DNA from: Victivallaceae bacterium | Lineage (GTDB): Bacteria; Verrucomicrobiota; Lentisphaeria; Victivallales; Victivallaceae | Direction: 5' to 3' | Assembly (NCBI GenBank): GCA_045596885.1 | Contig: JAZODE010000147.1 | Span: 465 to 64,464 of the forward strand | DNA: 64,000 nucleotides | Shown here: one piece after another, positions 1 to 64,000 of the stretch | How positions within the stretch are numbered: position 1 is the stretch's first letter | Layout: every line of letters begins with the position of its first letter | Notes under the pieces: model-generated | The model's input: the letters and a program-made list of their open reading frames with translations, nothing else | The model's database searches: none | Told to the model about the DNA's origin: nothing | Program-made: the position numbers and the translations under genes

Positions 1-1401
1 ATCCGTAAGCGGCAGGAAGTCGGACGTGGTTTGCGTTTGTGCGTCAATCAATTCGGAGAACGGCAGGACGCTTCGGTTTTAGGCGGCGATGTTCAGAAAA
101 TAAATGTCTTGACAGTTATTGCTAACGAGTCCTATGACAGTTTTGCCAAGGCTCTGCAAACAGAATATGCTGAAGCAGTAGCAGATCGCCCCCGGCAAAT
201 CACCGACACGCTTTTTATCAACAAAGTTGTGCATAATGCCAGAGGTGAAGAAGCTGTTCTCTCGGCAGATGATGCCAGTGAAATCATTTTTTCGATAGCG
301 GCAAATCAGTATATTGATATCCGCAAAAAGACTTTGACGGATAAATACTATGATGACAAGGCCGCCGGAAAACTTGCTTTGCCGGAAAGTATGGAAAGTT
401 ATCGCGATGACATTGTGAAAATTATTGACAGCATTTATGATCCGGCAAAACTTGCTCCGGAAGATGCCAGCAAAAACAATGTTTCTTTGCATCTTGATAA
501 GAATAAACTCAACCGCAAAGAGTTTCAGGAACTCTGGAAACAAATCAGTGCCAAAACAGCTTACATTGTCGATTTTGACACAGATGAGCTTATCCGAAAA
601 GCTATCCAGCAGATCAATACTGAGTTGAGAGTTTCCAGAATCTTTGCGGTCATTGAGTCCGGAGAAATGGGAACCATTCAGTCAAAAGATGCGTTGCTTG
701 AGGGGACAGCGTTCTCTAAGCCTCAACGAGATACAGATGATAATCTGAAAACGGCGGCAAGCAGCAGCGTAAAATATGATCTCATTGGAAAAATTGTTGC
801 AGAAACCGGATTGACCAGAGATGCAGTTGCAAAAATCCTGAAAGGGATCAATGCCGAAAAGTTTGCAATGTTCAAACGCAATCCGGAAGAGTTTATTATC
901 AAAACCTCGACTTTGATCAATGAACAGAAAGCAACTGTCATTGTGCAGCAGATCACTTATAATAAGTTGACTGAAACGCACACTACAGATATTTTCACTA
1001 AACCTAATATGAAGGGACAGCTCGGTGTCAATGCAATGATCTCTCCGAAGCATCTGTATGATTATCTGATTTTTGACTCCAAAGCATCAGAACAAAAATT
1101 TGCAGAGGAGTTGGAAGCCGCCAACGAAGTTGTACTGTATGTTAAATTACCGAGGGGATTTTATATCAATACACCCGTAGGAAAATACAATCCTGACTGG
1201 GCAATCGCATTTGATTCAGCAAAGGTAAAGCATATTTATTTCGTCGCGGAGACCAAGGGCGATCTTTCCACACTGCAATTGCGGAAAATTGAGTCAGCCA
1301 AAATTCAGTGTGCCAGAAAACATTTTGCTGCTATCAGTACCGATTCTGTGGTATATGACCATGTATCCTGCTATGAGGATTTGTTAAATGTTGTAAAATA
1401 A
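1..1401 (+). CDS. Type III restriction endonuclease Res subunit, C-terminal part (5' end outside window)
   Basis: Frame 1 is open from nt 1; the track ORF 31..1401 begins at an internal TTG. The C-terminus has a PD...ExK nuclease signature (KYNPDWAIAF...HIYFVAETKG) typical of type III Res. The region is visibly more AT-rich than its neighbours. Confidence 0.7.
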   Translation: MRKRQEVGRGLRLCVNQFGERQDASVLGGDVQKINVLTVIANESYDSFAKALQTEYAEAVADRPRQITDTLFINKVVHNARGEEAVLSADDASEIIFSIAANQYIDIRKKTLTDKYYDDKAAGKLALPESMESYRDDIVKIIDSIYDPAKLAPEDASKNNVSLHLDKNKLNRKEFQELWKQISAKTAYIVDFDTDELIRKAIQQINTELRVSRIFAVIESGEMGTIQSKDALLEGTAFSKPQRDTDDNLKTAASSSVKYDLIGKIVAETGLTRDAVAKILKGINAEKFAMFKRNPEEFIIKTSTLINEQKATVIVQQITYNKLTETHTTDIFTKPNMKGQLGVNAMISPKHLYDYLIFDSKASEQKFAEELEAANEVVLYVKLPRGFYINTPVGKYNPDWAIAFDSAKVKHIYFVAETKGDLSTLQLRKIESAKIQCARKHFAAISTDSVVYDHVSCYEDLLNVVK

Positions 1402-1442
1402 TGGGGAGAATGATTGGGATTCGGGGAGAAAGTATTTTCGGT

Positions 1443-3362
1443 TCAACGCCGTCTGCTGCGGGGCAGGATCACGGGTTCCGTGGGCTGTACGTTGAGGTAG
1501 CGCAGCGCCCGTTCCACTGTTTTCTGGAAAATGGGGGCTGCGACAGCTCCGCCGCCGCTGCCTCCTTTGGGGTTGTCTACGGTGACGACCATCACCAGCT
1601 TTGCCTCATGAGCAGGTACAAAACCGCCGAAACTGGTGTAGTACTGATTGTCAGCATAGCCGCTTTTGCGAATGATCTTTTTAGTTACCGGATCCCTCAC
1701 AGCTTCAAGGTTCTTCCGGCTGGTTCCGGTTTTGCCCGCCACCTGAAATCCGGGAATCGCCGCACGCCTTGCCGTTCCGTCACGGGCAGTAACAGAAATC
1801 ATCATGTCTATGACTTTGTAAAGCTGTTCAGGATCTGCACCCGTTTCAATAAAGCTCCCTGATGGGACTTTTTCAATTTTACCGGTTTGGGGATCGCGGA
1901 TCCCGTGGATCAGCTTGAGGTAGGGCAACTTGCCGTTATTGGCAAGTCCGCAATAGGCCCTCAGCAGCTGGAGAAGCGTGGTGTTGAAACTGTATCCGAT
2001 GGGAATACGGGTAATGGCAAGGGAATCCCAGCGGCGGGGCTGCGGGAAAAATCCCCGCTGTTCGTTGGGGAAAGGCAATCCGCTGCGGGAGTTGAATCCG
2101 AAACGGCGCAAAGCATGATCGACCTCCTCCTTCCCCAGCATCGTTGCAATCTTCGCAGTACCGATGTTGCTGGATTTTTTTATCACATCAGAGACACTCA
2201 GCATCTTGTAAGAGCCCACATCTTTCAATTTCTTTTCTTTCCAGTAGCCGCCTTCACAATCAATAAGATCTTCAGGTCTGACGATGTTGCGTTCCAATGC
2301 CCGGAGCACCGTAAAGGGCTTGGCAAGGGATCCGGGTTCGTAAAGGTCCTGAACATAGCGCATTCTGACTGCCCCCTGATTTTTGTAGGTCGCCCGGTTG
2401 CCCGGATCAAAGGTGGGACGCTGGGCAATGGCGAGGATCTCACCGGTCCGGGGATCTGCAATAGCAGCAAAAATACCTTCCGGCTGCCACTTTTCAAAGG
2501 CGGCATCCAATTCCTCCTCAAGGATCGCCTGTACCGGTTCAAGGATCGTCAGAAAAATATCCTTGCCGTCGGCGGGCGTGAAGATCTTGTTATCGGCAAA
2601 AATAATGGGATGCCCCGCAGGAGTCCTCTCAAAAACATTCCTCCTCTTTTCTGGAGTCATTGCCGCGTTGAAACGCATTTCGACTCCGTTCCGGGGCTTG
2701 AGCATATCGTTTTCGACATCCACATATCCCAGCAGATTGGCAAGCATCCTGCCCTTGGGATAAACACGGACGACACCGGGAGAATAGGTAAAAACCCGGC
2801 GCAGATCCTGTTTTTTCTCCTTTTTCTTTTTACCCTTTTTACTCTGCTTATTCTTCTCCTCCGGAGGTGTCAATGCCGCCTTGAGACGCCGCACCTCTTC
2901 AAGAGAAGCGTTGCGCTTCACAAGAAAATAATGGTTCCGGCGTTTGACGCTTTTACCATCTTTACCGGTAACGGTGCGGAATCTGTCAAGGCGGAAATAG
3001 TAGTCACGGTAGGATTTTTCCGGAAAGTGCTGTGCAAGGATCCATGCCAGACGGCGGCGATCCTCCTCTTTTTTGACATTGTAAGGGGAACACTCAACAT
3101 TCAACCGGGGGGAATTGGCAACCAGCAAATTGCCGTTGCGGTCAAAAATCTCTCCGCGCTGCCCGGTGACGGTCTGTTTCTGAGTGTAGATCTTGCGCGC
3201 TTCAGCAAGATAGTGGTCACGCTGCATGACCTGAATGTAAAAAAAGCGGCCGCAGAGACAAAGCCCCACAAGAGTCAAGAGTCCAGCCATGAAACGGATA
3301 CGGACACGGATGGACTCGGGAGTACTGACAGAATTTTCAACTGCTTTCCTGTTTTGCCCCAT
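1443..3362 (-). CDS. ftsI: Peptidoglycan D,D-transpeptidase FtsI / class B penicillin-binding protein
   Basis: N-terminal TM anchor and the three transpeptidase motifs SLAK (SxxK), SSN (SxN) and KTG. It lies directly downstream of ftsL, rsmH and mraZ. Confidence 0.9.
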   Translation of the reverse strand: MGQNRKAVENSVSTPESIRVRIRFMAGLLTLVGLCLCGRFFYIQVMQRDHYLAEARKIYTQKQTVTGQRGEIFDRNGNLLVANSPRLNVECSPYNVKKEEDRRRLAWILAQHFPEKSYRDYYFRLDRFRTVTGKDGKSVKRRNHYFLVKRNASLEEVRRLKAALTPPEEKNKQSKKGKKKKEKKQDLRRVFTYSPGVVRVYPKGRMLANLLGYVDVENDMLKPRNGVEMRFNAAMTPEKRRNVFERTPAGHPIIFADNKIFTPADGKDIFLTILEPVQAILEEELDAAFEKWQPEGIFAAIADPRTGEILAIAQRPTFDPGNRATYKNQGAVRMRYVQDLYEPGSLAKPFTVLRALERNIVRPEDLIDCEGGYWKEKKLKDVGSYKMLSVSDVIKKSSNIGTAKIATMLGKEEVDHALRRFGFNSRSGLPFPNEQRGFFPQPRRWDSLAITRIPIGYSFNTTLLQLLRAYCGLANNGKLPYLKLIHGIRDPQTGKIEKVPSGSFIETGADPEQLYKVIDMMISVTARDGTARRAAIPGFQVAGKTGTSRKNLEAVRDPVTKKIIRKSGYADNQYYTSFGGFVPAHEAKLVMVVTVDNPKGGSGGGAVAAPIFQKTVERALRYLNVQPTEPVILPRSRRR

Positions 3363-3368
3363 TGCAAA

Positions 3369-3797
3369 TCATCTCCTGCGGGATGGATAGACGGCACTGG
3401 ACGCCACCTTCAAAGGTGTCAAAGGAATATTGGCAGCCTGTTCAGGAGTATACACGCCAATGGAAATGATCTGTCCGAAAGCCGCCTGCACAAGGGGCAA
3501 TTTGAACTGGGCGATCTTTTTGCTGATATGACTCCAGTTTTTGAGCTCTTCAATGGTGTTGCGGAGATGACAATTCTCAGCTTTCACCTCCTGGATCTGC
3601 TTTTTGATATCATCAGTCCTGTCTGCGGACTTGACACTTTGCTGGCGCAAATAGAGATGCCCCACCAGCACCCCCATAAAAGCAATGATGACCAATATAA
3701 ATTTAACAACAAAGCCGCCGTAATTCATGGTATTTCCGTTGTTGCGTCTTCTGCGCTCGCTGCCGGTACCGTTGGATCTTGCCGGATACAAGTTCAT
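3369..3797 (-). CDS. ftsL: Cell division protein FtsL-like (single TM plus coiled coil)
   Basis: Small bitopic protein between rsmH and ftsI. The ATG at 3797 is preceded by a GGAGGG Shine-Dalgarno (SD) sequence (3804-3809). The track ORF extends to 3827 without an SD. Confidence 0.6.
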   Translation of the reverse strand: MNLYPARSNGTGSERRRRNNGNTMNYGGFVVKFILVIIAFMGVLVGHLYLRQQSVKSADRTDDIKKQIQEVKAENCHLRNTIEELKNWSHISKKIAQFKLPLVQAAFGQIISIGVYTPEQAANIPLTPLKVASSAVYPSRRR

Positions 3798-3853
3798 AAC
3801 ATTCCCTCCATTTTCCTGATTTTCCAATATTTATATGTTCAACAAACTTATTT

Positions 3854-4795
3854 TTACAACTTTTCAGCCACCCGCAGCTTGGCACAAGCTGCTCTGGGGT
3901 TCTTTTTCAGCTCCTCTTTTGAAGCTGTCACTGCTTTGGAGCGCAAAGGCAGAGTCAAAAGTGCCTGATGTCCGCAGCAGCAGACCGGCAATCCGGGGGG
4001 ACAGACACACCCTGTGCTTTCCCGGCGGAAAAAATCCTTTACGATCCTGTCCTCAAGAGAGTGGAAAGAGATCACAGCGATCCTGCCCCCCTTTTTCAGC
4101 AGTTCCAGGGAGCTTGCCAGTCCCTCTTCGAGCTGTTCCAGTTCCCGGTTCACGGCGATCCTGAGCGCCTGAAACACCAGTGTGGGAATGGGCAGTTTCC
4201 CCGGAGCAGATTTCCCCAGTGTCTCATCGCACAATTTCACCAGATCTGCCGTAGTACCGAAAAAGCCGTTCTCTCTTTTCTCTACGACTGCCCGGGCAAG
4301 TTTTGCTGCTGAACGCAACTCCCCATACTCCCGGAAGATACGGAACAGTTCCTCTTCAGAGCTGAAATTGAGCACCCGTCCGGCTGTCACTTCGGAACTT
4401 TGATCCATTCTCATATCCAGAGGTCCCTCATGGCGCCACGAAAAGCCCCGCTCCGGCAGGTCGATCTGAGGAGAAGAAACGCCGATATCCAGCAATATTC
4501 CATCAACCTCGTCCCATCCGGCAGCAGCGGCAAACTCTTTCATGCGGGCGTACTCGCCGTGAAAGAGCCGAAAACGCCCTTTGGCAAAGGCAAGTTTTTT
4601 CTCAGCGTTTTCCAGTGCCATTTCGTCACGGTCGATGCCCAGAAGCTCCAAATCGGGGTACTTTTCAAGGAGCAGCGAACTGTGACCGCCGCCGCCCAGA
4701 GTTCCGTCGATCATCCTGACCTTTTGTCCCTCAGGGAAAGTCAGATGCTCAAGAACATCTGCGGCAAGAACAGGTATGTGATGAAATTCGCTCAC
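3854..4795 (-). CDS. rsmH: 16S rRNA (cytosine1402-N4)-methyltransferase RsmH
   Basis: Motifs HIPVL, GTLGGGGHS and LLDIGVSSPQID. GTG start overlaps the mraZ stop (GTGA). Confidence 0.95.
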   Translation of the reverse strand: MSEFHHIPVLAADVLEHLTFPEGQKVRMIDGTLGGGGHSSLLLEKYPDLELLGIDRDEMALENAEKKLAFAKGRFRLFHGEYARMKEFAAAAGWDEVDGILLDIGVSSPQIDLPERGFSWRHEGPLDMRMDQSSEVTAGRVLNFSSEEELFRIFREYGELRSAAKLARAVVEKRENGFFGTTADLVKLCDETLGKSAPGKLPIPTLVFQALRIAVNRELEQLEEGLASSLELLKKGGRIAVISFHSLEDRIVKDFFRRESTGCVCPPGLPVCCCGHQALLTLPLRSKAVTASKEELKKNPRAACAKLRVAEKL

Positions 4796-5265
4796 AGATC
4801 CAGCACTCCTTCCACCAGAGCTGCCAAAGCTCCGTTATCGTTACCCAGTTTGGCGACACTTGTCAAATTGCCGCTGATACGGGAATCCACATCTTCGACG
4901 ACCCATTTTTCAGGAGCACACAACCGTATATGGGTCACAGCTCCGATCAATTTGATACTCTTGCTTATCCCCGCCGCTTCAAGCTGATTCTTTGCCAGAG
5001 TCACTCTTCCCTGACGGTCACAACGGCAGCTCCGCGCCAGAGAGCCCAGACGGGCGGCAGCCAGACGCAGCGCAGGATCTGCCACAGAAAGTTTCTGCAA
5101 TTCAGTAAAAAAATCAAGAAGAGCGCTTTCGCTCATCAGGAGCAGTGCCGAATCATTTTCGGGCAGAGCGACCCAGGAGCTTTCCCCCTCGCTCCGCCAC
5201 TCCCCGGGAAGACTGATGCGTCCCTGAGGATCAACGGAGTAGTCGTATTCTCCAACAAAAATCAT
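4792..5265 (-). CDS. mraZ: Transcriptional regulator MraZ
   Basis: Two DxxGR repeats (VDPQGRISLP, CDRQGRVTL). The canonical N-terminus MIFVGEYDY starts at the internal ATG 5265; the track ORF extends to 5310. Confidence 0.9.
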   Translation of the reverse strand: MIFVGEYDYSVDPQGRISLPGEWRSEGESSWVALPENDSALLLMSESALLDFFTELQKLSVADPALRLAAARLGSLARSCRCDRQGRVTLAKNQLEAAGISKSIKLIGAVTHIRLCAPEKWVVEDVDSRISGNLTSVAKLGNDNGALAALVEGVLDL

Positions 5266-5304
5266 TTTACTTTTCCGCTCCTTATTGAAACTTTTTACTC
5301 CTAT

Positions 5305-5334
5305 CGACACCTAACCACACCTAAAATATACCAA
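5305..5334 (-). promoter_or_regulatory. Candidate MraZ operator: three tandem 10-nt units overlapping the mraZ -10
   Basis: The minus strand reads ttggtatatt|ttaggtgtgg|ttaggtgtcg (TTnGGTnT with 10-bp period), just upstream of mraZ. Confidence 0.4.
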
Positions 5335-5351
5335 ATACATCAAAAAGTCAA
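5325..5351 (-). promoter_or_regulatory. Putative mraZ (dcw) promoter
   Basis: Minus strand TTGACT, 15 nt, TATATT. The spacer is shorter than optimal. Confidence 0.4.
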
Positions 5352-5398
5352 GCCATAAACAGAAAAAAAACAATTTTTTTTGTATTCTTTCGCCCCTA

Positions 5399-5427
5399 TT
5401 GAAAAAACACCCTTCCCGGTGTATATT
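5399..5427 (+). promoter_or_regulatory. Putative sigma70 promoter of hisB
   Basis: TTGAAA (5399-5404), 17 nt, TATATT (5422-5427), about 45 nt upstream of the hisB ATG. Confidence 0.6.
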
Positions 5428-5472
5428 ATCAACATGCTATATTATCGTTAATCAATACGGAGAAAAATCATT

Positions 5473-6060
5473 ATGGAGCGCACTTTTGAAATCCGCCGTA
5501 CCACCGGCGAAACCGACATTTCAGTGGCAATAAATCTGGACGGCAGCGGCAAAGCCTCTGTCGATACGGGGATCCCCTTCCTTGACCACATGCTCAACCT
5601 TTTTGCGCGCCACGGCTTCTTTGACCTTGAGATCAAGGCAAAAGGGGATATTGAAGTGGACTATCATCACACCATGGAAGATCTGGGGATCGTCCTCGGA
5701 CAAGCCATCGTCAAAGCCGCCGGAGACAAAAAAGGTATCCGCCGCTACGGAAACTTTCTGCTTCCCATGGACGAAACATTGGTGATGATCGCCCTTGATC
5801 TTTCAGGCAGAGCAGGACTCTACTACGATGTGACGCCCCCTGCCCCCATGATCAAGGACATTGATGCACGACTCTTCTATGAATTTTTCCAAGCGCTTTG
5901 CACCAACGCCGGACTCAACATGCACATCCGCATGATCTGTTCAGGTGAGGTGCACCATCTTTTTGAAGCCATCTTCAAAGGCTTCGCCAAAGCTCTGGAT
6001 CAGGCAACATCTATTGATCCCCGGGTACAGGGCGTACTTTCCACCAAAGGTTCACTGTAA
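5473..6060 (+). CDS. hisB: Imidazoleglycerol-phosphate dehydratase
   Basis: Motifs DTGIPFLDHML and DYHHTMEDLGI. Full-length 195 aa. Confidence 0.95.
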   Translation: MERTFEIRRTTGETDISVAINLDGSGKASVDTGIPFLDHMLNLFARHGFFDLEIKAKGDIEVDYHHTMEDLGIVLGQAIVKAAGDKKGIRRYGNFLLPMDETLVMIALDLSGRAGLYYDVTPPAPMIKDIDARLFYEFFQALCTNAGLNMHIRMICSGEVHHLFEAIFKGFAKALDQATSIDPRVQGVLSTKGSL

Positions 6061-6081
6061 AAAAAGGCTCCGGAGAAAAAA

Positions 6082-7293
6082 ATGGGATTTTCCTTGCGTA
6101 AGCTGGGGAGATATGATTATGCCACTTACTTGACATATATCTCTTACTCCAGCTGTTCTGTCATTGTTCCTGTTGTCCTCATTGAGATCGCACGGACCTT
6201 GAACTTTCCCCTTGAATCCGGCGGTCAGGGCGCAGGAGGCGCTCTGCAGATCGGCAGAAGTCTCTTTATGGTCTTTGCCATGATCTTTTGCGGATTCGCC
6301 GCCGGAAAATGGGGCAAAAGAGCTACCATCGGCACATCGGTGATCCTTATGGGACTTGGCATAGGCATTGCCGCCGTCGCCCCCTCTTACGGGATCATCT
6401 TTCTGGCTCTTGCCGTAGCTGGATTCGGTGAAGGGATCATTGAAGGACTCTGCACCCCTGTTCTGCAGGATCTTCACGAAGATGACGAGCCCAGCCGCTA
6501 TATCAATTTCGGGCACGGCTTCTGGTCCATCGGGATCGTCATGATGACCCTTCTGGTGGGGCTGCTCCTCAACTTGAAGGTTGACTGGCGTTATATTCTG
6601 GGTGGAGTAGCACTCTTTGCCATGTTTCCGGCACTCATGTTCCTGCTGCCGGAAAAGAAAAATCCCTTCAAAACCGAAAAGGTGGATGTGGCAACCGTCT
6701 GGCAGCACACCCTTAAAATCCTCAAATCAGGAAGATTCTGGCTCTTTTTCGCCCTTATGTTCCTGGGGGGCGGAGCAGAGTTCGGGTTGACCTTCTGGGC
6801 GTCAAGTTTCGTCCGGATGACCTTCAACTCCACCCCCATGCAGGGTGCCATGGCGACCTTGATCTTTTCCATCGGCATGATCATCGGTCGTCTGGGAGCG
6901 GCAGCGGTGGTCCCCCAGAAGTACCTTTTCCACATGCTGCTGGGAACTGCCGGGACTGGTATCATCGCCGGACTCATACTGCCCTTTGCTCCTTCCATCT
7001 GGGCTGCCTACGGACTCTTTCTGCTTCTGGGACTGGCTTGTTCCGCTCTCTGGCCCAGTTCACAGAGCTACTGTACCGACCGGATGCCTTTTCTGGATTC
7101 CACAGTGGTCTACATCATTCTTTCCTGCGCCGGAACTCCCGGATGCGGTATCATGACATGGCTGCTGGGAAAAATCGGAGACAATGTCTCTTTGAAGTGG
7201 AGCATGCTTCTGGTGCCTCTGTGTCTGCTTCTGTTTGTGGCAATACTGCTCTTTGAACGGATCAAATGGCGGACTCCAAAAGAAAACGCATGA
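6082..7293 (+). CDS. MFS transporter
   Basis: About 12 predicted TM helices and an MFS-like loop motif (GKWGKRATIG). Confidence 0.8.
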   Translation: MGFSLRKLGRYDYATYLTYISYSSCSVIVPVVLIEIARTLNFPLESGGQGAGGALQIGRSLFMVFAMIFCGFAAGKWGKRATIGTSVILMGLGIGIAAVAPSYGIIFLALAVAGFGEGIIEGLCTPVLQDLHEDDEPSRYINFGHGFWSIGIVMMTLLVGLLLNLKVDWRYILGGVALFAMFPALMFLLPEKKNPFKTEKVDVATVWQHTLKILKSGRFWLFFALMFLGGGAEFGLTFWASSFVRMTFNSTPMQGAMATLIFSIGMIIGRLGAAAVVPQKYLFHMLLGTAGTGIIAGLILPFAPSIWAAYGLFLLLGLACSALWPSSQSYCTDRMPFLDSTVVYIILSCAGTPGCGIMTWLLGKIGDNVSLKWSMLLVPLCLLLFVAILLFERIKWRTPKENA

Positions 7294-8939
7294 CAGAGAG
7301 CCAAACAGCAAACAGCAAAACTCCGGTGCCGCAAGATACACTCCTGCGGCGCTGGAGTTTTTTTTTCGTATATCTGCTTTTCTTCCCCGCCCTGCTGCAG
7401 CTGATTTTCGGAGCATTCTCCTTTTCCCCTGAAGAGTGGGGCAACTGGTTCGGCGGTCTGCTTTTCAGGGGGATCCCCGGAGCCCTTCTGCTCCTTGCCG
7501 CACTCCGCCTTCCCCGCCGGGCGGCACCTTTTTTGATGGGAGCGGTCTGTGCCGCAGCCGCTCTTTTCAACTTGCTGGATATCTTTCTGCTGGTCAATTT
7601 CGGCACCCTCTTTGACTGCGGAACGCTCCAGCTCATGTGTATTGCCCCTGCCGGAGAGGTCAGAGGATTTTTCCAACTCTTTTTCATGCGTCTTACCACC
7701 TGGGTGATATTGCTGCTTTATCCGGCGGCGGGAGCTGTGATTTTCACGGTGAAAAAGCAAAAGCTCCTCTGGTGCATACTTACCATACTGACGCTGACTG
7801 TGCTCATCTTTTTCAACTGCACTGCAAGAGAAAGCAAATCCCAAGTTCCCTCCCCTGCCGCCCGGATGAAACACTTTCTCCAATCGTGGCAAAAGAGCCG
7901 CAGACAGATCACCATGGAGTCAACCGCCGCCGCCCTGCAGGTCTCCAATTCCGACAAAGAGGCGCTCTATCTTCTCATTATCGGCGAAAGCCACTCCCGG
8001 AGACGCTCCTCCCTTTACGGCGCACGGCGTGATACCACTCCCCAGCTGAAAAAACTTTTTCTTTCCCGCCGGATCTTCCGCTTTGACAACGCTGTAACGC
8101 CTCATGTCATGACCCATCTGGCACTGCCGGGAATGCTGACCCTTGCGGGAAAGGATATTGACAATTTTTACAAATATCCCTCTTTGCCTGATATCTTCCG
8201 CAAAGCCGGATTCAAGGTGTGGTATCTCTACAACCAGATGCCCGACAGTGAAAGCGCCCTTCCCTTTCTTGCTGCGGCAAAGCGGGCGGACCACTTCATA
8301 TCCTTTTCCAATCCGGTCATAGGCTATGACTTTCAAATGATGGATAAAGTAGAAAAAATATTGGGATCACCCGGATCAAAAAAACTGCTGATACTCCATC
8401 TCAAAGGGAATCATTGGAAATATGCTGAGACTTTTCCGGAAGAAATGGGCTATTTTTCACGCACGGGGGGGAATTCCCAAAAAAAAAGGCTCCTCAACGA
8501 GTACGATGACTCTCTGCGTGCTCTTGACGCTTTTCTTTTCCAGATGCTCCAACTGCTCCAAGCCCAAAAGAAAAACGCATTTCTGCTCTATTTGCCCGAC
8601 CACGGTGAAGCACTTTATGAAGAAGATGATTTTGCAGGGCACACAGACCTCTTCCCCACTGCGGCTTCTGCGGAACTCCCCATGTTTCTGTGGTTTTCCC
8701 CCGATTTCGCCCGTCCGGAACTGCTTGCAGCAGTACAGAAAAATTTGAAGACGCCCTTTCTTTCTTCCGATCTGCCCCATTTCTTCATGGAACTTGCGGG
8801 GATCACTTCTCCCCTCTTTGCTCCTGAGCGTTCATTCATCAATCCCCGGTACAAAAAAACACCCCGGCATGTTTCCACCCGGAGCATTGATTACGAAACG
8901 ATGAAAAACAAAAGTTTTCCTATTTCAGAGCCGCAATAA
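7290..8939 (+). CDS. Phosphoethanolamine transferase (EptA-like, sulfatase family)
   Basis: N-terminal TM domain plus a sulfatase domain (LIIGESHSRR..LYGARRDTTPQL). The ATG at 7290 overlaps the MFS stop (ATGA). An alternative upstream ATG lies at 7266. Confidence 0.8.
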   Translation: MTESQTANSKTPVPQDTLLRRWSFFFVYLLFFPALLQLIFGAFSFSPEEWGNWFGGLLFRGIPGALLLLAALRLPRRAAPFLMGAVCAAAALFNLLDIFLLVNFGTLFDCGTLQLMCIAPAGEVRGFFQLFFMRLTTWVILLLYPAAGAVIFTVKKQKLLWCILTILTLTVLIFFNCTARESKSQVPSPAARMKHFLQSWQKSRRQITMESTAAALQVSNSDKEALYLLIIGESHSRRRSSLYGARRDTTPQLKKLFLSRRIFRFDNAVTPHVMTHLALPGMLTLAGKDIDNFYKYPSLPDIFRKAGFKVWYLYNQMPDSESALPFLAAAKRADHFISFSNPVIGYDFQMMDKVEKILGSPGSKKLLILHLKGNHWKYAETFPEEMGYFSRTGGNSQKKRLLNEYDDSLRALDAFLFQMLQLLQAQKKNAFLLYLPDHGEALYEEDDFAGHTDLFPTAASAELPMFLWFSPDFARPELLAAVQKNLKTPFLSSDLPHFFMELAGITSPLFAPERSFINPRYKKTPRHVSTRSIDYETMKNKSFPISEPQ

Positions 8940-9819
8940 CAAGTCCTGCGACAATGGCTCCCACACCTGCCAACCGCACAGGAGGACACTTCTCTTTGAG
9001 GATGAATATTCCCGCTGCCACCCCCAGAGGCAGACTCATCTGACGGAATGCCTGCACATAGCTTACATTGGAAACCAGAGGCATGGCAAGGACCACCAGT
9101 ATGTAGGCAGAAGAGGAGCAGATCCCGCAAATATGGGGCGTCCACGAACGGAAGAGCAGCTGTTTCAGACTTTCTCTTTCGCTCTTCAAAGTGAAAACAT
9201 AGAGGGAGAGCCCCGTTGTGATCCCCAATTCCAAAAGAGAAATAAAAGCTCCCGTTGCCGCAAGGTGCGGACCTTTGGTATGGGCGAGGATCTGAGGGAT
9301 CAGCAAACCGTCAAAGATGGTGTATCCCGTTGTGCCGCAGGCGGCAAGGATCATGTATCCCAGAACCGGTGTCATGTAATTGCGCCAGCTGAACTGGGAA
9401 AACTTCTGCAAAGGCATGAGAAGACACCCGGCAAAGACAATAAAGATCCCTGCCACGGCAGTACCGTTCAGAGGTTTTCCGATGCCGAAAAGAGAGGTCA
9501 CTCCCGCCACCAGCAGCACCGGCAGCGCCCGCACCATGGGGTAGGCAAGAGAAATATCCGCACTCCTGTAGGTCTTGAACAGCCCGATGAAATAAAGGAT
9601 CTCAGAAGCAATGCTCAAAAGGACAAAACACCAGAACTTTGCCCCCAGAGCCCCCCAGTCGATCCCCGCAAAAAAGACACAGGGAAAGTAGAGCAGAAAA
9701 GAGGTCACAGAGGTCAGCAGATAAAATGCCGCCGTCGGCTGACTTTTCTTGCTGATGAGATTCCAGCCCACATGGAGAAATATGGAAAGCAGTATCAGCC
9801 AGAAAGCGGAAAGAGTCAT
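8920..9819 (-). CDS. DMT/EamA-like permease
   Basis: About 10 TM helices and an EamA-like N-terminus. Last gene of a same-strand gene string. Confidence 0.6.
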   Translation of the reverse strand: MTLSAFWLILLSIFLHVGWNLISKKSQPTAAFYLLTSVTSFLLYFPCVFFAGIDWGALGAKFWCFVLLSIASEILYFIGLFKTYRSADISLAYPMVRALPVLLVAGVTSLFGIGKPLNGTAVAGIFIVFAGCLLMPLQKFSQFSWRNYMTPVLGYMILAACGTTGYTIFDGLLIPQILAHTKGPHLAATGAFISLLELGITTGLSLYVFTLKSERESLKQLLFRSWTPHICGICSSSAYILVVLAMPLVSNVSYVQAFRQMSLPLGVAAGIFILKEKCPPVRLAGVGAIVAGLVIAALK

Positions 9820-9822
9820 TTT

Positions 9823-11811
9823 TTATTTCCGTTTCAGTATGGCGTATCCGGCTTTTTCAGGGAGTGTGATCCTGCCTTGAGCAAACTCTGCTTTGCCTGC
9901 CAGCAGTTCCCATTCGCCTTCATAATCAAAGCTGGAATTCTCACAGGCGTGACCGCGGAAGAGGGAGATAAATTCATCTCTGCCATTTTTCCGGGAAACA
10001 AAACCGCTCAAAGTTTCGGCGCCGGGTTCATCGCCCACAGGGGAGATGATACCGGCAAAGATCTCTTCACGGTATTTTTTGTGGAGTGCGATCATCTTTG
10101 CTGAAAGTGCCCGGTGCTCCTGTTTCACCGTTGAAGGAGCAAACCAGAGCAGAGGATTGCCGAAAAAGGAAACAGCGAACCAGAAATCCCAGGGGTAGAC
10201 ATTGGGGTTCACCTCGTTGCGGGATCTGTAAAATTCGTCATTGACATCGCAGCAATAGGGCACCTCAAGCTGCAGGTACTGGAGTCTTACATATTTGGCA
10301 AGATTCCATGCGTTCCGCAAAGTCCGCAAGGGATGGTAGCCAGTGCCCCACAGATGGCAGGCGTAACGGTTTTCAAGGAAGAGATTGCCGTACTCCAGAA
10401 GTTTGAAATATCCGCCCCGCATACCGGCAGTCACATCCAGATTGCAGAAGATCTTTCTGCCGCTTTCCAAACTGACAGTTTGAAGCAGCTTTTCAAAGTT
10501 CTGCTCGGCGCGGTAGTTGGAAAAGAAGGCGCCGTCGATCTTGAAAAGTTCAAATCCGTAGCGGCGGTGAAAATCAAGAACAAGCTCTGCGAACTCCCGG
10601 TAGTCCTCATACCTCCTGGTCAAACTGGGCGCGATCCAGAGAGCCAGTTTGATCCCCTGTTCCTTTGCCAGAGCCACCAGTGAATCAAAGCTGCCGCCCT
10701 CCACCTTCTCCGGATTGATGCTCCAATAGTCACGGAGCACCACATCTTTGTTCATGTAGCACAGATCCCCCAGACATCCATTCTGCCAGCGGTCATCGAC
10801 CTGATAGCTGTCAGCACCGCACTCGGCGGCACCTCTGACCTCATCGGCAAGGAATCGGGGATTGAGGAGTTCTCCGAATTTGCCGCAGCCCCAGGCGTTG
10901 CAGACCACGCCGTAGCGCTCTTTACCGTAATTGAACCGGGTACGGCAGTAATTTTTCAAAAGCTCATTCTTTTCTTCAGCACTGTGATAGATACCCACGG
11001 CATTGCGGTATGAAACGATCAATTCACCAGGAACAAGTTCATCGTGATTGATGCCCCAGCCGGCGCTGAGGAGATCACCCTGATTTGTCAGACGGAAATC
11101 GTATGTTTCGATCTCACGCCGTTCCGTTGACGGGGGAGCCTCCTGCAAAATCATGAAGCCTTCGCCTTTTTCATCTTCGCAGAAAACCAGATTGCCGTTG
11201 TATTCGGTCACATCGTCGCTGATCTTGTGCTCTCTGACCGGGCGGTCGTGAACATCGGTGTGTCCGGCAAACTCCACCGCCATGACAGGTTTGAAACCCT
11301 CTGCAGGGTGTACTGTTTCAACGATGGGCTCGTAACGGAATTTCCCTTTGCCCTTGTACATGAAGTCGTAATACTCCTGCCGCAGCCCCGGTCGGCTGTT
11401 GAAAAAGTGGTCAGGGATCACAGCCAGCTGTACCGTGTTCCGCATACCATACATGGCGATGCCGGGATAAAGGTAGAATTCCCGGGAAAGCCGGGTGTGG
11501 CTGAAATCATCAAAGTAACGCATGGTTACAAGAATATGATCGCTCTCAAAGGGAAGATCTTTTCTGACCACGGCATTGACCGTTTCAAGATGCCATGCTT
11601 TGAATTCGCTTTGAAAAGCATATCCGTAAAGGTCGAAATCAAACTTTTCAGCGCTCTCTGCGGCAAAGATCCTGCCGCAGCTGTCTTTCATCTCAACAGT
11701 ATGGAGCAGCGGGGTCTCCAGAGAGTAGCTCCGGGAGTAACCGGCGTTTGAAAAGGTCAATCTGACATCATCCCAAATGACTTTCACATCCTGAAAAATC
11801 ACTTCGTGCAT
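9823..11811 (-). CDS. GH36/GH27-like glycoside hydrolase (alpha-galactosidase fold)
   Basis: Melibiase-like core (CNAWGCGKFG...ADSYQVDDRWQ). The ATG at 11811 is preceded by an AAGGAG SD. The track ORF extends to 11874, overlapping the GT9 gene. Confidence 0.65.
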   Translation of the reverse strand: MHEVIFQDVKVIWDDVRLTFSNAGYSRSYSLETPLLHTVEMKDSCGRIFAAESAEKFDFDLYGYAFQSEFKAWHLETVNAVVRKDLPFESDHILVTMRYFDDFSHTRLSREFYLYPGIAMYGMRNTVQLAVIPDHFFNSRPGLRQEYYDFMYKGKGKFRYEPIVETVHPAEGFKPVMAVEFAGHTDVHDRPVREHKISDDVTEYNGNLVFCEDEKGEGFMILQEAPPSTERREIETYDFRLTNQGDLLSAGWGINHDELVPGELIVSYRNAVGIYHSAEEKNELLKNYCRTRFNYGKERYGVVCNAWGCGKFGELLNPRFLADEVRGAAECGADSYQVDDRWQNGCLGDLCYMNKDVVLRDYWSINPEKVEGGSFDSLVALAKEQGIKLALWIAPSLTRRYEDYREFAELVLDFHRRYGFELFKIDGAFFSNYRAEQNFEKLLQTVSLESGRKIFCNLDVTAGMRGGYFKLLEYGNLFLENRYACHLWGTGYHPLRTLRNAWNLAKYVRLQYLQLEVPYCCDVNDEFYRSRNEVNPNVYPWDFWFAVSFFGNPLLWFAPSTVKQEHRALSAKMIALHKKYREEIFAGIISPVGDEPGAETLSGFVSRKNGRDEFISLFRGHACENSSFDYEGEWELLAGKAEFAQGRITLPEKAGYAILKRK

Positions 11812-11845
11812 TGTAAAATACTCCTTAAAATTTGCGTTCCGGAAC

Positions 11846-12946
11846 TCACTTGAGAACTTTTTGCATTTCCTCAATGATAGTGTCAGTACTTACTTGTTCC
11901 ATACATTTTTTGTGTCCGAAAGGGCAAACATGCTTAAAACAGGGGGAACACTCTGTTCTCTCTGACAAACAAAGCCATTCAGAAGAAATGGGACCTGTGG
12001 CAGTGGGATCCGTGGAACCGAAAATGGCGATCCCCGGTTTTCCGAGAGCCGCCCCCAAGTGCATGATACCGGAGTCATTGCAAATCATAAAACGGGAAAA
12101 ACGGATGAGCATCATAAGCTCCTGCAGATCCGTCATGCCGCACATATTGACACATTTTTCAACGGGAAGTCCATGGCAGACAGCGTCTCCGGTATCAGTT
12201 TCAGATTTGCCCCCCGCCACGACCACCACGCCGCCGTTTTCTATCCACCAGCGTGCCAGAGTGTTATATTTGTCATTGCCGTAACATTTGGCATCGCCGT
12301 AAGCGGCACCGGGACCCAGCAGCAGCATTTTCGGATGTTCACACCAGCGCCAGATCCGCTGTTTGGATTCATCGCCGCAGCGGGTGAACTGGAATTCCGG
12401 CAGAGTGACACCATCCCACGCAGGTGCTCCCAGTGCCATGGCAATGGCAAGATAGCGTGAACAAAGATGCTCCTGCGCTCTGACACCGGGGATCTGCTGC
12501 CGTTTGAGCTTGAAGGCTTTTGAAAGCAGTATGGAGCGCCCCCGGGCTGCTGCACCGTAAATGCGGGGCACTCCCGCCAGGCGCATGGCGATGGGATCGC
12601 GGGGGGAGTTGTTGAAAAGAACGCCCACGCCTGCCCTGAGCCTTTTCACATCGCGGATATCGCGGAACGTCCAATTTGCGTGAGTTTTTCTGAGTCCCAC
12701 AAACCCCGCGACCACAGGAAGTTCCGCATAGAACTGTCTGAACATCTCAGGCGCCGCCACAAAAAGTCCGCAATGCTCCGGCAGAAGTTTGCTCAAGGCA
12801 CAAAGCGCCGGCAGCGCCATAACAGCATCCCCCAAATGGTTGGGCATACGCACCACCATACCGTTGCGCCAGATCCCGGGATCAAGGGCAACAGTTGGCA
12901 ATCCATACTCTGCCGGATCATTCAGAGAAAATCGCAATATTTCCAT
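11846..12946 (-). CDS. GT9 glycosyltransferase (ADP-heptose:LPS heptosyltransferase-like)
   Basis: Motifs MPNHLGDAVMALPAL and NDSGIMHLGAALGKPGIAIFGSTDPTATGP, typical of the RfaF/RfaC family. Confidence 0.85.
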   Translation of the reverse strand: MEILRFSLNDPAEYGLPTVALDPGIWRNGMVVRMPNHLGDAVMALPALCALSKLLPEHCGLFVAAPEMFRQFYAELPVVAGFVGLRKTHANWTFRDIRDVKRLRAGVGVLFNNSPRDPIAMRLAGVPRIYGAAARGRSILLSKAFKLKRQQIPGVRAQEHLCSRYLAIAMALGAPAWDGVTLPEFQFTRCGDESKQRIWRWCEHPKMLLLGPGAAYGDAKCYGNDKYNTLARWWIENGGVVVVAGGKSETDTGDAVCHGLPVEKCVNMCGMTDLQELMMLIRFSRFMICNDSGIMHLGAALGKPGIAIFGSTDPTATGPISSEWLCLSERTECSPCFKHVCPFGHKKCMEQVSTDTIIEEMQKVLK

Positions 12947-12971
12947 GAAAAATTCCTGTTTTTCCGCCGTT

Positions 12972-13319
12972 TTATTTTTTGAAGATAAAATAGACAGCGC
13001 CCGCCATGCACAGAGCCGCCCAGAGATAGTTCCAGCGCAGGGACTCTTTCATGTACAGCAGAGAAAAGGGGACAAACACAGACAATGTGATGACCTCCTG
13101 CAATATCTTCAGCTGAGCAAGAGAAAGTCCCCCATCGTGTCCGATGCGGTTGGCAGGGACCTGGATCAGATACTCAAAGAGAGCGATCCCCCAACTGATG
13201 AGGGCGGCAATGATCCACGGCTTGTTGTTGAGGTTTTTCAAATGCCCGTACCAGGCAAAGGTCATAAAGCAGTTTGAAAGCACCAGCAAGCCGATGGTTT
13301 TGACTAAAATCCAATTCAT
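12972..13319 (-). CDS. Small DMT-superfamily membrane protein (DUF486-like)
   Basis: 115 aa with 4 TM helices. The N-terminus (SNCFMTFAWYGHLK) resembles the DUF486 family. Confidence 0.7.
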   Translation of the reverse strand: MNWILVKTIGLLVLSNCFMTFAWYGHLKNLNNKPWIIAALISWGIALFEYLIQVPANRIGHDGGLSLAQLKILQEVITLSVFVPFSLLYMKESLRWNYLWAALCMAGAVYFIFKK

Positions 13320-13335
13320 ATCTCAAAAAAACGCT

Positions 13336-14283
13336 TTACAGTGAAGCTCCGCATTTGATGGCAGTTGCCCGTGCGGTTTCACGGATCGCTTCCTCAGGCG
13401 TATGTTTGGGATTATAGCCCAGTTCCCGGCGTGCCTTTTCAATAGTAAAGCACATGTGGGTGGCAAAGAAACGCAGCCAGATGGCGTCAATGGTGTCGCC
13501 GTACTTGGCAAGCATATCAGGCACGCTCATGTAGTTGATCTTTGCCTTGCAGCCGATCGCTTCGGCGTTGAGCTCAACATAGCGCTTGATGGGCACGGCG
13601 TGATCAAGACAGATGTTGTAACGCTGGGAGATGGATTTCCGTGTCGCCGCCGCCAGCAGAAATGAATCAGCAAGGTCATCCACATGAATGGGCTGAAGCA
13701 GAGCCTGTCCGTCTTCGGGCAGATCAAGGACTTTTCCTTCAAGGATATCGGGAATAAAGTCCGGGCGTCTGCCGCCCAGGTTGTCAAGGGGAAGCAGATC
13801 CCCGCCGCCGGTGATATAGCAGGGACGGATCACAGTGGCAGGGAAACCGGTCTTGCCGAAAAGCTCCATAACAAGGTTGTCTACCAGTGCCTTTGATGCC
13901 CAGCCGGATTTGTCGTCAAAACCGCCGTAGGGAGCCGTTTCATCGCAGGGGATGAAGGGCAGCGGGGCGTATCCGCCGGTAGAGGAGCAATGGATATAGT
14001 GCTCCAGATTACTCCCGGCAAAGTTGTGGATATGGTTGATGGAGTCAACATTGGGGACCGTGTCGATGATGATATCGTAATTTTCAGCCAGGATCGAACG
14101 CATCGCCTCTTCGGACTTCTTGTCTGCGGTGATCCTGCGGATCTTGCCCAGACGCTCAGCAAAGACCTCCCGGTTTTTGCTGCCCCGTGAAACCACAGTC
14201 ACATCACAACCGGCGTTGGCAAAGTTCAAAGCGACCTTATGCCCCAGCCATCCGGTTCCGCCAAAAACAATCACTTTTTTCAT
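13336..14283 (-). CDS. NAD-dependent epimerase/dehydratase (SDR family)
   Basis: Rossmann motif VFGGTGWLG at the N-terminus. Extended-SDR length. Confidence 0.85.
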   Translation of the reverse strand: MKKVIVFGGTGWLGHKVALNFANAGCDVTVVSRGSKNREVFAERLGKIRRITADKKSEEAMRSILAENYDIIIDTVPNVDSINHIHNFAGSNLEHYIHCSSTGGYAPLPFIPCDETAPYGGFDDKSGWASKALVDNLVMELFGKTGFPATVIRPCYITGGGDLLPLDNLGGRRPDFIPDILEGKVLDLPEDGQALLQPIHVDDLADSFLLAAATRKSISQRYNICLDHAVPIKRYVELNAEAIGCKAKINYMSVPDMLAKYGDTIDAIWLRFFATHMCFTIEKARRELGYNPKHTPEEAIRETARATAIKCGASL

Positions 14284-14310
14284 AATTTCACCTTGGTTAT
14301 TCAGTTCAAA

Positions 14311-16179
14311 TTACTTTCCGGCTTCGACCAGATCCTGGATCTCATCCAAATCGGTAAGAGCGAGGATGTTGAAGATACCCATGGACTGAGGCAACATATC
14401 TCTGGGGGAAAGAGCTGAGTCTTTCCAGGTGCGGACACGGTGTCCGAAATCAGGAGTGATCTCTTCGTCAGTCAGGAACGCCGCCAGCAGAGCGGGGATC
14501 TGACCGATGCCGGAGCTGGTCAGCAGGATCTTCTTGTTTCCGTAAGCCTTGAGGAGCTTGATGGCGCAAAGCACATCGTAAACGCGGCTGCCCAGCATAC
14601 ACTCGTTGCGGAGCAGTGCCAGAGAGGAGAAATGATAATCGTAGGTGTAGTAGGCAAAAAACTCTCTTGAGCCCTGATCGCAGCCGTCAGGGGTATTTTC
14701 GCCGACGCCGCGATAGTCGAATCCGTAGAGTTTGCGGTTCTTGGGGACCTCACGGGTCTTGAGTTCATCCTGGCTGCTGATGTTGGGGATGTAAAGCTCT
14801 GCCACATCGGATTCGGGGATATGCTGATAGGAAGGCAACTCATCCATGAGGGAAAGGGTGCAGATCAGATGCTCTTCAGTTTCCACACCGTAACGGCTGA
14901 ATCCTCTTTTGGCTTCGGGGAAATATTTGCCCCGGAGCTGACGGTAAGAAGGCACCTTGACCTCACCGATACCCAAAGCTTTTTTCAGTTCGGCACGGAG
15001 TGCATCAGGAGAAAGTTTGGGCCGTTTGGCAATAGTGGCAAGGGTACGCTCAGCAATAAAATCATTGACGGTTTTGGAACCGGGGATATTGAGAGAGCTG
15101 CTGCCGGGGGCACAGGTCAGTTCCTCGATGGTAAAGTACTGATTTTCAGGTTCTTTGTCATCGGCATCCAGATTGAAATTTTTGCCGAAAAATCCGTAAG
15201 CGGCTTCACGGTTGTGGATGGAATATCCGTGGTTGGTGGGACCGACGAAAAGCCCCACATTCTCTTCCTTGCCCAGCAGAGCGTAGATCTTTTTCACCTC
15301 TTCATAGACCTCACGGGTCCCGCGGATATCAAAGAAGTCGTTCTTCTGTCCCAGGATCAGCAACGGACGGGGCGCCTGAGCGATCAGGAAGTCCGCCATT
15401 TCTCCGCCATCGGCAGCCACGCCGGGAGGGATCTGTTCACCGTCCACGGGGAGTTCGTTTTCAACGTTACGCACCCAGCGGGTGATATAGCAGCTGGGAG
15501 CAGCAGCAGTGAAACGGTCATCAACACCTGCCACCAGAGTGGTGAGAGTACCGCCGCCTGAGTTACCGGTCACACCGACTCTTTCGGGATCGACCTCTTC
15601 ACGGCTCAGCAGATAATCAAGTCCTCTGACCGCATCATAGACACGCCAGGCGCCGATATTGTCACCGGAAAGAAGCATACGGCGGTTGAAAAGATTGTGC
15701 TCCCGCACATTGTGCAAAGTTTCCTCGTAGGGATACTGCCGTCTTTCGCCCTGACCAATGGGGTCGATGCCCAGCACCACACATCCCTTGCGGCAGAGAG
15801 AGATCATCACAGCCTGATAAGTATCGCTGAACTTGCCTTCAAAGGCATGTCCGCAGAGAAAGACCACGCCGGGAACTTTGCCGGTGCGTTTTTTGGGGAT
15901 ATAGAGGTTGGCGCAGACAGGAAAGTCGGGACGGCTTTCATAGATCACATTCTCGACGATGAAATCTTCACGCTCAGTGGTTTTGGTGATACGCGCCTTG
16001 AGATCGCAGCGTTCAGCGGGGAAATCGTATGCTCCGGCAATGCGGGCACGGACTTTGGCAATAAACTTTTTGGCATCTTCTGCACTCTTGAGAGAATCGA
16101 TCTCAGCTTTGCGCTGAGCATCATTTTCCCGGAATTTTTTCACATAGTATTCCTGGATCAAATCGCCGAAGTTTGACAT
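14311..16179 (-). CDS. Alpha/beta-fold hydrolase (acetyl-esterase/dienelactone-hydrolase-like) with extra C-terminal domain
   Basis: Nucleophile elbow GNSGGG within a typical alpha/beta context. 622 aa. Confidence 0.7.
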   Translation of the reverse strand: MSNFGDLIQEYYVKKFRENDAQRKAEIDSLKSAEDAKKFIAKVRARIAGAYDFPAERCDLKARITKTTEREDFIVENVIYESRPDFPVCANLYIPKKRTGKVPGVVFLCGHAFEGKFSDTYQAVMISLCRKGCVVLGIDPIGQGERRQYPYEETLHNVREHNLFNRRMLLSGDNIGAWRVYDAVRGLDYLLSREEVDPERVGVTGNSGGGTLTTLVAGVDDRFTAAAPSCYITRWVRNVENELPVDGEQIPPGVAADGGEMADFLIAQAPRPLLILGQKNDFFDIRGTREVYEEVKKIYALLGKEENVGLFVGPTNHGYSIHNREAAYGFFGKNFNLDADDKEPENQYFTIEELTCAPGSSSLNIPGSKTVNDFIAERTLATIAKRPKLSPDALRAELKKALGIGEVKVPSYRQLRGKYFPEAKRGFSRYGVETEEHLICTLSLMDELPSYQHIPESDVAELYIPNISSQDELKTREVPKNRKLYGFDYRGVGENTPDGCDQGSREFFAYYTYDYHFSSLALLRNECMLGSRVYDVLCAIKLLKAYGNKKILLTSSGIGQIPALLAAFLTDEEITPDFGHRVRTWKDSALSPRDMLPQSMGIFNILALTDLDEIQDLVEAGK

Positions 16180-16230
16180 TTTTACTTTTCCTTGGTATAT
16201 TGTTTGTGTTTGTTTACGGTATTGTTGCTA

Positions 16231-16259
16231 AATATACCATCTTTTCATCTACAATGCAA
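16231..16259 (-). promoter_or_regulatory. Putative promoter of the 16179..8920 gene string
   Basis: Minus strand TTGCAT, 17 nt, TATATT. Confidence 0.55.
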
Positions 16260-16309
16260 GTCAAAGTTGCCCCTTTTCGCAAACATAATGAAATTAATGC
16301 CAGACCCCC

Positions 16310-16338
16310 TTGCAATATTCCCTCAGTTGAGCTATATT
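16310..16338 (+). promoter_or_regulatory. Putative promoter of the 16415..21578 operon
   Basis: TTGCAA, 17 nt, TATATT. Confidence 0.55.
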
Positions 16339-16414
16339 TATCTGTAGGTCACACCAAAATCAACTTTGCCGGAGTAAATTTTCAGCAAAGTAAAAATCCG
16401 GATCATGAATTATT

Positions 16415-17479
16415 ATGGAAAAATATCAAAAAAAATTTACAGATTGTAACGGCAACGAATGTAAAGTCACCTGGCTGCGGATCAAAGGCAACAGACCGGG
16501 TCCGGTGCTTTCCATCGTCGCCGGACAGCACGGAATGGAACATGTCGGTCCCGGGATCCTGCCGGAATTTGCAGAAGAGATGGCTTCCGGAGATTTCGCA
16601 GGAGAACTGCGGATCTGCGCCAATGCCAACCCCTTTGCGCTCCTCATGGATTACGAATTCTACCCCGAAAAAGAAGATTTGAGCAAGATCAAAGATTACT
16701 ATTACTCCATCTTCCGCCACAACTACTGTCCCTGGGGACTGGGCAGAGACCAAGCCCAGACCCTTTACAACATGAACCGCCTCTGGCAGCGGGAAGGCGA
16801 CCACGGCGTGGCAGGCAGGATCACCGCATGGCTCTGGCAGGAAATGATCGAAGGCAGCCACATCGTCCTTGACCTTCACGGGCATCAGCACCCGGCGCTG
16901 ATCTACTCCGGCGCGGGCACAGACTTTGTTCTTTCCGCCATGCCGGGGATCCCCAAACTTGAAATGGAAAATCCCGATCCTGACAACTGGAGCGCAGGAG
17001 ACCTGACCCATCAGGCATACCTTGCCGGAATGAAATCTCTCTGCTTTGAATTTTCGGTCCAGCACGCCCGGGGCGAATTTGAATTTGAAGAGGGTAAAAA
17101 CTATCTGCGCAATATCATGAAGGGCATCCGTATGCTTGAGGGTGAGATCATCCACGATCACGATGTCTGGAAGGTCCCCTTCGATCCTGCAGAAGACAGA
17201 AAAGGCTTCGTCTACGCCGAACACACCGGGCGCATACGCTTTTTCAAAAAGCAGAACGATGAGGTGCAGAAGGGGGATCTGCTCTTTGTCATCCGCGATG
17301 TGGAAACAGGAGAAGTCCTTCAGGAAGGGCGCGCTCCCCGCTGGGGCATCGTCGGCACTCTTCCCCATATCGTCATAACCAAACCCGGCATGTTCTGCAC
17401 ATACGTCCCCATTCCGGAGCTGCTGCTCAAGGCAGGAACTCCGGCAGCCAAATATGAAGAAAACTGGTGGTTGAAATGA
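16415..17479 (+). CDS. Succinylglutamate desuccinylase/aspartoacylase-family zinc deacylase
   Basis: Motifs VAGQHGMEHVG (HxxE zinc site) and LDLHGH. AstE/AspA-like length. Confidence 0.7.
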   Translation: MEKYQKKFTDCNGNECKVTWLRIKGNRPGPVLSIVAGQHGMEHVGPGILPEFAEEMASGDFAGELRICANANPFALLMDYEFYPEKEDLSKIKDYYYSIFRHNYCPWGLGRDQAQTLYNMNRLWQREGDHGVAGRITAWLWQEMIEGSHIVLDLHGHQHPALIYSGAGTDFVLSAMPGIPKLEMENPDPDNWSAGDLTHQAYLAGMKSLCFEFSVQHARGEFEFEEGKNYLRNIMKGIRMLEGEIIHDHDVWKVPFDPAEDRKGFVYAEHTGRIRFFKKQNDEVQKGDLLFVIRDVETGEVLQEGRAPRWGIVGTLPHIVITKPGMFCTYVPIPELLLKAGTPAAKYEENWWLK

Positions 17480-20400
17480 AAAAATATATTCTTCTTTTAC
17501 TCCTTGCAGCCCTCTCTCTCGGAGCGGCAGAGCTTTTTGTAGGTCCCCAAGCCCAATATAAAACCATTCTTTCCGGCATCAAAGCCATGAAGCCGGGAGA
17601 CACCCTGACCATTCTCCCCGGCGTATACCGTGAATCCATTGAATTTGCCAATCTGGGTTCAAAGGATAAGATCACCACGATCCGGGCAAAATATCCCGGA
17701 ACCGTACTTCTCAAGGGCGACAAAGAAGCTCCGCCTTTCAAACTGCTCCCCGGCACCCGTTTCACCTACGTCACCGACTGGAGCGGCAATGTCAATGCAG
17801 TCAATGAAAAGGACACCTTCAAGATCCTGCTCCCTGCGGCAACGCTCCGGGACCTTGAATTTACCCGCAGCCGTTACTTTTACGATGCAAAGAACAGGAA
17901 ACTTTACATCTCAAGCTCTGACGGCAAAGCGCCTTCTGAACACTTTTACACCATCTCTGTCATCAAAGCCAACGCTCTTTATCTGCAGAAACCTGTCAAT
18001 GTGGTCATTGACGGACTTATGGTCACAGGCTATTATGCCCATGAAAAGCTCAATGGTATGAGCTCCAGTGCCTACGCCATCCGTCTCAACCACCCCATCA
18101 ACAGCACCGTGCGGAACTGCAGTGCCTTCTTCAACGCCAACGGTATCCACATCGGTCACGGCGACGGCGGCACCATCGACCGCTGCACAACTTTTGCCAA
18201 CGGTTCCTACAATCCCTCTTCCGGCGGTGGACTGGTGGTGTGGTGTCCGGCGAAAAATGCGACTATCAAAAACAGTCTTTCCTTCTACAGCGCCAAGCCG
18301 GGCGGTCCCATCGGGATCCGTATTTACGGGGCTGACGCCGTCAACTGCAAAATTGAGAACTGTATCTCTTTCGGCGATGAAGCTACTGCCATCAAAGCCC
18401 GGAACATCAACAGCTGGATCATCAACTCCTACAGCCAGAATGGACTTCACTCCAACAACATCCTCAACTGCGCCGCAGCTTATGTCAATGCTTTCGGCAA
18501 GGAGGACAATCTGCTCAGAGTCGATAAGATCCGCAAGAGCGAACATGATTCCCGTTTCGCCGATCCCGAAAACTACGATTACCGTCCTCAGGAGGGTGCC
18601 GCCGAAAAGACCCGGGGGCTCAAAGAGGACAAAAAACTTTTCTTTGTCTCTCCCTTCGGCAAGGACTCCAACTCCGGTCGTTCCGTCAGAAACGCCTGGC
18701 GGACTCTTAAAAATGTCCCTGCCAACGCCACTGTCTATCTGCTCCCCGGAGCCTATGCGGGTACAGTCATCACCAAATCCGGCATAACTTTGCGTTCCCG
18801 GGGCAACGGGCAGCGTGCCGTATTCACAAGCTCTCTCACGGTCAAAGGCAGCAAAGTCACTTTGCGTGATATCAATTTCATAGGCGGCAAAGTTCTTATT
18901 TCCGGTGCCGACGCCCGTGTTGAAGGCTGCGGATTCGCCGTGCCTCTGCAGATCACCGGCAAACTCCCCACTGTCATCCACAATGCTTTTCTGCAAAAAA
19001 GTGTTCTTCCCCGTGAGACGGTGTTCCACAGCAATCTTACTCCTGACACCAAGCCCCAGCCTCAGTACGTCAATGCTCAAGGCGGGGACTTCACGGTCAA
19101 AAACTTTACCGCCTTTGCGGGACGCGGCTTTGACGGGCTCCCCGTCGGTCCCTACCGTCTGAGCCGTTCTGCCAAACCCACAGCGGTGGTCGGACCTTTT
19201 ATCCGTTCCATGAGTCCCTCTACGGTCAACATCGAATGGTGGACAGACAAGAGCGATGTCAGTTCCGAACTGCGCTGGGGTGCCGATCCCACCTGCGGCA
19301 AGCGTGTGGGCAGTTTCTGGAACGGCGGCAGCTACCACTGTGCCACCCTGACAGGATTGCGCCCCGGGAAAAAGTATTATTTCTATGTGGCTTCACGCAC
19401 CCCTCTGCGCGAGATCCACAGCAATCAGGAGCTTGATCTGCAGGATGAATTCAAGGCCCGTGAACTGGTCAAGACCTCTATTCAGGAGTTCACCCTTCCC
19501 GCCAAAGCCAAACGCAGTGCAGCAGAGTTTTTCGTTTCCGTCAACGGATCCGACAAAAACACAGGCTCCAAAGCCAAACCTTTCCGGACCATCTTCCACG
19601 CTCTTGACCAGGCAGTCGCCGGAGACACGGTGACGATCCTGCCCGGCGTCTACCGTGAGGGAGTCCGTTTCCGTGCTGGGGGCGATAAAAACGCTCCTCT
19701 GACGCTCCGTGCCGCAAAACCGGGGACCGTTGTCATTGACGGATTCCAGAAGATCCCCACAGCCATCACCCTTGAAAATGTCTCCAATGTCGTCATTGAC
19801 GGTCTGACTTTCCGGGAGATCTGCGACACCACCGGTGCCTGTATCAAGATCAACGGCAGCGAAAATATCACCATCAGACGATGTTTTCAGGATGGTCGTT
19901 CTCTGAGCTACACACCCGTCATGGTGGCGGCATACGGCACAAAAGGACTCACCCTTGAAAACTGCGTCATCATCCGCGGATTTTCCGGAGCCACCTTCTA
20001 CCGCTGTTCTGATGTGGTCGTCAGAAACTGCGTCTGGTATGTGAACCAGATACGCCACCTTTACGCCCACAGCCATCCGGAAGAGAAGATCCTGCTTGAG
20101 AACAACATCATTGTGGACAACATCCCCGGCAAACACTCTGAAGCTCTTGTTTCCGTCTACCACATTGAAGCGTTGACCATGAGGAACAACGCCTTCTATC
20201 TGCGGATGCCCCAGCAGTTCCGCGCCATTGTTTCCTACACCCGCAAGGATGGAAATCTGGCACGGCAGAAATGCAATCTTGAAATGTTCCGCAAGGCAGG
20301 GGGCAACATAACAGGAACCATCTTTGCCGATCCCCGGTTCAAATTCCTGCCCAAAGGTCTTCTCATGTTCACAACGCCTCCGGAACTCACTCAGGCAAGC

Positions 20401-20577
20401 ATTACAAGAACTCTCAATTACAACAAAGAAGCTCTTGCTCTCGGTAAACGCTGCAGCGTTGCTGAATTGGGACTTGTCAATGGTAAATACCCCCCGTGGA
20501 AGATCACGGACTTTATCAGCAACAATCCGGAACTCTTGAAAAAGAACATTGGACTTAAACCAGAGGCATTCAAATGA
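17476..20577 (+). CDS. Secreted protein with two right-handed beta-helix regions and a central FN3-like (purple-acid-phosphatase N-terminal type) domain
   Basis: Signal peptide MKKYILLLLLAALSLGAAEL. The ATG at 17476 overlaps the upstream stop (ATGA). Repeated beta-helix-type segments and an FN3-like segment (VNIEWWTD...GLRPGKKYYFYV). Confidence 0.8.
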   Translation: MKKYILLLLLAALSLGAAELFVGPQAQYKTILSGIKAMKPGDTLTILPGVYRESIEFANLGSKDKITTIRAKYPGTVLLKGDKEAPPFKLLPGTRFTYVTDWSGNVNAVNEKDTFKILLPAATLRDLEFTRSRYFYDAKNRKLYISSSDGKAPSEHFYTISVIKANALYLQKPVNVVIDGLMVTGYYAHEKLNGMSSSAYAIRLNHPINSTVRNCSAFFNANGIHIGHGDGGTIDRCTTFANGSYNPSSGGGLVVWCPAKNATIKNSLSFYSAKPGGPIGIRIYGADAVNCKIENCISFGDEATAIKARNINSWIINSYSQNGLHSNNILNCAAAYVNAFGKEDNLLRVDKIRKSEHDSRFADPENYDYRPQEGAAEKTRGLKEDKKLFFVSPFGKDSNSGRSVRNAWRTLKNVPANATVYLLPGAYAGTVITKSGITLRSRGNGQRAVFTSSLTVKGSKVTLRDINFIGGKVLISGADARVEGCGFAVPLQITGKLPTVIHNAFLQKSVLPRETVFHSNLTPDTKPQPQYVNAQGGDFTVKNFTAFAGRGFDGLPVGPYRLSRSAKPTAVVGPFIRSMSPSTVNIEWWTDKSDVSSELRWGADPTCGKRVGSFWNGGSYHCATLTGLRPGKKYYFYVASRTPLREIHSNQELDLQDEFKARELVKTSIQEFTLPAKAKRSAAEFFVSVNGSDKNTGSKAKPFRTIFHALDQAVAGDTVTILPGVYREGVRFRAGGDKNAPLTLRAAKPGTVVIDGFQKIPTAITLENVSNVVIDGLTFREICDTTGACIKINGSENITIRRCFQDGRSLSYTPVMVAAYGTKGLTLENCVIIRGFSGATFYRCSDVVVRNCVWYVNQIRHLYAHSHPEEKILLENNIIVDNIPGKHSEALVSVYHIEALTMRNNAFYLRMPQQFRAIVSYTRKDGNLARQKCNLEMFRKAGGNITGTIFADPRFKFLPKGLLMFTTPPELTQASITRTLNYNKEALALGKRCSVAELGLVNGKYPPWKITDFISNNPELLKKNIGLKPEAFK

Positions 20578-21578
20578 AAATCCCCACCATACAATTTGTT
20601 GAAAAAGGCAAAGCCGCCCTCACAGAAACAGAGTTTGTCTGCGAAGCAGGACCGGGAGAGGTGCTGTTGAAAACAGAGTGTACACTGATCTCTCCCGGAA
20701 CGGAGTTCGCATGTCTCAATGGCAACACCAATCGCGGTACAGTAAAATTCCCCATGACATTGGGGTACAGTGCTGTGGCAAGAGTCCTTGAAACAGGGGC
20801 AGGTGTCACAGAATTCCACCCCGGCGACCGCTGTTTGTGCTATCACACCGGCCACAGAAGCTATCAGCGCTGCCCGGCAGAAAAGGTGGTCAAGATCGAA
20901 AGCGATACCCTGCCTTCAGAAGAGGCTGTTTTCTGTGTGGTAGGCTGTATGGGATTCCAGGGTGTCCGCCGCTGCCGTCCTGAGTTCGGGGAATCCATGA
21001 TGGTCATGGGTCTGGGACTTCTGGGACAGTTTGCAGTGCAGACTGCCCGGCAATCAGGGATCTTCCCTCTCATCGCCCTTGACTTTGCCCCCAAACGGCG
21101 TGCTCTTGCTCTTGAGTCCGGCGCCGACTATGCCTTTTCACCCGATGATCCCGAGCTGGAGCAGAAGATCCGTGCTCTCACGGGTGAAGGCTGTAACAGT
21201 GTCATTGAAATCACCGGCAATCCTCAGGCGGTGATCCAGGGACTGACCCTGACCGCTCCCGGCGGCAGGATCTCTCTGGTAGGCTGTTCAAGGACGGCGA
21301 CTGAAAAGGTGGACTTCTACAATCTGGTCCACCGCCCCGGCATTTCTGTGCTGGGGGCGCACAACATGGCGCGCCCCGGTCACGACAATATGCCAGGTGT
21401 CTGGACCATGAAAAACGATATGAAGTGTCTGCTGCGCTTTATGGCATCTGGACGCTTGAAAAGCCGTCATCTCATTGATCTGAAGGCCGATCCCGCTGAG
21501 GCTCCCGGAATCTACACGCGTATCTACAACCGTGATCCTGAGCTTCTGGGTGTCGTCTTCGATTGGAGCGGTTATTGA
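20574..21578 (+). CDS. MDR-family (zinc-type alcohol dehydrogenase-like) oxidoreductase
   Basis: GroES-like plus Rossmann layout (VMGLGLLG). The start overlaps the upstream stop (ATGA). The usual GHE zinc motif is replaced by GYS. Confidence 0.75.
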   Translation: MKIPTIQFVEKGKAALTETEFVCEAGPGEVLLKTECTLISPGTEFACLNGNTNRGTVKFPMTLGYSAVARVLETGAGVTEFHPGDRCLCYHTGHRSYQRCPAEKVVKIESDTLPSEEAVFCVVGCMGFQGVRRCRPEFGESMMVMGLGLLGQFAVQTARQSGIFPLIALDFAPKRRALALESGADYAFSPDDPELEQKIRALTGEGCNSVIEITGNPQAVIQGLTLTAPGGRISLVGCSRTATEKVDFYNLVHRPGISVLGAHNMARPGHDNMPGVWTMKNDMKCLLRFMASGRLKSRHLIDLKADPAEAPGIYTRIYNRDPELLGVVFDWSGY

Positions 21579-21650
21579 AAAAACAGTACGGGAGATGCCC
21601 TGCAATTTTTTATTTCAGGGAATCTCCCCCATAAATACCTCAAAGTTCAA

Positions 21651-22511
21651 ATGACTCCTGCCATCACCCCTTACGATTTGACAAAGTTCAAGGAACTCAT
21701 TCCTTTGCTCATGCGCTGTTTCCCTGATTTCTGGACGCCCCGTCTGGCAGAAGGGAAGCATTCATTTCCCTACGATCTTGATTTGTTTGCCGCCCGTCTT
21801 GAAGGCGAACTCATGGGGTGTATCGGCGTTCATGAATACAAATTTCTCTTTGACAACACAGTTCTTTCCTGCGGCGGTGTCTGCGATGTGGCAGTAGATC
21901 CGGACCACCGGGGCAAAGGGTATGCCGTGCTGCTGCAGGAGTTTTTCATGGAATATTGTCAGAAAAACTACCCGATGACCTCCCTTATGCCCCTTTACAC
22001 CGGGAAACCCGGAGTCTATCTCAAGCAGGGATGGGAAATCTATGAGTCAGACAGGAGCCGTGAAATCAAAACGGAAGATTTTCCTCTCAAAGAGGGATTC
22101 CGTTTTGATTACCGCCAGCTTTCGTTCTCCTGTCTCCGGGGTGAAAAAGCCCCCGGCAACAAAGAAGAAGAGCGGGCAAAGGGTATTATGGAAATTTATC
22201 TTGCCGGAAAAAAATTCAACGGCAAATGTATGCGTTCCGCAAAGACCTGGTGGGAACTTTTTGCTGACGCCGGACACATCTGGCGTCTTGAAGATGAAAC
22301 ATACTTTCTCTACCGGGAAGGAGTACTCCTTGAAGCCTACTCTGCCGATCCCGACTCCCGTGTTTCTGCTTTCACCCCCAAACACGGAGGCTTTGAGGTG
22401 GATAACAAACTCATGGTGAATCTTCCCCGCACCGGCATTGAAACAGATCAAAAGATCGCTCAGGCTCTGAAAGAAGGTTCTCTCATTTTCCCGGCGCCCG
22501 ATATCTTCTGA
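21651..22511 (+). CDS. GNAT-family N-acetyltransferase (Eis-like architecture)
   Basis: Acetyl-CoA motif VAVDPDHRGKGYAVLL. 286 aa with a C-terminal extension. Confidence 0.7.
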   Translation: MTPAITPYDLTKFKELIPLLMRCFPDFWTPRLAEGKHSFPYDLDLFAARLEGELMGCIGVHEYKFLFDNTVLSCGGVCDVAVDPDHRGKGYAVLLQEFFMEYCQKNYPMTSLMPLYTGKPGVYLKQGWEIYESDRSREIKTEDFPLKEGFRFDYRQLSFSCLRGEKAPGNKEEERAKGIMEIYLAGKKFNGKCMRSAKTWWELFADAGHIWRLEDETYFLYREGVLLEAYSADPDSRVSAFTPKHGGFEVDNKLMVNLPRTGIETDQKIAQALKEGSLIFPAPDIF

Positions 22512-22514
22512 GAA

Positions 22515-23195
22515 TCACTGCATCAGACTGCGGTAAGAATTTTTGGTGACGATCAGATGATCCAGCAGTTTGATATCTAAAATGTCAAGGCAGTTGTAAA
22601 TTTTCTGAGTAAAGGCAATATCTGCACGGGAAGGCTTATCATCTCCTGAAGGATGATTGTGTACCAATATCACGCCCACAGCATGATAGTACAGCGCCTT
22701 TGCAGCAACTTCCCGGGGAACGACTGTGACGCTGTTGACTGTGCCGGTATGTTCCCAGATACCGTTGATCTTTCTGCCGGAATCCAGAAAAAAGATCATC
22801 AGAGTTTCTTTTTTGCTGCTGCCAAGTTTGGTCTGCAGATAAAGGACAGCCGCTTCGGAATTTTCAAGAAAAGGGCGGTCAGCGACTTTTTCATAACAGA
22901 CAAAGGTCATAAACTCCCGCAAAAAAGAAAGATCAACAGCTATACGCTCAGTCAATCCGAAATTTTGCAGACTTTCTGTTCCTGCTTCAAGTATGCCGGT
23001 AACAGAACCATAATGCTCCAGCAAAGATTTGGCTATGGGTTTGACATCACGCTGAGGATAGAGGAGAAAGAGTAAATATTCCAGCTTCTCATAATCCTGC
23101 AGAGCAGCCATACCATCTTTCACAAAACGCGCCCGCAATCTGGAACGATGTCCCTGCCGTTGCTTCGCGAGCAATTTCTCATCTGGTTTCCGCAT
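22515..23195 (-). CDS. radC: RadC-family JAB-domain protein
   Basis: JAMM motif HNHPSGDDKPSRADIAFT and an N-terminal HhH-like region. Confidence 0.9.
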   Translation of the reverse strand: MRKPDEKLLAKQRQGHRSRLRARFVKDGMAALQDYEKLEYLLFLLYPQRDVKPIAKSLLEHYGSVTGILEAGTESLQNFGLTERIAVDLSFLREFMTFVCYEKVADRPFLENSEAAVLYLQTKLGSSKKETLMIFFLDSGRKINGIWEHTGTVNSVTVVPREVAAKALYYHAVGVILVHNHPSGDDKPSRADIAFTQKIYNCLDILDIKLLDHLIVTKNSYRSLMQ

Positions 23196-23300
23196 TATAT
23201 TTCCTTAAGACCTTTGTCTTTAATCTTGACACCTGAAACCCAGCTTCCTTTTTCGATATTCTCTGATTTCAAGCATTTCCTTCACATCCTGACCTCAACT

Positions 23301-23329
23301 AATATAATCCCTTTGCCCCATTTTGTCAA
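23301..23329 (-). promoter_or_regulatory. Putative radC promoter
   Basis: Minus strand TTGACA, 17 nt, TATATT (perfect -35). Confidence 0.6.
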
Positions 23330-23367
23330 ATCAAATGGAGAATTCTTCCGGTATAACGCTTTTTCCA

Positions 23368-23396
23368 TTGAAAAAAACTTGAGAAAATGGTATATT
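23368..23396 (+). promoter_or_regulatory. Putative promoter of the MATE transporter gene
   Basis: TTGAAA, 17 nt, TATATT. The -10 directly abuts the ATG at 23397, which argues for the downstream start at 23439. Confidence 0.55.
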
Positions 23397-23438
23397 ATGA
23401 AATCGTCCAAACAACAATATCTTTTTCCGGAGTTTTCT

Positions 23439-24824
23439 ATGTCCATCAACCGCTACAATATGGATATGTGCAACGGTCCTCTTCTGGGGAAAATGATCCG
23501 TTACGCCATTCCTTTGGCAATCACCTATATCCTTCAGCTCACATTCCACGCTGCCGACTTGATCATCATCGGTAATTTCGGCAGTTATGAATCGATGGCA
23601 TCCATCGGCACCACGGCGGATCTTATCAATTTAATGGTCAACATGCTGGTGGGGATCTCTGTAGGAGCCAATATCCTTGCGGCACAGTATTACGGAGCAA
23701 AGGACAGAAAAAAGCTGAGCCGTACCATCCACACTTCCATGTGTTTTGCCCTGTGGGGCGGTGTTTTAATCGGGATCTGCGGGATCCTTGGTTGCGTCTC
23801 TGCGCTGAAAATGATCCATGTGCCCGATGAAATATTGCCCAAGTCCGCTTTGTATATGCGGATCGTTTTCTGCGGACTCCCCTTCAGTATGATCTACAAT
23901 TTCGGCTGTTCCATTCTCCGTGCGGGGGGAGACACCCAGCGTCCTCTCTACTTCCTGATCGCAGCCGGTATCGTCAATGTGGTGCTCAACATACTTTTTG
24001 TTGCTGTTTTCAAATGGGATGTGGCTGGCGTTGCTGTCGCAACAGTGATTTCTCAGGGACTTTCAGCCTGGCTTGTCATCAGAGCAATGACCGGCGCCCG
24101 GGGAGCAAGCCGCCTTATCCTTAAAAACTTGCGTATCGACTGGCAGACTTTGAAGCGTCTCCTTGCTTTCGGAGTCCCGGCGGGAGTCCAGGGCATATTC
24201 TTTTCCATTTCCAACATCATTATCCAGGGAGCTATCAACACCTTCGGTTCTCAGGCAATGGCAGGCATGACAGCCACAGTCTGCATGGAGTGGCTGCTTT
24301 ACTCAGCTGTCCACTCGGCGCAGCAGACTACCATCGTCTTTGTGGGGCAGAACTTCGGTGCAGGGAAAAACGGCAGGATCATGCGCAGTTTGTGGATCGG
24401 ATTCGCCGGAGCCGCCCTCATCGGTCTGGTTCTCGGCGGGATCATGACCGCCGCCGGAAGAGTGCTTATGGGACTTTTCAATTCAGATCCCGCCGTTATT
24501 GCCTGGGGATTGAAGCGTATCAAAATCGTCTTTACCACCTATTTTCTCTGCGGACTTATGGATGTGGCGGCAGGCGGTCTGAGGGGACTGGGACACGCCA
24601 TTATCCCCACCGTTTCCGCCTTGCTCTTCGCCTGCGGGTTCCGGATCTTTTGGATCGAAACCGCCTTTGATGCCAACAGAACTATCGAAACCCTGGTCTG
24701 GGCATACCCCCTTTCCTGGATCATCACCGGTGCTGTCAACAGCATATTCCTTTACTGGTTCTGCCAGAAAATGCTGCAAAAAAACAACAGTTCCTCATCT
24801 TATGCAACGCTGAACAAAAATTGA
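23439..24824 (+). CDS. MATE-family multidrug/efflux transporter
   Basis: 12 TM helices and a MATE N-terminus (GPLLGKMIRYAIPLAITYILQ). The track ORF start at 23148 runs through the promoter region. Alternative ATG at 23397. Confidence 0.88.
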   Translation: MSINRYNMDMCNGPLLGKMIRYAIPLAITYILQLTFHAADLIIIGNFGSYESMASIGTTADLINLMVNMLVGISVGANILAAQYYGAKDRKKLSRTIHTSMCFALWGGVLIGICGILGCVSALKMIHVPDEILPKSALYMRIVFCGLPFSMIYNFGCSILRAGGDTQRPLYFLIAAGIVNVVLNILFVAVFKWDVAGVAVATVISQGLSAWLVIRAMTGARGASRLILKNLRIDWQTLKRLLAFGVPAGVQGIFFSISNIIIQGAINTFGSQAMAGMTATVCMEWLLYSAVHSAQQTTIVFVGQNFGAGKNGRIMRSLWIGFAGAALIGLVLGGIMTAAGRVLMGLFNSDPAVIAWGLKRIKIVFTTYFLCGLMDVAAGGLRGLGHAIIPTVSALLFACGFRIFWIETAFDANRTIETLVWAYPLSWIITGAVNSIFLYWFCQKMLQKNNSSSSYATLNKN

Positions 24825-24842
24825 TTTTCCGGAGAAATTTTT

Positions 24843-25700
24843 ATGCCTGAAACATTCACCTCCTTCTTCCGCCGCTGCGGCAGAGAAAGATTTGACGCCA
24901 TACTTTTTGACATCGACGGAACACTTTCCTCCGGTGTGCGTCCCCTCCCCGGGGCAAGGGAGCTGCTGCTTATGCTTGAGGCAGAACACTTTCCCTACAT
25001 ATTGCTCACCAACGACAGCTGCAACTCCCATGAAGAAAAAGCCGCCATACTCCGGGGCGGCAACATCCCTGTTACAGCAGAACGCATTTACTCCTGCGGA
25101 GATGTGTTGAAATACTGGAAAAAGGAGTCCCGTTACAACGGAAAACTCCTCTTTCAATGCGGCAAGCTGGGCAATCCCAGTTACGCTGTGCAAGCCGATA
25201 TCAATGTGACCACCGATCCCGCCCGGCTCCCTGAATGTAAGGGGGTGATCTTCGGAGAAGGCGCCTACGACTGGCAACCGGCTCTGGAGGGAGTTTTCAA
25301 CTTCTTCCTCGCCAATCCTCAGGCACCGCTGATCGTTGTCAATCCGGACAGTTACTGGCCCTCATGCACCCACAGCGGCATGGGGATCGGCAGCGGCGCT
25401 CAGGCACGGTTCATCTGTGCGGTCCTGAAGGACGCCGGGATCATTGTGGAGCCTCTTTACATCGGCAAGCCCTATCCCCCCATCTATCAGGGGATCATGG
25501 CTGAACTGACAGAACTGCTGGGCAAAAAGATCCTTCCGGAGCGGATCGCCATGGTGGGGGATTCTCTTGCTTCAGATATCAAAGGAGCCAACGCCAACAA
25601 ACTTTGCTCCTGCCTGGTTTTAAGCGGCATCACCACCCCGGAGCTGGCGGCACAGGCAACAGGTGAACGCCGCCCGGAAATGATATTTTCCGGGGTTTGA
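24843..25700 (+). CDS. HAD-superfamily hydrolase, subfamily IIA (NagD-like)
   Basis: Motif I FDIDGTL and C-terminal GDSLASDIKGA. Confidence 0.85.
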   Translation: MPETFTSFFRRCGRERFDAILFDIDGTLSSGVRPLPGARELLLMLEAEHFPYILLTNDSCNSHEEKAAILRGGNIPVTAERIYSCGDVLKYWKKESRYNGKLLFQCGKLGNPSYAVQADINVTTDPARLPECKGVIFGEGAYDWQPALEGVFNFFLANPQAPLIVVNPDSYWPSCTHSGMGIGSGAQARFICAVLKDAGIIVEPLYIGKPYPPIYQGIMAELTELLGKKILPERIAMVGDSLASDIKGANANKLCSCLVLSGITTPELAAQATGERRPEMIFSGV

Positions 25701-25732
25701 GAGCTTTTTTGCCGGAATTACCTGAAAAGAGG

Positions 25733-25760
25733 TTGACTTTTGCAGATAGTGTGGTATATT
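25733..25760 (+). promoter_or_regulatory. Putative promoter of the DtxR-family regulator gene
   Basis: TTGACT, 16 nt, TATATT with an upstream TGG (extended -10 like). Confidence 0.55.
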
Positions 25761-25799
25761 GTTTCAAGATGTATGATTCATTGAGTATGGGAGTATTTC

Positions 25800-26468
25800 A
25801 TGACCAAAAAACTTTCAGCAAGTTTGGAAGATTATCTTGAAGCGATCGCCGAACTTTGCGCCAACGAAGGACACGCTCACTCCAAAGAGATCGCGGAGAA
25901 ACTGAGCGTCAAGATGCCCTCCGTGACCGAAGCTCTGCGGCAGTTGGTGGATATGGGCTATATTATTTACAACACCCATTATCCGGTACAGCTGACCGCA
26001 ACAGGACGCGCCGTCGCAGAAGAGATCGTCAAGCGACACCAGGTGCTGACACGGTTTTTCTCGGACATATTGGGACTTACTCCCGCAAAGGCAGCTGACA
26101 CGGCTTGTCATCTGGAACATGTCGTTGATGAAGATACCATTGCCCGTTTTGTCATTTTTTCCGATGCCATCACCCAACGTTCCGATGCCGGTTCTCTTCA
26201 AATCCACCTGACGGAAGCCATAAGCAATCTGGCGTCACCCGATGCCGGGCGTTTCTGTACCTTGAAAGATCTTGCTGTGGGCGAAACCGCTGTCACAGAC
26301 CGTTTCAGCCGTAATTTGAGCAACCCTGAAAGTACCGGCATCGCTCCGGGAGATACCGTCGTACTTACGGGGATCTCTCTTGACAAAACCATTCTGAAAC
26401 TGACCGTCAACGGTACCCCTCTGGAACTTCCCTGCACCCTTGCAGAAAACATCTGGTGTAAGCGCTGA
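25800..26468 (+). CDS. DtxR/MntR-family metal-dependent transcriptional regulator with FeoA/SH3-like C-terminal domain
   Basis: N-terminal wHTH (LEDYLEAIAEL...SKEIAEKLSVKMPSVTEALRQL) and a C-terminal FeoA-like segment. Confidence 0.85.
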   Translation: MTKKLSASLEDYLEAIAELCANEGHAHSKEIAEKLSVKMPSVTEALRQLVDMGYIIYNTHYPVQLTATGRAVAEEIVKRHQVLTRFFSDILGLTPAKAADTACHLEHVVDEDTIARFVIFSDAITQRSDAGSLQIHLTEAISNLASPDAGRFCTLKDLAVGETAVTDRFSRNLSNPESTGIAPGDTVVLTGISLDKTILKLTVNGTPLELPCTLAENIWCKR

Positions 26469-26502
26469 TCCCCCTCCTCCTGAAAAGGCATCCCAAAAGA
26501 AA

Positions 26503-26541
26503 AAGCGTTCCGGCTCATTCCGGAACGCTTCAATATTTTTT
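26503..26541. terminator. Bidirectional rho-independent terminator between the DtxR-like gene and pta
   Basis: Perfect 11-bp stem aagcgttccgg / ccggaacgctt with loop ctcatt. A-run before and T-run after. Confidence 0.8.
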
Positions 26542-26589
26542 GAAAAGAAGAAATCTCCCTTCTGAGAAGATCTCCTCCTTCAATGCCAA

Positions 26590-27597
26590 TTACATGGACT
26601 GGCAGACAGTGATAACGATCTCACCGTAGATGTCGTCAGCAGAGCAACCGCGGGAAAGGTCGTTCAGCGGCATGGCAAGCCCCTGAAGAACAGGACCGTA
26701 AGCCTGAGCCTTGCCCAGACGCTGGACCAGCTTGTAGCAGATGTTTCCGGCGTTCAGGTCGGGGAAGATCAGAACATTTGCCTGTCCGGCAACAGCGCTG
26801 CCGGGAGCCTTGGCGGCACCGACACTGGGAACGATAGCGGCATCAGCCTGGAGCTCACCGTCGCAAAGGATATCCAGCTTCTCTTCAGCCACACGGCGGG
26901 CAAATTCAGCGGAGGCTTCGCGGATCTTGATCAGCAGATCATCTTCGGCGCTGCCCTTGGTGGAGAAGGAAAGGAAGGCGACTTTGGGAGTCTTGCCCAA
27001 AAGTGAACGGTAGGTCTTGGCAGTAGCCATGGCGATGTCAACCAGCTGGTTGGCATCGGGGTTGGGGATCACACCGCAGTCAGAGAACAGCAGAACATCG
27101 TCACCGGATTCGGTAGGTTCGGCAAGGTCCATGACAAAGGTGCTGCTGGCACTCTTGATGCCGGGGGCAGTACCGATGCAGTGGAACGCAGCACGGAGCA
27201 TGTCAGCGGTGGAAGCGATACTTCCGGCGACCAGACCGTCGGCAGCGCCGTTTTTGCACATCATGGCACCGAAATAGATGCGGTTGGACATCATCTTGAC
27301 AGCCTTCTCAAGCTCAAGGCCTTTGGCTTTGCGCTTTTCATAAAGCTGGTTGGCATATTCCTGGAGCAAAGGAGAAGCCATGTAATCAAGAGATTCAAAC
27401 TTGCGCTCGGCGACGCCTGCTTTGGCACAAGCTTCGGCGATTTCGGCTTCGGTTCCGAGGACGATGACCTTGCAGCAGACTTTTTCATCCATAGCCTTGT
27501 TGGCAGCGACAACAACGCGGGGGTCCTGACCTTCGGGCAGAACGATGGTGCGGGCCACAGAACGGGCGCGCTCGGCAAACTTTTCAATTGCAGACAT
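26590..27597 (-). CDS. pta: Phosphate acetyltransferase
   Basis: PTA_PTB domain (TIVLPEGQDPRVV, SDCGVIPNPD). Canonical start MSAIEKF at 27597. The track ORF extends to 27702 through the promoter. Confidence 0.93.
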   Translation of the reverse strand: MSAIEKFAERARSVARTIVLPEGQDPRVVVAANKAMDEKVCCKVIVLGTEAEIAEACAKAGVAERKFESLDYMASPLLQEYANQLYEKRKAKGLELEKAVKMMSNRIYFGAMMCKNGAADGLVAGSIASTADMLRAAFHCIGTAPGIKSASSTFVMDLAEPTESGDDVLLFSDCGVIPNPDANQLVDIAMATAKTYRSLLGKTPKVAFLSFSTKGSAEDDLLIKIREASAEFARRVAEEKLDILCDGELQADAAIVPSVGAAKAPGSAVAGQANVLIFPDLNAGNICYKLVQRLGKAQAYGPVLQGLAMPLNDLSRGCSADDIYGEIVITVCQSM

Positions 27598-27646
27598 TTT
27601 GTCTCTCCTTTTATTGAGAAAATTGTTTTGGAAAAGCAATGTGCTT

Positions 27647-27675
27647 AATATACAGCAGACAGGAGTTTTTTTCAA
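27647..27675 (-). promoter_or_regulatory. Putative pta promoter
   Basis: Minus strand TTGAAA, 17 nt, TATATT. Confidence 0.6.
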
Positions 27676-27703
27676 GTGATTTGCTGTCAAAAAACATTTC
27701 AAC

Positions 27704-27732
27704 TTGCAATGTCGGGCTGAAAAGATTATATT
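27704..27732 (+). promoter_or_regulatory. Putative promoter of the DA1-like peptidase gene
   Basis: TTGCAA, 17 nt, TATATT, followed by GGAGAGGAG and the ATG at 27765. Confidence 0.6.
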
Positions 27733-27764
27733 ATCAAAGTACTCAACGGAGAGGAGAAAATTCT

Positions 27765-28640
27765 ATGAAACAGCTGTTTATTCTTTTATTTTTGGGAATC
27801 GCATTTATTTTGCAGGCTGAAATCAAGATCTGCGCCCATTGCGGAAAAGGCTCCCGCTATATGCGTTATTCGGCGGAAAACCGCCATTTCTGCTCGGACA
27901 AGTGCGCCAGGGCAAAGTTCAGCTGTTCCAACTGCGGCATCATCCCCAAGGGGCGTTATATGATCATCATGGGGATGAATGGAGAACACAAGCGTTTCTG
28001 TTCCCGCTGCAGCAAACTGGAAAAATGTTTTTCCTGTTCCTTCCCCTCCGCCAGAGGGAAACATTTCTCAGACGGAAGATTCCAGTGTCTGCCATGCAGC
28101 AGAACATCTCTCAACAGCGAGCAAATGAAAATACTGCTGAGACAGCTCCGCAGCACACTGTCTGCTGTATATGGTTACGATGCCCGGCACCGCATCACTC
28201 TGCGTTTGGTCAACCGGAATGTGTTGCAAAAAATCGCAGGCTCCAAAGAGGTTATGGGCTGTATGAAAACTCAGGTCACGACCAAAGAGAGATTTGACGG
28301 ATTTTCCAAACAGGTAAAGAAAGAATGGCAATGTGTACTCTATATCCTTGACAGCCTGCCCCGGACTGCCGCTGCAAAAGTCATGGTCCATGAACTGACC
28401 CATGACTATCTTTATCACCACGCCGGGGCGGGAAAAAATCCCCGGATCACAGAAGGGATCTGTGAAGCAGTATCAGGCAGCTGGCTCTATCAGAATGGGT
28501 ACAAAGGATATTTTGACGCGATGCAAAAAAATCCCGACCCGGTGTACGGGGCGGGATTCAGACTTATTTTTCCGCAACTCAAACGCTACGGACTGTCGGG
28601 AGTGCTGGAGCGTTACCGCTCTTACTTCACTCCTTTTTAA
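27765..28640 (+). CDS. Secreted Cys-rich (LIM-like zinc finger) protein with DA1-like HExxH zinc-peptidase domain
   Basis: Signal peptide MKQLFILLFLGIAFILQA, repeated CxxC...CxxC pairs, an HELTH motif and a downstream EGICE segment. True start at 27765 with an SD; the track ORF starts at 27639. Confidence 0.7.
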   Translation: MKQLFILLFLGIAFILQAEIKICAHCGKGSRYMRYSAENRHFCSDKCARAKFSCSNCGIIPKGRYMIIMGMNGEHKRFCSRCSKLEKCFSCSFPSARGKHFSDGRFQCLPCSRTSLNSEQMKILLRQLRSTLSAVYGYDARHRITLRLVNRNVLQKIAGSKEVMGCMKTQVTTKERFDGFSKQVKKEWQCVLYILDSLPRTAAAKVMVHELTHDYLYHHAGAGKNPRITEGICEAVSGSWLYQNGYKGYFDAMQKNPDPVYGAGFRLIFPQLKRYGLSGVLERYRSYFTPF

Positions 28641-28642
28641 TT

Positions 28643-29839
28643 TCAGCAGACGATCTTCTGGGTGTGCTGAGCGATCATCAGCTCTTCATCAGTGGGCATG
28701 ACAACGGCTTTCCAGGCGCTGTCGGCGGTGGAAATGACACCGGCTTTGCCGAAACAGGCTTCGTTGGCGGCAGGATCCAGTTTGATGTCGAGAGCGGCAA
28801 GACCTTCGATGACCTTCTTGCGGATGTCAACAGAAAATTCGCCGATACCGCCGGTGAAGACCAATGCGGCAGGTTTGCCAACCAGCACATAGTAGGAACC
28901 GATGTATTTCACAATACGGCGGACGAACATCTTGATGGCAAGCTGAGCTCTTTCATTGCCGGACTCAGCAGCGCCCAGCATGTCGCGCATGTCGCCGGAG
29001 TTGATACCGCCCACACCGTAAAGTCCGGACTTCTTGTTGAGCATAGTGTCAACTTCTTTGGTGCTCATGCCGAGATCAACCAGACGGAGCACAGCGGCGG
29101 GGTCCATATCACCGGAGCGTCCGCCCATCATCAGACCTTCCAGGGGAGTCAGTCCCATGGTGGTATCGATGACTTTGCCGCCTTTGACAGCTGCCATGCT
29201 GCAGCCGTTGCCCAGGTGGCAGGTGATGATGTTGGTATCTTCCAGAGAGGTGCCCAGGAATTTGGCAGTGGCAAGAGTCACATAGTGGTGGCTGGTGCCG
29301 TGGAATCCGTATTTACGGATGCCGTGCTTTTCATAGTACTCATAGGGGATAGCGTAGAGGTAAGCCTCGGGAGCCATGGTCATGTGGAACTGGGTATCGA
29401 AAACAGCCACATTGGGTTTGCCGGGCATCAGCTCTTCACAAGCTTCGATACCGGCGAGGTTGGCGGGGTTGTGCAGAGGACCGAGGGGGAAGCAGTCGCG
29501 GACGACCTGTTTGATCTCCTCAGTGACCAGCACGGGAGCGGTGATTTTTTCGCCGCCATGGAGCACACGGTGACCGATGGCAACGATTTCGTTCAAATCA
29601 GCGATAACGCCCATTTCGGGATCGACCAGCTTTTTGCAGATCTCTTTGAGAGCATCCACATGATCGGCGATCTTGATGACCTGCTCAAATTTGAAACCGT
29701 CGGCTTTTTTGTAGATCAGATTGGGGTTTTCAGCACCGATACGCTCAAAGACACCCTTGGCGAGAACAGCCTGTTTTTCCATTTCGAACAGCGTGAACTT
29801 CATGGAACTGCTGCCGGCATTGATGACTAAAATCTTCAA
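28643..29839 (-). CDS. ackA: Acetate kinase
   Basis: Motifs ILVINAGSSSMKF and GFHGTSH. TTG start preceded by an AGGAG SD. Confidence 0.95.
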   Translation of the reverse strand: MKILVINAGSSSMKFTLFEMEKQAVLAKGVFERIGAENPNLIYKKADGFKFEQVIKIADHVDALKEICKKLVDPEMGVIADLNEIVAIGHRVLHGGEKITAPVLVTEEIKQVVRDCFPLGPLHNPANLAGIEACEELMPGKPNVAVFDTQFHMTMAPEAYLYAIPYEYYEKHGIRKYGFHGTSHHYVTLATAKFLGTSLEDTNIITCHLGNGCSMAAVKGGKVIDTTMGLTPLEGLMMGGRSGDMDPAAVLRLVDLGMSTKEVDTMLNKKSGLYGVGGINSGDMRDMLGAAESGNERAQLAIKMFVRRIVKYIGSYYVLVGKPAALVFTGGIGEFSVDIRKKVIEGLAALDIKLDPAANEACFGKAGVISTADSAWKAVVMPTDEELMIAQHTQKIVC

Positions 29840-29854
29840 TTTAGACTCCTGTTT

Positions 29855-29903
29855 ATAAAATGAAAAACCTCCTGTTCCTCCATAGCTTTCAGGGAGGAAC
29901 AGG
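29855..29903 (-). terminator. Rho-independent terminator after infA
   Basis: 11-bp stem cctgttcctcc / ggaggaacagg (29871-29881 / 29893-29903), followed on the minus strand by a T-rich run. Confidence 0.7.
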
Positions 29904-29930
29904 CAATACTATCAAATGGACTGTCAACCG

Positions 29931-30149
29931 TTATTTCCGGCGGAAAACAATCCGTCCTTTGGTGAGGTCATAGGGAGACATCTCAAGAGTAACAGCATCA
30001 CCGGGCAGGATGCGGATGAAATTCATCCTCATCTTGCCGGAAATGTGGGCTGTCACCAGATGTCCGGACTGGATCTCCACACGGAACATGGTTCCGGGGA
30101 GCAGTTCCTTGACCACACCTTCGATACGAATCACATCATCTTTGGCCAC
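29931..30149 (-). CDS. infA: Translation initiation factor IF-1
   Basis: 72 aa S1-like protein ([11 protein letters not shown]...[16 protein letters not shown]). Confidence 0.97.
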
Positions 30150-30898
30150 GTCAGAATCTCCGGTTGATTTTCAGTTATAAGCACCATATGTTCAAAGTGT
30201 GCGCTGTAAAGTCCGTCACAGGTACGGACAGTCCAGTGGTCACTCCGGTCAGTAATCACCTTCCAGGTCCCAAGATTGAGCATGGGTTCAATAGCAAGCA
30301 CCATGCCGGGCTCCAATTTCGGTCCGGAGCCCCAGCCTGAGAAATTGGGGACCTCAGGGGGTTCATGAAGTTTTATGCCGCATCCGTGCCCGACATAGTC
30401 ACGGACAACTCCAAGACGATGTTTATGGGCAGTTTTTTCAACGGCGGAACTGATATGCCCCACTCTGTTGCCCACGCGGCAGGCGGCGATACCGGCATCA
30501 AGGGCCTCAAGGGTACCGGAAAGCAAACGCTTCACATCAGCGGAAACCTCGCCCACAGCAACAGTCCGCGCAGTATCCCCCATAGCACCATCGATGCTCA
30601 CGCCAACATCAATACTGACAATATCGCCCTCTCGGATAATCCGGTCGGCACTGCGTATCCCGTGCACCACCACATCATTAAGTGATATGCAGATATTTCC
30701 GGGGAAACCGCAGTAACCGAGAAAAGCACTTTTGCCGCCGGTTTCAGCAATATACGCTGCGGCGATCTCATCCAGCTGGGCAGTGGACATACCGGCTTCG
30801 ATAGAGTTGGCGATCTTGTCGCGCACCTCTGCCGTGACCTGAGCTGCCCGCCGGATGCGGATTATCTCTTCTTCTGTATGTGCGATGGCTTTAGCCAC
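30131..30898 (-). CDS. map: Methionine aminopeptidase, type I
   Basis: Metal-binding motifs DIVSIDVGV and [12 protein letters not shown]. Confidence 0.95.
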
Positions 30899-30916
30899 AG
30901 TAGAAAAATCCTTAGA

Positions 30917-31573
30917 TTATTCCAACTCTTTGGCAATGGCAGCCATGACGGTCTCATGGTCGGCATTGGGCAGAGTGAAGACCAGTCCGCGCTGAGTGTA
31001 GTAATCCATCAGGGGCTGGGTCTGCTTGTGGAACACTGCCAGACGGGACTTGGCTGTTTCCAGAGAGTCATCAGCTCTCTGATAGAGTTCGGAACCACAT
31101 TTATCGCAGATGCCTTCCTTGGCAGGTTTCTTGAAGATCTTGTTGTAGATCTCATCGCAGCCGCGGCAGTTCATGCGTGCGGTAAGACGCTGGATCAATT
31201 CCTCATCGGGAACATCAAAGCAAACAACGCAATCAAGTTTGGTGCCCAGCTCTTCAAGAGCTTTTTCAAGGAGTTCAGCCTGGGGCACAGTGCGGGGGAA
31301 TCCGTCGAGAATGAAGCCGTCGGCACAGTCGGGCTCAGCCAGACGGGTGCGGACCATACCGGCAACGAGCTCATCGGGAACAAGCTGACCGGATTTCATA
31401 AGAGCTTCAGCCTCTTTACCGGCGGGGGTCTGCTTAGCGACCTCGGCACGGAGGATGTCACCGGTGGAAATGTGGGCAATCTGATAGGTTTTGAGCATCA
31501 GATTGGAAACAGTCCCCTTTCCGGCGCCGGGGGCACCGAGAAAGACCAGATTTTTACGGGTAAGTTTTTTCAT
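30917..31573 (-). CDS. adk: Adenylate kinase (zinc-lid type)
   Basis: P-loop GAPGAGKGT and lid CRGC...CDKCG. Start MKKLTRKNLVFLG at 31573; the track ORF extends to 31615. Confidence 0.95.
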   Translation of the reverse strand: MKKLTRKNLVFLGAPGAGKGTVSNLMLKTYQIAHISTGDILRAEVAKQTPAGKEAEALMKSGQLVPDELVAGMVRTRLAEPDCADGFILDGFPRTVPQAELLEKALEELGTKLDCVVCFDVPDEELIQRLTARMNCRGCDEIYNKIFKKPAKEGICDKCGSELYQRADDSLETAKSRLAVFHKQTQPLMDYYTQRGLVFTLPNADHETVMAAIAKELE

Positions 31574-31581
31574 GATGATAT

Positions 31582-31630
31582 TGGACTCCTGATAAAAGCC
31601 ACGCCCGACGGACAAACGGTTTATGTTTTC
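31582..31630 (-). terminator. Rho-independent terminator after the HU gene
   Basis: 11-bp stem (31620-31630 / 31590-31600, one G-U pair), followed on the minus strand by GCTTTTAT. Confidence 0.6.
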
Positions 31631-31674
31631 GTCAGGCGTGAAATGATGTTTTTATCTTAAACAAAGCTCCGTCA

Positions 31675-31977
31675 TTATTTAAATGAATCGGTATTAAGTT
31701 TTTCAACAGCTTCCTTGAGGTCTTTTCCGGCGCGGAACTTGACCACGGCGCGCTCAGGGATGGTCACTTCGTTCTTAGGCTGATTGGGGTTGCGACCCTT
31801 GCGGCTCTTGCGGACTTTGATCTCAAAGACGCCGAATTTGCGCAGTTCAATAGTGTTGCCGGCAATCAACTCCTCAGAGATATAGTCAAGAGTCTTCTGA
31901 ACGATTTCAGCAACCTCATTCTGAGTTGCAAAGGGTGTTTCGCGGGCGATTTTGACCACCAGATCACGTTTAGTCAT
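31675..31977 (-). CDS. HU/IHF-family DNA-binding protein
   Basis: Beta-arm motif GRNPNQPKNEVTIPERAVVKFRAGK. The ATG at 31977 is preceded by GGAG. The track start at 31989 is a TTG inside the SD. Confidence 0.9.
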   Translation of the reverse strand: MTKRDLVVKIARETPFATQNEVAEIVQKTLDYISEELIAGNTIELRKFGVFEIKVRKSRKGRNPNQPKNEVTIPERAVVKFRAGKDLKEAVEKLNTDSFK

Positions 31978-32081
31978 TTTTTTCTCCAATATATTATTTT
32001 AGGTTTATAAAAAAATAGTTGATAAACAAACTTTATCTCTGAAAAATCTGCTCTGCGGTTCTGTAAGAACTACATCTGTAT

Positions 32082-32110
32082 AATATGCCACAGAATTGCC
32101 ATTTAGTCAA
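32082..32110 (-). promoter_or_regulatory. Putative promoter of the HU gene
   Basis: Minus strand TTGACT, 17 nt, CATATT. Confidence 0.5.
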
Positions 32111-32194
32111 TAGCAAATTGAACTTTTTTTGCAAAAAACGCAACAAAAGCACGCAATATCGTCTGAAAAGCAGTTCAGAAAGCTGCAGTTAAAT

Positions 32195-32899
32195 TTATTT
32201 TTCATATTTATCCATGAGAGCCTGAGCAACAAGACCGCCTGCGCATTGTCTGCGGTAATCAGTTTTGAGAGGCAGTTGGAGTTTTCGCATCAGATCAAGT
32301 CCGATGACCTGATTGCCCAGATCATTGACATGCATACTGTTGAGCATCAAAAGTCTGTAGGTTTCGATATCATTGTCCCGGAGCCGTGCCCAGCGGATAT
32401 CATTATCATTGAGCATGAGATTTTCAGCTGCTGCGAACTCACGCACGATCTGCATATACTCAACCATCAAAGCGGCACGCTCAGGAGGAGTGATCATTTC
32501 AAGATCACAGGCATAATAGGTCTGTATAAGCAAGTCGCTTCCAAGAGCCTTGATCTTATTGCTGAGCTCAAGCAAATTGGCGCGGAACTGCTCAGCATTG
32601 ATATTTTTGACAGGATTGCAATCATTGCCGCCGATGGTCATAATGACAAGGTCTGGCTTGTAGAAAGCAAGTTCACGATCGAAACGGTTAAGCAAATCAA
32701 GTGTGGTATTCCCGCTGATGCCGGAGTTGACAAAGTGACCGCAACTGCCGCCATACTGGTTCTTGAATCCCATTTCAACATAATCAAACCAATGGGTTCC
32801 CGGCAGATAACGCTGTGTGTTAGAAGCTCCAAATGCAACAACCCGGATAAACTCACGGCGCTCAAGCATACCCCAAATCTTCAAATCAGAACGTTCCAT
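32195..32899 (-). CDS. SGNH/GDSL-family hydrolase
   Basis: Block I FGASNTQ, block III GNDC and block V-like motifs. The ATG at 32899 is preceded by an AGGGGAAAA SD. Confidence 0.8.
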   Translation of the reverse strand: MERSDLKIWGMLERREFIRVVAFGASNTQRYLPGTHWFDYVEMGFKNQYGGSCGHFVNSGISGNTTLDLLNRFDRELAFYKPDLVIMTIGGNDCNPVKNINAEQFRANLLELSNKIKALGSDLLIQTYYACDLEMITPPERAALMVEYMQIVREFAAAENLMLNDNDIRWARLRDNDIETYRLLMLNSMHVNDLGNQVIGLDLMRKLQLPLKTDYRRQCAGGLVAQALMDKYEK

Positions 32900-33006
32900 T
32901 TTTTCCCCTGCTAAAAAATCCCGAATCAGGTTTTCAAAATTAAAGCGAAGGCGCTTTAACAACTTGAGGAGTTTTAAATCAACTCAAGTAATAAAATAAT
33001 TAAATC

Positions 33007-33039
33007 AAAAAGGGGAGAGCTCACAAGCACTCCCCTTTT
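33007..33039 (-). terminator. Rho-independent terminator after rplQ (bidirectional shape)
   Basis: Stem aaaaggggag / ctcccctttt with a 13-nt loop, flanked by A and T runs. Confidence 0.75.
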
Positions 33040-33056
33040 CAGAAAGTTCCACCAAA

Positions 33057-33458
33057 TCAGGCCTGAGCCTCGGCAGCAGCTTTCTCTTTACCTGCGACTT
33101 CGCCGCCCTCAACGAGCATGAGAAGACAGGTTTCAGCAGCGTCACCGCGACGCTGTCCCAGTTTGAGGATCCTGGTGTAACCGCCCTGACGGCCGGTGTA
33201 AGCAGGAGCGATCTCATCAAAGAGCTTTTTGACAGCGCCTTCGTCGTGCATACGGGCAGCAGCAAGACGACGGCTGTGAAGAGTACCCTGTTTACCAAGG
33301 GTGATCATACGTTCAGCGAAACGGCGGGCAGCTTTAGCCTTGACCAGAGTGGTCTCAATGCGACCGCTGTAAAAGAGGCTGCTGACCATGTTAGCCAACA
33401 TCGCCCGGCGATGAGCGCTGGAACGACCGAGCTTAAGAGTGTCAACTTTATGACGCAT
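33057..33458 (-). CDS. rplQ: 50S ribosomal protein L17
   Basis: N-terminus [24 protein letters not shown] and segment [15 protein letters not shown]. Confidence 0.97.
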
Positions 33459-33460
33459 AG

Positions 33461-34477
33461 TTACTTATTCTCCTCTGACTCGGCGCGGACACTGGCAGCT
33501 TCGGCATCAAGAGCCGCAACAAGCCTGTCGCTGAGAACCATTCCAAGTTCCAATCCGAGTATTTCAATTTTTTCTTTGATTTCTTCCAATGACTTATGGC
33601 CGAAATTCCGGAATTTGAGCATCCGGCCCTCGGTCTTGGTACACAGTTCGTAGAGCAGCTTGATATTCGCACTGTTAAGACAATTCATCGCACGGACCGA
33701 AAGATCCAGAGATTCAATGTCGCGTGAAAGCAGTTTGAACAAGCGATTCTCTTCATCGCTGAGTTTGACATCCTGAGGAACGACCTGAGTACCCAGGAAG
33801 GGCTGCAGGTGGTCACGGAGGATCCGGGCGGCTTCTTCCAGCGCATTGCGCGGAGAGATGCGACCATCGGTCCAAATTTCAAGAGTCAGACTGTCCATTT
33901 CGGTTTCTTCACCGACACGGGCAGCGCCAACCTGATAGTTGACCCAGGTGACAGGGCTGAAGAGACAATCCACAGGGATCGTTCCGATGGAACGGGCTGC
34001 AGTATTCTTTTCAGCGGGCAAATATCCTTTGCCGGTAATCACCTCAATTTCCGCACGGAAGGGGAACGCCTTGTCAAGGGTACAAATCAACTGATCAGGG
34101 TTCAAGACTTCAACGGTACTGTCGCAAATGATATTGGCTGCCGTCACCGGACCTGCTTTATCCTTGCGGATCTCAAGCAGTTTCGGTCCTTCTGCATGAA
34201 GGTTCAGACGGACATTCTTCAGATTGAGGACAATTTCAGTCACATCTTCGACCACATTTTCAAGTGAGCCGAACTCGTGCTTGACGCCATCAATGCGAAC
34301 TGAGCAGATCGCAGCTCCTTCAAGAGAAGAGAGCAGCACCCGACGCAGCGAATTGCCCAGTGTATGACCGTAGCCTCTCTGAAAAGGCTGCGCCAAAAAC
34401 TTGGCATAAGTATCTGTCATGGTCGCTTCATCGACCACGATAGACTTCGGCATCGGAAATCTGTTTTCACAATTCAT
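33461..34477 (-). CDS. rpoA: DNA-directed RNA polymerase alpha subunit
   Basis: N-terminal domain, plus a C-terminal domain with [16 protein letters not shown]. Confidence 0.97.
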
Positions 34478-34617
34478 TAGGTTATCCTCCCCAGTATTTT
34501 TTTACGGACACGTTTTTCAAATTATCACGCAGCTCCGCGGAGTTGCGTTGTTCGGCGCCCGGAGCTCAACATGCACTCCGGAACACCGCACGGAAGCGAT
34601 TGGATCGTAATCCGTAA

Positions 34618-35064
34618 TCAGACACGCCGACGCTTCGGAGGACGGCAACCGTTGTGCGGCACCGGGGTGATATCTTTGATGACGGTCACTTCGAGTCCGG
34701 CGAGGATCAATCCCCGGACAGCGGATTCACGACCGGCACCGGGTCCTTTGATGCGGACTTCAACTTCCTTCATACCGTAAAGCTGGGCTTTTTTGGCGGC
34801 GTCGCCGGCGATCACCTGAGCAGCATAAGCGGTGCTCTTACGGGAGCCTTTGAAACCATTCTTACCGCCGGTAGACCAGCAAAGCACATTTCCGTGCATA
34901 TCAGTAAAGGTGACTTTGGTGTTATTGAAGGTCGCCAGAACATAGACAATACCATTCTGAATATGGCGACCACTCTTGGCGCGCTGTTTGGGAGCAGCAG
35001 CCTCAGCGGCCTGCTCTGCCGGAGCTTCAACAGCGGCAACATTCTTTTCCAATTCTTCTGCCAT
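34618..35064 (-). CDS. rpsK: 30S ribosomal protein S11 (with about 20-aa Ala/Glu-rich N-terminal extension)
   Basis: Core [12 protein letters not shown]...[11 protein letters not shown]...[13 protein letters not shown]. Confidence 0.97.
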
Positions 35065-35103
35065 AATATAAAATTCCTGAGATTATTAACTGTTACCCAA
35101 AAC

Positions 35104-35508
35104 TTACGCCTTAGCGCTGGCGGCAAGACGACGCTGAGTTTTGTCGCGGATAGCACCGATGGTGACGCGCTTACCTTTACGGGTACGGGCATTGGTTTTG
35201 GTGCGCTGTCCGCGGCAGGGAAGTTTCCGGCGATGACGGATTCCGCGGTAGCAGTTGATCTGCTGCAGACGACGGATGTCAGCATCAACAGCACGGCGAA
35301 GGTCACCCTCCACCATGATATCATCCTGCAGGATCTTGGTGATTTTGGCAATCTGCTCAGGGGTGAGTTCGCTTGCCTTGATATTGCGGTCGATACCGAC
35401 CTTCTCAATGATTTCCAGCGCCTTGGTGGGGCCGATCCCGTACAGATAACGCAGAGAATACTCAACGCGCTTGTTGCCGGGGATATCCACTCCGATAATA
35501 CGTGGCAT
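35104..35508 (-). CDS. rpsM: 30S ribosomal protein S13
   Basis: N-terminus MPRIIGVDIPGNKRVEYSLRYLYGIG and segment CYRGIRHRRKLPCRGQRTKTNART. Confidence 0.97.
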   Translation of the reverse strand: MPRIIGVDIPGNKRVEYSLRYLYGIGPTKALEIIEKVGIDRNIKASELTPEQIAKITKILQDDIMVEGDLRRAVDADIRRLQQINCYRGIRHRRKLPCRGQRTKTNARTRKGKRVTIGAIRDKTQRRLAASAKA

Positions 35509-35571
35509 TTTTGGATTCCTGTTTTTTAATGTTATTAACGTTTGAAAATACTTGACACTTTACCAGATGAA

Positions 35572-35688
35572 TTAACCCTGGCGCTGCTTGTGGCGCGGAT
35601 CGCGCGAGCAGATGATACGGATCACTCCGTTTCTTTTGATGACCTGGCAGAACTGACATCTGCGCTTAATCGACGCTCTGACTTTCAT
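35572..35688 (-). CDS. rpmJ: 50S ribosomal protein L36
   Basis: Not in the ORF track because it is shorter than 60 aa. Manual translation gives [38 protein letters not shown] (38 aa) immediately upstream of rpsM. Confidence 0.9.
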
Positions 35689-35899
35689 GTTCTTTTCACC
35701 CTTTTCATAAAATTGCAAAGCACGCCGCAGTTCCCCCTTCCCCCTACCCCGACAGCTTTTTAAGACTGCCGTGCTACACGGACAGGTGGCAAGTTCGTTT
35801 ACCGCGCCGTTCTCTACGCTTCATTACTTGATCCTCGGGTGATGCGGTGCGGTGGAATGGAATTCACCGCAAAACCTTCCGGAATCCTGATTGTCATAT

Positions 35900-35928
35900 A
35901 AAATACAACCAAACTTTGATTTTTTCAA
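35900..35928 (-). promoter_or_regulatory. Putative promoter of the rpmJ-rpsM-rpsK-rpoA-rplQ operon
   Basis: Minus strand TTGAAA, 17 nt, TATTTT. This implies a 5' leader of about 200 nt. Confidence 0.45.
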
Positions 35929-36010
35929 GCCTTTTTTGATTTTTTTTCAAAATTTTCCCTTTTTTCTTTCTCCGAAAGCCTTTTTTTTCTCCAATAACAC
36001 TTTTTGCAGC

Positions 36011-36039
36011 TTGACAAAAACAGGAGTCTGCTGTATATT
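36011..36039 (+). promoter_or_regulatory. Putative promoter of the first prepilin-like gene
   Basis: TTGACA (36011-36016), 17 nt, TATATT (36034-36039). Confidence 0.6.
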
Positions 36040-36095
36040 TCCTATGAGCCAATATTTAATATAATTCATTTAAAAAAGAAAAACAAGTCAACACT

Positions 36096-36941
36096 ATGAA
36101 ATCTCTTTCCTCTTTTCGTCGTTTCAATCAGTTTACTCTCATTGAGTTATTGGTGAAAAGATCACATCTCTGCTGTGATCGTGTTTATGGCAAAGAAGAA
36201 TGTCTTTCACCTGCCCATGGGCAGGTGAAGCTGTACAGCTTCACCTTAATAGAGCTTCTTGTAGTAATCGCCATCATTGCAATACTTGCTGCCATGCTGC
36301 TGCCCGCGCTGCAGCAGGCAAGGGACCGGGCAATGTCAACAACCTGTCTTAACAACCTGAAAGAGTTGAACTCCGCAGTATTCCACTACGCTGACGACAA
36401 CAAAGGTTTTGCTCCCACAGGAAAATATACCTCAAATTACATTTTCAGCGATATCCGTAACTTTGGCACTATCGCCTATTATGTGGGAGTCAGAGTCACT
36501 GACCACTCAGCCCTCATGCCAAAACTGGCGATTTGTCCTAAGGGGCGCAGAGACTTCAAAGCTCCTCCCAATGCTGAAAGAACCACCTCCAACACACCCA
36601 ATTTCAGCTATGCCATGAATTACTTCACCAGCACAGCAACAGGGCAATATTTCCAAAAGTTCGGAACCGGAGGCCACTTGAGTACCCGTTTGAGCTGGGG
36701 AGAGATCGGCGATTTCCGTTGTCTGGGGCTTGAGCCACCTTCATCGCTGACAGGAGGAGGCGGTATCAGCGGTCTGCACTGTATCTCATATCGCCACCCT
36801 CTGTACAAAACTACCAATGTGGCTTTTGCAGATGGTCACGCAGGAACCATCCAAACCGGATTTCTTCACCGCTACATCAGCGGATGGAACGGCAGTTACG
36901 ATTACACCTTCTTTTTCAGAGACAATTATTCTGCTAATTAA
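36096..36941 (+). CDS. Prepilin-type N-terminal cleavage/methylation domain protein, H-X9-DG (DUF1559-like) family, with duplicated FTLIELLV motif
   Basis: [28 protein letters not shown] signature and C-terminal RH...VAFADGH. A second, truncated FTLIELLV lies 36 codons upstream in frame. Confidence 0.85.
36160..36180 (+). repeat. Inverted repeat (7-bp stem) in the spacer of prepilin-like gene 1
   Basis: Stem gatcaca / tgtgatc with loop tctctgc. Confidence 0.7.
36207..36246 (+). repeat. Two overlapping perfect palindromes (22 nt and 24 nt) sharing the arm aggtga
   Basis: Palindrome 1 is tcacctgccca|tgggcaggtga (36207-36228). Palindrome 2 is aggtgaagctgt|acagcttcacct (36223-36246). Because they share an arm, their hairpins are mutually exclusive. 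Confidence 0.85.
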
Positions 36942-36952
36942 ACCTCTTCAAT

Positions 36953-37000
36953 TTCGCCGCTTTGTATGACCGATCAAATGCGGCGAAAATATTTTTTTTA
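36953..37000 (+). terminator. Rho-independent terminator after prepilin-like gene 1
   Basis: Stem ttcgccgc / gcggcgaa followed by a run of 8 Ts (aatatttttttt). Confidence 0.7.
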
Positions 37001-37041
37001 CTTGAAAAACTGGAAAGCTCACAAAAGATAAGGAGGTTCTT

Positions 37042-37980
37042 ATGTTTACGAAAAAAAGCCTTCCCACTGACAACATTTCCGGCAATTATTACAGACCATT
37101 GAAACAAACGACCTTTACCTTGATCGAATTATTGGTTACTACTGCACAACAGAACTGTCTTTTTAAAACAAAAAACAACACATCCTTACGCCCGGCAGGG
37201 CGCACTTCACGTTTGCCGCAGGCAAACTCTTCACACCTTCACATCTTCACTCGATCAGCGTTCACGCTGATCGAACTATTGGTTGTAATTGCCATCATCG
37301 CTATCCTTGCCGCCATGCTGCTGCCCGCTCTGCAGCAGGCACGGGAACGCGCCCGCACCTCCAAATGTTCTGCCAATCTGCTGCAGTTCGGGACTGCCGT
37401 CAATATGTATGCCGATGATTACAATGACTGCGTTCCGGGAGTCCGTACCAGCAACTCAAGCTACACAGGTCCCGAAGACTCCCCATGGGCAACCTCTATG
37501 GACCTTATTCCGGGCAAAGAATACGGAACTCTTGCACCTTATCTGGGGGCAGTGGGCGAGAAACAGCACATCGGCGCTATGACACCTCAACTGCGTTCCC
37601 GTTTTGCCTGTCCCTCTGAAAACAACAATGCCTGGTTCTGTTATTCTTATGTTTACAACGCCTGGTTCTGGATCCATGGCTCAACTCCAGCCCAGCTTGC
37701 CTCCCGCAAACGGTCACGCTTCACCAAACCGGCAAGAAAAATGCTCATCATGGACTGCTACCAAAATACCAATACGCCTTATATAAATTATTCTCACGGT
37801 GCAAAGATCCCCTACCGCCACAACAATACCAACGGCGTTCTTTTTGCTGACGGACATGTTAAATTTCTGCACAAAGGTCAAATCAGCCACAATACTGCGG
37901 GGTATCCCGGCTACCACCCCGATCCTACCGGATTGGTATTCTGGACGCCTGAAGGGAAAAAAGATTTCTATCTCTACTGA
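37042..37980 (+). CDS. Prepilin-type N-terminal cleavage/methylation domain protein, H-X9-DG (DUF1559-like) family, with duplicated FTLIELLV motif
   Basis: Strong AAGGAGG SD 5 nt upstream of the ATG at 37042. The first FTLIELLV is at codon 25. The full signature [28 protein letters not shown] starts at codon 74. C-terminal [13 protein letters not shown] is an exact H-X9-DG. Confidence 0.88.
37251..37274 (+). repeat. Perfect 10-bp inverted repeat across the second cleavage-site codons of gene 2
   Basis: Stem tcgatcagcg / cgctgatcga with loop ttca, covering codons (T)RSAFTLIE. Smaller hairpins lie at 37189-37202 and 37212-37226. Confidence 0.85.
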
Positions 37981-38030
37981 GACAAATTTTCCGAAAACAC
38001 ACGGTCCATAAATAATAAGGAAGACAACAA

Positions 38031-40493
38031 ATGAAAAAACTTCTATTCTTTTCTGCGCTGTTAGCAGCAACTCTGCTTTCAGCCATGCCGGTCGTCCGAA
38101 ACGGCAAATCCGACTATGTCATTGTCATTGCTCCCAATGCTCCTCAAGAGGCTGTCCGGGCAGCGGCAAATGATCTGCGGACCTACATTTTCAAGGCAAC
38201 AGGAGCAAAGCTCCCCATTGTGAAGCCTGCCCAAAAGGGCAAGCGGCCTGCCTTCATGCTGGGATTCATCAAAGTTGACAAGCCGGAAGGATTCGTGGTC
38301 AAAACACAGGGAAAAGATATCCACATTTCCGGAAATGACACAAACGGCAATGTCTACAATAACCACTGGGCAAGCGGTGCCCGGGTGGGCACCTGGTTCG
38401 GCGTGGCGGACTTTCTGGAAAAACAGCTGGGTATACGCTGGTTCATGCCGGGGGACTTGGGCGAATATGTCCCCAAACGCACCAACTGGGATGTCCCGGC
38501 TCTCGATTACGCCGATGCCCCCCGTTTTGAAAGCCGCCGTCTGGGCTACCAGACCCGCAAAGGCATGTCTCCCAAACAAGTGCGCGAAGCCCAGCTTTTC
38601 ATGCGCCGCAACCGTGTGGGACAGGCAAACTCCTGGTGCGCCTGGCACAGCTGGCTCCACTACCTCAAAAAAGAGGATTATTTTGACAAACATCCTGAAT
38701 ATTTCGCCTATGTGGGTGGACGCCGTCTTGCCACCGATTCTCTCGGGCACGGACTCCAGATCTGTACCACCAATCCCGAGGCGCTGGATCAGCTGGCTGA
38801 AAATATGATGAAGGACCTTGCCAAACGCAAACAGCGTTCCATGATGCCTCTTTCCCCCAATGACGGCGGTAAACTTTGTGAATGCGCCAACTGTCTGGCA
38901 CTTGATGACGGAGTCCGTCCCGACGGCAGCCGTATCATGACCACCCGCATGATGACCTACGCCAATGAAATGGCAAAACGGATCGTCAAAAAGTTTCCCG
39001 ACCAGACCTTCGGCATGTATGCCTACTCCTTCTACAAAGAGGGTGTCAGCAAAGTCAAGGTCCATCCCAATATCACCATTATGGAGGTCCTCAACGACAG
39101 CGGTCTGAGTTACTATAACCCCGGCACCCGGAAAGCACATCTGAAAAACCTCAAAGCATGGCGCAGCGTTCTGAATAAACTTTATTACTACGCGACTCCC
39201 GAAGGCATGGGCAATCTGGAACTCCCCTGCGGACAGTTCAAAAACATCAGCATGCTTTTTGACAACCTTTACGCCGCCGATGTGACCGGTATCGATATGA
39301 ACAACACCACCAGCTACACCGCTTCCGCCCTGAACAACTACTTTTTTCTCAAATATTCCTGGGGCAATATCAAGGATAGAGAAAAGTTCTACGCTGAGAC
39401 GCTCCGTGACTGCTACGGTAAGATTGCCGCCCCCGTTATGAGAGGTTACTTTGATGCTATTGAAAAGCGTTTCACTGAATACGCCTCAGGCGGATTGACA
39501 GAAAATATCAGTTTGGGATACATCCCCCGCTATCCCGGAGTCCTGACCAAAGTTTACCCCGGACTGGCTGAAGAGTGGCTCCCCAAATTGAAGGCTGTTC
39601 TTGCAAAAACCACCGACAAAGGACAGAAAGCGCGGCTGCAGCTTGCCATTACCAATCTGGAGTACTGCCAGGTAACTGTTCAGCTTTACGCCATTGCCGC
39701 CAAACTTGTCACCAGCCCGCGTCCTGATGCAAAACTTGCGGCGAAAGCTCTGAAACTGACTCAGCTCCGTAAAGCTCTTCTCAGCAAGACCCGCTCTTTC
39801 CCCGGCAACTCCCCTGCCAACACAGCCAGAACTGAACGCACCTTCCGCATTCCCTTTGATGCCAATGTGTTCTCCTTTATGATGGCTGCCAACGCCCGCA
39901 AGAGTGCAGCGACCACCCGTATTGCGGAGCTCCCCAAGTTGGATGGTAAACTGGATGAAGCTCTCTGGAAAAAGATCAAACCTCTGCGTATCGAACTTGA
40001 CAAAGACACTGCCGATCCCCACAAAGTCGGAGCCAATGTTTACCTTGCCCGTCACAACGGCGACCTTTATCTGGGTATCCATTGTGAAGAACCTCTGATG
40101 AACAAAAATCAGGATTCCGGTCTCCGTAAGGACAGCCCTGTTTGGGATGAAAACAGTATCGATCTTTTCTTTTCCACTCCTGACAAAAAATGTTTCCAGC
40201 TGGTCTTCAACTCTCTGGGAACTGCCAGAAGTTTCAGCAAAGAAGGCAAAAAGAATCTCCCCTGGGATGCCAAAGCGGTTGTTAAAACCTTCCGCGGGAA
40301 AAATTTCTGGAGCGCTGAGATCAAGCTGCCTCTGAATTCCATGTACAAAGGTAAAGAATTCATCGGCGACATCTGGGGGATGAACTTCTGCCGCCACAGA
40401 TGTACCGTTCACCCTGACGAATACACCTGCTGGAGTCCTACTTTCGGCGATTTCCACCGTCCTGAGCGTTTCGGCAGGATCATCATAAAGTAA
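38031..40493 (+). CDS. Secreted DUF4838-family protein with C-terminal carbohydrate-binding (CBM9-like) region
   Basis: Signal peptide MKKLLFFSALLAATLLSA, a DUF4838-like N-terminus (RNGKSDYVIVIAPNAP) and a CECANCLALDD cysteine motif. Confidence 0.8.
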   Translation: MKKLLFFSALLAATLLSAMPVVRNGKSDYVIVIAPNAPQEAVRAAANDLRTYIFKATGAKLPIVKPAQKGKRPAFMLGFIKVDKPEGFVVKTQGKDIHISGNDTNGNVYNNHWASGARVGTWFGVADFLEKQLGIRWFMPGDLGEYVPKRTNWDVPALDYADAPRFESRRLGYQTRKGMSPKQVREAQLFMRRNRVGQANSWCAWHSWLHYLKKEDYFDKHPEYFAYVGGRRLATDSLGHGLQICTTNPEALDQLAENMMKDLAKRKQRSMMPLSPNDGGKLCECANCLALDDGVRPDGSRIMTTRMMTYANEMAKRIVKKFPDQTFGMYAYSFYKEGVSKVKVHPNITIMEVLNDSGLSYYNPGTRKAHLKNLKAWRSVLNKLYYYATPEGMGNLELPCGQFKNISMLFDNLYAADVTGIDMNNTTSYTASALNNYFFLKYSWGNIKDREKFYAETLRDCYGKIAAPVMRGYFDAIEKRFTEYASGGLTENISLGYIPRYPGVLTKVYPGLAEEWLPKLKAVLAKTTDKGQKARLQLAITNLEYCQVTVQLYAIAAKLVTSPRPDAKLAAKALKLTQLRKALLSKTRSFPGNSPANTARTERTFRIPFDANVFSFMMAANARKSAATTRIAELPKLDGKLDEALWKKIKPLRIELDKDTADPHKVGANVYLARHNGDLYLGIHCEEPLMNKNQDSGLRKDSPVWDENSIDLFFSTPDKKCFQLVFNSLGTARSFSKEGKKNLPWDAKAVVKTFRGKNFWSAEIKLPLNSMYKGKEFIGDIWGMNFCRHRCTVHPDEYTCWSPTFGDFHRPERFGRIIIK

Positions 40494-40523
40494 GGAGTGC
40501 TGATCCGTTTTTCAGCATAGTGA

Positions 40524-40567
40524 AAAACTCCGCTGCGGTAAATTTTCCACAGCGGAGTTTTTTGATT
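40524..40567. terminator. Bidirectional rho-independent terminator
   Basis: 12-bp stem aaaactccgctg / cagcggagtttt, with an A-run before and a T-run after, between convergent genes. Confidence 0.8.
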
Positions 40568-40589
40568 TGATTCTCTTGAGAAAACTGTA

Positions 40590-41360
40590 TCAGGGCTCCC
40601 AGATGAAATCGTTGTCAGAACGGCGCATGATCACCAGTTCGGGAGTCTCTTTGAGAATAGGCAGCACTGTGGCACGGAGTATTTCCGCATCCACCAGACG
40701 GCTGAAGCCCAGCCCGACTTTGCCCCATTTGAGACCGCCCGCAGCTTCGACCACATGTTCCATATCCACAAAGTAATCCTTCTTGGGGGAGTGCCAGTGG
40801 TGCTGGATGGTACGGACATTGCCGTCGTAATCGTGGATGTAAAGTTCACTGGTATTTTTGGTGTGAAGTCCGGGAACACGGGCTTCGATCTCAAGAGCGT
40901 GGATACAGGTGTTGCAGGTGAAATTGGTTCCCAGAAACAGGATGTGTCCGCCGTTGCGCATCAGTTTGCCGTAGGGGGAATCGGGAGACCAGGGGGTGTT
41001 GATGTCAATATGTCCTTCGGTAAAAAACTTTGCCTTGGGACCGAAAGCACAAATAGAGTGCACAGGATGAAGACTGCGGATCACACCTTCACGTTTGCGG
41101 AAGACATTGGCAAGAGTTCCCACGGTGCAAGGGGTATTCTGCACATCAAAGACCGGCTGGTCGGGATTCACATTGCCCCCCACGGTGGACATCATCAAAG
41201 TTCCTTCGGGTCCCAGCACCTCAAGCAGAGCGTCGATCACTGTGTCAGCGCCCCCTTCGACGGGGCCGACGCGGCGGAGAGAGGAGTGGGTCAGCAGACT
41301 CATGCCGGGCTTGATGCCCAGAGCTTTGAAATCATTTACAAGAGAGTTGAAATCAGCCAT
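40590..41360 (-). CDS. AAC(3)-family (aminoglycoside 3-N-acetyltransferase-like) acetyltransferase
   Basis: N-terminal family pattern LGIKPGMSLLTHSSLRRVGPVEGGADTVIDALLEVLGPEGTLMMST. Start MADFNSL; the track ORF begins 6 codons upstream. Confidence 0.85.
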   Translation of the reverse strand: MADFNSLVNDFKALGIKPGMSLLTHSSLRRVGPVEGGADTVIDALLEVLGPEGTLMMSTVGGNVNPDQPVFDVQNTPCTVGTLANVFRKREGVIRSLHPVHSICAFGPKAKFFTEGHIDINTPWSPDSPYGKLMRNGGHILFLGTNFTCNTCIHALEIEARVPGLHTKNTSELYIHDYDGNVRTIQHHWHSPKKDYFVDMEHVVEAAGGLKWGKVGLGFSRLVDAEILRATVLPILKETPELVIMRRSDNDFIWEP

Positions 41361-41381
41361 TTGTTTTCTTTCCTTCACATT

Positions 41382-42164
41382 TTATTTATCGAGATACTTA
41401 TCCATAATATCGCGGATCTCACGCACGGTGGATTCTTCAAGATAGTCCACGGAACTAAGATTTTTCATCAGATAATCGTCATCGCCGGGTTCCATTCCGG
41501 GAACGAATTTCATAGCGGACTTGCGCTGCCGGTAGCCGTTGACGATATGGTAGTCAAAGGGCATTCCGGGGATCAGCAGCCGGGGCAGATCGGGGGTTTT
41601 GAAGGCAGGCCCCAGAGCGACCATGATCTTGATCCTGCCTGCTGCCTGCTCGTGGAGTTCCATGATGCGTTTGAAATCAAACTGATATCCGGGAAGCAAA
41701 GCTCCGGTCAGAATAAATTCTATGCCGAGATCAACTGCCTGTTCCAGAGCCTTTGACTGATCTTTCACAGATTCAAAGCCCCGGTGCAGAGTAAATCTGC
41801 GTCCCGGAACCTTGTCGATGATCTGTTTCATCCGTTTGACATCCAATTCCCCTTCGGGGGTGACGATACCGCACATGAAGCCTTCGGCACCGGCATCGTA
41901 AAGAGCTTCAGTATCTCTGAGCATCACTTTGAACTCTTCATCGGTATAAAGGGGATCTCCGGAACGGGGACGGATCATAACAAAAATACCAAGTCCGATA
42001 CCGGTCGCCTTTTTGACTTCCATCATCTCCTTCACCAGTCCGTAACTGGGGGTAAGAGCTCCTTCAGAGGGACTCACATAAAGTTCGACACGATCAGCAC
42101 CGCCCCGCCATGCGGCAAGAGCATCGGCGACATTTCTGGCGCCTACTTCAAGTTCATATTTCAT
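41382..42164 (-). CDS. cutC: CutC-family copper homeostasis protein
   Basis: N-terminus LEVGARNVADALAAWRGGADRVELYVSPSEGALTPSYG resembles the CutC TIM barrel. Confidence 0.85.
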   Translation of the reverse strand: MKYELEVGARNVADALAAWRGGADRVELYVSPSEGALTPSYGLVKEMMEVKKATGIGLGIFVMIRPRSGDPLYTDEEFKVMLRDTEALYDAGAEGFMCGIVTPEGELDVKRMKQIIDKVPGRRFTLHRGFESVKDQSKALEQAVDLGIEFILTGALLPGYQFDFKRIMELHEQAAGRIKIMVALGPAFKTPDLPRLLIPGMPFDYHIVNGYRQRKSAMKFVPGMEPGDDDYLMKNLSSVDYLEESTVREIRDIMDKYLDK

Positions 42165-42196
42165 TTTTTTACTCCATTGCTATATGACATCTTCAA

Positions 42197-42225
42197 AATA
42201 TAACACATCTCTGAGGCTTTTTCAA
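42197..42225 (-). promoter_or_regulatory. Putative promoter of cutC / AAC(3)-like genes
   Basis: Minus strand TTGAAA, 17 nt, TATATT. Confidence 0.5.
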
Positions 42226-42239
42226 GGAAAAAGGCTGGT

Positions 42240-42977
42240 TCAATTCAATGTGTTCTTTAATATCCGGAAAAAATTTTTGAGCACCTTGAGAACAAATACA
42301 GTGTAAGCTGTTACAGGATTCTGTCCGTAGCGGCATTTTACTTTAAGCTCATCTTTCAGACACTGCAGCACATATCTGTCAGAGAGTCCATCCTCAAGAT
42401 AGAACGCCACGGGCTTTGGCACATACAGCGGCTTTATTCCTTCTTTATTGACGGCACGGTACATGAAATCGTAGTCACCCAACAAACGGAAACTTTCATC
42501 GTATGTCCCGATCCTTTCGTAAATACTGCGGGGAACAAACATGGAAGGATGAGGTGCAAACGCCCCTATGAAGCGCTTATTTTCACGGAATCCTCTGACC
42601 AGCCCCAAATGCTGATAGTGTACATCCCCCCAGAAAATGCGATCAAAGGCCCCATGGGTGCGAAATGCCTCGGCAACGATTTCCAACGCTCCGGGCAAAT
42701 AGCGGTCCCCTGAATTTATCATGCCGATCACATCACCGGTACAATGGGCGATGCCTTTATTCATGGCATTGTAGATGCCGCTGTCTTTTTCGCTGACAAA
42801 GAACGCCAGGCGGGAAGCATATTTCTGAATGATCTCAGTTGTGCCGTCCTCAGAAGCTCCGTCGATCACAACGTACTCCAATTCAAAACCGCTGCCCTCC
42901 TGTCCCAGAACGGAGTTCAAGGTTTCTTCAATGTGTTCCCGGTCATTTCTGACTATTGTAACAATAGAAATCTTCAT
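42240..42977 (-). CDS. Family 2 glycosyltransferase
   Basis: N-terminus ISIVTIVRNDREHIEETLNSVLGQ, plus DGASEDGT and a DxD-like region. Confidence 0.88.
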   Translation of the reverse strand: MKISIVTIVRNDREHIEETLNSVLGQEGSGFELEYVVIDGASEDGTTEIIQKYASRLAFFVSEKDSGIYNAMNKGIAHCTGDVIGMINSGDRYLPGALEIVAEAFRTHGAFDRIFWGDVHYQHLGLVRGFRENKRFIGAFAPHPSMFVPRSIYERIGTYDESFRLLGDYDFMYRAVNKEGIKPLYVPKPVAFYLEDGLSDRYVLQCLKDELKVKCRYGQNPVTAYTVFVLKVLKNFFRILKNTLN

Positions 42978-42996
42978 ATAAACTTTTTCTCAATTA

Positions 42997-43025
42997 AAAT
43001 GACCGGGAAAACTCCCGGTCATTTC
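42997..43025 (-). terminator. Rho-independent terminator after hpf
   Basis: Stem tgaccggga / tcccggtca with loop aaac, flanked by A/T runs. Confidence 0.7.
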
Positions 43026-43099
43026 AAAGTCCCTGCCGGTTTTCCTGTTACCGGCAAATCAAAGGACTGCGAATTATTGATAAATCACCTGTCGGGGTA

Positions 43100-43453
43100 T
43101 CACTCCTCGCCAGCCATTGCGGCTTCTGCGTGGGCGTGCTCCAAATCTCTCAAAGCCACTCCCCTGTGATCACGGACGCGATCGGTGAGCACATAGAGCT
43201 GATGTCCGACCTTGTCAACAGCTGCGTCAAAGGAACGGTAGAGATCAAAGCTCTCGACCTCAGCCTTGAGGGTATGATACTTGCAATTCAAGACCAGCGT
43301 TGTTGTAAAACGGTTCTTTTCGCGACCGAAAACAACGGAAGCGGAGGTAACTTTCAAAGGAGTAGCGGAAACCAGGGACTTAAGCTGATCGGTAACATAA
43401 CCGTAGATAGCCTGAGTGATGCCGAACTGTCTGCCGATGATTGAAATGTTCAT
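43100..43453 (-). CDS. hpf: Ribosome hibernation promoting factor (short HPF/RaiA family)
   Basis: Family-typical N-terminus MNISIIGRQFGITQAIYGYV. 117 aa, downstream of lptB. Confidence 0.9.
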   Translation of the reverse strand: MNISIIGRQFGITQAIYGYVTDQLKSLVSATPLKVTSASVVFGREKNRFTTTLVLNCKYHTLKAEVESFDLYRSFDAAVDKVGHQLYVLTDRVRDHRGVALRDLEHAHAEAAMAGEE

Positions 43454-43502
43454 GATTACTCTCCTGTATTTTAACGCCGGAACCTGTTTCCGGGTCTATG
43501 GA

Positions 43503-44249
43503 CTATAAAGCAAAGTCACCGCCGAGATAAACCTCCCGAGCCTTCGGATCATTGATCAACGAATCGCTTGTGCCCTCCACTAAGATTTTACCGTCACACA
43601 TTATATACGCCCGATCCACGACCTTCAGGGTATCCCGCACATTATGATCGGTGATCAGGATACCGAGGTTGCGTTCGGCTTTGAGTTTCAAGATGATTTC
43701 CCGCACATTGCTCACGGCAAGGGGATCAACGCCGCTGAAAGGTTCGTCAAGCATGATGAAAGCGGGATTTGTCACCATGGCGCGGGTGATTTCAAGACGG
43801 CGTCTTTCACCGCCTGAAAGAGTCATTGCCTTCTGCTTACGGAGCTTGGTCAACCCCAGATCCTCCATCAAGGTTTCGCAGCGCTCTTTGCGTTCAGCAC
43901 CGGAAATATCAAGGGTCTGGAGAATCGCCATAATATTTTCTTCAACAGTAAGCTTGCGGAAGATGGAAGGCTCCTGAGCCAAATACCCCATTCCCATACG
44001 GGCGCGGAGATTCATGGGCATTTGCGTGACATCCACATCGCGGAATTTGACAAATCCTGCATCGGGACGGATCAATCCCATGACCATATAAAAGCTGGTT
44101 GTCTTGCCGGCTCCATTGGGACCAAGGAGTCCAACGACCTCTCCGGCTCGAACATTGATAGAGACGCCCCGGACTACCTGGCGGCCGCGATAGATCTTGA
44201 CCAAGCCTTCAGCCTCGACTAACATCTCATTTTTCTGGTATTCATTCAT
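43503..44249 (-). CDS. lptB: LPS export ABC transporter ATP-binding protein LptB
   Basis: Walker A GPNGAGKTT, signature LSGGERRR and ITDHNVRDTL. Confidence 0.92.
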   Translation of the reverse strand: MNEYQKNEMLVEAEGLVKIYRGRQVVRGVSINVRAGEVVGLLGPNGAGKTTSFYMVMGLIRPDAGFVKFRDVDVTQMPMNLRARMGMGYLAQEPSIFRKLTVEENIMAILQTLDISGAERKERCETLMEDLGLTKLRKQKAMTLSGGERRRLEITRAMVTNPAFIMLDEPFSGVDPLAVSNVREIILKLKAERNLGILITDHNVRDTLKVVDRAYIMCDGKILVEGTSDSLINDPKAREVYLGGDFAL

Positions 44250-44270
44250 TATTTCTGCTACCTGGTACTA

Positions 44271-44299
44271 TTATAACACATCTTTTTTGAAATTTCAAG
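44271..44299 (-). promoter_or_regulatory. Putative lptB-hpf promoter
   Basis: Minus strand TTGAAA, 17 nt, TATAAT. Confidence 0.6.
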
Positions 44300-44317
44300 T
44301 CCTTTTTTGAAAAAAAT

Positions 44318-44956
44318 TCAATTTTTTTCTGAAAAGACCATAACTCTTGCCCCGCAGCCGGGCAATTCAAACTCAGGGGTCATCTGCCATCCCTTCCCAA
44401 GAACAGGGAGCTCTTCAGAAGCCTGTCCCGGAGTTTTGTAAAAAATGAACCGTCCGCCTTTACAGGGGAATCCGGAGGCGGCTTTGGCAAGTTTCGGGGA
44501 TTCCGCCACAGCCCTTGCCGTAACGATGTCAAAGTGACGGCGGAACTCCTGCTGACGGTTCAGTTCCTCGATCCTGCCGTGAACAGTTCTCAGATTTGTC
44601 AACCCCAGCGCCTGCGCAGCGCTTTCAACAAAACGCAGCTTTTTCTGAGTGCTGTCAATGGCTGTGATTTGAAGCTCCGGGTACGCCAGAGCCAGTACAA
44701 GAGAGGGAAAACCTGCACCGCATCCCAAGTCGGCAATGCGGTGAATTCCGGTAGTTATCCCGGGAAAAAATCTGGCAATGACCAGAGAATCTGCCGCATG
44801 TTTGAGATCGAACTCCTCTTTCCCGGTGATCCGGGTCAGATTGACATGTTTATTGGTCTCTTCCAGAAGCAGCCGCAGCTCCTCACAGCGGCGGGCAAAG
44901 TCTGCGGGATCTGCCACATGACATTCAGCAGCGAAAAGTTGAAGATCAAAACTCAC
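44318..44956 (-). CDS. rsmG: 16S rRNA (guanine527-N7)-methyltransferase RsmG
   Basis: SAM motif DLGCGAGFPSLVLAL. GTG start at 44956 is preceded by GGAGG and overlaps the upstream stop (GTGA). The track ORF extends to 45130 inside the upstream gene. Confidence 0.85.
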   Translation of the reverse strand: MSFDLQLFAAECHVADPADFARRCEELRLLLEETNKHVNLTRITGKEEFDLKHAADSLVIARFFPGITTGIHRIADLGCGAGFPSLVLALAYPELQITAIDSTQKKLRFVESAAQALGLTNLRTVHGRIEELNRQQEFRRHFDIVTARAVAESPKLAKAASGFPCKGGRFIFYKTPGQASEELPVLGKGWQMTPEFELPGCGARVMVFSEKN

Positions 44957-45522
44957 TGTACACCTCCATCGCGGGTCATGAGCAGCGCCCAGAATGCCAT
45001 TAACACGCCCACACACCAGACTCCTCCGCAAATCAGCCGGAACTCTTTTTTGCTGCAAGCAAGTCTGAAATAGTCCCGCATGGCGCAGGGCTTGCCTGAA
45101 ATCCAAATCCCGGCGATACCGGTCAGCCATCCCAGAACGGCGAACGCCGGAAAACCGGGCGTCCGGAAATCAAAGGTGTAGTGGACCATTGAATAGCCCA
45201 GCAATATGAGCAAGCCCCCCGCAGCACGGGCAGCGGGATAATCCACGAAAAAAAATCCGAGTATGGGAACCACTATGGCAACAGGCCACAAAAAAGGCAG
45301 CAGAAATGCGGGAGAAACCACAACGGCATGGGGGACACACAATGCCAAAGCGATCCATCCGCCGAAAAGCCCTATCCATTTATTGCGTGCCAAAGCCTCA
45401 AACTTTGTCACTCTTTCAGGAAGAGCGGCAAAAGTCAGTACGGCAGCGGTCAGATAAAGAAATATGCCGGAACAAAATGCGCTCCGCCCCCAGAAGATCT
45501 GAGAGATCTCTGCATCAACCAT
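44953..45522 (-). CDS. Hypothetical integral membrane protein (about 5 TM)
   Basis: Hydrophobic 189-aa ORF, translationally coupled to tatD upstream and rsmG downstream. I did not recognise any motif. Confidence 0.6.
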   Translation of the reverse strand: MVDAEISQIFWGRSAFCSGIFLYLTAAVLTFAALPERVTKFEALARNKWIGLFGGWIALALCVPHAVVVSPAFLLPFLWPVAIVVPILGFFFVDYPAARAAGGLLILLGYSMVHYTFDFRTPGFPAFAVLGWLTGIAGIWISGKPCAMRDYFRLACSKKEFRLICGGVWCVGVLMAFWALLMTRDGGVQ

Positions 45523-46384
45523 AGAAATCCTCCTTTTTCAATATTTGCAGATCCCGGTTTTCAACGCCGAAAAAACGCCTGCCGTTGGCACTTGCAAGCT
45601 GGCAGAGTTCGCTGATGGAAACGCCGCGGACCTCCGCGACCTGCGCAGCGATCAGCCCCAGAAATCCGGGGTGGTTTTCCTTGCCCCGGTAGGGAATGGG
45701 AGCCAAGTAGGGTGAATCCGTTTCAAGAAGCAGTCTGTCAGAAGGAAGACGGCGTGCCGTTTCCCGGATGTTCTCAGCTTTGCGGAATGTGACCATTCCT
45801 GTAATGCCGATATATCCGCCAAGATCCAGGATCCTTTCTGCCCACTCCCAGCTGCCGGTAAAACAATGGACCTCAAAGCGCCCGCCGGAAGAGACAAACT
45901 CCTCAAGCAGCGCCATGCCGTCACGGAACGCTGCATCATCGCCCTGATCTCTCAGGTGAACGATCGCCGGTTTGTCCCATTCAAGGGCAAGTTTGAGAAA
46001 ATCAGCAAAGACCTTGCGCTGTTTGTCTGCGGTCTCTGCGGCGTAATAGTAATCCAGCCCCAACTCCCCCACCGCAGCCAGCAGGGGATCGTTGCGGAAT
46101 GTCTCAAATTCACTGATATCACCGGAAAAACGCTCCACGCTGCCGGGGTGGACACCGGCGGAAAAAATACAATCCGGAACCGCATGGGCGAACTCGCGCG
46201 CCCGGAGACTTTCCAGAAAGTCGCCTCCAACGGCGTTAAGCTCCAAAGTCGCAGGAAAAACGCCTGCCCCCAGAGCTTCTGTCAGGATCCTGTTGCGGTA
46301 TTCTGCAGGAGAGGCTTCTCCTGAATAATGAAAATGGGTATCAAAAAAATGCACTTGAAACTCCAAAAAAGAAATTGTGGTCAC
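45515..46384 (-). CDS. TatD-family metal-dependent hydrolase
   Basis: Motif FFDTHFH and a later VHLRD/HCF histidine pattern. GTG start overlaps the lptF/G stop (GTGA). Alternative GTG at 46354. Confidence 0.85.
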   Translation of the reverse strand: MTTISFLEFQVHFFDTHFHYSGEASPAEYRNRILTEALGAGVFPATLELNAVGGDFLESLRAREFAHAVPDCIFSAGVHPGSVERFSGDISEFETFRNDPLLAAVGELGLDYYYAAETADKQRKVFADFLKLALEWDKPAIVHLRDQGDDAAFRDGMALLEEFVSSGGRFEVHCFTGSWEWAERILDLGGYIGITGMVTFRKAENIRETARRLPSDRLLLETDSPYLAPIPYRGKENHPGFLGLIAAQVAEVRGVSISELCQLASANGRRFFGVENRDLQILKKEDFYG

Positions 46385-47661
46385 TGCCGGTCAAAAAAGA
46401 CCCGCCAGATGCCAAAGATAATAAAACCTGCCGTAGGAAGAGTTCCGGCAATGATGGGAGGGATAAATCCCCCTTTACCGAAAATCAGGAACACCTGGGC
46501 AATGACGATATAAGCGACAATAATGACCACCGCCGAAATCACTGCCAGCAAACTGCCGGTCCGTTCGTTTCTGGTCGCCAGAGGGATCCCCAGAAAAACA
46601 GCGATCAAACATGCCCACGGAAAGGAGATGCGGTAATAAAACAATGTCATGTAAATACTGCGGACCCGATCCGGCATATTGGGATTCCGTCTGACAAGAT
46701 CAAGGATGACCGTGGTTGAAAGGTCATCTTTTTCACGGACGGCATTTCTGATATCGTCGGGCCGTTCGGGGATCTGATCTCTGTGAAAAACAACAATACG
46801 GTATTTTTCATCTTTGTGGACTTGGGATGTTCCCCGGCTGGCGGAGTTATCATATTCATCTTTACGGTCAAAACTGATGAAATGACCATTCTCAAAAGTC
46901 CAGATCCTATGTTTCCTGTTAAAGGAAACTTTCTCTGCGAATATGTCGATTTTTCTGCCATTGAGAGCTTTGAAGAGAGCCTCTTTCTGCCCCTTGCGGT
47001 CCAGTGCCAATATTCTGGATGAGTGGGCAGGCAGGATCCGTTTGATCAATTCGCGTGCCTGGGGGGTAGAGGTATCGCCGATAAACTGGCGTATCAGAGA
47101 TTCATTCCAAAATGTCCTCAATGTCACCTGTTTTTGCTCTGTCCCTGTGACAAAAGAGCTGAAAAGCCAATGGCGTTTGCCGTCAGGACTGCGGTAAGCC
47201 AGCAAATGCCGGACATCTTTTCGCCGCTCTGCCGCCGACGCATAAATGCGTTCAGCCATATTCTCCGTGCGGGGCACCAGAAACTCATTGAAGTAAACGT
47301 TGACGCCGGTCACAACCACACCGACGGCAAAAATAGGAACGCCGCAGCGGAAAAGAGAGACGCCGGAGGCACGCATGGCAGTGATTTCGAGATTTTTACC
47401 GAAGGTCGCCATGCACCACATGCAGCCCAGCAGCATGGACATGGGCAGTATAAAACGGATGTTTCCCGGAAGTTTCATCAATAAAAACTGGGCGATCACG
47501 CTGAAAGGAGCCTCTCCGTCCAGAAAATCCGAAATGTTGTTATACACATCGCTCAATATGAAAAGTGTAATAAACACCATCATCAGGATACAATATTTGA
47601 TCAGAAATTCACGCAGGATATACCAATCCAGGATCCAAAGGGGAAACCAGCGCCGCGGCAT
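46381..47661 (-). CDS. LptF/LptG-family LPS export permease
   Basis: N-terminus ILDWYILREFLIKY is typical of the YjgP/YjgQ family. Start at the ATG at 47661; the track ORF begins 19 codons upstream. Confidence 0.85.
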   Translation of the reverse strand: MPRRWFPLWILDWYILREFLIKYCILMMVFITLFILSDVYNNISDFLDGEAPFSVIAQFLLMKLPGNIRFILPMSMLLGCMWCMATFGKNLEITAMRASGVSLFRCGVPIFAVGVVVTGVNVYFNEFLVPRTENMAERIYASAAERRKDVRHLLAYRSPDGKRHWLFSSFVTGTEQKQVTLRTFWNESLIRQFIGDTSTPQARELIKRILPAHSSRILALDRKGQKEALFKALNGRKIDIFAEKVSFNRKHRIWTFENGHFISFDRKDEYDNSASRGTSQVHKDEKYRIVVFHRDQIPERPDDIRNAVREKDDLSTTVILDLVRRNPNMPDRVRSIYMTLFYYRISFPWACLIAVFLGIPLATRNERTGSLLAVISAVVIIVAYIVIAQVFLIFGKGGFIPPIIAGTLPTAGFIIFGIWRVFFDRQ

Positions 47662-47730
47662 AGTAAAAAGCTTGCTGCACTCTTTGATATTATATGATTT
47701 TCTCACTGTAAAAACCACTCCATTATAAAG

Positions 47731-48630
47731 TCATCGTCTGGGATGCAGACGCCTTGAAACTGCCAGGGCACCGTTGGGGTCCACATGGGTGTAAACCTCA
47801 GTTGTAGAAATATCGCTGTGACCGAGCATTTCCTGAATACAACGCAAATCGGCTCCATGTGAAAGCAGATGGGTCGCAAAACTGTGCCGGAGCGTATGGG
47901 GATGGACTCCGCCATTGATGCCGGCTCTGACAGCCGCCTCCTGAACGATGCTCCATACCCATTCACGGTTGAGCTTTTTACCGTTTTTGGAAAGCAGCAG
48001 CCAGGGGGCTTTGGGATTTTTTTCCGCCAGCACCGGGCGCGCCACTGTCAGATAGCGGCGCATGACCCGGAAAGCGGGCTTTCCACAGGGAACCACTCTT
48101 GTTTTACTCCCTTTTCCTGTCACCCGGAGCAGACCGCCGTCGATGTCGCACTCTGCTACCTTGAGAGAGGTCAATTCAGATGCCCGCAGACCTGATCCGT
48201 AGAGCAGTTCGATCATCAACCGGTTTCTCATTTCCAATTCTCCTTCTGTGGTACTGAAGGCTCCAATCAATTTGTCCACATCAGACTCAGAGAGAAAATC
48301 CGGCAGAATCTTCCACCGCCTGGGAGAATCCATGACAGCTGTAAAATCTCTTTCGATGCGCCCCTCATCAGCCAGATAGCTGAAAAGGAGCCTCAAGGAA
48401 ATAAGTCTTCGCGCAACTGTTGAACTTTTCAGAGGATGTTCTTTACAGTATTGCAAATAATCCAGAAGGTCATCCATGTTGAGAACAAGCCAGGAACTTT
48501 TACCGGAGTCAGTAAAAAAATCTGCTGCATCCTTCAAATCAGAGGCGTAAGCCGACACAGAGTTGCCGCTCAGCCCCCGTTCTATGGTCAAATACCCCGT
48601 TAGTAAAGTGATATCCCGGTCAAACCCCAT
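47731..48630 (-). CDS. xerD: Tyrosine recombinase XerD/XerC
   Basis: Catalytic pattern RASEL..., HTLRHSFATHLL and LGHSDISTTEVYTHV. Confidence 0.9.
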   Translation of the reverse strand: MGFDRDITLLTGYLTIERGLSGNSVSAYASDLKDAADFFTDSGKSSWLVLNMDDLLDYLQYCKEHPLKSSTVARRLISLRLLFSYLADEGRIERDFTAVMDSPRRWKILPDFLSESDVDKLIGAFSTTEGELEMRNRLMIELLYGSGLRASELTSLKVAECDIDGGLLRVTGKGSKTRVVPCGKPAFRVMRRYLTVARPVLAEKNPKAPWLLLSKNGKKLNREWVWSIVQEAAVRAGINGGVHPHTLRHSFATHLLSHGADLRCIQEMLGHSDISTTEVYTHVDPNGALAVSRRLHPRR

Positions 48631-48653
48631 TCAAGCTCCCTTCCGGCAGAAAT

Positions 48654-49358
48654 TCACTTGACGGAACTGCGCTTGCTGTACCGGTGACACTCTTCAAGAT
48701 AGGAGACGGCTTCCTCAGCACTGTCAACGACTTTGAAAAGATCGATATCTCCGGGAGAAATCATTCCGTCGTCAACGAGCTGTTGTTTGAACCAGCCCAC
48801 GAGTCCATTCCAGAATTCACTGCCCACAAAGATGATGGGGATCATGTTGATCTTACCGGTCTGCACCATGGTCAGAACCTCTGACAATTCGTCAAGGGTG
48901 CCGAAACCGCCGGGGAAAACGATGACTGCAGAGGAGTACTTCAGGAAACAGACTTTCCGGACAAAAAAGTAACGGAAAGAAAGAGACTCATTCTGGTAGG
49001 GGTTGGGATACTGTTCCATAGGCAGCTCGATATTGAGCCCCACGGAACGGCCGCCTGCTTCAAAAGCCCCTTTTGAGGCAGCTTCCATGATCCCGGGACC
49101 GCCCCCGGTGATCACGCCGTATCCGGCATTGACCAGCTGTTTTCCCACTTCCACAGCCTCGTTGTAATATTTGGAATCTTTCGGGGTCCTTGCAGAACCG
49201 AAGACAGACACATGGAGCTGCCGGACATTGCCCATACGATCAAAAGACTCCACAAATTCAGACATGATCCGCAATATACGCCAAGACTCAGCCGGCATAA
49301 AATCAAGGTTGCTGCCGTAATTGCTGCTGTTGTCAAATTCCTGACTCATTTTCCACAC
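48654..49358 (-). CDS. LOG-family (TIGR00730) nucleotide phosphoribohydrolase
   Basis: Motifs GGGPGIMEA and PGGFGTLDE. Confidence 0.88.
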   Translation of the reverse strand: MWKMSQEFDNSSNYGSNLDFMPAESWRILRIMSEFVESFDRMGNVRQLHVSVFGSARTPKDSKYYNEAVEVGKQLVNAGYGVITGGGPGIMEAASKGAFEAGGRSVGLNIELPMEQYPNPYQNESLSFRYFFVRKVCFLKYSSAVIVFPGGFGTLDELSEVLTMVQTGKINMIPIIFVGSEFWNGLVGWFKQQLVDDGMISPGDIDLFKVVDSAEEAVSYLEECHRYSKRSSVK

Positions 49359-49379
49359 TCCTGAAACTCTGAGCTGTTT

Positions 49380-49832
49380 TTATTCAATAGGTGCAAGCTG
49401 CTGATACACAGGATCAACACCGGGAGAACTGAATGCTTTGGGAGCATTGGCAGGTCTCTTCCGCAGCGCAGGGTATTCATAGTTGAGATAGAATCTCTTC
49501 CCCTCACTCAGATCCTCAAGAACCACAGCATTGCGTTCAGCATAAATATTGTAGCTGAACTTCCACAACTTGCCGATTTCCCGCTCCATGTCAAATCTTA
49601 ACAGCCGGGAATCGGGATCGATAGTATATTTACCGCCCCACTCCCAATAGGTCAGAGAGCCGGGAATATTCTTCCCTGCTTTGACACGGAGAAAGATGAG
49701 ATCCTCATAAACCATAGCAAACTCGCCACGGTCTTTTCCGGTGTACTTTCCCCCTTGAAGCTGCAAATTCCGGCAGCCAGCCACGGTAAAAAGCACAGCA
49801 AACATCAAAACGATCCCGCAAAGATTCCTCAT
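49380..49832 (-). CDS. Hypothetical lipoprotein
   Basis: Lipobox FTVAGC after a hydrophobic signal. No recognisable domain. Confidence 0.6.
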   Translation of the reverse strand: MRNLCGIVLMFAVLFTVAGCRNLQLQGGKYTGKDRGEFAMVYEDLIFLRVKAGKNIPGSLTYWEWGGKYTIDPDSRLLRFDMEREIGKLWKFSYNIYAERNAVVLEDLSEGKRFYLNYEYPALRKRPANAPKAFSSPGVDPVYQQLAPIE

Positions 49833-49854
49833 AAAATCCCTCCCTGAAGTTAGC

Positions 49855-52407
49855 TCAAATCACGATATTGATAAGACGCCCCTTAACGAAAATAAACTTC
49901 CGTATCTCTTTGCCCTCCACCAATGCGGCGATTTCGGGCTGTTCAAGGGCAGTTTTCCGTGCAGTTTCCTGATCGCAGTCAACGCTGACCATGATCCGCT
50001 TGCGGGGCTTGCCGTTGATCTGGATCATGACCTCGACCTCATTGACTTTGAGTTTCTCCTCATCCCAAAGGGGCCAGGCGACGTACGCGATGGACTCTTT
50101 ATGTCCCAGATGTTCCCAGAGTTCTTCGCCCAGGTGGGGAGCAAAGACAGCAAGCATCTGGACAAACTTTTCGGCAGCTTCTCTGGGAATCTCTTTGAGA
50201 GCGGCAAGTTCGTTCAAACAGACCATCAAAGCACTGATCGCCGTATTGAATCCGAAATTGTCAAGGTCGTTGGAAACCTTTTTAACAGTTCCGTGAATGA
50301 CTCTGGCAAGCTCAGGGGAACACTCCTTATCCACGACAGGAACAGTTGCAAGGACACGGCAGGCACGCTTGAGGAAGCGGAAAACCCCTTCCACACCGGT
50401 GGTGTTCCAGGGCTTCACAGCCTCCAGGGGTCCCATGAACATTTCATAGAGCCGCATACTGTCGGCGCCGTATTTGGCGATAACATCGTCGGGGTTGACC
50501 ACGTTGCGCAGAGATTTGGACATCTTGGCAGGGAACTCCACCAGTTTTTCGCCGTCTGCTTTACGGACGGGACCTTCGGGAGTGAACTCAACCTGATCGG
50601 TGGGCACCAGAACGCCGCGGGTATCTTTGTAGGAAATACCCAGGATCATGCCCTGATTGATAAGTTTTTTGAAAGGCTCTTTGGTGGAAACCAGTCCCAG
50701 ATCATAGAGGACCTTGTGCCAGAAACGGGCGTAAAGCAAATGAAGCACAGCGTGTTCCGCCCCGCCGACATAGAGATCGACGGGCATCCAGTATTTTTCC
50801 TTGGCAGGATCCCAGGCGGCATTGTCGTTGCCGGGATCGATGTAACGCAGGTAATACCAGCAGCTTCCCGCCCACTGGGGCATGGTATTGGTTTCGCGGC
50901 GTCCTTTGCGTCCGGTTTTGGGGTCCACATAATTGACCCAGTCAGCGGCTTTGGCAAGGGGAGGCTCCCCGGTGCCGCTGGGCTTGAAGTCGCTCATCTG
51001 AGGCAGTTCAACGGGCAGATCGTTTTCGTCCACCAGCTCAATGGAACCGTCTTCATAGTGGATGATGGGGAAAGGCTCACCCCAGTAGCGCTGACGGCTG
51101 AAAAGCCAGTCACGGAGTTTGTACTTGACAGCGGCTTTGCCCTGATTCTTTTTGGCAAGGAACTCAATGACAGTGTTTTTGGCATCTTCAACTGAAAGTC
51201 CATTGAGGGAGACCTCGGCATTTTCGGAGTTGATATGTTCGCCTTCGCCCACCCAGCAAGCCTTACCGGCAAGGATATCCTCGTAGTTGACGCCAGCCTT
51301 CTCAGCAACTGCTTTTTCAGGTTTCAGAATGCAGATCACAGGCAGATCAAACTTTTTGGCAAAGTCAAAGTCCCGGTCGTCATGGGCAGGGACAGCCATG
51401 ATGGCGCCGGTTCCGTAAGAGATAAGGACATAGTCTGCGATCCAGATGGGGATCTGCACGCCGTTCACAGGGTTGATGGCATAAGCGCCGGTGAAAACAC
51501 CGGTCTTGTCGGTAGCATTTTCGGCACGGGCAAGGTCGCTCTTGTTGGCAGCTTCTTTGCGGTAGGCGTCAACAGCAGCTTTCTGCTCAGGAGTGGTGAT
51601 GGAATCCACCAGAGGATGCTCAGGAGCAAGAACCATATAGGTGGCACCGAAAAGGGTATCGGGACGGGTGGTGTAAACGGTGATCTCCACACCGGCAGGG
51701 GTTTTGAAGATCACTTCGGCACCGGTGGATTTGCCGATCCAGTTGCGCTGCATCTCTTTGATGCCTTCGGGCCAATCCAGATCGTCAAGATCCTGAAGCA
51801 GTCTTTCGGCATACTCGGTGATCTTGAACATCCACTGTTTCATGGGGCGGCGCTCAACGGGATGATTTCCCCGTTCGCTGCGGCCGTCGATGACCTCTTC
51901 GTTGGCAAGAACAGTCCCCAGAGCGGGGCACCAGTTCACGGGAACTTCGGCAAGATAGGCAAGACCTTTCTTGTGGAGCTGCATAAAGATCCACTGGGTC
52001 CACTTGTAGTAGCCCCGGTCGGTGGTGTTGATCTCACGGTCCCAGTCATAGCTGAAGCCCAGAGCCTTGATCTGACTGCGGAATTTATCCACATTCTTCC
52101 TGGTGGTGATCTCAGGATGAGTTCCCGTTTCGACGGCGTACTGCTCGGCGGGCAGACCGAAAGCATCCCATCCCATAGGGTGCAGCACATTGAATCCCCG
52201 CATCCTCTTGTAGCGGCAGGTGATATCGGTTGCGGTGTAGCCTTCGGGGTGTCCCACATGCAGTCCTGCGCCGGAGGGATAGGGGAACATATCCAGACAG
52301 TAATATTTGGGTTTGTCAGAAAAATCATCAGCTTTGAAAGTCTTGTTTGACTCCCAGTAATTCTGCCATTTCGCCTCAATGGACTTGAAATCATATTCCG
52401 GATTCAT
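49855..52407 (-). CDS. leuS: Leucine--tRNA ligase
   Basis: HIGH-type motif HVGHPEGY and the KMSKS motif. Start MNPEYDF at 52407; the track ORF begins 3 codons upstream. Confidence 0.97.
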
Positions 52408-52453
52408 AAACAACATTCCTTAATAAATAATGAAACAAAAACGCTTTCGTGAT

Positions 52454-52482
52454 AATATACCACCATCTGAGTATTTTTTCAA
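52454..52482 (-). promoter_or_regulatory. Putative leuS promoter
   Basis: Minus strand TTGAAA, 17 nt, TATATT, with TGGTATATTATCAC. Confidence 0.6.
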
Positions 52483-52531
52483 TATCTTTCCTGTTGATAT
52501 GTCAGGTTATTTTCACAAGAAAAACGGCTCC

Positions 52532-52560
52532 TTGAAATTCTGCGGGAAAAGTGGTATATT
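52532..52560 (+). promoter_or_regulatory. Putative promoter of the GH2 gene
   Basis: TTGAAA, 17 nt, TATATT, with TGGTATATTATCAC. Confidence 0.6.
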
Positions 52561-52602
52561 ATCACTTGAAGTGAAGTGTAAATCCCGTAAAGGTACAAAA
52601 AC

Positions 52603-54912
52603 ATGAAACAGTTGATCGACAACCAATGGCAGTTCCGGAAAGATGACGGCAGTTTTTCCGATTTTGACAAACTCCCTGTACGCACCCTTGATGTGCCCCA
52701 TGACTGGTGCATAGAAGAGGGGGCGTTTGCCAAAGAAAATTATATTCCGAGTGTCCGCGAAGAGGGGCATCTTGAATTCCGTCACGACTCCTTTCTGCCC
52801 AGAGGATGCGGTATGTACAGAAAACATCTTGAGATACCTCAACTCTTTGAAAACCAGAAGGTTTTTGTTGAATTTGAAGGTGTTTTCGGTGAAAGCACTT
52901 TCTATGTTGACGGCATAAAAGCCGGGGAAAACATTTCCGGTTACACGGGGGCGGTCTATGATATCACCCCTTTTGTTTCAGGCAAAAAAGAAACGACTCT
53001 GGAACTCCACGTCTCTGCCGAAAGGATGCAGGGGTGGTGGTATGAGGGCGGCGGCATCTACCGTCATGTCCGGCTGATCGTCAAGCCTGCTGCGCACCTG
53101 GTTCCCTGGGGAACAGCGGTCACGGCTTCTGAGATCACCGCTGCTTCAGCCGGGATAAAGGTAAAAACGGAGATCGCCGGCGTCACTTCTGAAACCATTC
53201 TCAGTCTTGAGATCTTCACTCCGGAGGGGAAAATTGCGGCAAAGGCGGAACAATTCCTTGCCAAAGCAGAGTTCGCGATTTCTGAATTTGATCTGACGGT
53301 GGATTCGCCTCAGCTCTGGGATATTGATTCCCCCTGCAGATACCGGGCTGAGCTTTCTCTCAGGAGTACTTCGGGTGTTGACAGCGAAAGTGTCAACTTC
53401 GGGATCCGTTACTTTGAATTCACCCCTGACAGAGGATTTTTCCTTAACGGCAGACATCTGCAGCTGCGGGGCGGCAATATCCACCACGATTTCGGCGGTC
53501 TGGGCACAGCACTGCCCGATCGTGCTCACGAAAAAAATGTGGAGGTGCTCAAAGAAATGGGTGCCAACATGATCCGTTCCTCGCACAATCCTGCCGCCCC
53601 CGCTCTTATGGAAGCGTGCGACAAACTGGGAATGCTTCTCTGGGCAGAGACCCGGAACCTGCATCCGGAAAAAGGTGCTGAAAAAGACCTGACTGCTCTG
53701 ATCCGCCGTGACCGCAACCATCCTTCCATTATCCTCTGGTCCCTTGCCAACACGGCGGGGGGACAGAATGGGAACCCCGATCTGACACGCAAACTGAAAG
53801 TACTTCATGACCTCGCCCAAAAACTTGATCCCTCCCGTCCGACAGCGGTTGGTCTTGAGGCCAATGCCGATGCCAACGCCAACGGTTTTGCTGATACTGT
53901 GGATGTGGTGGGTTACAACGGCGGCGGCATGGGGGGCAAGGATGAACGGGACCACCTCACTTATCCCGGACGCTGTGAAGTTGTCAGCGAATATGCTTCA
54001 GGCAGAGGCGCCCGCGGGATCTATTGCGAAGAGGAGTTCGGCGAAAGCGGTATCTTTGAAATACTGGGGGATGGACGCAAAGTTGCCCGGAACGGAAAAT
54101 ATTGCTCAGAGCTTGCCCTGCTCCAAGTCCACGCAAGAGAATGGGAACATGTTATGAAGAATCCCTATCTTGCCGGGGGATTGATGTGGTCCGCTATTGA
54201 GTACCGCGGCGAAACCTGCGGCTACCCGGTCGTAACCAGCCAGTTCGGAGTGTTGGATCTCTGCCGTTTTCCCAAGGACACCTTCTACTACTACCAGATG
54301 CAATGGACCGACAAAGATGTACTCCACATCTTCCCCCCATGGAACAGAAATGTTCCGCCGGGAACAATGGTGGAGCTTTACTGCTGTTCCAACTGCGATA
54401 CCGTCACTCTTGAGCTCAACGGAAGGATCATCAAAGAGGAGGAAAAACTTGAAAAAAACAAGTATGCGGTCTGGAAAATCCCCTACGAACCCGGCACTCT
54501 TACCGCCATCGGTAAAAAGAATGGCAAGGTGATCTGCCGCAAAAACCTTGTCACCCCCGGAGCCCCCGCAAAATTGAAGATCACTCCTGACCGTGCGTCT
54601 CTGCAAACCGGAGATATCTCGTTCCTGCGGATCGATGTCACAGATGCCGAAGGCAACTTTGTCCCCGATGCTGCAGTAGATCTGGAAATCTGCGTATCCG
54701 GGGGCACACTTGCGGGAGTCTGCTCAGGCGATCCTGCCAGTCACGAAAGGGAAAACACTCCTTTTATCCGTACTTTCAGCGGATCCGCCCTTGCCATCAT
54801 CAAAAGCAGCGCCGCCCCCGGGAAAATCACGGTAACGGTCAAAGGCAAAGAGTTGCAGAGCGCAGAATGCGTCTTTTGGTCAGCCATTCCCCCGACTGGA
54901 ACTCAAAGGTAA
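52603..54912 (+). CDS. Glycoside hydrolase family 2 (beta-galactosidase/beta-glucuronidase-like)
   Basis: GH2 sugar-binding, Ig-like and TIM-barrel layout, with NMIRSSHNP and WSLANT motifs. No signal peptide. Confidence 0.9.
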   Translation: MKQLIDNQWQFRKDDGSFSDFDKLPVRTLDVPHDWCIEEGAFAKENYIPSVREEGHLEFRHDSFLPRGCGMYRKHLEIPQLFENQKVFVEFEGVFGESTFYVDGIKAGENISGYTGAVYDITPFVSGKKETTLELHVSAERMQGWWYEGGGIYRHVRLIVKPAAHLVPWGTAVTASEITAASAGIKVKTEIAGVTSETILSLEIFTPEGKIAAKAEQFLAKAEFAISEFDLTVDSPQLWDIDSPCRYRAELSLRSTSGVDSESVNFGIRYFEFTPDRGFFLNGRHLQLRGGNIHHDFGGLGTALPDRAHEKNVEVLKEMGANMIRSSHNPAAPALMEACDKLGMLLWAETRNLHPEKGAEKDLTALIRRDRNHPSIILWSLANTAGGQNGNPDLTRKLKVLHDLAQKLDPSRPTAVGLEANADANANGFADTVDVVGYNGGGMGGKDERDHLTYPGRCEVVSEYASGRGARGIYCEEEFGESGIFEILGDGRKVARNGKYCSELALLQVHAREWEHVMKNPYLAGGLMWSAIEYRGETCGYPVVTSQFGVLDLCRFPKDTFYYYQMQWTDKDVLHIFPPWNRNVPPGTMVELYCCSNCDTVTLELNGRIIKEEEKLEKNKYAVWKIPYEPGTLTAIGKKNGKVICRKNLVTPGAPAKLKITPDRASLQTGDISFLRIDVTDAEGNFVPDAAVDLEICVSGGTLAGVCSGDPASHERENTPFIRTFSGSALAIIKSSAAPGKITVTVKGKELQSAECVFWSAIPPTGTQR

Positions 54913-55718
54913 GAGGGATTGCGTTTCACAAGTTCCGTGACGGTCTCAAAAGTCTCCCGGCACCCCAGGAGCATACAAGGAGCGTTGCCGAAAAGAAAGT
55001 CTTTAATGACCTTTTTTTCGCGCAGCGCTTTTTCCACATGAGGGGTAAGGCGTGCAATGTTGGCAACACGATGCGTTTCGCAGCACTCAACTTTTCTGCC
55101 GTCAACATCGAACAATTCCGTTTCAAAGGGGATCTCAGGCATACGGCACGTTTCGGGGAACGCCCACTCAAGGACGCCGTGAAGAAAGGTCATCTCTTCA
55201 ACAGAAACACCCAGCAGCAGGATCTTCCCCTCCATTTTCAGCAGTTTTTCCCACGGGGAGTTTTTACTGCATCCGCTCCGGCAGAGTTCATGCCCGGAAA
55301 CAAACGCATCTGCGTTTCTTCCAAACGCCGCCACCGAACTTGTGAGAGAAAGAGAACGGCGGAATCCGGGCGTTTTCAATGCCTGATTGGGCAGCGCTCC
55401 CGTACATGCGGGCATATCGGCACGGAAACGCCGCACATCCTGTCTGGCAAGTCCGTAGGCAAAACAGTATTTTTGCGGCACAGGACAGGATCTGCACCAA
55501 TCTGATTCAGGATCCCACGGATGCAGCAGCGTATAGGTCATGGTCGGGAAAACACAAAGTCCCCCGGAACCGAAAAAGTCACAAAAAACCTGAAGCAATC
55601 CCCCGATGCCGCCTTCCACAGCTCCCACTGACGAAACGGAAGAGTGGATCACAACATTGTCATCACAGCGTAATCCGGCGTCAAGCAACGCCTTTTCAAG
55701 CTCTTTCTTTGTAAACAT
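54903..55718 (-). CDS. AAC(3)-family acetyltransferase (second paralog)
   Basis: N-terminal family pattern DAGLRCDDNVVIHSSVSSVGAVEGGIGGLLQVF. Confidence 0.82.
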   Translation of the reverse strand: MFTKKELEKALLDAGLRCDDNVVIHSSVSSVGAVEGGIGGLLQVFCDFFGSGGLCVFPTMTYTLLHPWDPESDWCRSCPVPQKYCFAYGLARQDVRRFRADMPACTGALPNQALKTPGFRRSLSLTSSVAAFGRNADAFVSGHELCRSGCSKNSPWEKLLKMEGKILLLGVSVEEMTFLHGVLEWAFPETCRMPEIPFETELFDVDGRKVECCETHRVANIARLTPHVEKALREKKVIKDFLFGNAPCMLLGCRETFETVTELVKRNPSYL

Positions 55719-55721
55719 CTT

Positions 55722-56849
55722 TCAAAAATTCCGTATAAATTCCCAATACTCAGGATTGCCGGTCATCTGATAGGCTTCAAAGAGGATGATACCGTCCATA
55801 AAAGGTTTCCAGCGCTCAAGGGATGGAGCATAAGCGTTGAGCAACCCTTCGGGATCATTGGCAGAAAGAGACATCCAAAGCAGTTTGGAGCTTGCAGTTT
55901 CGCGGTAAAATTCAGGGAACTTTTCAGGACTGTCGTAATTGGGCGGCTGGATATCGTATGCCAGAGCGTCCACAACAGTTCCGTCAGAAAATCTTTCCCA
56001 GTCAAAGAAGTGGTCACCGTAAATATACGGCCCCAACTCAGCGCCGTAGCGCAAACCGAAAAGCAGTTTCCCCGGCTGAGCCGCGATCCGGGCTTTTTCC
56101 ATGAAAGCTGTAAAGTAACTGCCTCGGTGACGCTGCCATGCGACGGTATCGTTCAGATCCCCCTTGAAAGATTCAAGAGCAATGGGGTCATAGCCGTACT
56201 GCCCCCGGCAGCGTCTGTATTCAGAAATTATGAGATCTGTATGTTCTCTGCACCAGGTATTGACATTTTCCTGATCCAATCCCGCCTCTGCCATGGCTTT
56301 TCGTATAAGGGGGGAACGGGAGTGGGTGCGGTTGCACAGATAGATCCCGGCGCCGCCGTAAGAGGCGATCTCGCGGATCTGTCTGAGTTTGAACTCAATT
56401 ACCTCAGGATACACATAAGAAAGTACGCCGCGGTAGTAGCCGGAACCATCCTTTGAGCGCCATGAATACTCCGGATGCGCCTGAGAAATACAAGACTCCC
56501 GTTCCGGGAAGACGGAGTAAGAGGCCTCATCAAACAAAGTCAGCCAGAAGTAGACTTCTATTCCATACTTTCTGCCCATGGCAACGGCCGCAGCGGCAGG
56601 ATCGTATGTTTCCATCACCTTGAGAGCCTTTACCTCAACACTCTGAGGCGCCCCCCCAATGGTATATTTGTCAGGCGTCTTTGAATGATAAAGCAGTTTT
56701 CCGTAAACAGACAAGCGCCACAAAACGGCATTGATCCCGTTTTCAGCGTACCTGGCAAAAAGAGCCTCCATATCCTCAAGGCTGAAGACCGTCTCCTGTT
56801 TCCAGATCAGATCGTAAAAATCCACCGCGATAAACTTTTTCATGTTCAT
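55722..56849 (-). CDS. Hypothetical protein, possibly a glycoside-hydrolase-like TIM barrel
   Basis: The ORF is well supported. Candidate starts are the ATGs at 56849 and 56843, the latter preceded by a GGGGG SD. The functional call rests only on a weak resemblance to GH-like TIM-barrel families. Confidence 0.65.
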   Translation of the reverse strand: MNMKKFIAVDFYDLIWKQETVFSLEDMEALFARYAENGINAVLWRLSVYGKLLYHSKTPDKYTIGGAPQSVEVKALKVMETYDPAAAAVAMGRKYGIEVYFWLTLFDEASYSVFPERESCISQAHPEYSWRSKDGSGYYRGVLSYVYPEVIEFKLRQIREIASYGGAGIYLCNRTHSRSPLIRKAMAEAGLDQENVNTWCREHTDLIISEYRRCRGQYGYDPIALESFKGDLNDTVAWQRHRGSYFTAFMEKARIAAQPGKLLFGLRYGAELGPYIYGDHFFDWERFSDGTVVDALAYDIQPPNYDSPEKFPEFYRETASSKLLWMSLSANDPEGLLNAYAPSLERWKPFMDGIILFEAYQMTGNPEYWEFIRNF

Positions 56850-56969
56850 CCCCCATAAAAAATATCTCTTCTCCCATAAAATAGCATCAAATGTTTTCTT
56901 TTTCAATAATTGCAGCCGGAAAAAAAAATCAAAAGAGACAATATTCTTGAAATTCTTATGGAAGTAAAG

Positions 56970-56998
56970 TTGCAAACTTGCCGGAAAAGGTGTATTTT
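56970..56998 (+). promoter_or_regulatory. Putative promoter of the CE7 esterase / GT2 genes
   Basis: TTGCAA, 17 nt, TATTTT. Confidence 0.45.
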
Positions 56999-57039
56999 AT
57001 AGGATTGACATTAATGAACAAAAGGAGTTTCACCTTTTT

Positions 57040-57999
57040 ATGGATATAGAACACAGTTACCCCTTTGATCCCACCAACGGTATGACTCAAGCGGAACTGC
57101 TGGCAGTTGCCCCCGGAAAAGAGCCGGAAGGGTTCCGGGAGTTCTGGGAAGAAAACTTTGCCCTTGTGGCGAATGCTCCTTTGAGATATGATGTTGAAAC
57201 AGAAGTGTGGTCGCCTGTTCCTGAGGAAAAGATATACAGAGTCAGAGTGACCAATTACGACGGTGTGGAGTTTGTCACCTGGATCACCCGCCCGGAAAAC
57301 TCTCAGGGAGGACTGGTCATCGGTCAGGGGTACGGCAATATTGCCATTCCTTCAGCAAGTCAATATTCTCTGACTGTGTGTTATGCTGCAGTGCGGGGGC
57401 TGGGGCCTTCCCAGTGCAAGGATATCCCCTGGGAGACAAAGAAGCATGTTATTCACGGCATAGGATCCAAAGAAACCTATATCCTGCGCGGCGTCATTGC
57501 CGACCAGTGGATGGCAACGCGGGTGCTGCTTGATATGTACCCGGAGTGTGCCGCAAATTTGAATTACGCAGGCGGCAGTATGGGGGGCGGCATGGGGGCA
57601 TTACTGCTGCCCTGGGAGAAACGGTTCAAAGCGGCATTTCTCCATGTGCCGACCTTTGGTTCTGAAATACGTTTTGAGTACGAATCCACCGGCAGCGGCG
57701 AAGCCTGCCGCAAGTATGTTCTTGAACATCCTGAAGCCCGTCAGGTACTGCAATACTTTGATGCCTCTGTTGCAGCAAAGTACATCCGGATCCCTGTCTG
57801 CTGCACTCCGGCGCTCTTTGATCCCTGTGTGGCACCGGCAGGACAGTTTTCTGTAGTCAATGCCATTGCGGAAGAGTACAAAACAGTATTCATCCGGGAA
57901 ACCGGTCATTTCGCCAGTACCGAGTATGATAAAAAGGTGGAAGAGCAAGTTAAAACATGGTGTACTGAACACTTTTCTTTCCCCTGCCCCAATTTGTGA
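57040..57999 (+). CDS. CE7-family acetyl xylan esterase / cephalosporin-C deacetylase-like
   Basis: AXE1-like N-terminus (FREFWEENF) and nucleophile elbow GGSMGGG. Confidence 0.82.
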   Translation: MDIEHSYPFDPTNGMTQAELLAVAPGKEPEGFREFWEENFALVANAPLRYDVETEVWSPVPEEKIYRVRVTNYDGVEFVTWITRPENSQGGLVIGQGYGNIAIPSASQYSLTVCYAAVRGLGPSQCKDIPWETKKHVIHGIGSKETYILRGVIADQWMATRVLLDMYPECAANLNYAGGSMGGGMGALLLPWEKRFKAAFLHVPTFGSEIRFEYESTGSGEACRKYVLEHPEARQVLQYFDASVAAKYIRIPVCCTPALFDPCVAPAGQFSVVNAIAEEYKTVFIRETGHFASTEYDKKVEEQVKTWCTEHFSFPCPNL

Positions 58000-58011
58000 T
58001 ACACTCTTTCC

Positions 58012-59247
58012 ATGAAATCCAAGTTCCTTCTCAACGGCGGTATAGTGCTTCTGATCGTCCTGTCTATGATCCTGATGCTGAACTATTCCGTCATATTCAG
58101 CTATTTCACATTGGCTTACATGCTGACCATCGCCATTGTCGCCTTTGGTTACAAGCCATGTAAAACCAGGCATACGCCCCCCTGCGATGTACTGGTTCCA
58201 GCCTTTAATGAAGGAAAACATGTTTACAAAACCATCAAGAGCATCATGGCTTCAAATTATCCGGAGTTCCATGTGACAGCCATTGACGACGGTTCCACAG
58301 ACGATACCCGGCAGTGGATCGAAAAAGCCCAAAAAGAGTTCCCATCACTCAATGTCATTTTTTGTGACCGGAACCGGGGAAAAAAGCACGCTCTTGCCGC
58401 CGGGATCAGGGCTTCACACGCGGAGATCATCGTTACTGTTGACAGCGACAGCACTCTTGCCCCGGATTCTCTTGCCAATTTGCTTTGCCCCTTTGCCGAT
58501 CCGAAAGTGGGGGCTGTGGCGGGGAACATCTGCGTTCAAAATCTGGATCGGGGACTCATCCCCAAATTGATGGATATCATCTTTGTCTTTTCATACGAAC
58601 TGCTCCGCAGCTCCCAGAGCCGTTTCGGAGCGGTCCTCTGTACGCCGGGCGCCTTGAGCGCTTACCGCAGAAAAGCGGTGGAGCCCATTCTCAAAGCCTG
58701 GCTTGAGCAGCGTTTTCTGGGTAAGAAGACCTCTATAGGTGAAGACCGTGCTCTGACCTGTATGCTGATCCGGGAGCATTGGCTGATCCGCTATCAGGAG
58801 TCGGCAAAAGCCTACACCAATATGCCTGAAAACTATATTGCCCTGTGCAAGATGCTCCTGCGCTGGGTGCGTGGGGACATTCGGGAAAACATCCTCCTTG
58901 CCCCTTATATTTTCCGGAACCTGTCACTGATGCGCGCAAAATCCGTGGGACTTGCTTTTCACTACATCATCTTCAACATCGGGATCCTTTCTCCCGTGGT
59001 GGTATCCCCCATATTGCTTTGCTATCTCATTATGAATTATCAGGTGGCAAGTCTGGTGCTCTCTTACATGCTGCTTATGACACTGCTCTGGTCGATCCCC
59101 CCCACCATCATCTATGCCCGCAAAAAATCTCTGCGTTACAGTTTTCATGCCTTCACTTACAGTATTTATGCGCTTCTTTTTCTGATGTGGATCCCTCTTT
59201 ATGCGCTTTTCACTCTCAATAATAACCAATGGCTGACCAGAAAATAA
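58012..59247 (+). CDS. Processive family 2 glycosyltransferase, HasA/NodC-like (hyaluronan/chitooligosaccharide synthase architecture)
   Basis: Motifs VLVPAFNE, AIDDGSTDDT, VTVDSDS, GEDRALT and LRW, plus C-terminal NNQWLTRK (compare WGTR in HasA). Multiple TM helices. Confidence 0.85.
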   Translation: MKSKFLLNGGIVLLIVLSMILMLNYSVIFSYFTLAYMLTIAIVAFGYKPCKTRHTPPCDVLVPAFNEGKHVYKTIKSIMASNYPEFHVTAIDDGSTDDTRQWIEKAQKEFPSLNVIFCDRNRGKKHALAAGIRASHAEIIVTVDSDSTLAPDSLANLLCPFADPKVGAVAGNICVQNLDRGLIPKLMDIIFVFSYELLRSSQSRFGAVLCTPGALSAYRRKAVEPILKAWLEQRFLGKKTSIGEDRALTCMLIREHWLIRYQESAKAYTNMPENYIALCKMLLRWVRGDIRENILLAPYIFRNLSLMRAKSVGLAFHYIIFNIGILSPVVVSPILLCYLIMNYQVASLVLSYMLLMTLLWSIPPTIIYARKKSLRYSFHAFTYSIYALLFLMWIPLYALFTLNNNQWLTRK

Positions 59248-59266
59248 AAAATTTTCCTGTGCGCCC

Positions 59267-59295
59267 TTGACAAATCTCTGCAGTAACATTATCTT
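59267..59295 (+). promoter_or_regulatory. Putative dsdA promoter
   Basis: TTGACA, 17 nt, TATCTT. Confidence 0.5.
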
Positions 59296-59315
59296 AAAGA
59301 GCGTATCATTTTAAT

Positions 59316-60554
59316 ATGAAAGGTTGGATCATGCCCGATTGCTTGACTGCGTTGAAGGAGCGCACCCCCTTCTGCTGGCTCAATCCTGATTATGGAAAGA
59401 GTGCCGAACTCCCCTACTCCCTTGCCGATGTTTACGATGCTGAAGCAAGACTTGCCCGCTTTGCGCCCCTTATGGCGGAGCTCTTCGATGAAGCTGCCGA
59501 ACATTTCGGGATCATTGAGTCTGAACTGCTTGACATTCCTGCTCTCTCTCAACTGCTGCTGCCGGGAGCAAAAATGCTTCTCAAAGCTGACCATGACCTG
59601 CCGGTGGCGGGGTCCATCAAGGCACGGGGCGGTATCTATAATGTTTTGTGCTTTGCTGAAAAGCTGTGTCTGGAACAGGGGGTCATCACCCCAAATGACA
59701 ACTATCGCAAACTGGCAACACCTGAAGTCCGTGCTCTTTTCGGGAAGTACACCGTTTCCGTGGGCAGCACGGGAAATTTGGGGCTGAGTATCGGAACCAT
59801 CTCTGCGGCTCTGGGATTCAAAGCAAGAGTCCACATGTCAGCTGATGCAAAAGAGTGGAAGAAGAAACTGCTCCGTTCCCGGGGAGTTGAGGTGATCGAA
59901 TACACGGGAGACTACTCCACTGCTGTAGCGCAGGGGCGTAAGGAAAGCGAAAGCGATCCCTACTCCTTTTTCGTTGATGACGAAAACTCCCACGAACTTT
60001 TTCTCGGCTACTCTGTCGCCGCATTGCGCCTGAAGGAGCAGCTGAAACTGCGGGGGATCACTCCTGACAAGGAACATCCGCTTTTCGTCTACCTGCCCTG
60101 CGGTGTGGGGGGAGCTCCCGGCGGAGTCTGTTTCGGCTTGAAGATGCTTTTCGGTGAAGCGGTCCATTGTTTCTTTGCGGAACCTGTTGAAGCGCCCTGT
60201 GTTCTTCTGGGGCTTGCCACGGGAAAAAATTCAGAGATCAGCGTCTACGATATCGGACTGACCAACAATACACTTGCCGACGGACTTGCCGTGGGCAGAG
60301 CTTCAGGCTTTGTGGGTGGCATCATGCAGACGCTCCTTGCCGGAGCCTACACCTTGACCGATGAAGTGCTCCCCGAACTCCAGAAAAAGACCCGCACTCT
60401 TGAAAAGCTCAAGATCGAACCCTCTGCCGCCGCCGGGTTTCCCGGTCCTGAGATGGTGCTGAAAAGCTCTTTCTGCGACACCATGAAGATCAAAAAAGAG
60501 AACATCTGCCACATCCTCTGGACCACCGGAGGCAGATATCTGCCGGAAGAGTAA
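59316..60554 (+). CDS. dsdA: D-serine ammonia-lyase (D-serine dehydratase)
   Basis: PLP-lysine motif LKADHDLPVAGSIKARGG. DsdA-like length and N-terminus. Confidence 0.88.
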   Translation: MKGWIMPDCLTALKERTPFCWLNPDYGKSAELPYSLADVYDAEARLARFAPLMAELFDEAAEHFGIIESELLDIPALSQLLLPGAKMLLKADHDLPVAGSIKARGGIYNVLCFAEKLCLEQGVITPNDNYRKLATPEVRALFGKYTVSVGSTGNLGLSIGTISAALGFKARVHMSADAKEWKKKLLRSRGVEVIEYTGDYSTAVAQGRKESESDPYSFFVDDENSHELFLGYSVAALRLKEQLKLRGITPDKEHPLFVYLPCGVGGAPGGVCFGLKMLFGEAVHCFFAEPVEAPCVLLGLATGKNSEISVYDIGLTNNTLADGLAVGRASGFVGGIMQTLLAGAYTLTDEVLPELQKKTRTLEKLKIEPSAAAGFPGPEMVLKSSFCDTMKIKKENICHILWTTGGRYLPEE

Positions 60555-60582
60555 CTCTGAAATTTTCTCTCAACTGAAAAGA

Positions 60583-60614
60583 GCTGCTGCAAAACACACC
60601 TGTTTTACAGCAGC
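60583..60614. terminator. Long hairpin between convergent dsdA and DUF4838 genes (probable terminator)
   Basis: Stem gctgctgcaaaaca / tgttttacagcagc with loop cacc and one mismatch. Two further small hairpins follow. The T-run is weak. Confidence 0.5.
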
Positions 60615-60725
60615 CCTTGATCATATATCAAGGCTATATTCCCTTAAAAGGGCTTTTCCCCCGCCCCAACTCCATCAACCTTTTTTACCGACCTTTATCG
60701 GGAACAGCGCCTATATCAAAAGCGC

Positions 60726-63641
60726 TTATTTTTTCTGAAGCAGCATAACAGGCAGATAGATGCCGCCGCCTCTGGCAAAGTCGTTGACTTTAACAGTCAG
60801 ATTGATCTTCTCTCCGGCTTTCAATCCTGCCGGAAGTGTAACAAAGATCGGCTCTTTCCATAAATTTATATTGCCGGCCCGGGAACCGATAAGTTTACCG
60901 TTGACATAGATCCAACCGGATTCATCAATGCCTTCAAAAAAGAGGCAGTGGGTATTTTTTCCGGTCGTGACGGGCATGGTATACTCCAGATGATACCAGG
61001 CGTCGCCGTCAAAGTTGCGGTAGCCCTGATTGTCCCAGTAGCCGATGTTGATCTTTTTCCATTTGGAGTAATCTTTCAGAGCAAAATATTTCTTTTGTGT
61101 CCCCACCACTTCTTTGTCGGTCACAAAGTCCCATTTTTCCAAAGGCAAAGTGGCGATGATCTTATAATTTTTTTTCAGACCGCTCTGGGTGCGATGGCGC
61201 TTGTAATAAGTTTCAGCGTGGTGGAGAAACTGCCTTTTGATGCTTGATTCAGCTCTGTTGGTGGATGTGAGATGCCATTTGATCATGCTCTTGGCATAGG
61301 CGCAGTAGGCGGCAACGACAGAGTGGAGCTTTTTGTAAGTTTCATCGTTGGGCGTATTCTGGAACGCCATTGCAGCATCACAGCTCCGGGCATAATGGCG
61401 TGTCAGTTCCAAATGGAGCTTTTTACGGTGCAGAACTTTAAGGACACGGGCATTGCCCCGGGCAAGTTTTTCCGCCTTCCGGAGGATCGAAGTCAATTTC
61501 TGCAGGACCTGCGGTGTAAAATTGGGCAGATCCCGACGGCCGTACCGGTGGTCATTTTCTTTGTTGAGGAAGACTGATTTGAAAAGCTCATAATATCCGA
61601 TCATGGTTTGCCCGGCAGGACCGTAAAGTTTATCAAAGTAATCCTTTTTGAATTCCTTTTCATCAAACCAGCAATCCCACAGCACCCGGCATCCCAGATA
61701 CTTTATGTAATCATTAAAATCCCAGGGATTGATGTATTCCGCCATATTGCCGGTGATCCCCAACCGGGTGTAGAAACGGTAATCCGCCACAATGGTATGA
61801 TCCAACTGATAACGAGAGTTGAAAGATGTATAGGTATAAGGATGGATATTGATACCGGCATTGAGATCATGCGCCCAGAAAGCCAGATTTTTGGAACCTG
61901 CCGACTCTTCGGCTTTTTTGCCGTAAACCGGGGTGATACAATAATTGTAAAAGATATTGGGCAGAGGCTTCTGGGTAAAGGGACGGCGGGCACTCTGGGC
62001 GTAAGCCATGGTACGCAGGACTTTGTCCTTGTATCCCCTTCTGTCCAGTTCCCGGCGCAGAGCGTTTGCCATGTAGGTCAGACGGTCAGCCATGCAGTCA
62101 GGAGTGTAACCCTGAGGAGGATCCAGTTTGCTGCAGTTGTCACACTGACACCAGCGGCGGGCACCGTCTTCAGGAGAGAGCATCAGATGGTCTGCCATAG
62201 GATAGAGTTTGAAATACCGTTCCGCCTCATCTGCGATAACTTTGATGACCTCAGGGTTGGTGGTGCAGAGCTGGGCGCGTTCCCACACCCATTTTTTCGT
62301 GTCACGCTGATAGCAGAAGTACTCAGGATGACTCTTAAAATACTTGGAAGGTGGAACCAGACGGTGAAAATTGTGTCCGGAAATACCGGGGATATTGCGT
62401 GAGACCCCACCGCGTTTTCCATAAAATTCATCGACTCGTTTCAAAGCCCGTCCATGTCCCAAACGCTTGGCATGCCGTTTGTTGTAAAGGTTGTTAAATT
62501 CTCCCGTCAGGCGGTTTTTCACAGCCCAGTCAGCAATCACATAGGTTTCATCAAGACCGAGGCGGTGGAGACCGCAGTAGTTGACTTCACGGATCTGCAT
62601 GAGTGCTTTTTCATGGTCTTCAAACTCAGGCAGTTCAAATTTGCTGATCCGGGGGACGATGGTATATTCAGGGAAAGGCCCGAAAAAGCGCACGCCGCAT
62701 GCCTTTTCCAAAAAATCGTACACGCCGTAAAGCAGGGCTCTTTCGGTATTGCCGGAAACTGTGATGGTCCTGCCGTCGCCTTTGAGAGTGAATTCTTCAA
62801 ACTTCGCCTTGACGCCGTCGGTGCGAAGCACAAAAGCCGGAACACTTTTCCCCCCGGGAACGATCTTGAAGTCGGCTCCTGTGACCTGTTTCAAATATTT
62901 TGCAAGTTCAGAAGCGGCAAAACGCTCTGTTGCTGAAGGGGCGGCTTTCAGATTGATGGTAAAAGCGCTCTTTCCCTTTTCAGCGATGAGGAATTTTTTG
63001 CTGCCCTTTTTATCAAAGGAGTAAGGCTTGTGTACAGGCGATGCCGGTTTGAGTTTGCCGCTCCAGTCGAGGACAGGGGCGGTCACATCTGAAGCGGGAA
63101 GCAGCCCGATATAACTGACTTCCCCGTCACAAAGTTTTCTTTCAGGAGAGATCCACAATTCAAGGAGTTTCCCCCCGGGGCGGAGTGTCAGATCTTTCTG
63201 TTTGCCGGAAACACGGAAATTGCCCCCCAACGCGCCCATATAACTGTAATTCTGGCGCCGGGTATCCAGCCGGAAAGTGTGGAACTGATCCCCTTTGAGT
63301 TCGACGATGGTGTAGAACCTTTGCGGACTCTTGCCGGGATCCTGTTTCCGCATGGCAATACGGAAAAGCTGGTTCTTTTTGTTGCCGACGGCGCGGAGTT
63401 TAAGTTCAATATAAGGTTTACCGGCAAGATCCATGGGGGATTTAAGAATAAAAACCACCCGGCTGTCATTCTTCGGGAACGACATTTTCAAGACACCGGC
63501 TTTGCTGTCGTGTCTGATCTTTGCGTTGCCGACAACTTTGATGTTTTTTCCGGGAGGGGAGGAAAAGTTTTCAATGGGCTGCGGCGCAGCTCCCAGCAGC
63601 ATCGCAGCTGCCAGAGAAAAAATAATTACAACTCTTTTCAT
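60726..63641 (-). CDS. Secreted DUF4838-family protein with extra N-terminal domain and C-terminal galactose-binding-like (GH2 sugar-binding type) domain
   Basis: Signal peptide MKRVVIIFSLAAAMLLGAA, a CQCDNCSKLD cysteine motif like the 38031 paralog, and a C-terminal DGDAWYHLEY...FFEGIDESGWIYVNG segment. Confidence 0.8.
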   Translation of the reverse strand: MKRVVIIFSLAAAMLLGAAPQPIENFSSPPGKNIKVVGNAKIRHDSKAGVLKMSFPKNDSRVVFILKSPMDLAGKPYIELKLRAVGNKKNQLFRIAMRKQDPGKSPQRFYTIVELKGDQFHTFRLDTRRQNYSYMGALGGNFRVSGKQKDLTLRPGGKLLELWISPERKLCDGEVSYIGLLPASDVTAPVLDWSGKLKPASPVHKPYSFDKKGSKKFLIAEKGKSAFTINLKAAPSATERFAASELAKYLKQVTGADFKIVPGGKSVPAFVLRTDGVKAKFEEFTLKGDGRTITVSGNTERALLYGVYDFLEKACGVRFFGPFPEYTIVPRISKFELPEFEDHEKALMQIREVNYCGLHRLGLDETYVIADWAVKNRLTGEFNNLYNKRHAKRLGHGRALKRVDEFYGKRGGVSRNIPGISGHNFHRLVPPSKYFKSHPEYFCYQRDTKKWVWERAQLCTTNPEVIKVIADEAERYFKLYPMADHLMLSPEDGARRWCQCDNCSKLDPPQGYTPDCMADRLTYMANALRRELDRRGYKDKVLRTMAYAQSARRPFTQKPLPNIFYNYCITPVYGKKAEESAGSKNLAFWAHDLNAGINIHPYTYTSFNSRYQLDHTIVADYRFYTRLGITGNMAEYINPWDFNDYIKYLGCRVLWDCWFDEKEFKKDYFDKLYGPAGQTMIGYYELFKSVFLNKENDHRYGRRDLPNFTPQVLQKLTSILRKAEKLARGNARVLKVLHRKKLHLELTRHYARSCDAAMAFQNTPNDETYKKLHSVVAAYCAYAKSMIKWHLTSTNRAESSIKRQFLHHAETYYKRHRTQSGLKKNYKIIATLPLEKWDFVTDKEVVGTQKKYFALKDYSKWKKINIGYWDNQGYRNFDGDAWYHLEYTMPVTTGKNTHCLFFEGIDESGWIYVNGKLIGSRAGNINLWKEPIFVTLPAGLKAGEKINLTVKVNDFARGGGIYLPVMLLQKK

Positions 63642-63668
63642 GTCAGATCCTTTCTTTCAGTAATTGAT

Positions 63669-64000
63669 TCAGTTATATCCGAGAGTTCCATTCTCAAGCA
63701 TACAGTGCATGAGTGCCCCCAGTGTTGCAGATGTCTTTCTTGAATAATTCCCGTGTTTTCCCCGGGTAATGACAGCAGCGTGTCCGTCAAGGAAAAATCC
63801 GCCCCCCTGCCGTCCGTTCTTATGCCGGAACGAGAGAGTTCCTTTTTTAGCCTTATCTTCCTGGGTCTGCAGTGTAGGATACATTCTGGGATAGCGGCTT
63901 TGAGTTTTTGCCCATCTGCTGTCAGCAAGAATAATAAATTCATCTGTGGTAACGGGCATATTTTTCACTTTACGCCAATGGTTGAATCTTTTTGCATCAA
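63669..64000 (-). CDS. H-X9-DG prepilin-like protein, C-terminal part (N-terminus outside window)
   Basis: The frame stays open to nt 64000. The C-terminal motif LSFRHKNGRQGGGFFLDGHAAVI matches the [YF]RH...DGH ends of the genes at 36096 and 37042. Confidence 0.7.
   Translation of the reverse strand, partial: DAKRFNHWRKVKNMPVTTDEFIILADSRWAKTQSRYPRMYPTLQTQEDKAKKGTLSFRHKNGRQGGGFFLDGHAAVITRGKHGNYSRKTSATLGALMHCMLENGTLGYN

Follow-up and report, generated by a model that had tools for sequence, protein, structure and literature searches.

Repeat elements inserted in frame within bacterial genes are rare, and the Rickettsia palindromic elements (RPEs) are the textbook case. RPEs are short (~100-150 bp), multi-copy, hairpin-forming and non-autonomous, and the modules that we describe here resemble them in each of these properties. 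The modules lie in genes for prepilin-like proteins. Classical type IV prepilins and the pseudopilins of type II secretion systems (T2SS) have F at +1 and E at +5, followed by a hydrophobic helix of ~20 residues, and their leaders are 5-30 aa long; Gly at -1 is nearly invariant in classical prepilins. The proteins described here share F+1, E+5 and the helix, but differ from the classical ones in lacking Gly at -1 and in having leaders that, counted from the ATG, reach 48 aa (gene 1) and 73 aa (gene 2), with 13-24 aa in orthologs free of an insert.

Both genes lie in a 64,000-nt stretch of contig JAZODE010000147.1 from a Victivallaceae bacterium, to which we refer as the window (Table 1). The original prediction, made from the window alone, was that gene 1 encodes the peptide FTLIELLV twice in frame, and the sequence confirms copies at 36132-36155 and 36240-36263 that differ at 10 of 24 nt, every difference being synonymous. 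As predicted, only the second copy runs into the hydrophobic helix: the Pfam N_methyl profile (PF07963, 24.2 bits, cutoff 21.2) and TIGR02532 (21.5 bits, cutoff 16.3) match copy 2 alone, at residues 49-69. The match of gene 1 to the DUF1559 profile PF07596 (13.4 bits) is below the cutoff of 23.3. E+5 is present in both copies, and the -1 residue is Q in copy 1 and S in copy 2. An argument had been built on these -1 residues; it is moot, since paralogs of the clade with plain leaders, like genes 1 and 2, have no Gly at -1. Both motif copies of gene 1, as well as its first ATG, are located 3' of the promoter. A search of JGI metagenomes for strain-level alleles of gene 1 gave zero matches.

The doubling is recurrent rather than isolated, since the only other prepilin-like gene of the window, gene 2, also has two motif copies, beginning at 37114 and 37261 and separated by a 41-aa spacer unlike that of gene 1. 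Here too the second copy, at residues 71-94, is the one matched by PF07963 (32.0 bits) and TIGR02532 (30.2 bits); the first copies of genes 1 and 2 match neither profile. Gene 2 scores 41.2 bits against PF07596 (cutoff 23.3) and 17.2 bits against TIGR04294, below the cutoff of 19, and its motif copies are preceded by T or A at -1. The placement of the inserted module, which we assign to a second family, B, is ambiguous by 8 nt, because TATTGGTT is present at both junctions. The length of this duplication is not fixed among B-type inserts, being 8 nt in the window, 14 nt in L043/L094 and 2-3 nt elsewhere, and by inspection the B-unit ends are unrelated to each other, with no terminal inverted repeats. 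The B spacer contains no in-frame ATG or GTG. A palindrome spans the B-type junction, and a compensated variant of it, TCAATC...GATTGA, occurs elsewhere; a scan with this palindrome returned mostly unrelated environmental prepilin genes with plain ...RSA/FTLIE leaders. Altogether, spacers of families B, C, D and E occupy the same insertion site as family A, are mosaic, and occur in stacks up to three deep.

Table 1. Positions in the window of the two prepilin-like genes, their inserted modules and associated sequence elements. Pairwise divergence is given for codon positions 1/2/3.
Feature	Positions	Strand	Basis or remark
Sigma-70-like promoter TTGACA-17-TATATT, 5' of gene 1	36011..36039	+	11/12 matches; conserved in close strain L105
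Gene 1, prepilin-like protein, 281 aa, doubled N-terminal motif	36096..36941	+	ORF, profile matches, orthologs P0193-P0196
Original host leader of gene 1, 12 aa	36096..36131	+	leaders gene-specific, pairwise divergence ~0.72
Upstream FTLIELLV of gene 1, host's own codons 1-8, relic within extended leader	36132..36155	+	divergence 0.14/0.03/0.49 across 48 genes; 8/53 altered
Family-A insertion unit, 108 nt (36 codons)	36156..36263	+	>90% conserved at all codon positions, sharp edges
Hairpin H1, GATCACA-N7-TGTGATC	36160..36180	+	short sub-family only, not conserved in long variants
Hairpin H2, TCACCTGCC-CATG-GGCAGGTGA	36207..36228	+	covariation
Hairpin H3, AGGTGAAGCTGT-ACAGCTTCACCT	36223..36246	+	spans spacer/motif junction, codons V44-T50; AGGTGA common to H2
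In-frame GTG in arm shared by H2 and H3	36225..36227	+	sole in-frame start-type codon of spacer
Host codons 9-24, completing hydrophobic helix with unit-borne motif	36264..36311	+	N_methyl match at residues 49-69; divergence 0.27/0.20/0.60
Shine-Dalgarno sequence AAGGAGG ahead of gene 2 ATG (37042)	37030..37036	+	sequence
Gene 2, prepilin-like DUF1559 protein, 312 aa, doubled motif	37042..37980	+	profile matches; L105 uses same start
Upstream (host) FTLIELLV of gene 2	37114..37137	+	24/24 nt identical to single copy in empty L105 allele
Family-B module, 147 nt (49 codons): 123-nt spacer and own motif (37261-37284)	37138..37284	+	
B-type junction palindrome TCGATCAGCG-TTCA-CGCTGATCGA	37251..37274	+	codons -3 to -1 pair with +2 to +5 of module-borne motif

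The insert in gene 1 belongs to a dispersed unit, family A, that consists of an 84-nt spacer (36156-36239) followed by its own FTLIELLV copy (36240-36263); the last base of the unit, 36263, is host-derived, and on both sides the breakpoint follows the GT of codon V8. A 22-nt palindrome was identified in Lentisphaeria/Victivallales MAGs, in at least 95 genomic stretches; among the matches listed, FTLIELLV follows it in 96 of 97 occurrences. Loci were picked by the exact H3 palindrome, so that copy counts are lower bounds and the conservation of H3 is partly ascertained. One MAG has at least 21 unit copies, 20 of which are short family-A units that each lie in a different gene and are 82-100% identical to the consensus (18 of them at 93% or more). 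In the matches listed, the A unit always follows the GT of codon V8, in dozens of otherwise unrelated prepilin-like genes from gut Lentisphaeria. Its edges are apparent from the pairwise divergence at codon positions 1/2/3, which is 0.71/0.74/0.74 in the leader, 0.074/0.056/0.079 in the spacer and 0.005/0/0.20 in the downstream motif; values for the upstream motif and for the 16 codons after the downstream motif are given in Table 1. A purine follows the upstream GT in 50 of 51 copies, and C or T follows the downstream GT in 39 of 51 (Fisher p = 4e-16).

These patterns tell the two motif copies apart. Saturated synonymous sites and a relaxed peptide constraint mark the upstream copy as the host's own, and fixed codons mark the downstream copy as the unit's. 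The expectation that both copies are constrained as peptides is therefore correct for the downstream copy (0 of 53 altered) but not for the upstream copy (changed or lost in 8 of 53), whose decay takes the forms E5K, L to P and complete loss; decayed upstream forms have new start codons within spacer remnants. The original prediction also held that the doubling is not a fresh target-site duplication, and we agree, since the unit-specific fixed codons of the downstream copy rule out a 24-bp target-site duplication. Nor is there a general shorter duplication for the A type: only the invariant GT is common, in 50 of 71 copies. Terminal inverted repeats of the A unit were sought by eye, and AAAAGATC... 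matches the reverse complement ACAAGAAG at only 6 of 8 positions. No longer, autonomous version of the A unit was found; all 60 A-type 5' ends are paired with an A-type 3' end at the canonical or a slightly deleted distance. Divergence of A units within genomes (median 3.7%) is only slightly below that between genomes (5.6%), and with so small a gap, nucleotide-level constraint or homogenisation may contribute. Within the spacer, TTCACCT recurs in the order direct-inverted-direct. We also considered that the spacer might be built from inverted or frame-shifted copies of N-terminal coding DNA.

Comparison of related alleles indicates that modules are gained or lost. Strain L105 shares ~98-99% identity with the window, and its gene 2 differs by the absence of precisely the 147-nt B module; the indel is clean, with no flanking tract. 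Precise deletion between direct repeats would equally give the L105 empty allele. A difference of one module likewise distinguishes L053 from L073, and L003 from L055; the 48 nt after the insert in L053/L073 carry 11 extra synonymous differences, with a similar local excess in L003/L055, and the L053/L073 tract looks as if it was copied from a paralog rather than left by a clean cut-and-paste event. For gene 1, orthologs P0194 and P0195 have a single motif, a short leader and no insert, and a further set of proteins forms a series from no module (P0200) through a C module (P0197-P0199) to C plus A (P0201). DNA comparison with the distant empty orthologs L103 and L104 is uninformative because synonymous sites are saturated. 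Among the readings first offered for the doubled motif, a family-specific inserted element is the one borne out by these data, with a dispersed 108-nt unit, sharp boundaries, and presence/absence both in orthologs and in a near-identical strain.

The 3' part of the A spacer has the layout described in the original prediction, namely tcacct (36207-12), gcccatgggc, aggtga (36223-28), agctgtacagct and tcacct (36241-46), such that the central aggtga is common to two overlapping hairpins, H2 and H3. In H2, 96.3% of alignment cells are paired and seven of ten pairs are changed on both sides, a level reached in none of 500 shuffles. H3 is 99.2% paired, with double changes in four of ten pairs, and its variants are also found in copies that were not picked by the probe. 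Predicted folds are more stable than shuffled sequences (z = -3.2 and -4.8). By contrast with H2 and H3, the third hairpin, H1, often has an uncompensated variant, GATCCCA. A scan of positions 35500-38200 against Rfam 15 at permissive E-values gave only chance matches, none near a gathering score. The suggestion of an RNA switch embedded in coding sequence is thus upheld as far as structure is concerned, in that both overlapping hairpins covary, but not as to function, and H2 and H3 may just as well serve the element as a signal at the DNA level.

Spacers are strongly constrained in frame. They are in frame in 89 of 90 cases, and of their 16 length classes, which range from 57 to 294 nt, 15 are divisible by 3. 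Stop codons are absent from the motif frame in 70 of 71 unique spacers, whereas the other two frames are free of stops in 7 and 2 of them; 88 of 90 spacers are both in frame and stop-free. Because this constraint is specific to the motif frame, we infer that the spacer is read through in translation, which would give an extended leader. The idea of a long leader carrying a decoy motif is therefore half right: translation of the extension is implied, but the upstream motif decays, as expected of a relic rather than of a maintained decoy.

We propose that the doubled motif was probably left by an insertion module that is small, dispersed and non-autonomous, the original gene remaining intact with a longer leader. 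The 108-nt A unit would insert at the GT of codon V8 within the host's N-terminal FTLIELLV, and the unit's 3' copy of codons 1-8 would join host codons 9 onwards, rebuilding an intact signal/anchor segment. The original start, leader and first eight codons would be pushed upstream and still be translated in frame, so that the product would have a 48-aa N-terminal extension in place of its 12-aa leader. This extension, on the N-terminal side of the helix, would be lost to a prepilin-type peptidase or else persist as a cytoplasmic tail; we would expect it to be removed or to be harmless, and cleavage by the peptidase is assumed. Because the insert is N-terminal of the helix, insertion would be tolerated, the relic could decay, and modules could stack after any motif copy. 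The overlapping hairpins beside the unit-borne motif would be conserved parts of the module. Spread would occur by a site-specific event at the GT.

Some of these observations could also be accommodated without dedicated mobility, if the insert had only one or a few origins and is passed on by ectopic homologous recombination, gene conversion or template switching. The conserved FTLIELLV and a 19-residue stretch downstream would then serve as flanking homology among hundreds of paralogous N-termini, and modules would be hitch-hiking indel alleles in a family under concerted evolution. This would account for the 11 differences in the 48 nt beyond the insert in the filled allele of L053/L073 and for the similar excess in L003/L055, and it fits with the C module often travelling with its own conserved leader (18 residues), with spacers that are mosaic between 5' and 3' parts, with motif copies only 1 nt apart in L090, with the 8-14 nt of identity at the B-type junction, and with the lack of a mobilising enzyme found within or adjoining the modules. 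Nonetheless, we regard it as somewhat doubtful, since the edges of the A unit are sharp to ~1 nt on both sides in 51 copies, where conversion tracts should end variably; the left homology is just 24 nt at ~75-85% identity, a poor substrate for homologous recombination; and the window/L105 indel has no flanking tract. The modules might instead be kept for use, with H2/H3 as a cis-regulatory mRNA element that tunes single prepilin-like genes through stability, processing, pausing or a bistable switch, and the doubled motif as a by-product of cassette acquisition. Covariation in both hairpins, the stability of the folds relative to shuffles and several G.U cells on the sense strand of the H2/H3 alignments would all be expected of a functional RNA; moreover, old, strongly diverged copies (e.g. 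in MAG JAZTWG) retain intact stems despite divergence in the loops and in the 5' half of the spacer, and at the junction of B modules there is another, analogous hairpin, of which a compensated variant exists. We nevertheless consider such a role unlikely: there is no Rfam match, C and D modules have no junction hairpin, about half of unselected paralogs have short, plain leaders, and most alignment rows were ascertained on H3. Palindromes can in any case stay perfect through template-switch correction with no need for selection, and hairpins would be no less expected in a mobile element, as structures for its recognition.

Readings in which the spacer is not translated fare worse. The in-frame GTG at 36225 is present as described, and initiation there would give a classical short leader (MKLYS/FTLIELLVV), making the upstream part an untranslated, accidental in-frame extension; a frameshift inside the spacer of the near-identical allele P0021 and a stop codon within the spacer of L036 could be explained in this way. 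However, alternative initiation at this codon is not supported: the constraint on frame and stops applies to the motif frame specifically, sub-families GQGKAR, GQGKAC and VGAKPAG have no GTG, and the B spacer has no in-frame ATG or GTG. In addition, the GTG lacks a Shine-Dalgarno sequence and is buried in both stems, new ATG starts in decayed copies arise 5' of the hairpins, and the promoter of gene 1 and the Shine-Dalgarno sequence and ATG of gene 2 lie 5' of the first copy. We therefore consider a start at GTG 36225 very unlikely. Programmed ribosomal bypass or recoding between the identical motifs, as in T4 gene 60 or the mitochondrial byp elements, is suggested by the presence of identical peptide motifs on either side of a stable hairpin, but is hardly conceivable here. 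Neither bypass nor downstream initiation would require a gap that is in frame and stop-free, as it is in 88 of 90 cases, and ordinary translation is enough; the codons of the two copies differ, so that there is no matched take-off and landing codon; and spacers of 57-294 nt are far more variable in length than known bypass gaps.

No transposase or recombinase lies within or next to the modules, and none could be tied to them; a Xer-like gene in the window has no demonstrated link to them. In these bacteria, the same prepilin N-terminal DNA serves as the att site of an integrative and conjugative element (ICE) that has a tyrosine integrase. Found through its recurrent terminus ...VVIAIITILPVQNF, this ICE was rejected as an autonomous parent of the modules, since its junction lies 15 nt downstream and its ends are unrelated to theirs. 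L031, a candidate for a long B-type element, proved to be only a degraded gene remnant.

It is possible, and we offer this tentatively, that the modules are a new class of selfish coding-sequence parasite: hairpin-bearing, mobilised in trans by a site-specific recombinase at the V8 GT, and with their translated sequence discarded along with the leader by prepilin peptidase. By restoring the prepilin cleavage site, each would escape selection. If so, they would represent a third route, beside inteins and self-splicing IStrons, by which an insertion is erased from the mature protein, and the turnover of 5' ends, including leaders, hairpins and possibly promoters, would diversify expression across hundreds of prepilin-like genes in glycan-degrading Lentisphaeria. 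The mobilising activity would be an undescribed one, possibly a recombinase that recognises the hairpins and a GT crossover. The modules would in addition explain the odd, long, Cys/His-rich N-termini of many Lentisphaeria "prepilin-type" proteins in databases, and why many such entries are partial at contig ends. Since they are located in a part of the protein that is cleaved or cytoplasmic, they provide a natural experiment on the tolerance of coding insertions. Together with the ICE, they suggest that the conserved N-terminal DNA of a massively expanded family is a multi-copy landing site for mobile DNA.

We found no prior description of such modules in the literature on the motif, on Lentisphaerae prepilin repeats or on DUF1559. 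Several known systems share some of their properties. MITEs and the Correia, ERIC, BOX and REP/BIME repeats are likewise small, dispersed, without coding capacity, potentially structured and sometimes intragenic; the A-type modules differ from them in having neither terminal inverted repeats nor a target-site duplication beyond GT, and the modules differ in their absolute target and orientation specificity and in their reading-frame constraint. Integron attC cassettes, IS200/IS605 PATEs and REP-RAYT systems also have imperfect hairpins near one end that are kept by complementarity, make no or minimal target duplications and can form cassette-like tandem stacks. The modules are embedded in an open reading frame that constrains them, and no IntI/attI, R-box or HUH transposase was identified with them, such that the likeness is one of analogy only. 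Integrative elements that target tRNA or tmRNA genes carry the target end with them, leaving a functional gene and a displaced native fragment as a direct repeat; similarly, in the modules the upstream copy corresponds to that of the empty site and the downstream copy is element-borne and restores the gene. Unlike those elements, the modules are only 108-234 nt long, have no integrase and regenerate the 5' rather than the 3' end of the gene, and the ICE of these bacteria, with its junction further downstream, shows no visible gene restoration. Inteins and IStrons are comparable in concept, since the insertion is neutralised by removal after transcription or translation, but removal of the modules would fall to the host leader peptidase and not to the element.

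The closest analogue, by shared properties rather than by sequence comparison, would be the RPEs of a different phylum. As with RPEs, we find a multi-copy repeat without mobility genes of its own that forms hairpins and is inserted in frame within coding genes. RPEs, however, occur in many unrelated genes, at varied positions and in the folded body of the protein, whereas the modules are confined to one protein family and one codon (the GT of V8), lie in the leader or tail, supply a copy of the target motif with which the N-terminus is rebuilt, and stack in tandem. They would thus be a second, independent and more rule-bound case of in-frame repeats after RPEs, restricted to one family, one codon and one orientation.

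Inspection of the sequence bore out the gene 1 ORF and both of its FTLIELLV motif copies (prepilin N-terminal codons 1-8) as originally predicted; the copies differ at 10 of 24 nt, every difference being synonymous, and the Pfam N_methyl and TIGR02532 profiles match only the second. The X-aa'-X'-bb'-X arrangement proposed for the spacer between the copies is present at 36207-36246, with GTG 36225 in frame. The only other prepilin-like gene in the window, gene 2, likewise has a doubled motif (37114 and 37261), around a 41-aa spacer unrelated to that of gene 1; hence, the pattern is recurrent even locally. Between the two genes (36955-36999) lies a GC-rich hairpin (GCCGC...GCGGC) followed by a T-run, which looks like an intrinsic terminator and was not flagged by a consensus scan.

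Collecting paralogs, as had been suggested, revealed that the doubled motif recurs across Lentisphaeria. Many Lentisphaeria proteins matched the N-terminal 79 residues in a protein search, with a common spacer and differing leaders and bodies, together with longer or shorter spacer variants and other spacer families; the majority of matches are partial and at contig ends. The 22-nt perfect palindrome GGTGAAGCTGTACAGCTTCACC is found in at least 95 stretches from Lentisphaeria, Victivallaceae and Victivallales MAGs, and one of its orientations encodes a common 13-residue peptide in 96 of 97 occurrences among the matches listed. MAG RGIG3841 has at least 21 copies. These totals are lower bounds, with loci chosen by the exact palindrome of hairpin H3; MAG assemblies also break at these repeats. 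Contigs often break off at the palindrome or motif, or double back through it (proteins P0009 and P0020 are fold-back chimeras, and many matches are partial). Inverted repeats have probably misled the assembly here, which would account for the "partial" label on most database proteins carrying the doubled motif. In contigs that are not Lentisphaeria-like, too, prepilin motifs can be doubled, around unrelated spacers (locus L107 ~1000-1076; proteins P0035 and P0043).

Coordinates of features in the window and in compared loci (L-numbers)
Feature	Location	Strand	Remarks
Gene 1	36096-36941	+	prepilin-like
Gene 1 motif copies	36132-36155; 36240-36263	+	FTLIELLV
Family-A unit (gene 1)	36156-36263	+	108 nt, 36 codons
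Hairpin H1	36160-36180		gene 1 spacer
Hairpin H2	36207-36228		gene 1 spacer; overlaps H3
Hairpin H3	36223-36246		gene 1 spacer/motif junction; overlaps H2
Gene 2	37042-37980	+	prepilin-like, DUF1559
Family-B module (gene 2)	37138-37284		147 nt; absent in L105 (~3940)
rpoA-rpsK-rpsM ribosomal cluster	33057-35508	-	
XerC/D-type tyrosine recombinase	47731-48630	-	PF00589, 160.6 bits
Glycan-degrading context genes	38031-40493; 60726-63641; 52603-54912; 14311-16179; 17476-20577		
ICE-like element loci	L096 6151-7668; L006 4131-4317; L097-L101 ~5560-7503; L102 ~5586-7536		

Divergence was compared pairwise, per codon position, among 48 short copies of family A, the insertion module family of gene 1, aligned without gaps. 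The upstream motif copy is the host gene's own, since its divergence is coding-like with saturated synonymous sites. The spacer and downstream motif copy form a single DNA unit; their evolution shows no codon-position bias, evidence against selection acting on the peptide that the spacer encodes, and the downstream copy has the fixed codons TTCACCTTAATAGAGCTTCTTGT. The edges of the unit are sharp: a purine follows the upstream GT of codon V8 in 50 of 51 copies, and a host-like C or T follows the downstream GT in 39 of 51 (Fisher p = 4e-16), such that the unit comprises 108 nt with GT at both junctions. It is not a 24-bp target duplication, which agrees with the original argument against a fresh target-site duplication. 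No terminal inverted repeats of the family-A unit were found. Within 742 kb of loci, each of the 60 A-type 5' ends leads into an A-type 3' end, either at the canonical spacing or with small in-frame deletions, and no long, possibly autonomous A version was found in these loci. At L011 (2690-3185), an A unit without its first base or two is fused into another module (…KEKGGAGE joined to RSHLCCDR…), with no preceding motif copy, which points to nested insertion outside the canonical site or else to an internal deletion.

Pairwise divergence by codon position among family-A copies
Segment	Position 1	Position 2	Position 3
Leader	0.71	0.74	0.74
Upstream motif copy	0.14	0.03	0.49
Spacer	0.074	0.056	0.079
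Downstream motif copy	0.005	0	0.20
Next 16 codons	0.27	0.20	0.60

The loci and window together contain 121 motif chains (42 single, 68 double and 11 triple). Spacers are mosaics of 5' parts (xTSHLCC, TTAQQNC, SKTCQIC, VTSQHC and DTFIS) and four types of 3' part, two of which end ...SLPSPAP and ...FSPFPKNA. Family-B modules, as in gene 2, bring along their own motif start; TTCACGCTGATCGAAC does not vary and makes up the 3' arm of an 11-bp palindrome that it forms with the codons preceding the motif start. Several environmental contigs also have the exact B-type junction palindrome, there encoding ...RSA followed by FTLIE in genes with plain leaders. B-type 3' parts (window 37195-37265 and the B copies) contain four to five direct TTCAC repeats (cTTCACaccTTCACatcTTCACtcgatcagcgTTCAC), TTCAC being also the first 5 nt of the motif. 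In A-type 3' parts, TTCACCT recurs as a direct, an inverted and again a direct copy. Such repeats could bind a protein, or be remnants of a local duplication of the motif start from which they arose.

Modules vary in presence between close relatives. The strongest case of turnover is the syntenic strain L105 (rpoA-rpsK-rpsM-gene 1-gene 2; ~98-99% identical over the aligned 1.5 kb), which carries the same A unit in gene 1 and lacks exactly 147 nt (49 codons) of gene 2. Its single motif copy matches the upstream copy of gene 2 in the window at 24/24 nt, TATTGGTT is present at both junctions, and the indel is clean, with no conversion tract in the flanks; the difference reflects either an insertion or a precise deletion. 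Two further ortholog pairs, L053/L073 (97.5% identical) and L003/L055 (92%), each differ by one module, with excess synonymous differences in the ~45 nt 3' of the insert. Among gene 1 orthologs, P0193 (96% identical) has the A unit, and P0194 (77%) and P0195 (79%) lack it, their leaders being 13 and 20 aa long. A related ortholog group has states with no module, with a family-C module, and with C+A. About half of 25 prepilin-like genes not selected by the probe have plain M-K/R-rich leaders of 4-12 aa. The dispersed 108-nt unit, its sharp edges, and its presence or absence in orthologs and L105 strongly favour the original suggestion of a family-specific inserted element.

We consider site-specific insertion at the GT, with the N-terminus rebuilt, to be the most likely mechanism. 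A non-autonomous module would insert at the GT of codon V8, carrying codons 1-8 along; the hydrophobic N-terminus would be rebuilt after insertion, and the old start, leader and motif would become an in-frame N-terminal extension. This extension may be tolerated because it lies ahead of the membrane helix, in a cleaved or cytoplasmic part, and its removal would be harmless; cleavage by the peptidase is an assumption, since the clade as a whole lacks Gly at -1. A serine recombinase would be compatible with a two-base crossover. No mobilising enzyme for the modules was found. The window encodes an XerC/D-type tyrosine recombinase with a SAM-like N-terminal domain; this is probably a housekeeping gene, and no link between it and the modules was shown. 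The main rival explanation is that gene conversion at ectopic sites, or template switching, carries modules from paralog to paralog, as the flank differences in L053/L073 and the mosaicism of spacers would suggest; however, the sharp unit edges and the clean window/L105 indel argue against it.

In a motif search that did not require frame, 89 of 90 spacers are in frame and 88 of 90 are stop-free, 15 of 16 spacer length classes (57-294 nt) are multiples of 3, and 70 of 71 unique spacers are stop-free in the motif frame, versus 7/71 and 2/71 in the other frames. This pattern bears the mark of selection for translating the spacer from the start that lies upstream of it, suggesting that ribosomes read through it. 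A near-consensus promoter (36011-36039) lies 5' of ATG 36096 of gene 1, a strong Shine-Dalgarno sequence, AAGGAGG, precedes ATG 37042 of gene 2, and the empty gene 2 allele of L105 has an identical start. Initiation at GTG 36225, which had been proposed, is not supported: sub-families have GQGKAR, GQGKAC or VGAKPAG at this position, the B spacer lacks an in-frame ATG or GTG, and decayed copies gain ATG starts 5' of the hairpins. Ribosomal bypass between the copies is unnecessary, since the gaps are in frame and stop-free. Upstream copies in A units have amino acid changes (E5K, L to P) or are lost in 8/53 cases, versus 0/53 downstream copies changed, and older diverged copies have FSLTELPV, ITLIELWV or similar upstream, or nothing, with the frame retained. 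The upstream motif thus appears to be a relic, and its decay leaves the idea of a maintained decoy unsupported. Some copies are broken: P0021, a near-identical gene 1 allele, has a 1-nt frameshift in the H2 loop, the L036 spacer has a stop, the L071 spacer is 112 nt, and at L031 only a remnant of a gene, lacking the body, is left. Pseudogenes or sequencing errors may account for these cases.

The predicted pair of mutually exclusive hairpins is real and evolutionarily maintained, as indicated by covariation, compensated stems and fold stability. Across 59 distinct A-type 3' parts aligned without gaps, H2 is paired in 96.3% of cells, with both-side changes in 7/10 pairs, a level reached in 0/500 shuffles. 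H3 is 99.2% paired, with double changes in 4/10 pairs, most rows having been selected on H3 sequence; unselected variants keep H3 with other stems (GCAG/CTGC, ACCG/CGGT, GCCT/AGGC and GGTAAAG/CTTTACC). The B junction palindrome has a compensated variant, TCAATC...GATTGA. Compared with shuffles, the folds have greater stability (z = -3.2 and -4.8). H1 is not conserved. The pair could act as a recognition structure of the element or in the mRNA; alternatively, template-switch correction could keep the palindromes perfect without selection.

The prepilin-like genes lie directly downstream of the ribosomal cluster, in a glycan-degrading setting (two DUF4838 proteins, a GH2 enzyme, an acetyl-xylan-esterase-like protein and a chondroitinase-B-like beta-helix protein). 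N-terminal prepilin DNA is also a multi-copy att site, 15 nt downstream of the module breakpoint, for an ICE-like element encoding a ~500-aa tyrosine integrase, an HTH_17 excisionase-like gene and a TraG/TrwB coupling protein. Its junction, ...GCGATCATC abutting ACTACTCTATAG, is identical at five different loci; the element sits at a quasi-palindromic GATCATC core and can point the same way as the gene or against it. The gene that it interrupts at L096 and L006 already carries a family-A unit, and P0006 looks like an ortholog of window gene 1 interrupted likewise.

We found no description of these modules in the searchable literature. Their closest analogue appears to be the Rickettsia palindromic elements, palindromic repeats that lie in frame within ORFs (PMC10969869). 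Unlike those elements, the modules have absolute site specificity, supply their own target copy, stack, and are located in the leader. In regenerating their target, they would resemble the integrative elements of tRNA genes.

Follow-up and report, generated by a model that had tools for sequence, protein, structure and literature searches.

Genes for prepilin-type DUF1559/H-X9-DG proteins (P) lie directly upstream of genes for DUF4838 proteins (D) well beyond chance in the genome of a gut Victivallaceae bacterium, and the class of proteins with which P is paired is that of large exported proteins generally, not DUF4838 as such. The window that was analyzed, a 64,000-nucleotide stretch of contig C147, contains the arrangement twice, as P1-P2-D at 36096-40493 (+) and as P-D at 64000-60726 (-). 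All of the ORFs given in a preliminary description of this DNA are present, and the gaps of 50 nt and 27 nt that it reported are correct. A literature search found no paper on P-enzyme pairing.

Pairing of prepilin-type genes with genes for large exported proteins

The gene map of the 3.69-Mb genome was built greedily from the longest ORFs and comprises 2743 genes, including 86 D, 146 P and some shadow ORFs. The ORF at 34654-35529 (+) of the window was rejected as a shadow of the minus-strand rpoA/ribosomal-protein operon. A same-strand P is immediately 5' of 33 of the 82 D genes that have an upstream neighbour in this map, compared with 78 of 2384 other genes (Fisher OR 19.9, p = 4e-25), and 5000 label shuffles gave only 3.1 ± 1.7 P-then-D pairs (maximum 10). 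Adjacency is therefore ~11x the shuffled expectation, which bears out the proposal, made from the two examples in the window, that P and D form a recurrent cassette. The order is polar, with P-then-D seen 33 times and D-then-P 8 times, and the median gap from P to D is ~27 nt.

The preliminary description had linked P to DUF4838 genes, and the pairing proved not to be specific to them. P also precedes another 47 genes with products of 700 aa or more. Most of these bear a signal peptide, and their Pfam assignments are GH42, GH123, GH16+CBM6, GH127-like, beta-helix, CBM4_9 or no match, and some related genomes have >100 P candidates with 0-1 DUF4838 genes. The genes directly after P that do not encode DUF4838 are long, with a median of 849 aa, versus 339 aa elsewhere; 60% of them reach 700 aa (8.7% of other genes) and 59% are signal-peptide-like (14.5% of other genes). 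Among large genes, 78 of the 171 with a signal peptide are in P-headed directons, compared with 20 of the 167 that lack one (OR 6.2, p = 6.5e-12). The genome has ~80 P-enzyme units, with DUF4838 the commonest of at least 10 unrelated partner families. Conversely, 44 of the 86 D genes, 34 of these with a signal peptide, are located outside any P-headed directon, indicating that P in cis is not required.

Organization of the two cassettes

The features of the two cassettes in the window are as follows.

36011..36039 (+): promoter-like site; TTGACA, 17 nt, TATATT; 11/12 matches, from a consensus scan only
36096..36941 (+): P1, prepilin-type pilin-like, 281-aa ORF; PF07963 N_methyl, 24.2 bits
36952..36999 (+): intrinsic-terminator-like hairpin and U-run in the P1/P2 gap; MFE -17.1 kcal/mol, z = -4.3
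37042..37980 (+): P2, prepilin-type DUF1559/H-X9-DG, 312-aa ORF; PF07596 41.2 bits, PF07963 32 bits
37981..38030 (+): P2-D spacer, 50 nt, unstructured; MFE -3.4 kcal/mol, z = -0.69
38031..40493 (+): D820, exported DUF4838 glycosidase-like protein; PF16126 1.7e-45
40522..40570 (+): strong intrinsic-terminator-like hairpin and U-run at the end of the P2-D unit; fold of 40494-40575, MFE -34.7 kcal/mol, z = -7.3
60726..63641 (-): D971, exported DUF4838 glycosidase-like protein; PF16126 3.3e-37
63642..63668 (-): spacer between the third P and D971, 27 nt, unstructured; ribosome-binding site AAAGGA
63669..64000 (-): C-terminal part of the third P gene, H-X11-DG; the rest of the gene is outside the window

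In the first cassette, the P1 leader is interrupted by an in-frame repeat element, and the mature part begins at about residue 49, at a second FTLIELLV. P1 has GspG and pilin N-terminal matches. The promoter-like site lies 5' of P1, in the divergent region common to the rpmJ-rpoA operon. The hairpin at 36952..36999 is followed by AAAAUAUUUUUUUU, and because this terminator-type element is directly 3' of P1, the first cassette is probably composed of two units, [P1] and then [P2-D]. RNA-library depth is zero across 36686-37047, whereas a DNA run is even over the same stretch. The mature part of P2 starts at about residue 74; AAGGAGG precedes its ATG, and the P2-D spacer contains the ribosome-binding site AAGGAAG at 38017-38023. 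The gene after D820 is convergent (40590-41378, -) and belongs to the Antibiotic_NAT family.

In the second cassette, the partial ORF at 63669-64000 alone has no Pfam match. The full-length third P, at G000:C147:64133-65086 and thus extending beyond the window edge, encodes 317 aa with N_methyl and DUF1559 matches. An AraC-family regulator (C147:65303-66208, +) is divergent from it, and LacI regulators head at least nine other modules; both fit the likeness to polysaccharide utilisation loci that had been suggested. Across the genome, many units adjoin a regulator of sugar type, AraC or LacI. On contig C42, the nearest paralogue of D971 (36% identity) follows the nearest paralogue of the third P (44% identity), indicating that the cassette was duplicated as a unit.

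P and the downstream enzyme gene are probably co-transcribed. Neither the P2-D spacer nor that between the third P and D971 contains a terminator-like element. Genome-wide, such an element is seen at 3 of 80 P-enzyme junctions, compared with 37 of 80 positions immediately 3' of the enzyme gene. Contigs from two gut metatranscriptomes span the P2-D junction (37899-38095, with 0 mismatches, and 37861-38095), although these are assembled contigs of very low depth from libraries that may contain DNA. The short unstructured gaps, the placement of terminators after and not before the enzyme, and the contigs across P2-D together support co-transcription.

The DUF4838 proteins

DUF4838 is the catalytic domain of CAZy GH163 (BT1035) and GH185 (Sp_0475), and is a characterised glycosidase (PMC10570127). 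As had been described, both D820 and D971 have signal peptides, their N-termini being K/R-rich, hydrophobic, Cys-free and heuristically of Sec type, and both carry the motif C-[EQ]-C-x-x-C-x-x-L-D, whose three Cys, along with a fourth upstream Cys, are invariant in 33 homologues. D820 is laid out as a signal peptide, a GH20b-like N-domain, a TIM barrel with the Cys4 motif, a helical bundle and a CBM9-like C-terminus. Its AF2 model (pLDDT 80.7) matches GH115 (8e-18), GH138, GH20, GH84, GH89 and CBM9 structures in Foldseek, and the C-terminus matches CBM9_1 in Pfam (E = 0.001 over the full model length) and CBM9 structures at TM 0.54-0.58. D971 has additional NAGLU_N, GH20b and GH2_N matches, an extra N-terminal domain of ~200 aa and a galactose-binding-like C-terminus of GH2_N type (E = 3.8e-7). 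The two C-termini of carbohydrate-binding type therefore do differ.

A pilin-like stem with variable heads

The modelled fold of P is that of a type IV pilin. The AF2 model of P2 (pLDDT 90.2) has an alpha-1 helix of 50 residues and a beta head, and its 24 top-ranking VIA matches comprise only pilins and pseudopilins (PilA4, Z = 5.0; EpsG, Z = 4.6; PulG). P proteins match PF07963 and the N-termini of GspG and PilA. Among 135 paralogues, the first 28 residues of the stem, with F1, E5 and P22, are 95.5% identical, and the heads are hypervariable at 24% identity. Third codon positions of the stem are only 52.5% identical, pointing to selection and not gene conversion. The residue before F1 is Gly in 1 of 137 P; this weighs little, because the canonical GspG of the genome has Asn at position -1 and is likewise non-Gly. 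In-frame repeat elements occur at the FTLIELLV-coding site in 42 of 147 P genes, making it a hotspot. The heads, at ~185 aa roughly twice that of GspG, yielded no solved homologue, and no resemblance to a CBM or lectin fold could be detected.

The H-X9-DG signature ascribed to all three P genes of the window is exact only in the 37042 gene (P2), P1 and the third P reading H-X11-DG. Across the genome it is exact in 59 of 143 P genes, and many others have H-X10-13-DG or lack the motif.

The secretion machinery of the genome includes a single Peptidase_A24 (prepilin peptidase) gene, a canonical T2SS operon, gspD-E-F-G-H-I-J-K, on contig C85, many additional secretins and several PilB/PilT-type ATPases.

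Conservation and turnover in related genomes

In genomes of the same genus or order, P is directly 5' of 16 of 28 DUF4838 loci. Numbers of P and D correlate across 21 related genomes (rho = 0.75), none of which is D-rich but P-poor. The upstream gene nevertheless changes among close orthologues of D820: at one orthologous locus (L080) the D820 orthologue (82% identity) is preceded by an orthologue of P1 (79% identity) and P2 is absent, D820 orthologues at 79% identity are preceded by another D, and over the range of 73-97% identity the upstream gene may be P2, P1, another D, or neither P nor D. Subfamilies of P scarcely track the partner family (27 changes on the tree versus 29.7 ± 1.6 when shuffled), and a mirror-tree comparison gives a modest signal (Mantel r = 0.27, with agreement of nearest neighbours in 10 of 33 pairs) that co-duplication alone would generate. 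Such partner turnover argues against strict one-to-one pairs, and with half of D lacking a cis P and the weak tracking of subfamilies, it renders doubtful the idea that P is a "dedicated" partner of its enzyme.

Discussion

P resembles T2SS pseudopilins (GspG major, GspH-K minor) and type IV pilins in its class III-type N-terminus with F1, E5 and a hydrophobic alpha-1 containing P22, in its predicted pilin fold, and in the presence in the genome of the peptidase, GspD/E/F and other filament machinery. Unlike T2SS pseudopilins, it has 146 paralogues as opposed to about 5, which are located outside the gsp operon, each before an exported enzyme gene, and have the larger head and non-Gly -1 residue. 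The tips of T2SS pseudopili have been reported to contact substrates. Type IV pilin-family proteins are also tied, genetically or functionally, to glycan binding and glycoside hydrolase loci in Ruminococcus albus, Fibrobacter succinogenes and Caldicellulosiruptor, where there are one or a few pilins and a single pilus locus beside an enzyme cluster; here, in contrast, pilin and enzyme genes form ~80 separate bicistrons, the pilins having a common stem but variable heads. Like Bacteroidota polysaccharide utilisation loci, one of which holds BT1035 (GH163) with the same DUF4838 domain, the genome has many substrate-specific modules of a regulator, a small non-catalytic partner and exported glycan enzymes. 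These modules differ in that a scan of genes flanking the cassettes gave no match of SusC/SusD type, the non-catalytic partner has a pilin fold, and the enzymes carry Sec signal peptides with no lipobox.

We tentatively favour a reading, quite possibly correct, in which P are accessory pilins or pseudopilins specific to their operons, joining a shared T2SS or pilus filament and helping to export, display or feed the co-expressed enzyme. Each P would be produced only on induction of its operon, be processed by the single prepilin peptidase, and use the common stem to enter a type IV filament machine that all P share; the likeliest candidates for this machine are the canonical GspD-K T2SS and a type IV pilus. 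The variable head may help to deliver the enzyme across the outer membrane or onto it, acting on the pseudopilus as a secretion adaptor or on a surface fibre as a tether that retains the enzyme, and the relation would be one of operon-level co-expression and not of obligate pairs. Against this model, the T2SS operon already has its own GspG-K, a cis P is dispensable for 44 of 86 D, subfamily tracking is weak and the upstream gene turns over.

Co-expression, pilin fold and shared stem would fit equally well if the heads were lectin-like and bound polysaccharide, not enzyme, with induced P on a retractable type IV pilus or surface fibre drawing substrate to the enzyme, for which the cellulose-binding pilins of Ruminococcus, Fibrobacter and Caldicellulosiruptor provide an analogue. 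The several PilB/PilT-type ATPases and many secretins are in its favour, and recognition of glycan features would more easily accommodate partner turnover and weak tracking of enzyme family. However, substrate-matched heads should cluster by enzyme family and barely do, the head resembles no CBM or lectin fold detectably, and the enzymes carry their own CBMs; we regard this reading as rather unlikely. It is less likely still that P stays unpolymerised, held in the inner membrane by its N-terminal helix, and tethers or chaperones a large periplasmic enzyme that degrades imported glycans, a "selfish" digestion as proposed for Planctomycetes. The non-canonical -1 residue could imply inefficient or absent cleavage, half of the enzymes do without a cis P, and no SusC/SusD-type transporter was seen among the flanking genes scanned, but the invariance of E5 and P22 and the extremely strong conservation of the entire alpha-1N helix are marks of filament assembly and not of a plain membrane anchor, and the -1 residue of the canonical GspG is no more typical.

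Equally improbable, in our estimate, is that nothing beyond shared regulation couples the two genes, an ancestral P-enzyme cassette having been repeatedly duplicated with P hitch-hiking and serving a role general to the envelope. Recombination at the conserved 5' ends of P, and repeat elements targeting them, would help, and the hotspot at the FTLIELLV site, the quick turnover of the neighbour upstream of D and the duplication of some cassettes as units (agreement of nearest neighbours in 10 of 33 pairs; the C42 sister of the second pair) agree with this. However, the presence of P before at least 10 unrelated enzyme families means that the pairing originated repeatedly, and the P-first order, short gaps, lack of internal terminators and large signal-peptide partners are kept between paralogues only 20-25% identical, which indicates selection on the arrangement.

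P2 and the third P pass the threshold of PF07596 ("SBP_bac_10"), the Pfam family for DUF1559/H-X9-DG proteins of PVC bacteria (NCBIfam TIGR04294). Membership is not uniform, as P1 has no PF07596 match in Pfam, the TIGR04294 match is below cut-off and many P lack an exact H-X9-DG. With sequences clustered at 50% identity, the family has 238,820 representatives (E <= 1e-10). Published counts are 74 for R. baltica (PMC2754498) and 68 for P. limnophila (PMC10632474), with no function given. To that record the present data add a neighbourhood rule, P upstream of large exported glycan enzymes, and this pairing offers a testable role for a huge orphan family.

Gene content of the two cassettes

The host genome comprises 3.69 Mb in 156 contigs and is 83% complete, and loci near-identical to those of the window are found in Lentisphaeria and Victivallaceae MAGs from ruminant and other animal guts. 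The preliminary description proposed that prepilin-type DUF1559/H-X9-DG genes and DUF4838 genes form modular cassettes. ORF listing and Pfam scans confirmed that the genes of both cassettes exist:

36096-36941, plus strand, prepilin-type gene P1, with a Pfam N_methyl match
37042-37980, plus strand, prepilin-type gene P2, with N_methyl and DUF1559 (PF07596, 41.2 bits) matches
38031-40493, plus strand, D820, a DUF4838 gene (PF16126, 1.7e-45)
60726-63641, minus strand, D971, a DUF4838 gene (3.3e-37)
63669-64000, minus strand, C-terminal part of a third prepilin-type gene, 27 nt 5' of D971

The third prepilin-type gene is complete on the contig beyond the window, where it encodes 317 aa with N_methyl and DUF1559 matches. 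An ORF of 291 aa at 34654-35529 (plus strand) is not a gene but a reading frame that shadows rpoA, rpsK and rpsM on the minus strand. P1 and the rpmJ-rpoA operon diverge from a common promoter region. Convergent with the plus-strand cassette, at 40590-44249 on the minus strand, are an aminoglycoside-3-N-acetyltransferase-family gene, cutC, a GT2 gene and an ABC ATPase gene, which appear unrelated to the cassette.

The DUF4838 enzymes

The PF16126 catalytic domain is matched at 156 and 128.8 bits in the two DUF4838 proteins of the window (cut-off 26.6). Two CAZy families have DUF4838 as their catalytic domain, GH163 (BT1035, endo-acting on N-glycans) and GH185 (Sp_0475, a 6-sulfo-GlcNAcase) (PMC10570127), and the products are therefore glycosidase-type enzymes and not proteins of unknown function. 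An AF2 model of D820 (pLDDT 80.7) has a GH20/GH115-like (beta/alpha)8 architecture with a GH20b-type N-domain, and Foldseek matched it to GH115 (8e-18), followed by GH138, GH20, GH84 and GH89. The best structural neighbour, 4C90, is the same as that reported in the GH185 paper. The C-terminus of D820 resembles CBM9 modules in the model, and that of D971 is a GH2_N-type sugar-binding domain.

Both proteins carry the signal peptide that had been claimed for them, Sec-type in each case and without a lipobox, and both contain the C-[EQ]-C-x-x-C-x-x-L-D motif. The motif cysteines, together with a fourth cysteine upstream, are invariant in 33 homologues; in D820 they are residues 245, 283, 285 and 288 (C...C-x-C-x-x-C) of the TIM-barrel domain. 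This conservation suggests a structural metal site, of which the GH185 paper makes no mention, the words 'zinc' and 'cysteine' being absent from its text.

There are 86 DUF4838 genes in this 83%-complete, 3.7-Mb genome, and genomes of the same genus hold from 0 to more than 50, so that the expansion of GH163/GH185-like genes is very large and very uneven within the genus. Paralogues share only about 20-25% identity, and their specificities are therefore probably diverse.

The prepilin-type proteins adopt a pilin fold

The prepilin profiles PF07963 and TIGR02532 match P1, P2 and the third prepilin-type protein, and pilin and pseudopilin profiles match these proteins only along the N-terminal helix. 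All have the features of a class III signal, with a short leader, F(+1), E(+5) and about 20 hydrophobic residues. In an alignment of 135 paralogues, identity over the first 28 residues of the mature protein is 95.5%. Conservation of the FTLIE...P22 consensus reaches at least 99% at most of its positions, with F1, E5 and P22 essentially invariant. The third codon positions of this 28-residue stem are only 52.5% identical and the globular heads 24% identical; the common assembly stem is thus under strong selection, and the head is free to diverge.

An AF2 model of mature P2, built from a 62-sequence alignment (pLDDT 90.2), shows the pilin fold, in which a 50-residue alpha-1 helix lies against a head of antiparallel beta-sheet. 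The final beta-hairpin is formed by the H-X9-DG motif. When the model was compared using VIA-align, the 24 best matches were all pilins or pseudopilins, with Z of only 3-5. Foldseek against the PDB gave weak matches to the N-terminal helix only, and the neighbours in the AlphaFold DB are DUF1559 and 'T2SS protein G' models. Against the PF07596 cut-off of 23.3 bits, P2 scores 41.2 and the third protein 25.0. There is no PF07596 match in P1, which is therefore a DUF1559 member by paralogy only (jackhmmer). The C-terminal motif is exactly H-X9-DG in P2 and H-X11-DG in P1 and the third protein, and TIGR04294 scores 17.2, under its cut-off of 19. Genome-wide, 59 prepilin-type proteins have the exact motif, 32 have another spacing of 7-13 residues and 52 lack it.

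Immediately before the prepilin peptidase cleavage point (position -1), glycine is present in just one of 137 prepilin-type genes (Ala in 49, Ser in 38, others in the remainder). We rejected the idea that this disqualifies them as prepilins, since this genome's canonical GspG (TIGR01710, 143 bits; G000:C85:59328-59759, minus strand) has Asn at -1. The prepilin peptidase of this lineage probably has a relaxed or unusual -1 rule. A single prepilin peptidase, a Peptidase_A24, is encoded on contig C54, a canonical gspD-E-F-G-H-I-J-K operon lies on C85, and further secretins and ATPases are present in the genome. Secretin-domain ORFs number at least eight in the 3.7 Mb (C14, C10 at ~95-97 kb, C87 at ~10.7-13 kb, C107 and C85), and the secretin pairs on C10 and C87 lie within a few kb of clusters of prepilin-type and DUF4838 genes.

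The leaders of some prepilin-type genes contain in-frame repeat elements, at 36132-36263 and 37114-37284 in the window and in 42 of 147 such genes genome-wide. There are one or two per gene, flanked by duplicated FTLIELLV-coding motifs and drawn from three to four recurring spacer families, with motif periods of about 36, 49-52, 56 and 64 codons; further genes begin inside a repeat element (leader MLHTAEPCFIRSA). All of these elements precede the presumed cleavage site and would thus be lost when the leader is cut off. Over the conserved segment coding for the N-terminal helix (37229-37409), the depth of DNA-metagenome contigs rises from about 12 to about 1800. Contigs break here, and this repeat thus fragments assemblies of these genomes.

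Prepilin-type genes are enriched directly upstream of DUF4838 genes

In order to assess the pairing, we identified both gene families by jackhmmer and motif search over whole-genome ORF calls and placed them on a greedy, non-overlapping map of 2743 genes, of which 86 are DUF4838 genes and 146 prepilin-type genes. A prepilin-type gene lies directly upstream on the same strand of 33 of the 82 DUF4838 genes that have an upstream neighbour, compared with 78 of 2384 other genes (OR 19.9, p = 4e-25). In 5000 label shuffles this adjacency occurred 3.1 +/- 1.7 times, with a maximum of 10, and the association is therefore well beyond that expected from gene numbers. The reverse order, with the prepilin-type gene directly after the DUF4838 gene, was seen in eight cases. 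Gaps are mostly 4-62 nt, and walking along close same-strand genes places 42 of the 86 DUF4838 genes in directons headed by a prepilin-type gene.

The arrangement extends to relatives, with a prepilin-type gene directly upstream in 16 of 28 sampled DUF4838 loci from genomes of the same genus or order. Among the best-scoring DUF4838 loci phylum-wide, taken from genome searches with 1.5-kb flanks, this was the case for 4 of 13 loci from the order and 1 of 15 from elsewhere. Gene counts of the two families correlate across 21 relatives, which are not independent samples (rho = 0.75), and none of the relatives surveyed is rich in DUF4838 yet poor in prepilin-type genes. Expansion of the latter is concentrated within the same order and class. 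For the DUF1559 family as a whole, the search found 238,820 cluster representatives (50% identity, E <= 1e-10); Planctomycetes have 68-74 copies per genome (PMC2754498, PMC10632474), compared with 146 here. The searchable literature treats DUF1559 as a family of unknown function (PMC2754498, PMC10632474), and we found no description of its pairing with enzymes in the literature searched (DUF1559, H-X9-DG, Lentisphaerae/Victivallales pilins and Kiritimatiella pseudopilins).

Likely transcription units

A consensus scan identified a promoter-like site (11/12 matches) 5' of P1, and a hairpin of -17.1 kcal/mol (z = -4.3) followed by a U-run lies 3' of P1. The P2-D820 spacer and the spacer between the third prepilin-type gene and D971 are unstructured, with a ribosome-binding site in each, and 3' of D820 there is a second hairpin (-34.7 kcal/mol, z = -7.3), again with a U-run. 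Genome-wide, terminator-like elements are found at 3 of 80 junctions between a prepilin-type gene and its partner, the gene for a large protein 3' of it, versus 37 of 80 sites in the 140 nt that follow the partner. The units are likely P1 alone, P2 with D820, and the third prepilin-type gene with D971. Contigs from two gut metatranscriptomes span the P2-D820 junction (37899-38095, no mismatch, and 37861-38095), which is weak evidence given that these are assembled contigs of low depth with DNA carry-over possible. The RNA-library contigs may derive from DNA contamination; coverage in the RNA runs is patchy, unlike the even coverage of the DNA run, but depth is very low. Neither the end of P1 nor the spacer between P1 and P2 is covered by any of them.

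The D971 unit is divergent from an AraC-family regulator gene, LacI regulators lie upstream of at least nine other modules, and GFO/IDH/MocA and xylose-isomerase-like genes are frequent neighbours. Unlike Bacteroidota-type PULs, the cassettes show no SusC/SusD adjacency, as neither a SusC-like TonB-dependent transporter nor a SusD-like lipoprotein was matched by Pfam among the flanking genes scanned.

Partners are large exported proteins

The association is not confined to DUF4838. The 78 other genes directly after a prepilin-type gene encode proteins with a median of 849 aa, compared with 339 aa elsewhere; 60% are at least 700 aa, versus 8.7% of other genes, and 59% have a signal-peptide-like start, versus 14.5%. 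They split into several paralogue groups, with Pfam matches to GH42-like, GH123, GH16+CBM6, GH127-like, beta-helix/lyase-like or CBM4_9 domains, or none. Among large genes, 78 of 171 with a signal-peptide-like start are headed by a prepilin-type gene, as against 20 of 167 without one (OR 6.2, p = 6.5e-12), and the genome contains about 80 modules in which a large protein follows a prepilin-type gene. Some relatives have more than 100 prepilin-type candidates yet 0-1 DUF4838 genes. The recurrent module of the preliminary description thus holds as a pairing, but its partner is the wider class of large exported proteins.

The distances of 33 heads and of their DUF4838 partners (MAFFT alignment, fast mode) are modestly correlated (Mantel r = 0.27, p = 4e-4). 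In 10 of the 33 pairs the nearest neighbours coincide, with about one expected, indicating that some cassettes were duplicated as units; the D971 cassette has a sister on C42. Tracking of partner family by prepilin subfamily would favour cognate binding, and this signal is weak: partner class shows hardly any clustering in a phylogeny of 143 heads, requiring 85 changes versus 94.1 +/- 3.0 in shuffles (27 versus 29.7 +/- 1.6 for DUF4838 alone). A single-protein query returned ten loci, and among orthologues of D820 the upstream neighbours are P1 and P2 at 97% identity, the P1 orthologue without P2 at 82%, another DUF4838 gene at 79%, and neither family at 73%. P2 is therefore a recent addition or has been lost elsewhere, and a strict, dedicated partnership is unsupported for the D820 cassette.

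Discussion

The gene order with its enrichment and polarity, the pilin fold, the likely co-transcription and the presence of assembly machinery are established by these data, and the mechanism is inferred. Our tentative reading, with rather less than even confidence, is that the prepilin-type proteins are accessory pilins. Their subunits would enter a common T2SS or type IV filament and there assist the co-expressed enzyme, in its export or in its retention at the surface. Some cassettes have been duplicated as units, and it is improbable that the arrangement reflects co-duplication without functional coupling. Two further possibilities are that the proteins form glycan-capturing pili, which we consider unlikely, and that they act as a periplasmic anchor or holdase, which we give as little credence as co-duplication.

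Within the accessory-pilin reading, a more specific and more speculative version, which we rate as unlikely, is that glycan-induced operons each supply their own pseudopilin head to one shared machine, the heads being specific adaptors. The composition of the filament would be reprogrammed by substrate, and each head would recruit its giant co-expressed enzyme to the secretin or hold it on a surface fibre as pilus-borne display. Adaptor heads, if real, would offer a modular solution to the unsolved problem of T2SS substrate recognition and would give the DUF1559/H-X9-DG family its first function.

Among bacterial paralogue families that lack a function, that of these prepilin-like proteins is one of the largest, and the polar neighbourhood rule, in which a prepilin-like gene precedes an apparently co-transcribed gene for a large exported glycan enzyme, makes that function experimentally approachable. 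For gut ecology, Victivallaceae hold very large GH163/GH185-like repertoires (86 genes here) that probably target host or complex N-/O-glycans. Should the heads prove to be adaptors, specific to an enzyme or a glycan, on one shared filament, the system would constitute a third mode of polysaccharide foraging beside Sus-type PULs and cellulosomes.

Follow-up and report, generated by a model that had tools for sequence, protein, structure and literature searches.

The 41-codon spacer that separates the two FTLIELLV motifs of gene 2, a prepilin-like gene of a Victivallaceae bacterium, is an optional, dispersed repeat rather than a design feature of that gene. It is conserved as a nucleotide sequence with its hairpin structure and not as a peptide, and the doubled motif is the footprint of an inserted repeat, not a purpose-built leader with two sites. 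We propose that the spacer and the second motif together constitute a small (~110-200 nt), non-autonomous, hairpin-rich in-frame repeat that is specific for the FTLIELLV site in gut Lentisphaeria (Victivallales), a reading that we consider reasonably probable, if well short of assured. Judging from the sequences compared, a gene carrying the insert probably still works, thanks to the spare copy of the motif. All data on the element come from metagenome assemblies.

The doubled motif of gene 2

The features of gene 2 and of the adjoining gene 1 are collected in Table 1, with positions counted in the window, i.e. the whole 64-kb stretch of DNA that was analysed. The open reading frame of gene 2, its Shine-Dalgarno sequence, the motif coordinates, the length of the spacer, the three hairpins within it and the implied leader of 73 aa, all reported in a preliminary description of this DNA, were reproduced to the base. 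The two FTLIELLV copies, at a spacing of 147 nt, differ at 4 of 24 nt (83% identity), each difference being synonymous. Matches to the degenerate DNA motif TTYACNYTNATHGARYTNYTNGT number four in the window and are confined to genes 1 and 2, and none was obtained in any of 100 shuffles. The same two-motif layout is found in seven independent metagenome assemblies of the strain group, which rules out an assembly artefact. We also considered a derivation of the spacer from the adjacent native coding sequence, in direct or inverted orientation, and rejected it, as only the terminal palindrome shows similarity.

Table 1. Features of genes 1 and 2 and of the elements that they carry
Feature	Position	Strand	Basis or remark
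Gene 1, prepilin-like paralog adjoining gene 2, carrying a type E element	36096..36941	+	
Type E unit, 108 nt, spacer plus its own FTLIELL copy	36156..36263	+	Missing to the base in L003 and L005
Type E hairpins	36160-36180, 36206-36229, 36224-36245	+	
Shine-Dalgarno sequence AAGGAGG	37030..37036	+	5 nt upstream of ATG 37042; read from the sequence
Gene 2, prepilin-like DUF1559 / H-X9-DG protein, 312 aa	37042..37980	+	ORF list, Pfam, TIGR02532
Native leader, 24 codons	37042..37113	+	Homologous leader before the single motif of the empty ortholog P0123/L121
FTLIELLV copy 1, the gene's own, now within the leader	37114..37137	+	Third-position variation; no hydrophobic stretch after it
147-nt inserted unit, spacer plus element-borne motif copy	37138..37284	+	Exact stretch missing from ortholog L121
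5' module, A-rich, weakly structured	37138..37179	+	Module subfamilies exchanged between element types
Hairpin H1, CGCCC-GNNA-GGGCG	37189..37202	+	Stem invariant; loop G...A kept, two middle bases vary
Hairpin H2, variable stem, conserved structure	37211..37227	+	6/7 pairs compensatory; 98% of cells paired
Three tandem 8-nt CTTCAC(A) repeats	37228..37250	+	Direct-repeat family D1; invariant across loci
Terminal palindrome H3	37251..37274	+	Inverted repeat I1; 11-nt arms, 100% complementary
FTLIELLV copy 2, functional N-terminus/anchor motif; first 17 nt element-derived	37261..37284	+	Invariance; Pfam N_methyl
Hydrophobic signal-anchor segment, 24 aa	37261..37332	+	Sole stretch above threshold in hydropathy scan

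At the protein level, both PF07963 (N_methyl; 32 bits against a cut-off of 21.2, aa 71-94) and TIGR02532 (30.2 bits against 16.3, aa 72-94) match the second motif copy only. The product of gene 2 further matches PF07596 (DUF1559) with 41 bits (cut-off 23.3) and TIGR04294 with 17.2 bits, slightly below the cut-off of 19, and the H-X9-DG motif is readable in its translation. Of the hallmarks of class III signals, Glu at +5 and a run of about 20 hydrophobic residues are present at copy 2 alone according to the hydropathy scan. Gly at -1 is absent from gene 2, where copy 2 has A and copy 1 has T in this position; the native leaders of its relatives mostly have no G at -1 either. In place of the short basic leader of prepilins, gene 2 has one of 73 aa, or of 24 aa without the element. 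The spacer itself is hydrophilic, with a net charge of +6.

Empty and filled sites

Orthologs were sought with the mature domain of gene 2 alone. The protein P0123, encoded on contig L121, is 99% identical to gene 2 in its mature part and has a single FTLIELLV, preceded by the leader MFTEKIFYPDNISGNSYSPVKRTT, which is clearly homologous to the 24-aa native leader of gene 2. The DNA of this contig lacks exactly 147 nt, comprising the spacer and one motif copy. A second pair of empty and filled sites (P0122 on L122 and P0124 on L123, respectively) was observed among orthologs that are 65% identical to gene 2, and many prepilin-like paralogs are without the element. Comparable polymorphism affects gene 1, from which the exact 108 nt of the type E unit are missing in two of six sister-strain assemblies. 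The alleles of gene 1 are otherwise mosaic, and SNPs that cluster at 36146-36309 are linked to this 108-nt indel.

Dispersal of the element across genes and genomes

An exact 23-nt pattern taken from the spacer matched at least 111 stretches in a species-representative genome collection. Among the matches listed, about 70 loci belong to some 30 Lentisphaeria/Victivallales MAGs from ruminant and other guts, which bears out the earlier suggestion of a possible dispersed repeat associated with this gene family; a single MAG holds at least 14 pattern loci. Every Lentisphaeria/Victivallales locus among these listed matches has a co-oriented FTLIELLV after the pattern, and all Lentisphaeria matches among them lie in a prepilin-like gene, at its FTLIELLV site. 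Simple tandem repeats with no relation to the element account for the matches in Bacteroidota and other phyla. A scan of JGI metagenomes with a type E pattern returned just one further copy of that type. Viral contigs gave no match to the element, and a phage or plasmid vector, considered as a candidate, was rejected on this count.

An exhaustive search of 1.84 billion proteins recovered the 41-aa spacer in 99 representatives (clustered at 50% identity), with full-length proteins typically of 230-340 aa and with the match N-terminal in nearly all cases, typically within residues ~12-110. The best protein matches to the N-terminal 109 residues of gene 2 have the same order of a short native leader, FTLIELLV, spacer and second motif. 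P0147 and P0148 share 40 and 39, respectively, of the 41 spacer residues with gene 2, and their mature domains are just 22-24% identical to its own. At the DNA level the copies in these three different genes are ~99% identical throughout the element, with sharp boundaries that begin just before the Val codon GTT and end just after the GAACT of copy 2; the sequences flanking these boundaries differ among the three genes. Several unrelated types of spacer exist, units are stacked two to four deep in some proteins, and chimeric modules are seen. Some contigs end inside the element, and at one decayed copy (L078) the downstream gene has been lost.

Anatomy and conservation of the inserted unit

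Each unit consists of two modules, namely a less conserved, A-rich 5' module that falls into subfamilies, one of them common to a different element type, and a highly conserved 3' module. In the latter, a (C)TTCAC or GCTTCAT word comes after each short hairpin, and the terminal palindrome closes the module; hairpins are distinct here and only faint in the 5' module. Further TTCAC copies occur at 37206-37210 and 37261-37265, and the right arm of H3 coincides with the T-L-I-E codons of motif copy 2. The 147-nt unit can be placed equally well a few bases to the left, and its conserved core spans ~37135-37277. The stem of H2, at 37212-37226, extends to 37211-37227, and its long and short variants differ in length only by multiples of 3 nt. 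Folded as RNA, positions 37114-37290 gave z = -4.0, with none of 200 shuffles folding as well, and a value of z = -3.8, likewise unmatched by any shuffle, was obtained for the gene 1 region. A search of Rfam with positions 35800-38200 returned two sub-threshold chance matches and none to a known RNA family. Intrinsic terminators were flagged by a scan at 37251-37274 and 36160-36180 and were rejected, since neither has a true T-run and both sites lie inside a read-through ORF.

We then compared entropy by codon position within three length classes. In the 147-nt class, the values for positions 1, 2 and 3 are 0.24, 0.10 and 0.70 in copy 1 and 0.55, 0.41 and 1.07 in the downstream coding sequence, against 0.28, 0.31 and 0.28 in the spacer. 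Thus, the usual variability at third positions is present in copy 1 and downstream and is absent from the spacer, and for want of such a third-position signal the spacer is not evolving as a peptide. Copy 2 hardly varies over its first 17 nt, third codon positions included, which places these nucleotides within the element. In the loop of H1 the third position of the codon is even kept while the first two vary. Purifying selection for a host function could also produce near-identity across species beside flanks with saturated synonymous sites, a point that counts against reading the element as a mobile repeat.

The hairpins, whose conservation and covariation had been left by the preliminary description as a point to be checked, are indeed maintained by paired changes. 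Across 30 distinct copies and four helices, 98.9% of cells are paired, and this figure drops to 30-38% when the partners are slid by 1-3 columns. Nine helix pairs show changes on both sides, among them six of the seven pairs of H2, and one H3 pair switches between A-U (25 copies) and G-C (4 copies) with a single exception. The type E hairpins likewise covary, as seen in L090 and L124. Cells other than Watson-Crick are few (about four G-U against two or three A-C, L114 included), too sparse to tell RNA from DNA. With regard to the loops, C-GNA-G triloops hint at DNA hairpins and GNNA/GNRA loops at RNA.

Conservation of this kind might be expected of a host cis-regulatory module, i.e. a structured RNA or DNA in the 5' coding region that spreads because it is useful, with one trans-acting factor co-regulating many prepilin-like genes linked to polysaccharide-utilisation loci via the hairpins or the (C)UUCAC sites. 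It would account for strong cross-species conservation of nucleotides next to synonymous-saturated flanks, compensatory changes in the hairpins, loops of the GNNA/GNRA type, z-scores near -4 on folding, a constant placement and orientation close to the mRNA start and iterated TTCAC motifs, which resemble binding sites. Nevertheless, we consider such a module, the main alternative to a mobile repeat, unlikely: the presence of the element varies between near-identical strains and orthologs in which nothing else has changed, many paralogs dispense with it, and unrelated element types interchange and stack two to four deep. Furthermore, Rfam offers no match, and the sparse asymmetry in wobble pairs does not suffice to identify RNA as the molecule under selection.

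Ends of the element and possible modes of gain and loss

The ends of the element, GTTACTACTGCA... and ...GATCGAACT, are not inverted with respect to each other, and it has no terminal inverted repeats, the sole long inverted repeat being the internal 3' palindrome. On the left it is flanked by (Y)TN-YTG, as set by Leu codons, and no fixed word of 4-5 nt is present on the 5' side. An 8-bp target-site duplication was considered, in view of the TATTGGTT that flanks the copy in the window, and was rejected, as it finds no support over 43 copies, in which the flanks match at a mean of 5.84 of 8 positions against 5.68 in permutations (p = 0.12). In two sister copies the flanks match at 6/8 and 5/8 positions. 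A tblastn search of 0.94 Mb of locus DNA for an IS200-like TnpA gave no match, a weak test, with an approximate query sequence. That no autonomous partner was found in the locus DNA searched is a further observation that counts against the mobile-repeat reading, as do the missing terminal inverted repeats and the lack of a significant target-site duplication.

As for the process of gain, the element may have arrived via a targeted single-strand transposition of the HUH/IS200-IS605/PATE-like kind, without target duplication, a mode that fits its sharp, gene-independent boundaries, its fixed orientation and the lack of both inverted repeats and target duplication. Alternatively, it might be gained via short-tract gene conversion between paralogs, a mode in keeping with motif copies on both sides of the unit, with mosaic alleles and with the exchange of modules. 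The unit could be lost precisely if the motif copies on either side of it recombined or if slippage occurred between them.

Gene conversion could also be taken further, with no dedicated mobility at all, so that the units would owe their spread to unequal recombination or gene conversion among paralogs and the hairpins would be by-products of template switching at the TTCAC site. Every unit does sit between two copies of a shared motif, gene 1 has mosaic alleles with the SNP cluster linked to its indel, modules are swapped between element types, and target-site duplication was not detected. We regard this as quite unlikely all the same, given that the boundaries before GTT and after GAACT are sharp and identical in different genes, that the homologous flanks are only 24 nt long, with degeneracy at synonymous positions, and that mere by-products are not expected to keep compensatory hairpins or near-identity across species.

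Maintenance of the reading frame

Among the 46 loci at which an upstream motif copy could be found in the DNA in any frame, the distance from motif to motif is a multiple of 3 in all 46 cases, and none has an in-frame stop. These distances fall into ten length classes, of which eight represent single units (114 to 195 nt) and two stacked units (264 and 273 nt). At L109, a 1-nt deletion and a 1-nt insertion ~50 nt apart have rewritten about 20 residues and restored the frame. Only the sense frame 0 is open through the unit, and stops are present in all three antisense frames. No ATG, GTG or TTG near copy 2 is conserved across variants. An internal start at the in-frame TTG (the Leu of SRLPQ) in H2 was rejected as it is not conserved in other variants, and the maintenance of the frame counts against an internal translation start in general. 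Translational bypassing of the insert was likewise ruled out by the maintained reading frame. Translation from the native ATG through the element, as the preliminary description had supposed, is therefore the reading best supported by these comparisons. At some loci copy 1 has decayed, for instance to FSLLKQP, FLLIERL or FTQIGLP, which indicates that the last copy of the motif alone is functional.

The maintained frame is also what one would predict of a design at the protein level, whereby the spacer would serve as an extended leader peptide with two processing sites or as a cytoplasmic domain, and in agreement with this it is hydrophilic and positively charged (+6), as suits the cytoplasm, and the element provides a small residue (A or S) at -1. 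Yet the third codon positions lack the signature of selection on amino acids, the compensated frameshift of L109 rewrites ~20 residues, copy 1 has decayed at some loci, orthologs dispense with the spacer, and types of spacer with unrelated peptides are interchangeable. Hence, we deem this alternative very unlikely. The same evidence bears on the preliminary description, which had seen in the two adjacent genes a family-level design rather than an accident in one gene: the architecture does recur across prepilin-like genes, whereas the notion of design fails, in that close orthologs lack the spacer with the rest unchanged (147 nt in L121, 108 nt in L003 and L005), the very outcome that this description had named as refuting its finding, third positions carry no signal, the spacer occurs in otherwise unrelated paralogs and copy 1 decays. 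Finally, chance, an assembly artefact or a one-off local tandem duplication, for which nothing speaks beyond the two motif copies being direct repeats, can practically be dismissed in the face of four motif matches against none in 100 shuffles, the agreement of seven independent assemblies and a spacer that is not copied from neighbouring sequence and is common to ~100 other protein clusters.

Presumed tolerance of the insert

Returning to the in-frame repeat that we favor, we posit that translation would start at the original ATG and run on through the element, and that the insert would be harmless in lengthening only a cytoplasmic, positively charged leader, with the regenerated motif standing directly before the membrane anchor. 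The element would thus be tolerated because it is confined to a cytoplasmic, probably cleaved leader and regenerates a functional N-terminus. The prepilin peptidase might cut off the long leader at the last motif, or the leader might persist without harm; its removal together with the element by this peptidase would be plausible, although the missing Gly at -1 counts against cleavage. More tentatively, we raise the possibility of a selfish repeat that has specialized on a protein-processing site, inserting solely into the codons of the cleavage/anchor motif and supplying a new copy of it, and whose translated product is discarded with the leader by the host prepilin peptidase, an idea that we find rather less than likely. 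Such a repeat might depend on a hitherto undescribed targeting enzyme with an affinity for hairpin-plus-TTCAC units.

Significance

The element explains the odd, long and repetitive N-termini of many Lentisphaeria proteins annotated as 'prepilin-type' in databases as well as the frequent breaks of contigs at such genes, and its recognition should be useful for annotation, the calling of start codons and binning. Its polymorphic presence or absence provides ready strain markers. It combines extreme site specificity with a plausible reason for tolerance, namely a discarded leader and a self-supplied motif. The covariation and the iterated TTCAC words point to a specific protein partner, which might be a transposase/recombinase or a regulator. 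If the element affects the expression of pilin-like genes beside glycoside-hydrolase genes, it would bear on the regulation of polysaccharide use in gut bacteria.

Comparison with known systems

Full-text searches of the literature found no description of the doubled-motif architecture. With class III signal peptides gene 2 shares the N-methylation motif, which has F at +1 and E at +5, and the ~20 hydrophobic residues behind it, and it differs from them in the length of its leader (73 aa versus the usual ~6-25) and in having A, or T at copy 1, rather than G at -1. The bypassing elements of phage T4 gene 60 and the mitochondrial 'byps' are similarly short, structured inserts in coding regions between matching codons. 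However, bypassed inserts need no frame, whereas here the frame is kept in 46/46 cases and repaired after a frameshift, which makes read-through translation simpler than bypassing. Introns are removed from RNA and inteins by protein self-splicing; an element discarded with the leader would, if true, represent a further way for parasitic DNA to stay hidden within genes.

Palindrome-associated elements derived from IS200/IS605 (PATEs) and REP-RAYT systems are without terminal inverted repeats or target-site duplication, are strict in orientation and target, and have subterminal hairpins and short conserved flanking motifs. The Lentisphaeria element resembles them in the lack of terminal inverted repeats and target duplication, the fixed orientation and the subterminal hairpins. 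It differs from them in that no Y1/HUH transposase was found near its copies (approximate query, 0.94 Mb), that no fixed target of 4-5 nt can be defined on its 5' side, and that it is always intragenic and in frame, whereas PATEs and REPs are normally intergenic.

Among bacterial MITEs (Correia/CREE, ERIC, RUP, BOX), some create in-frame fusions (PMC10969869). The element is comparable to these in size, copy number, the absence of transposase coding, polymorphic presence or absence between strains and the breaking of assemblies at the repeat. Unlike MITEs, it has no terminal inverted repeats and no detected target-site duplication (p = 0.12), and it inserts at a specific protein-coding motif where MITEs use a short dinucleotide.

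The element as we read it is analogous to the Rickettsia palindromic elements (RPEs), selfish palindromic repeats that lie in frame within genes for proteins (Ogata et al. 2000, 2002, as summarised in PMC10969869). Like the Lentisphaeria element, RPEs are hairpin-forming, multi-copy repeats of ~150 bp belonging to several families, which are inserted in frame, translated within the host protein (as we infer in the present case) and apparently tolerated. There is no sequence relationship between the two, and they occur in different phyla. RPEs are found in many unrelated genes at fold-compatible sites, in contrast to the Lentisphaeria element, which occupies one site in one gene family, carries a replacement motif and sits in a leader that is probably removed. 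Relative to known in-frame selfish or palindromic repeats, the element is thus novel in its unusual site specificity and in supplying its own replacement for the motif into which it inserts.

Organization and strain variation of the locus

The transcription signals recovered around the two adjacent prepilin-like paralogs, gene 1 and gene 2, include a terminator-like hairpin which the automatic terminator scan overlooked because of its long loop (see table). This hairpin suggests that the two genes form separate transcription units. Comparison of the window with the sister-strain assemblies (L001-L006) revealed gene 1 to be a recombination mosaic, with 3-14 SNPs per 100 nt across window positions 36260-36800, and the ribosomal-protein/rpoA region just 5' of it displays 0-1 SNPs per 100 nt. 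In one of these strains, L002, homology to the window stops immediately 3' of gene 2 (L002:11127-11339 versus window 37990 onward), and the next gene is a third prepilin-like gene with a type B element, within which the contig terminates; this arrangement represents a structural variant of the locus.

Features associated with the prepilin-like genes and with matches to the 23-nt pattern
Feature	Location	Strand	Details
Near-consensus promoter	window 36011-36039		TTGACA-17-TATATT; upstream of gene 1
Terminator-like hairpin	window 36955-36999		Gene 1-gene 2 intergenic region; CGCCGC, 19-nt loop, GCGGCG, then AAAATATTTTTTTT
Cobalamin riboswitch (RF00174)	L114:323-509	-	47 bits
Bacteroidota tandem arrays	L030, L033, L056, L057, L060, L065, L069 and others		23-nt pattern search

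Contexts and variants of the element

At the L114 locus, the cobalamin riboswitch lies immediately 5' of an ORF that spans a type A element and continues into a prepilin-like gene, and this direct juxtaposition suggests that expression of this one gene is under B12 control. The 23-nt pattern from inside the gene 2 spacer also matched intergenic tandem arrays, with a period of 8 or 24 nt, in many Bacteroidota genomes; these lack a prepilin-gene context and appear to bear no relationship to the Lentisphaeria element beyond the common CTTCACA word.

Some element arrays are decayed or rearranged. At L078 (reversed coordinates about 6400-7200, - strand) unrelated sequence, not the motif, comes after an element stack, so that the gene downstream has been lost; in P0216 (530 aa) another stack is fused to a large unrelated protein. 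In several gene 2 orthologs (P0127, P0128, P0137, P0138; L124) a type E-like unit is represented by its 3' half alone (...RQVKLYS/KPYS preceding FTLIELLVV), and no copy of the motif can be recognised upstream; this indicates that the insertions are old and that their first motif copy has eroded. In the L047 element the second hairpin, H2, measures 42 nt and contains a nested additional hairpin closed by a GAAA tetraloop, and its extra length relative to the short H2 form remains a multiple of 3.

Residue -1 of the leaders

The canonical Gly at -1 is almost never present in native leaders of the Lentisphaeria prepilin-like family (P0122-P0138 and unoccupied genes in L007, L009, L011, L086 and L103), in which K, S, T, H, N, F, L, P and R are found; the elements bring Ala or Ser to this position. 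Given the rarity of Gly, either the peptidase would have to be permissive or many family members would be uncleaved.
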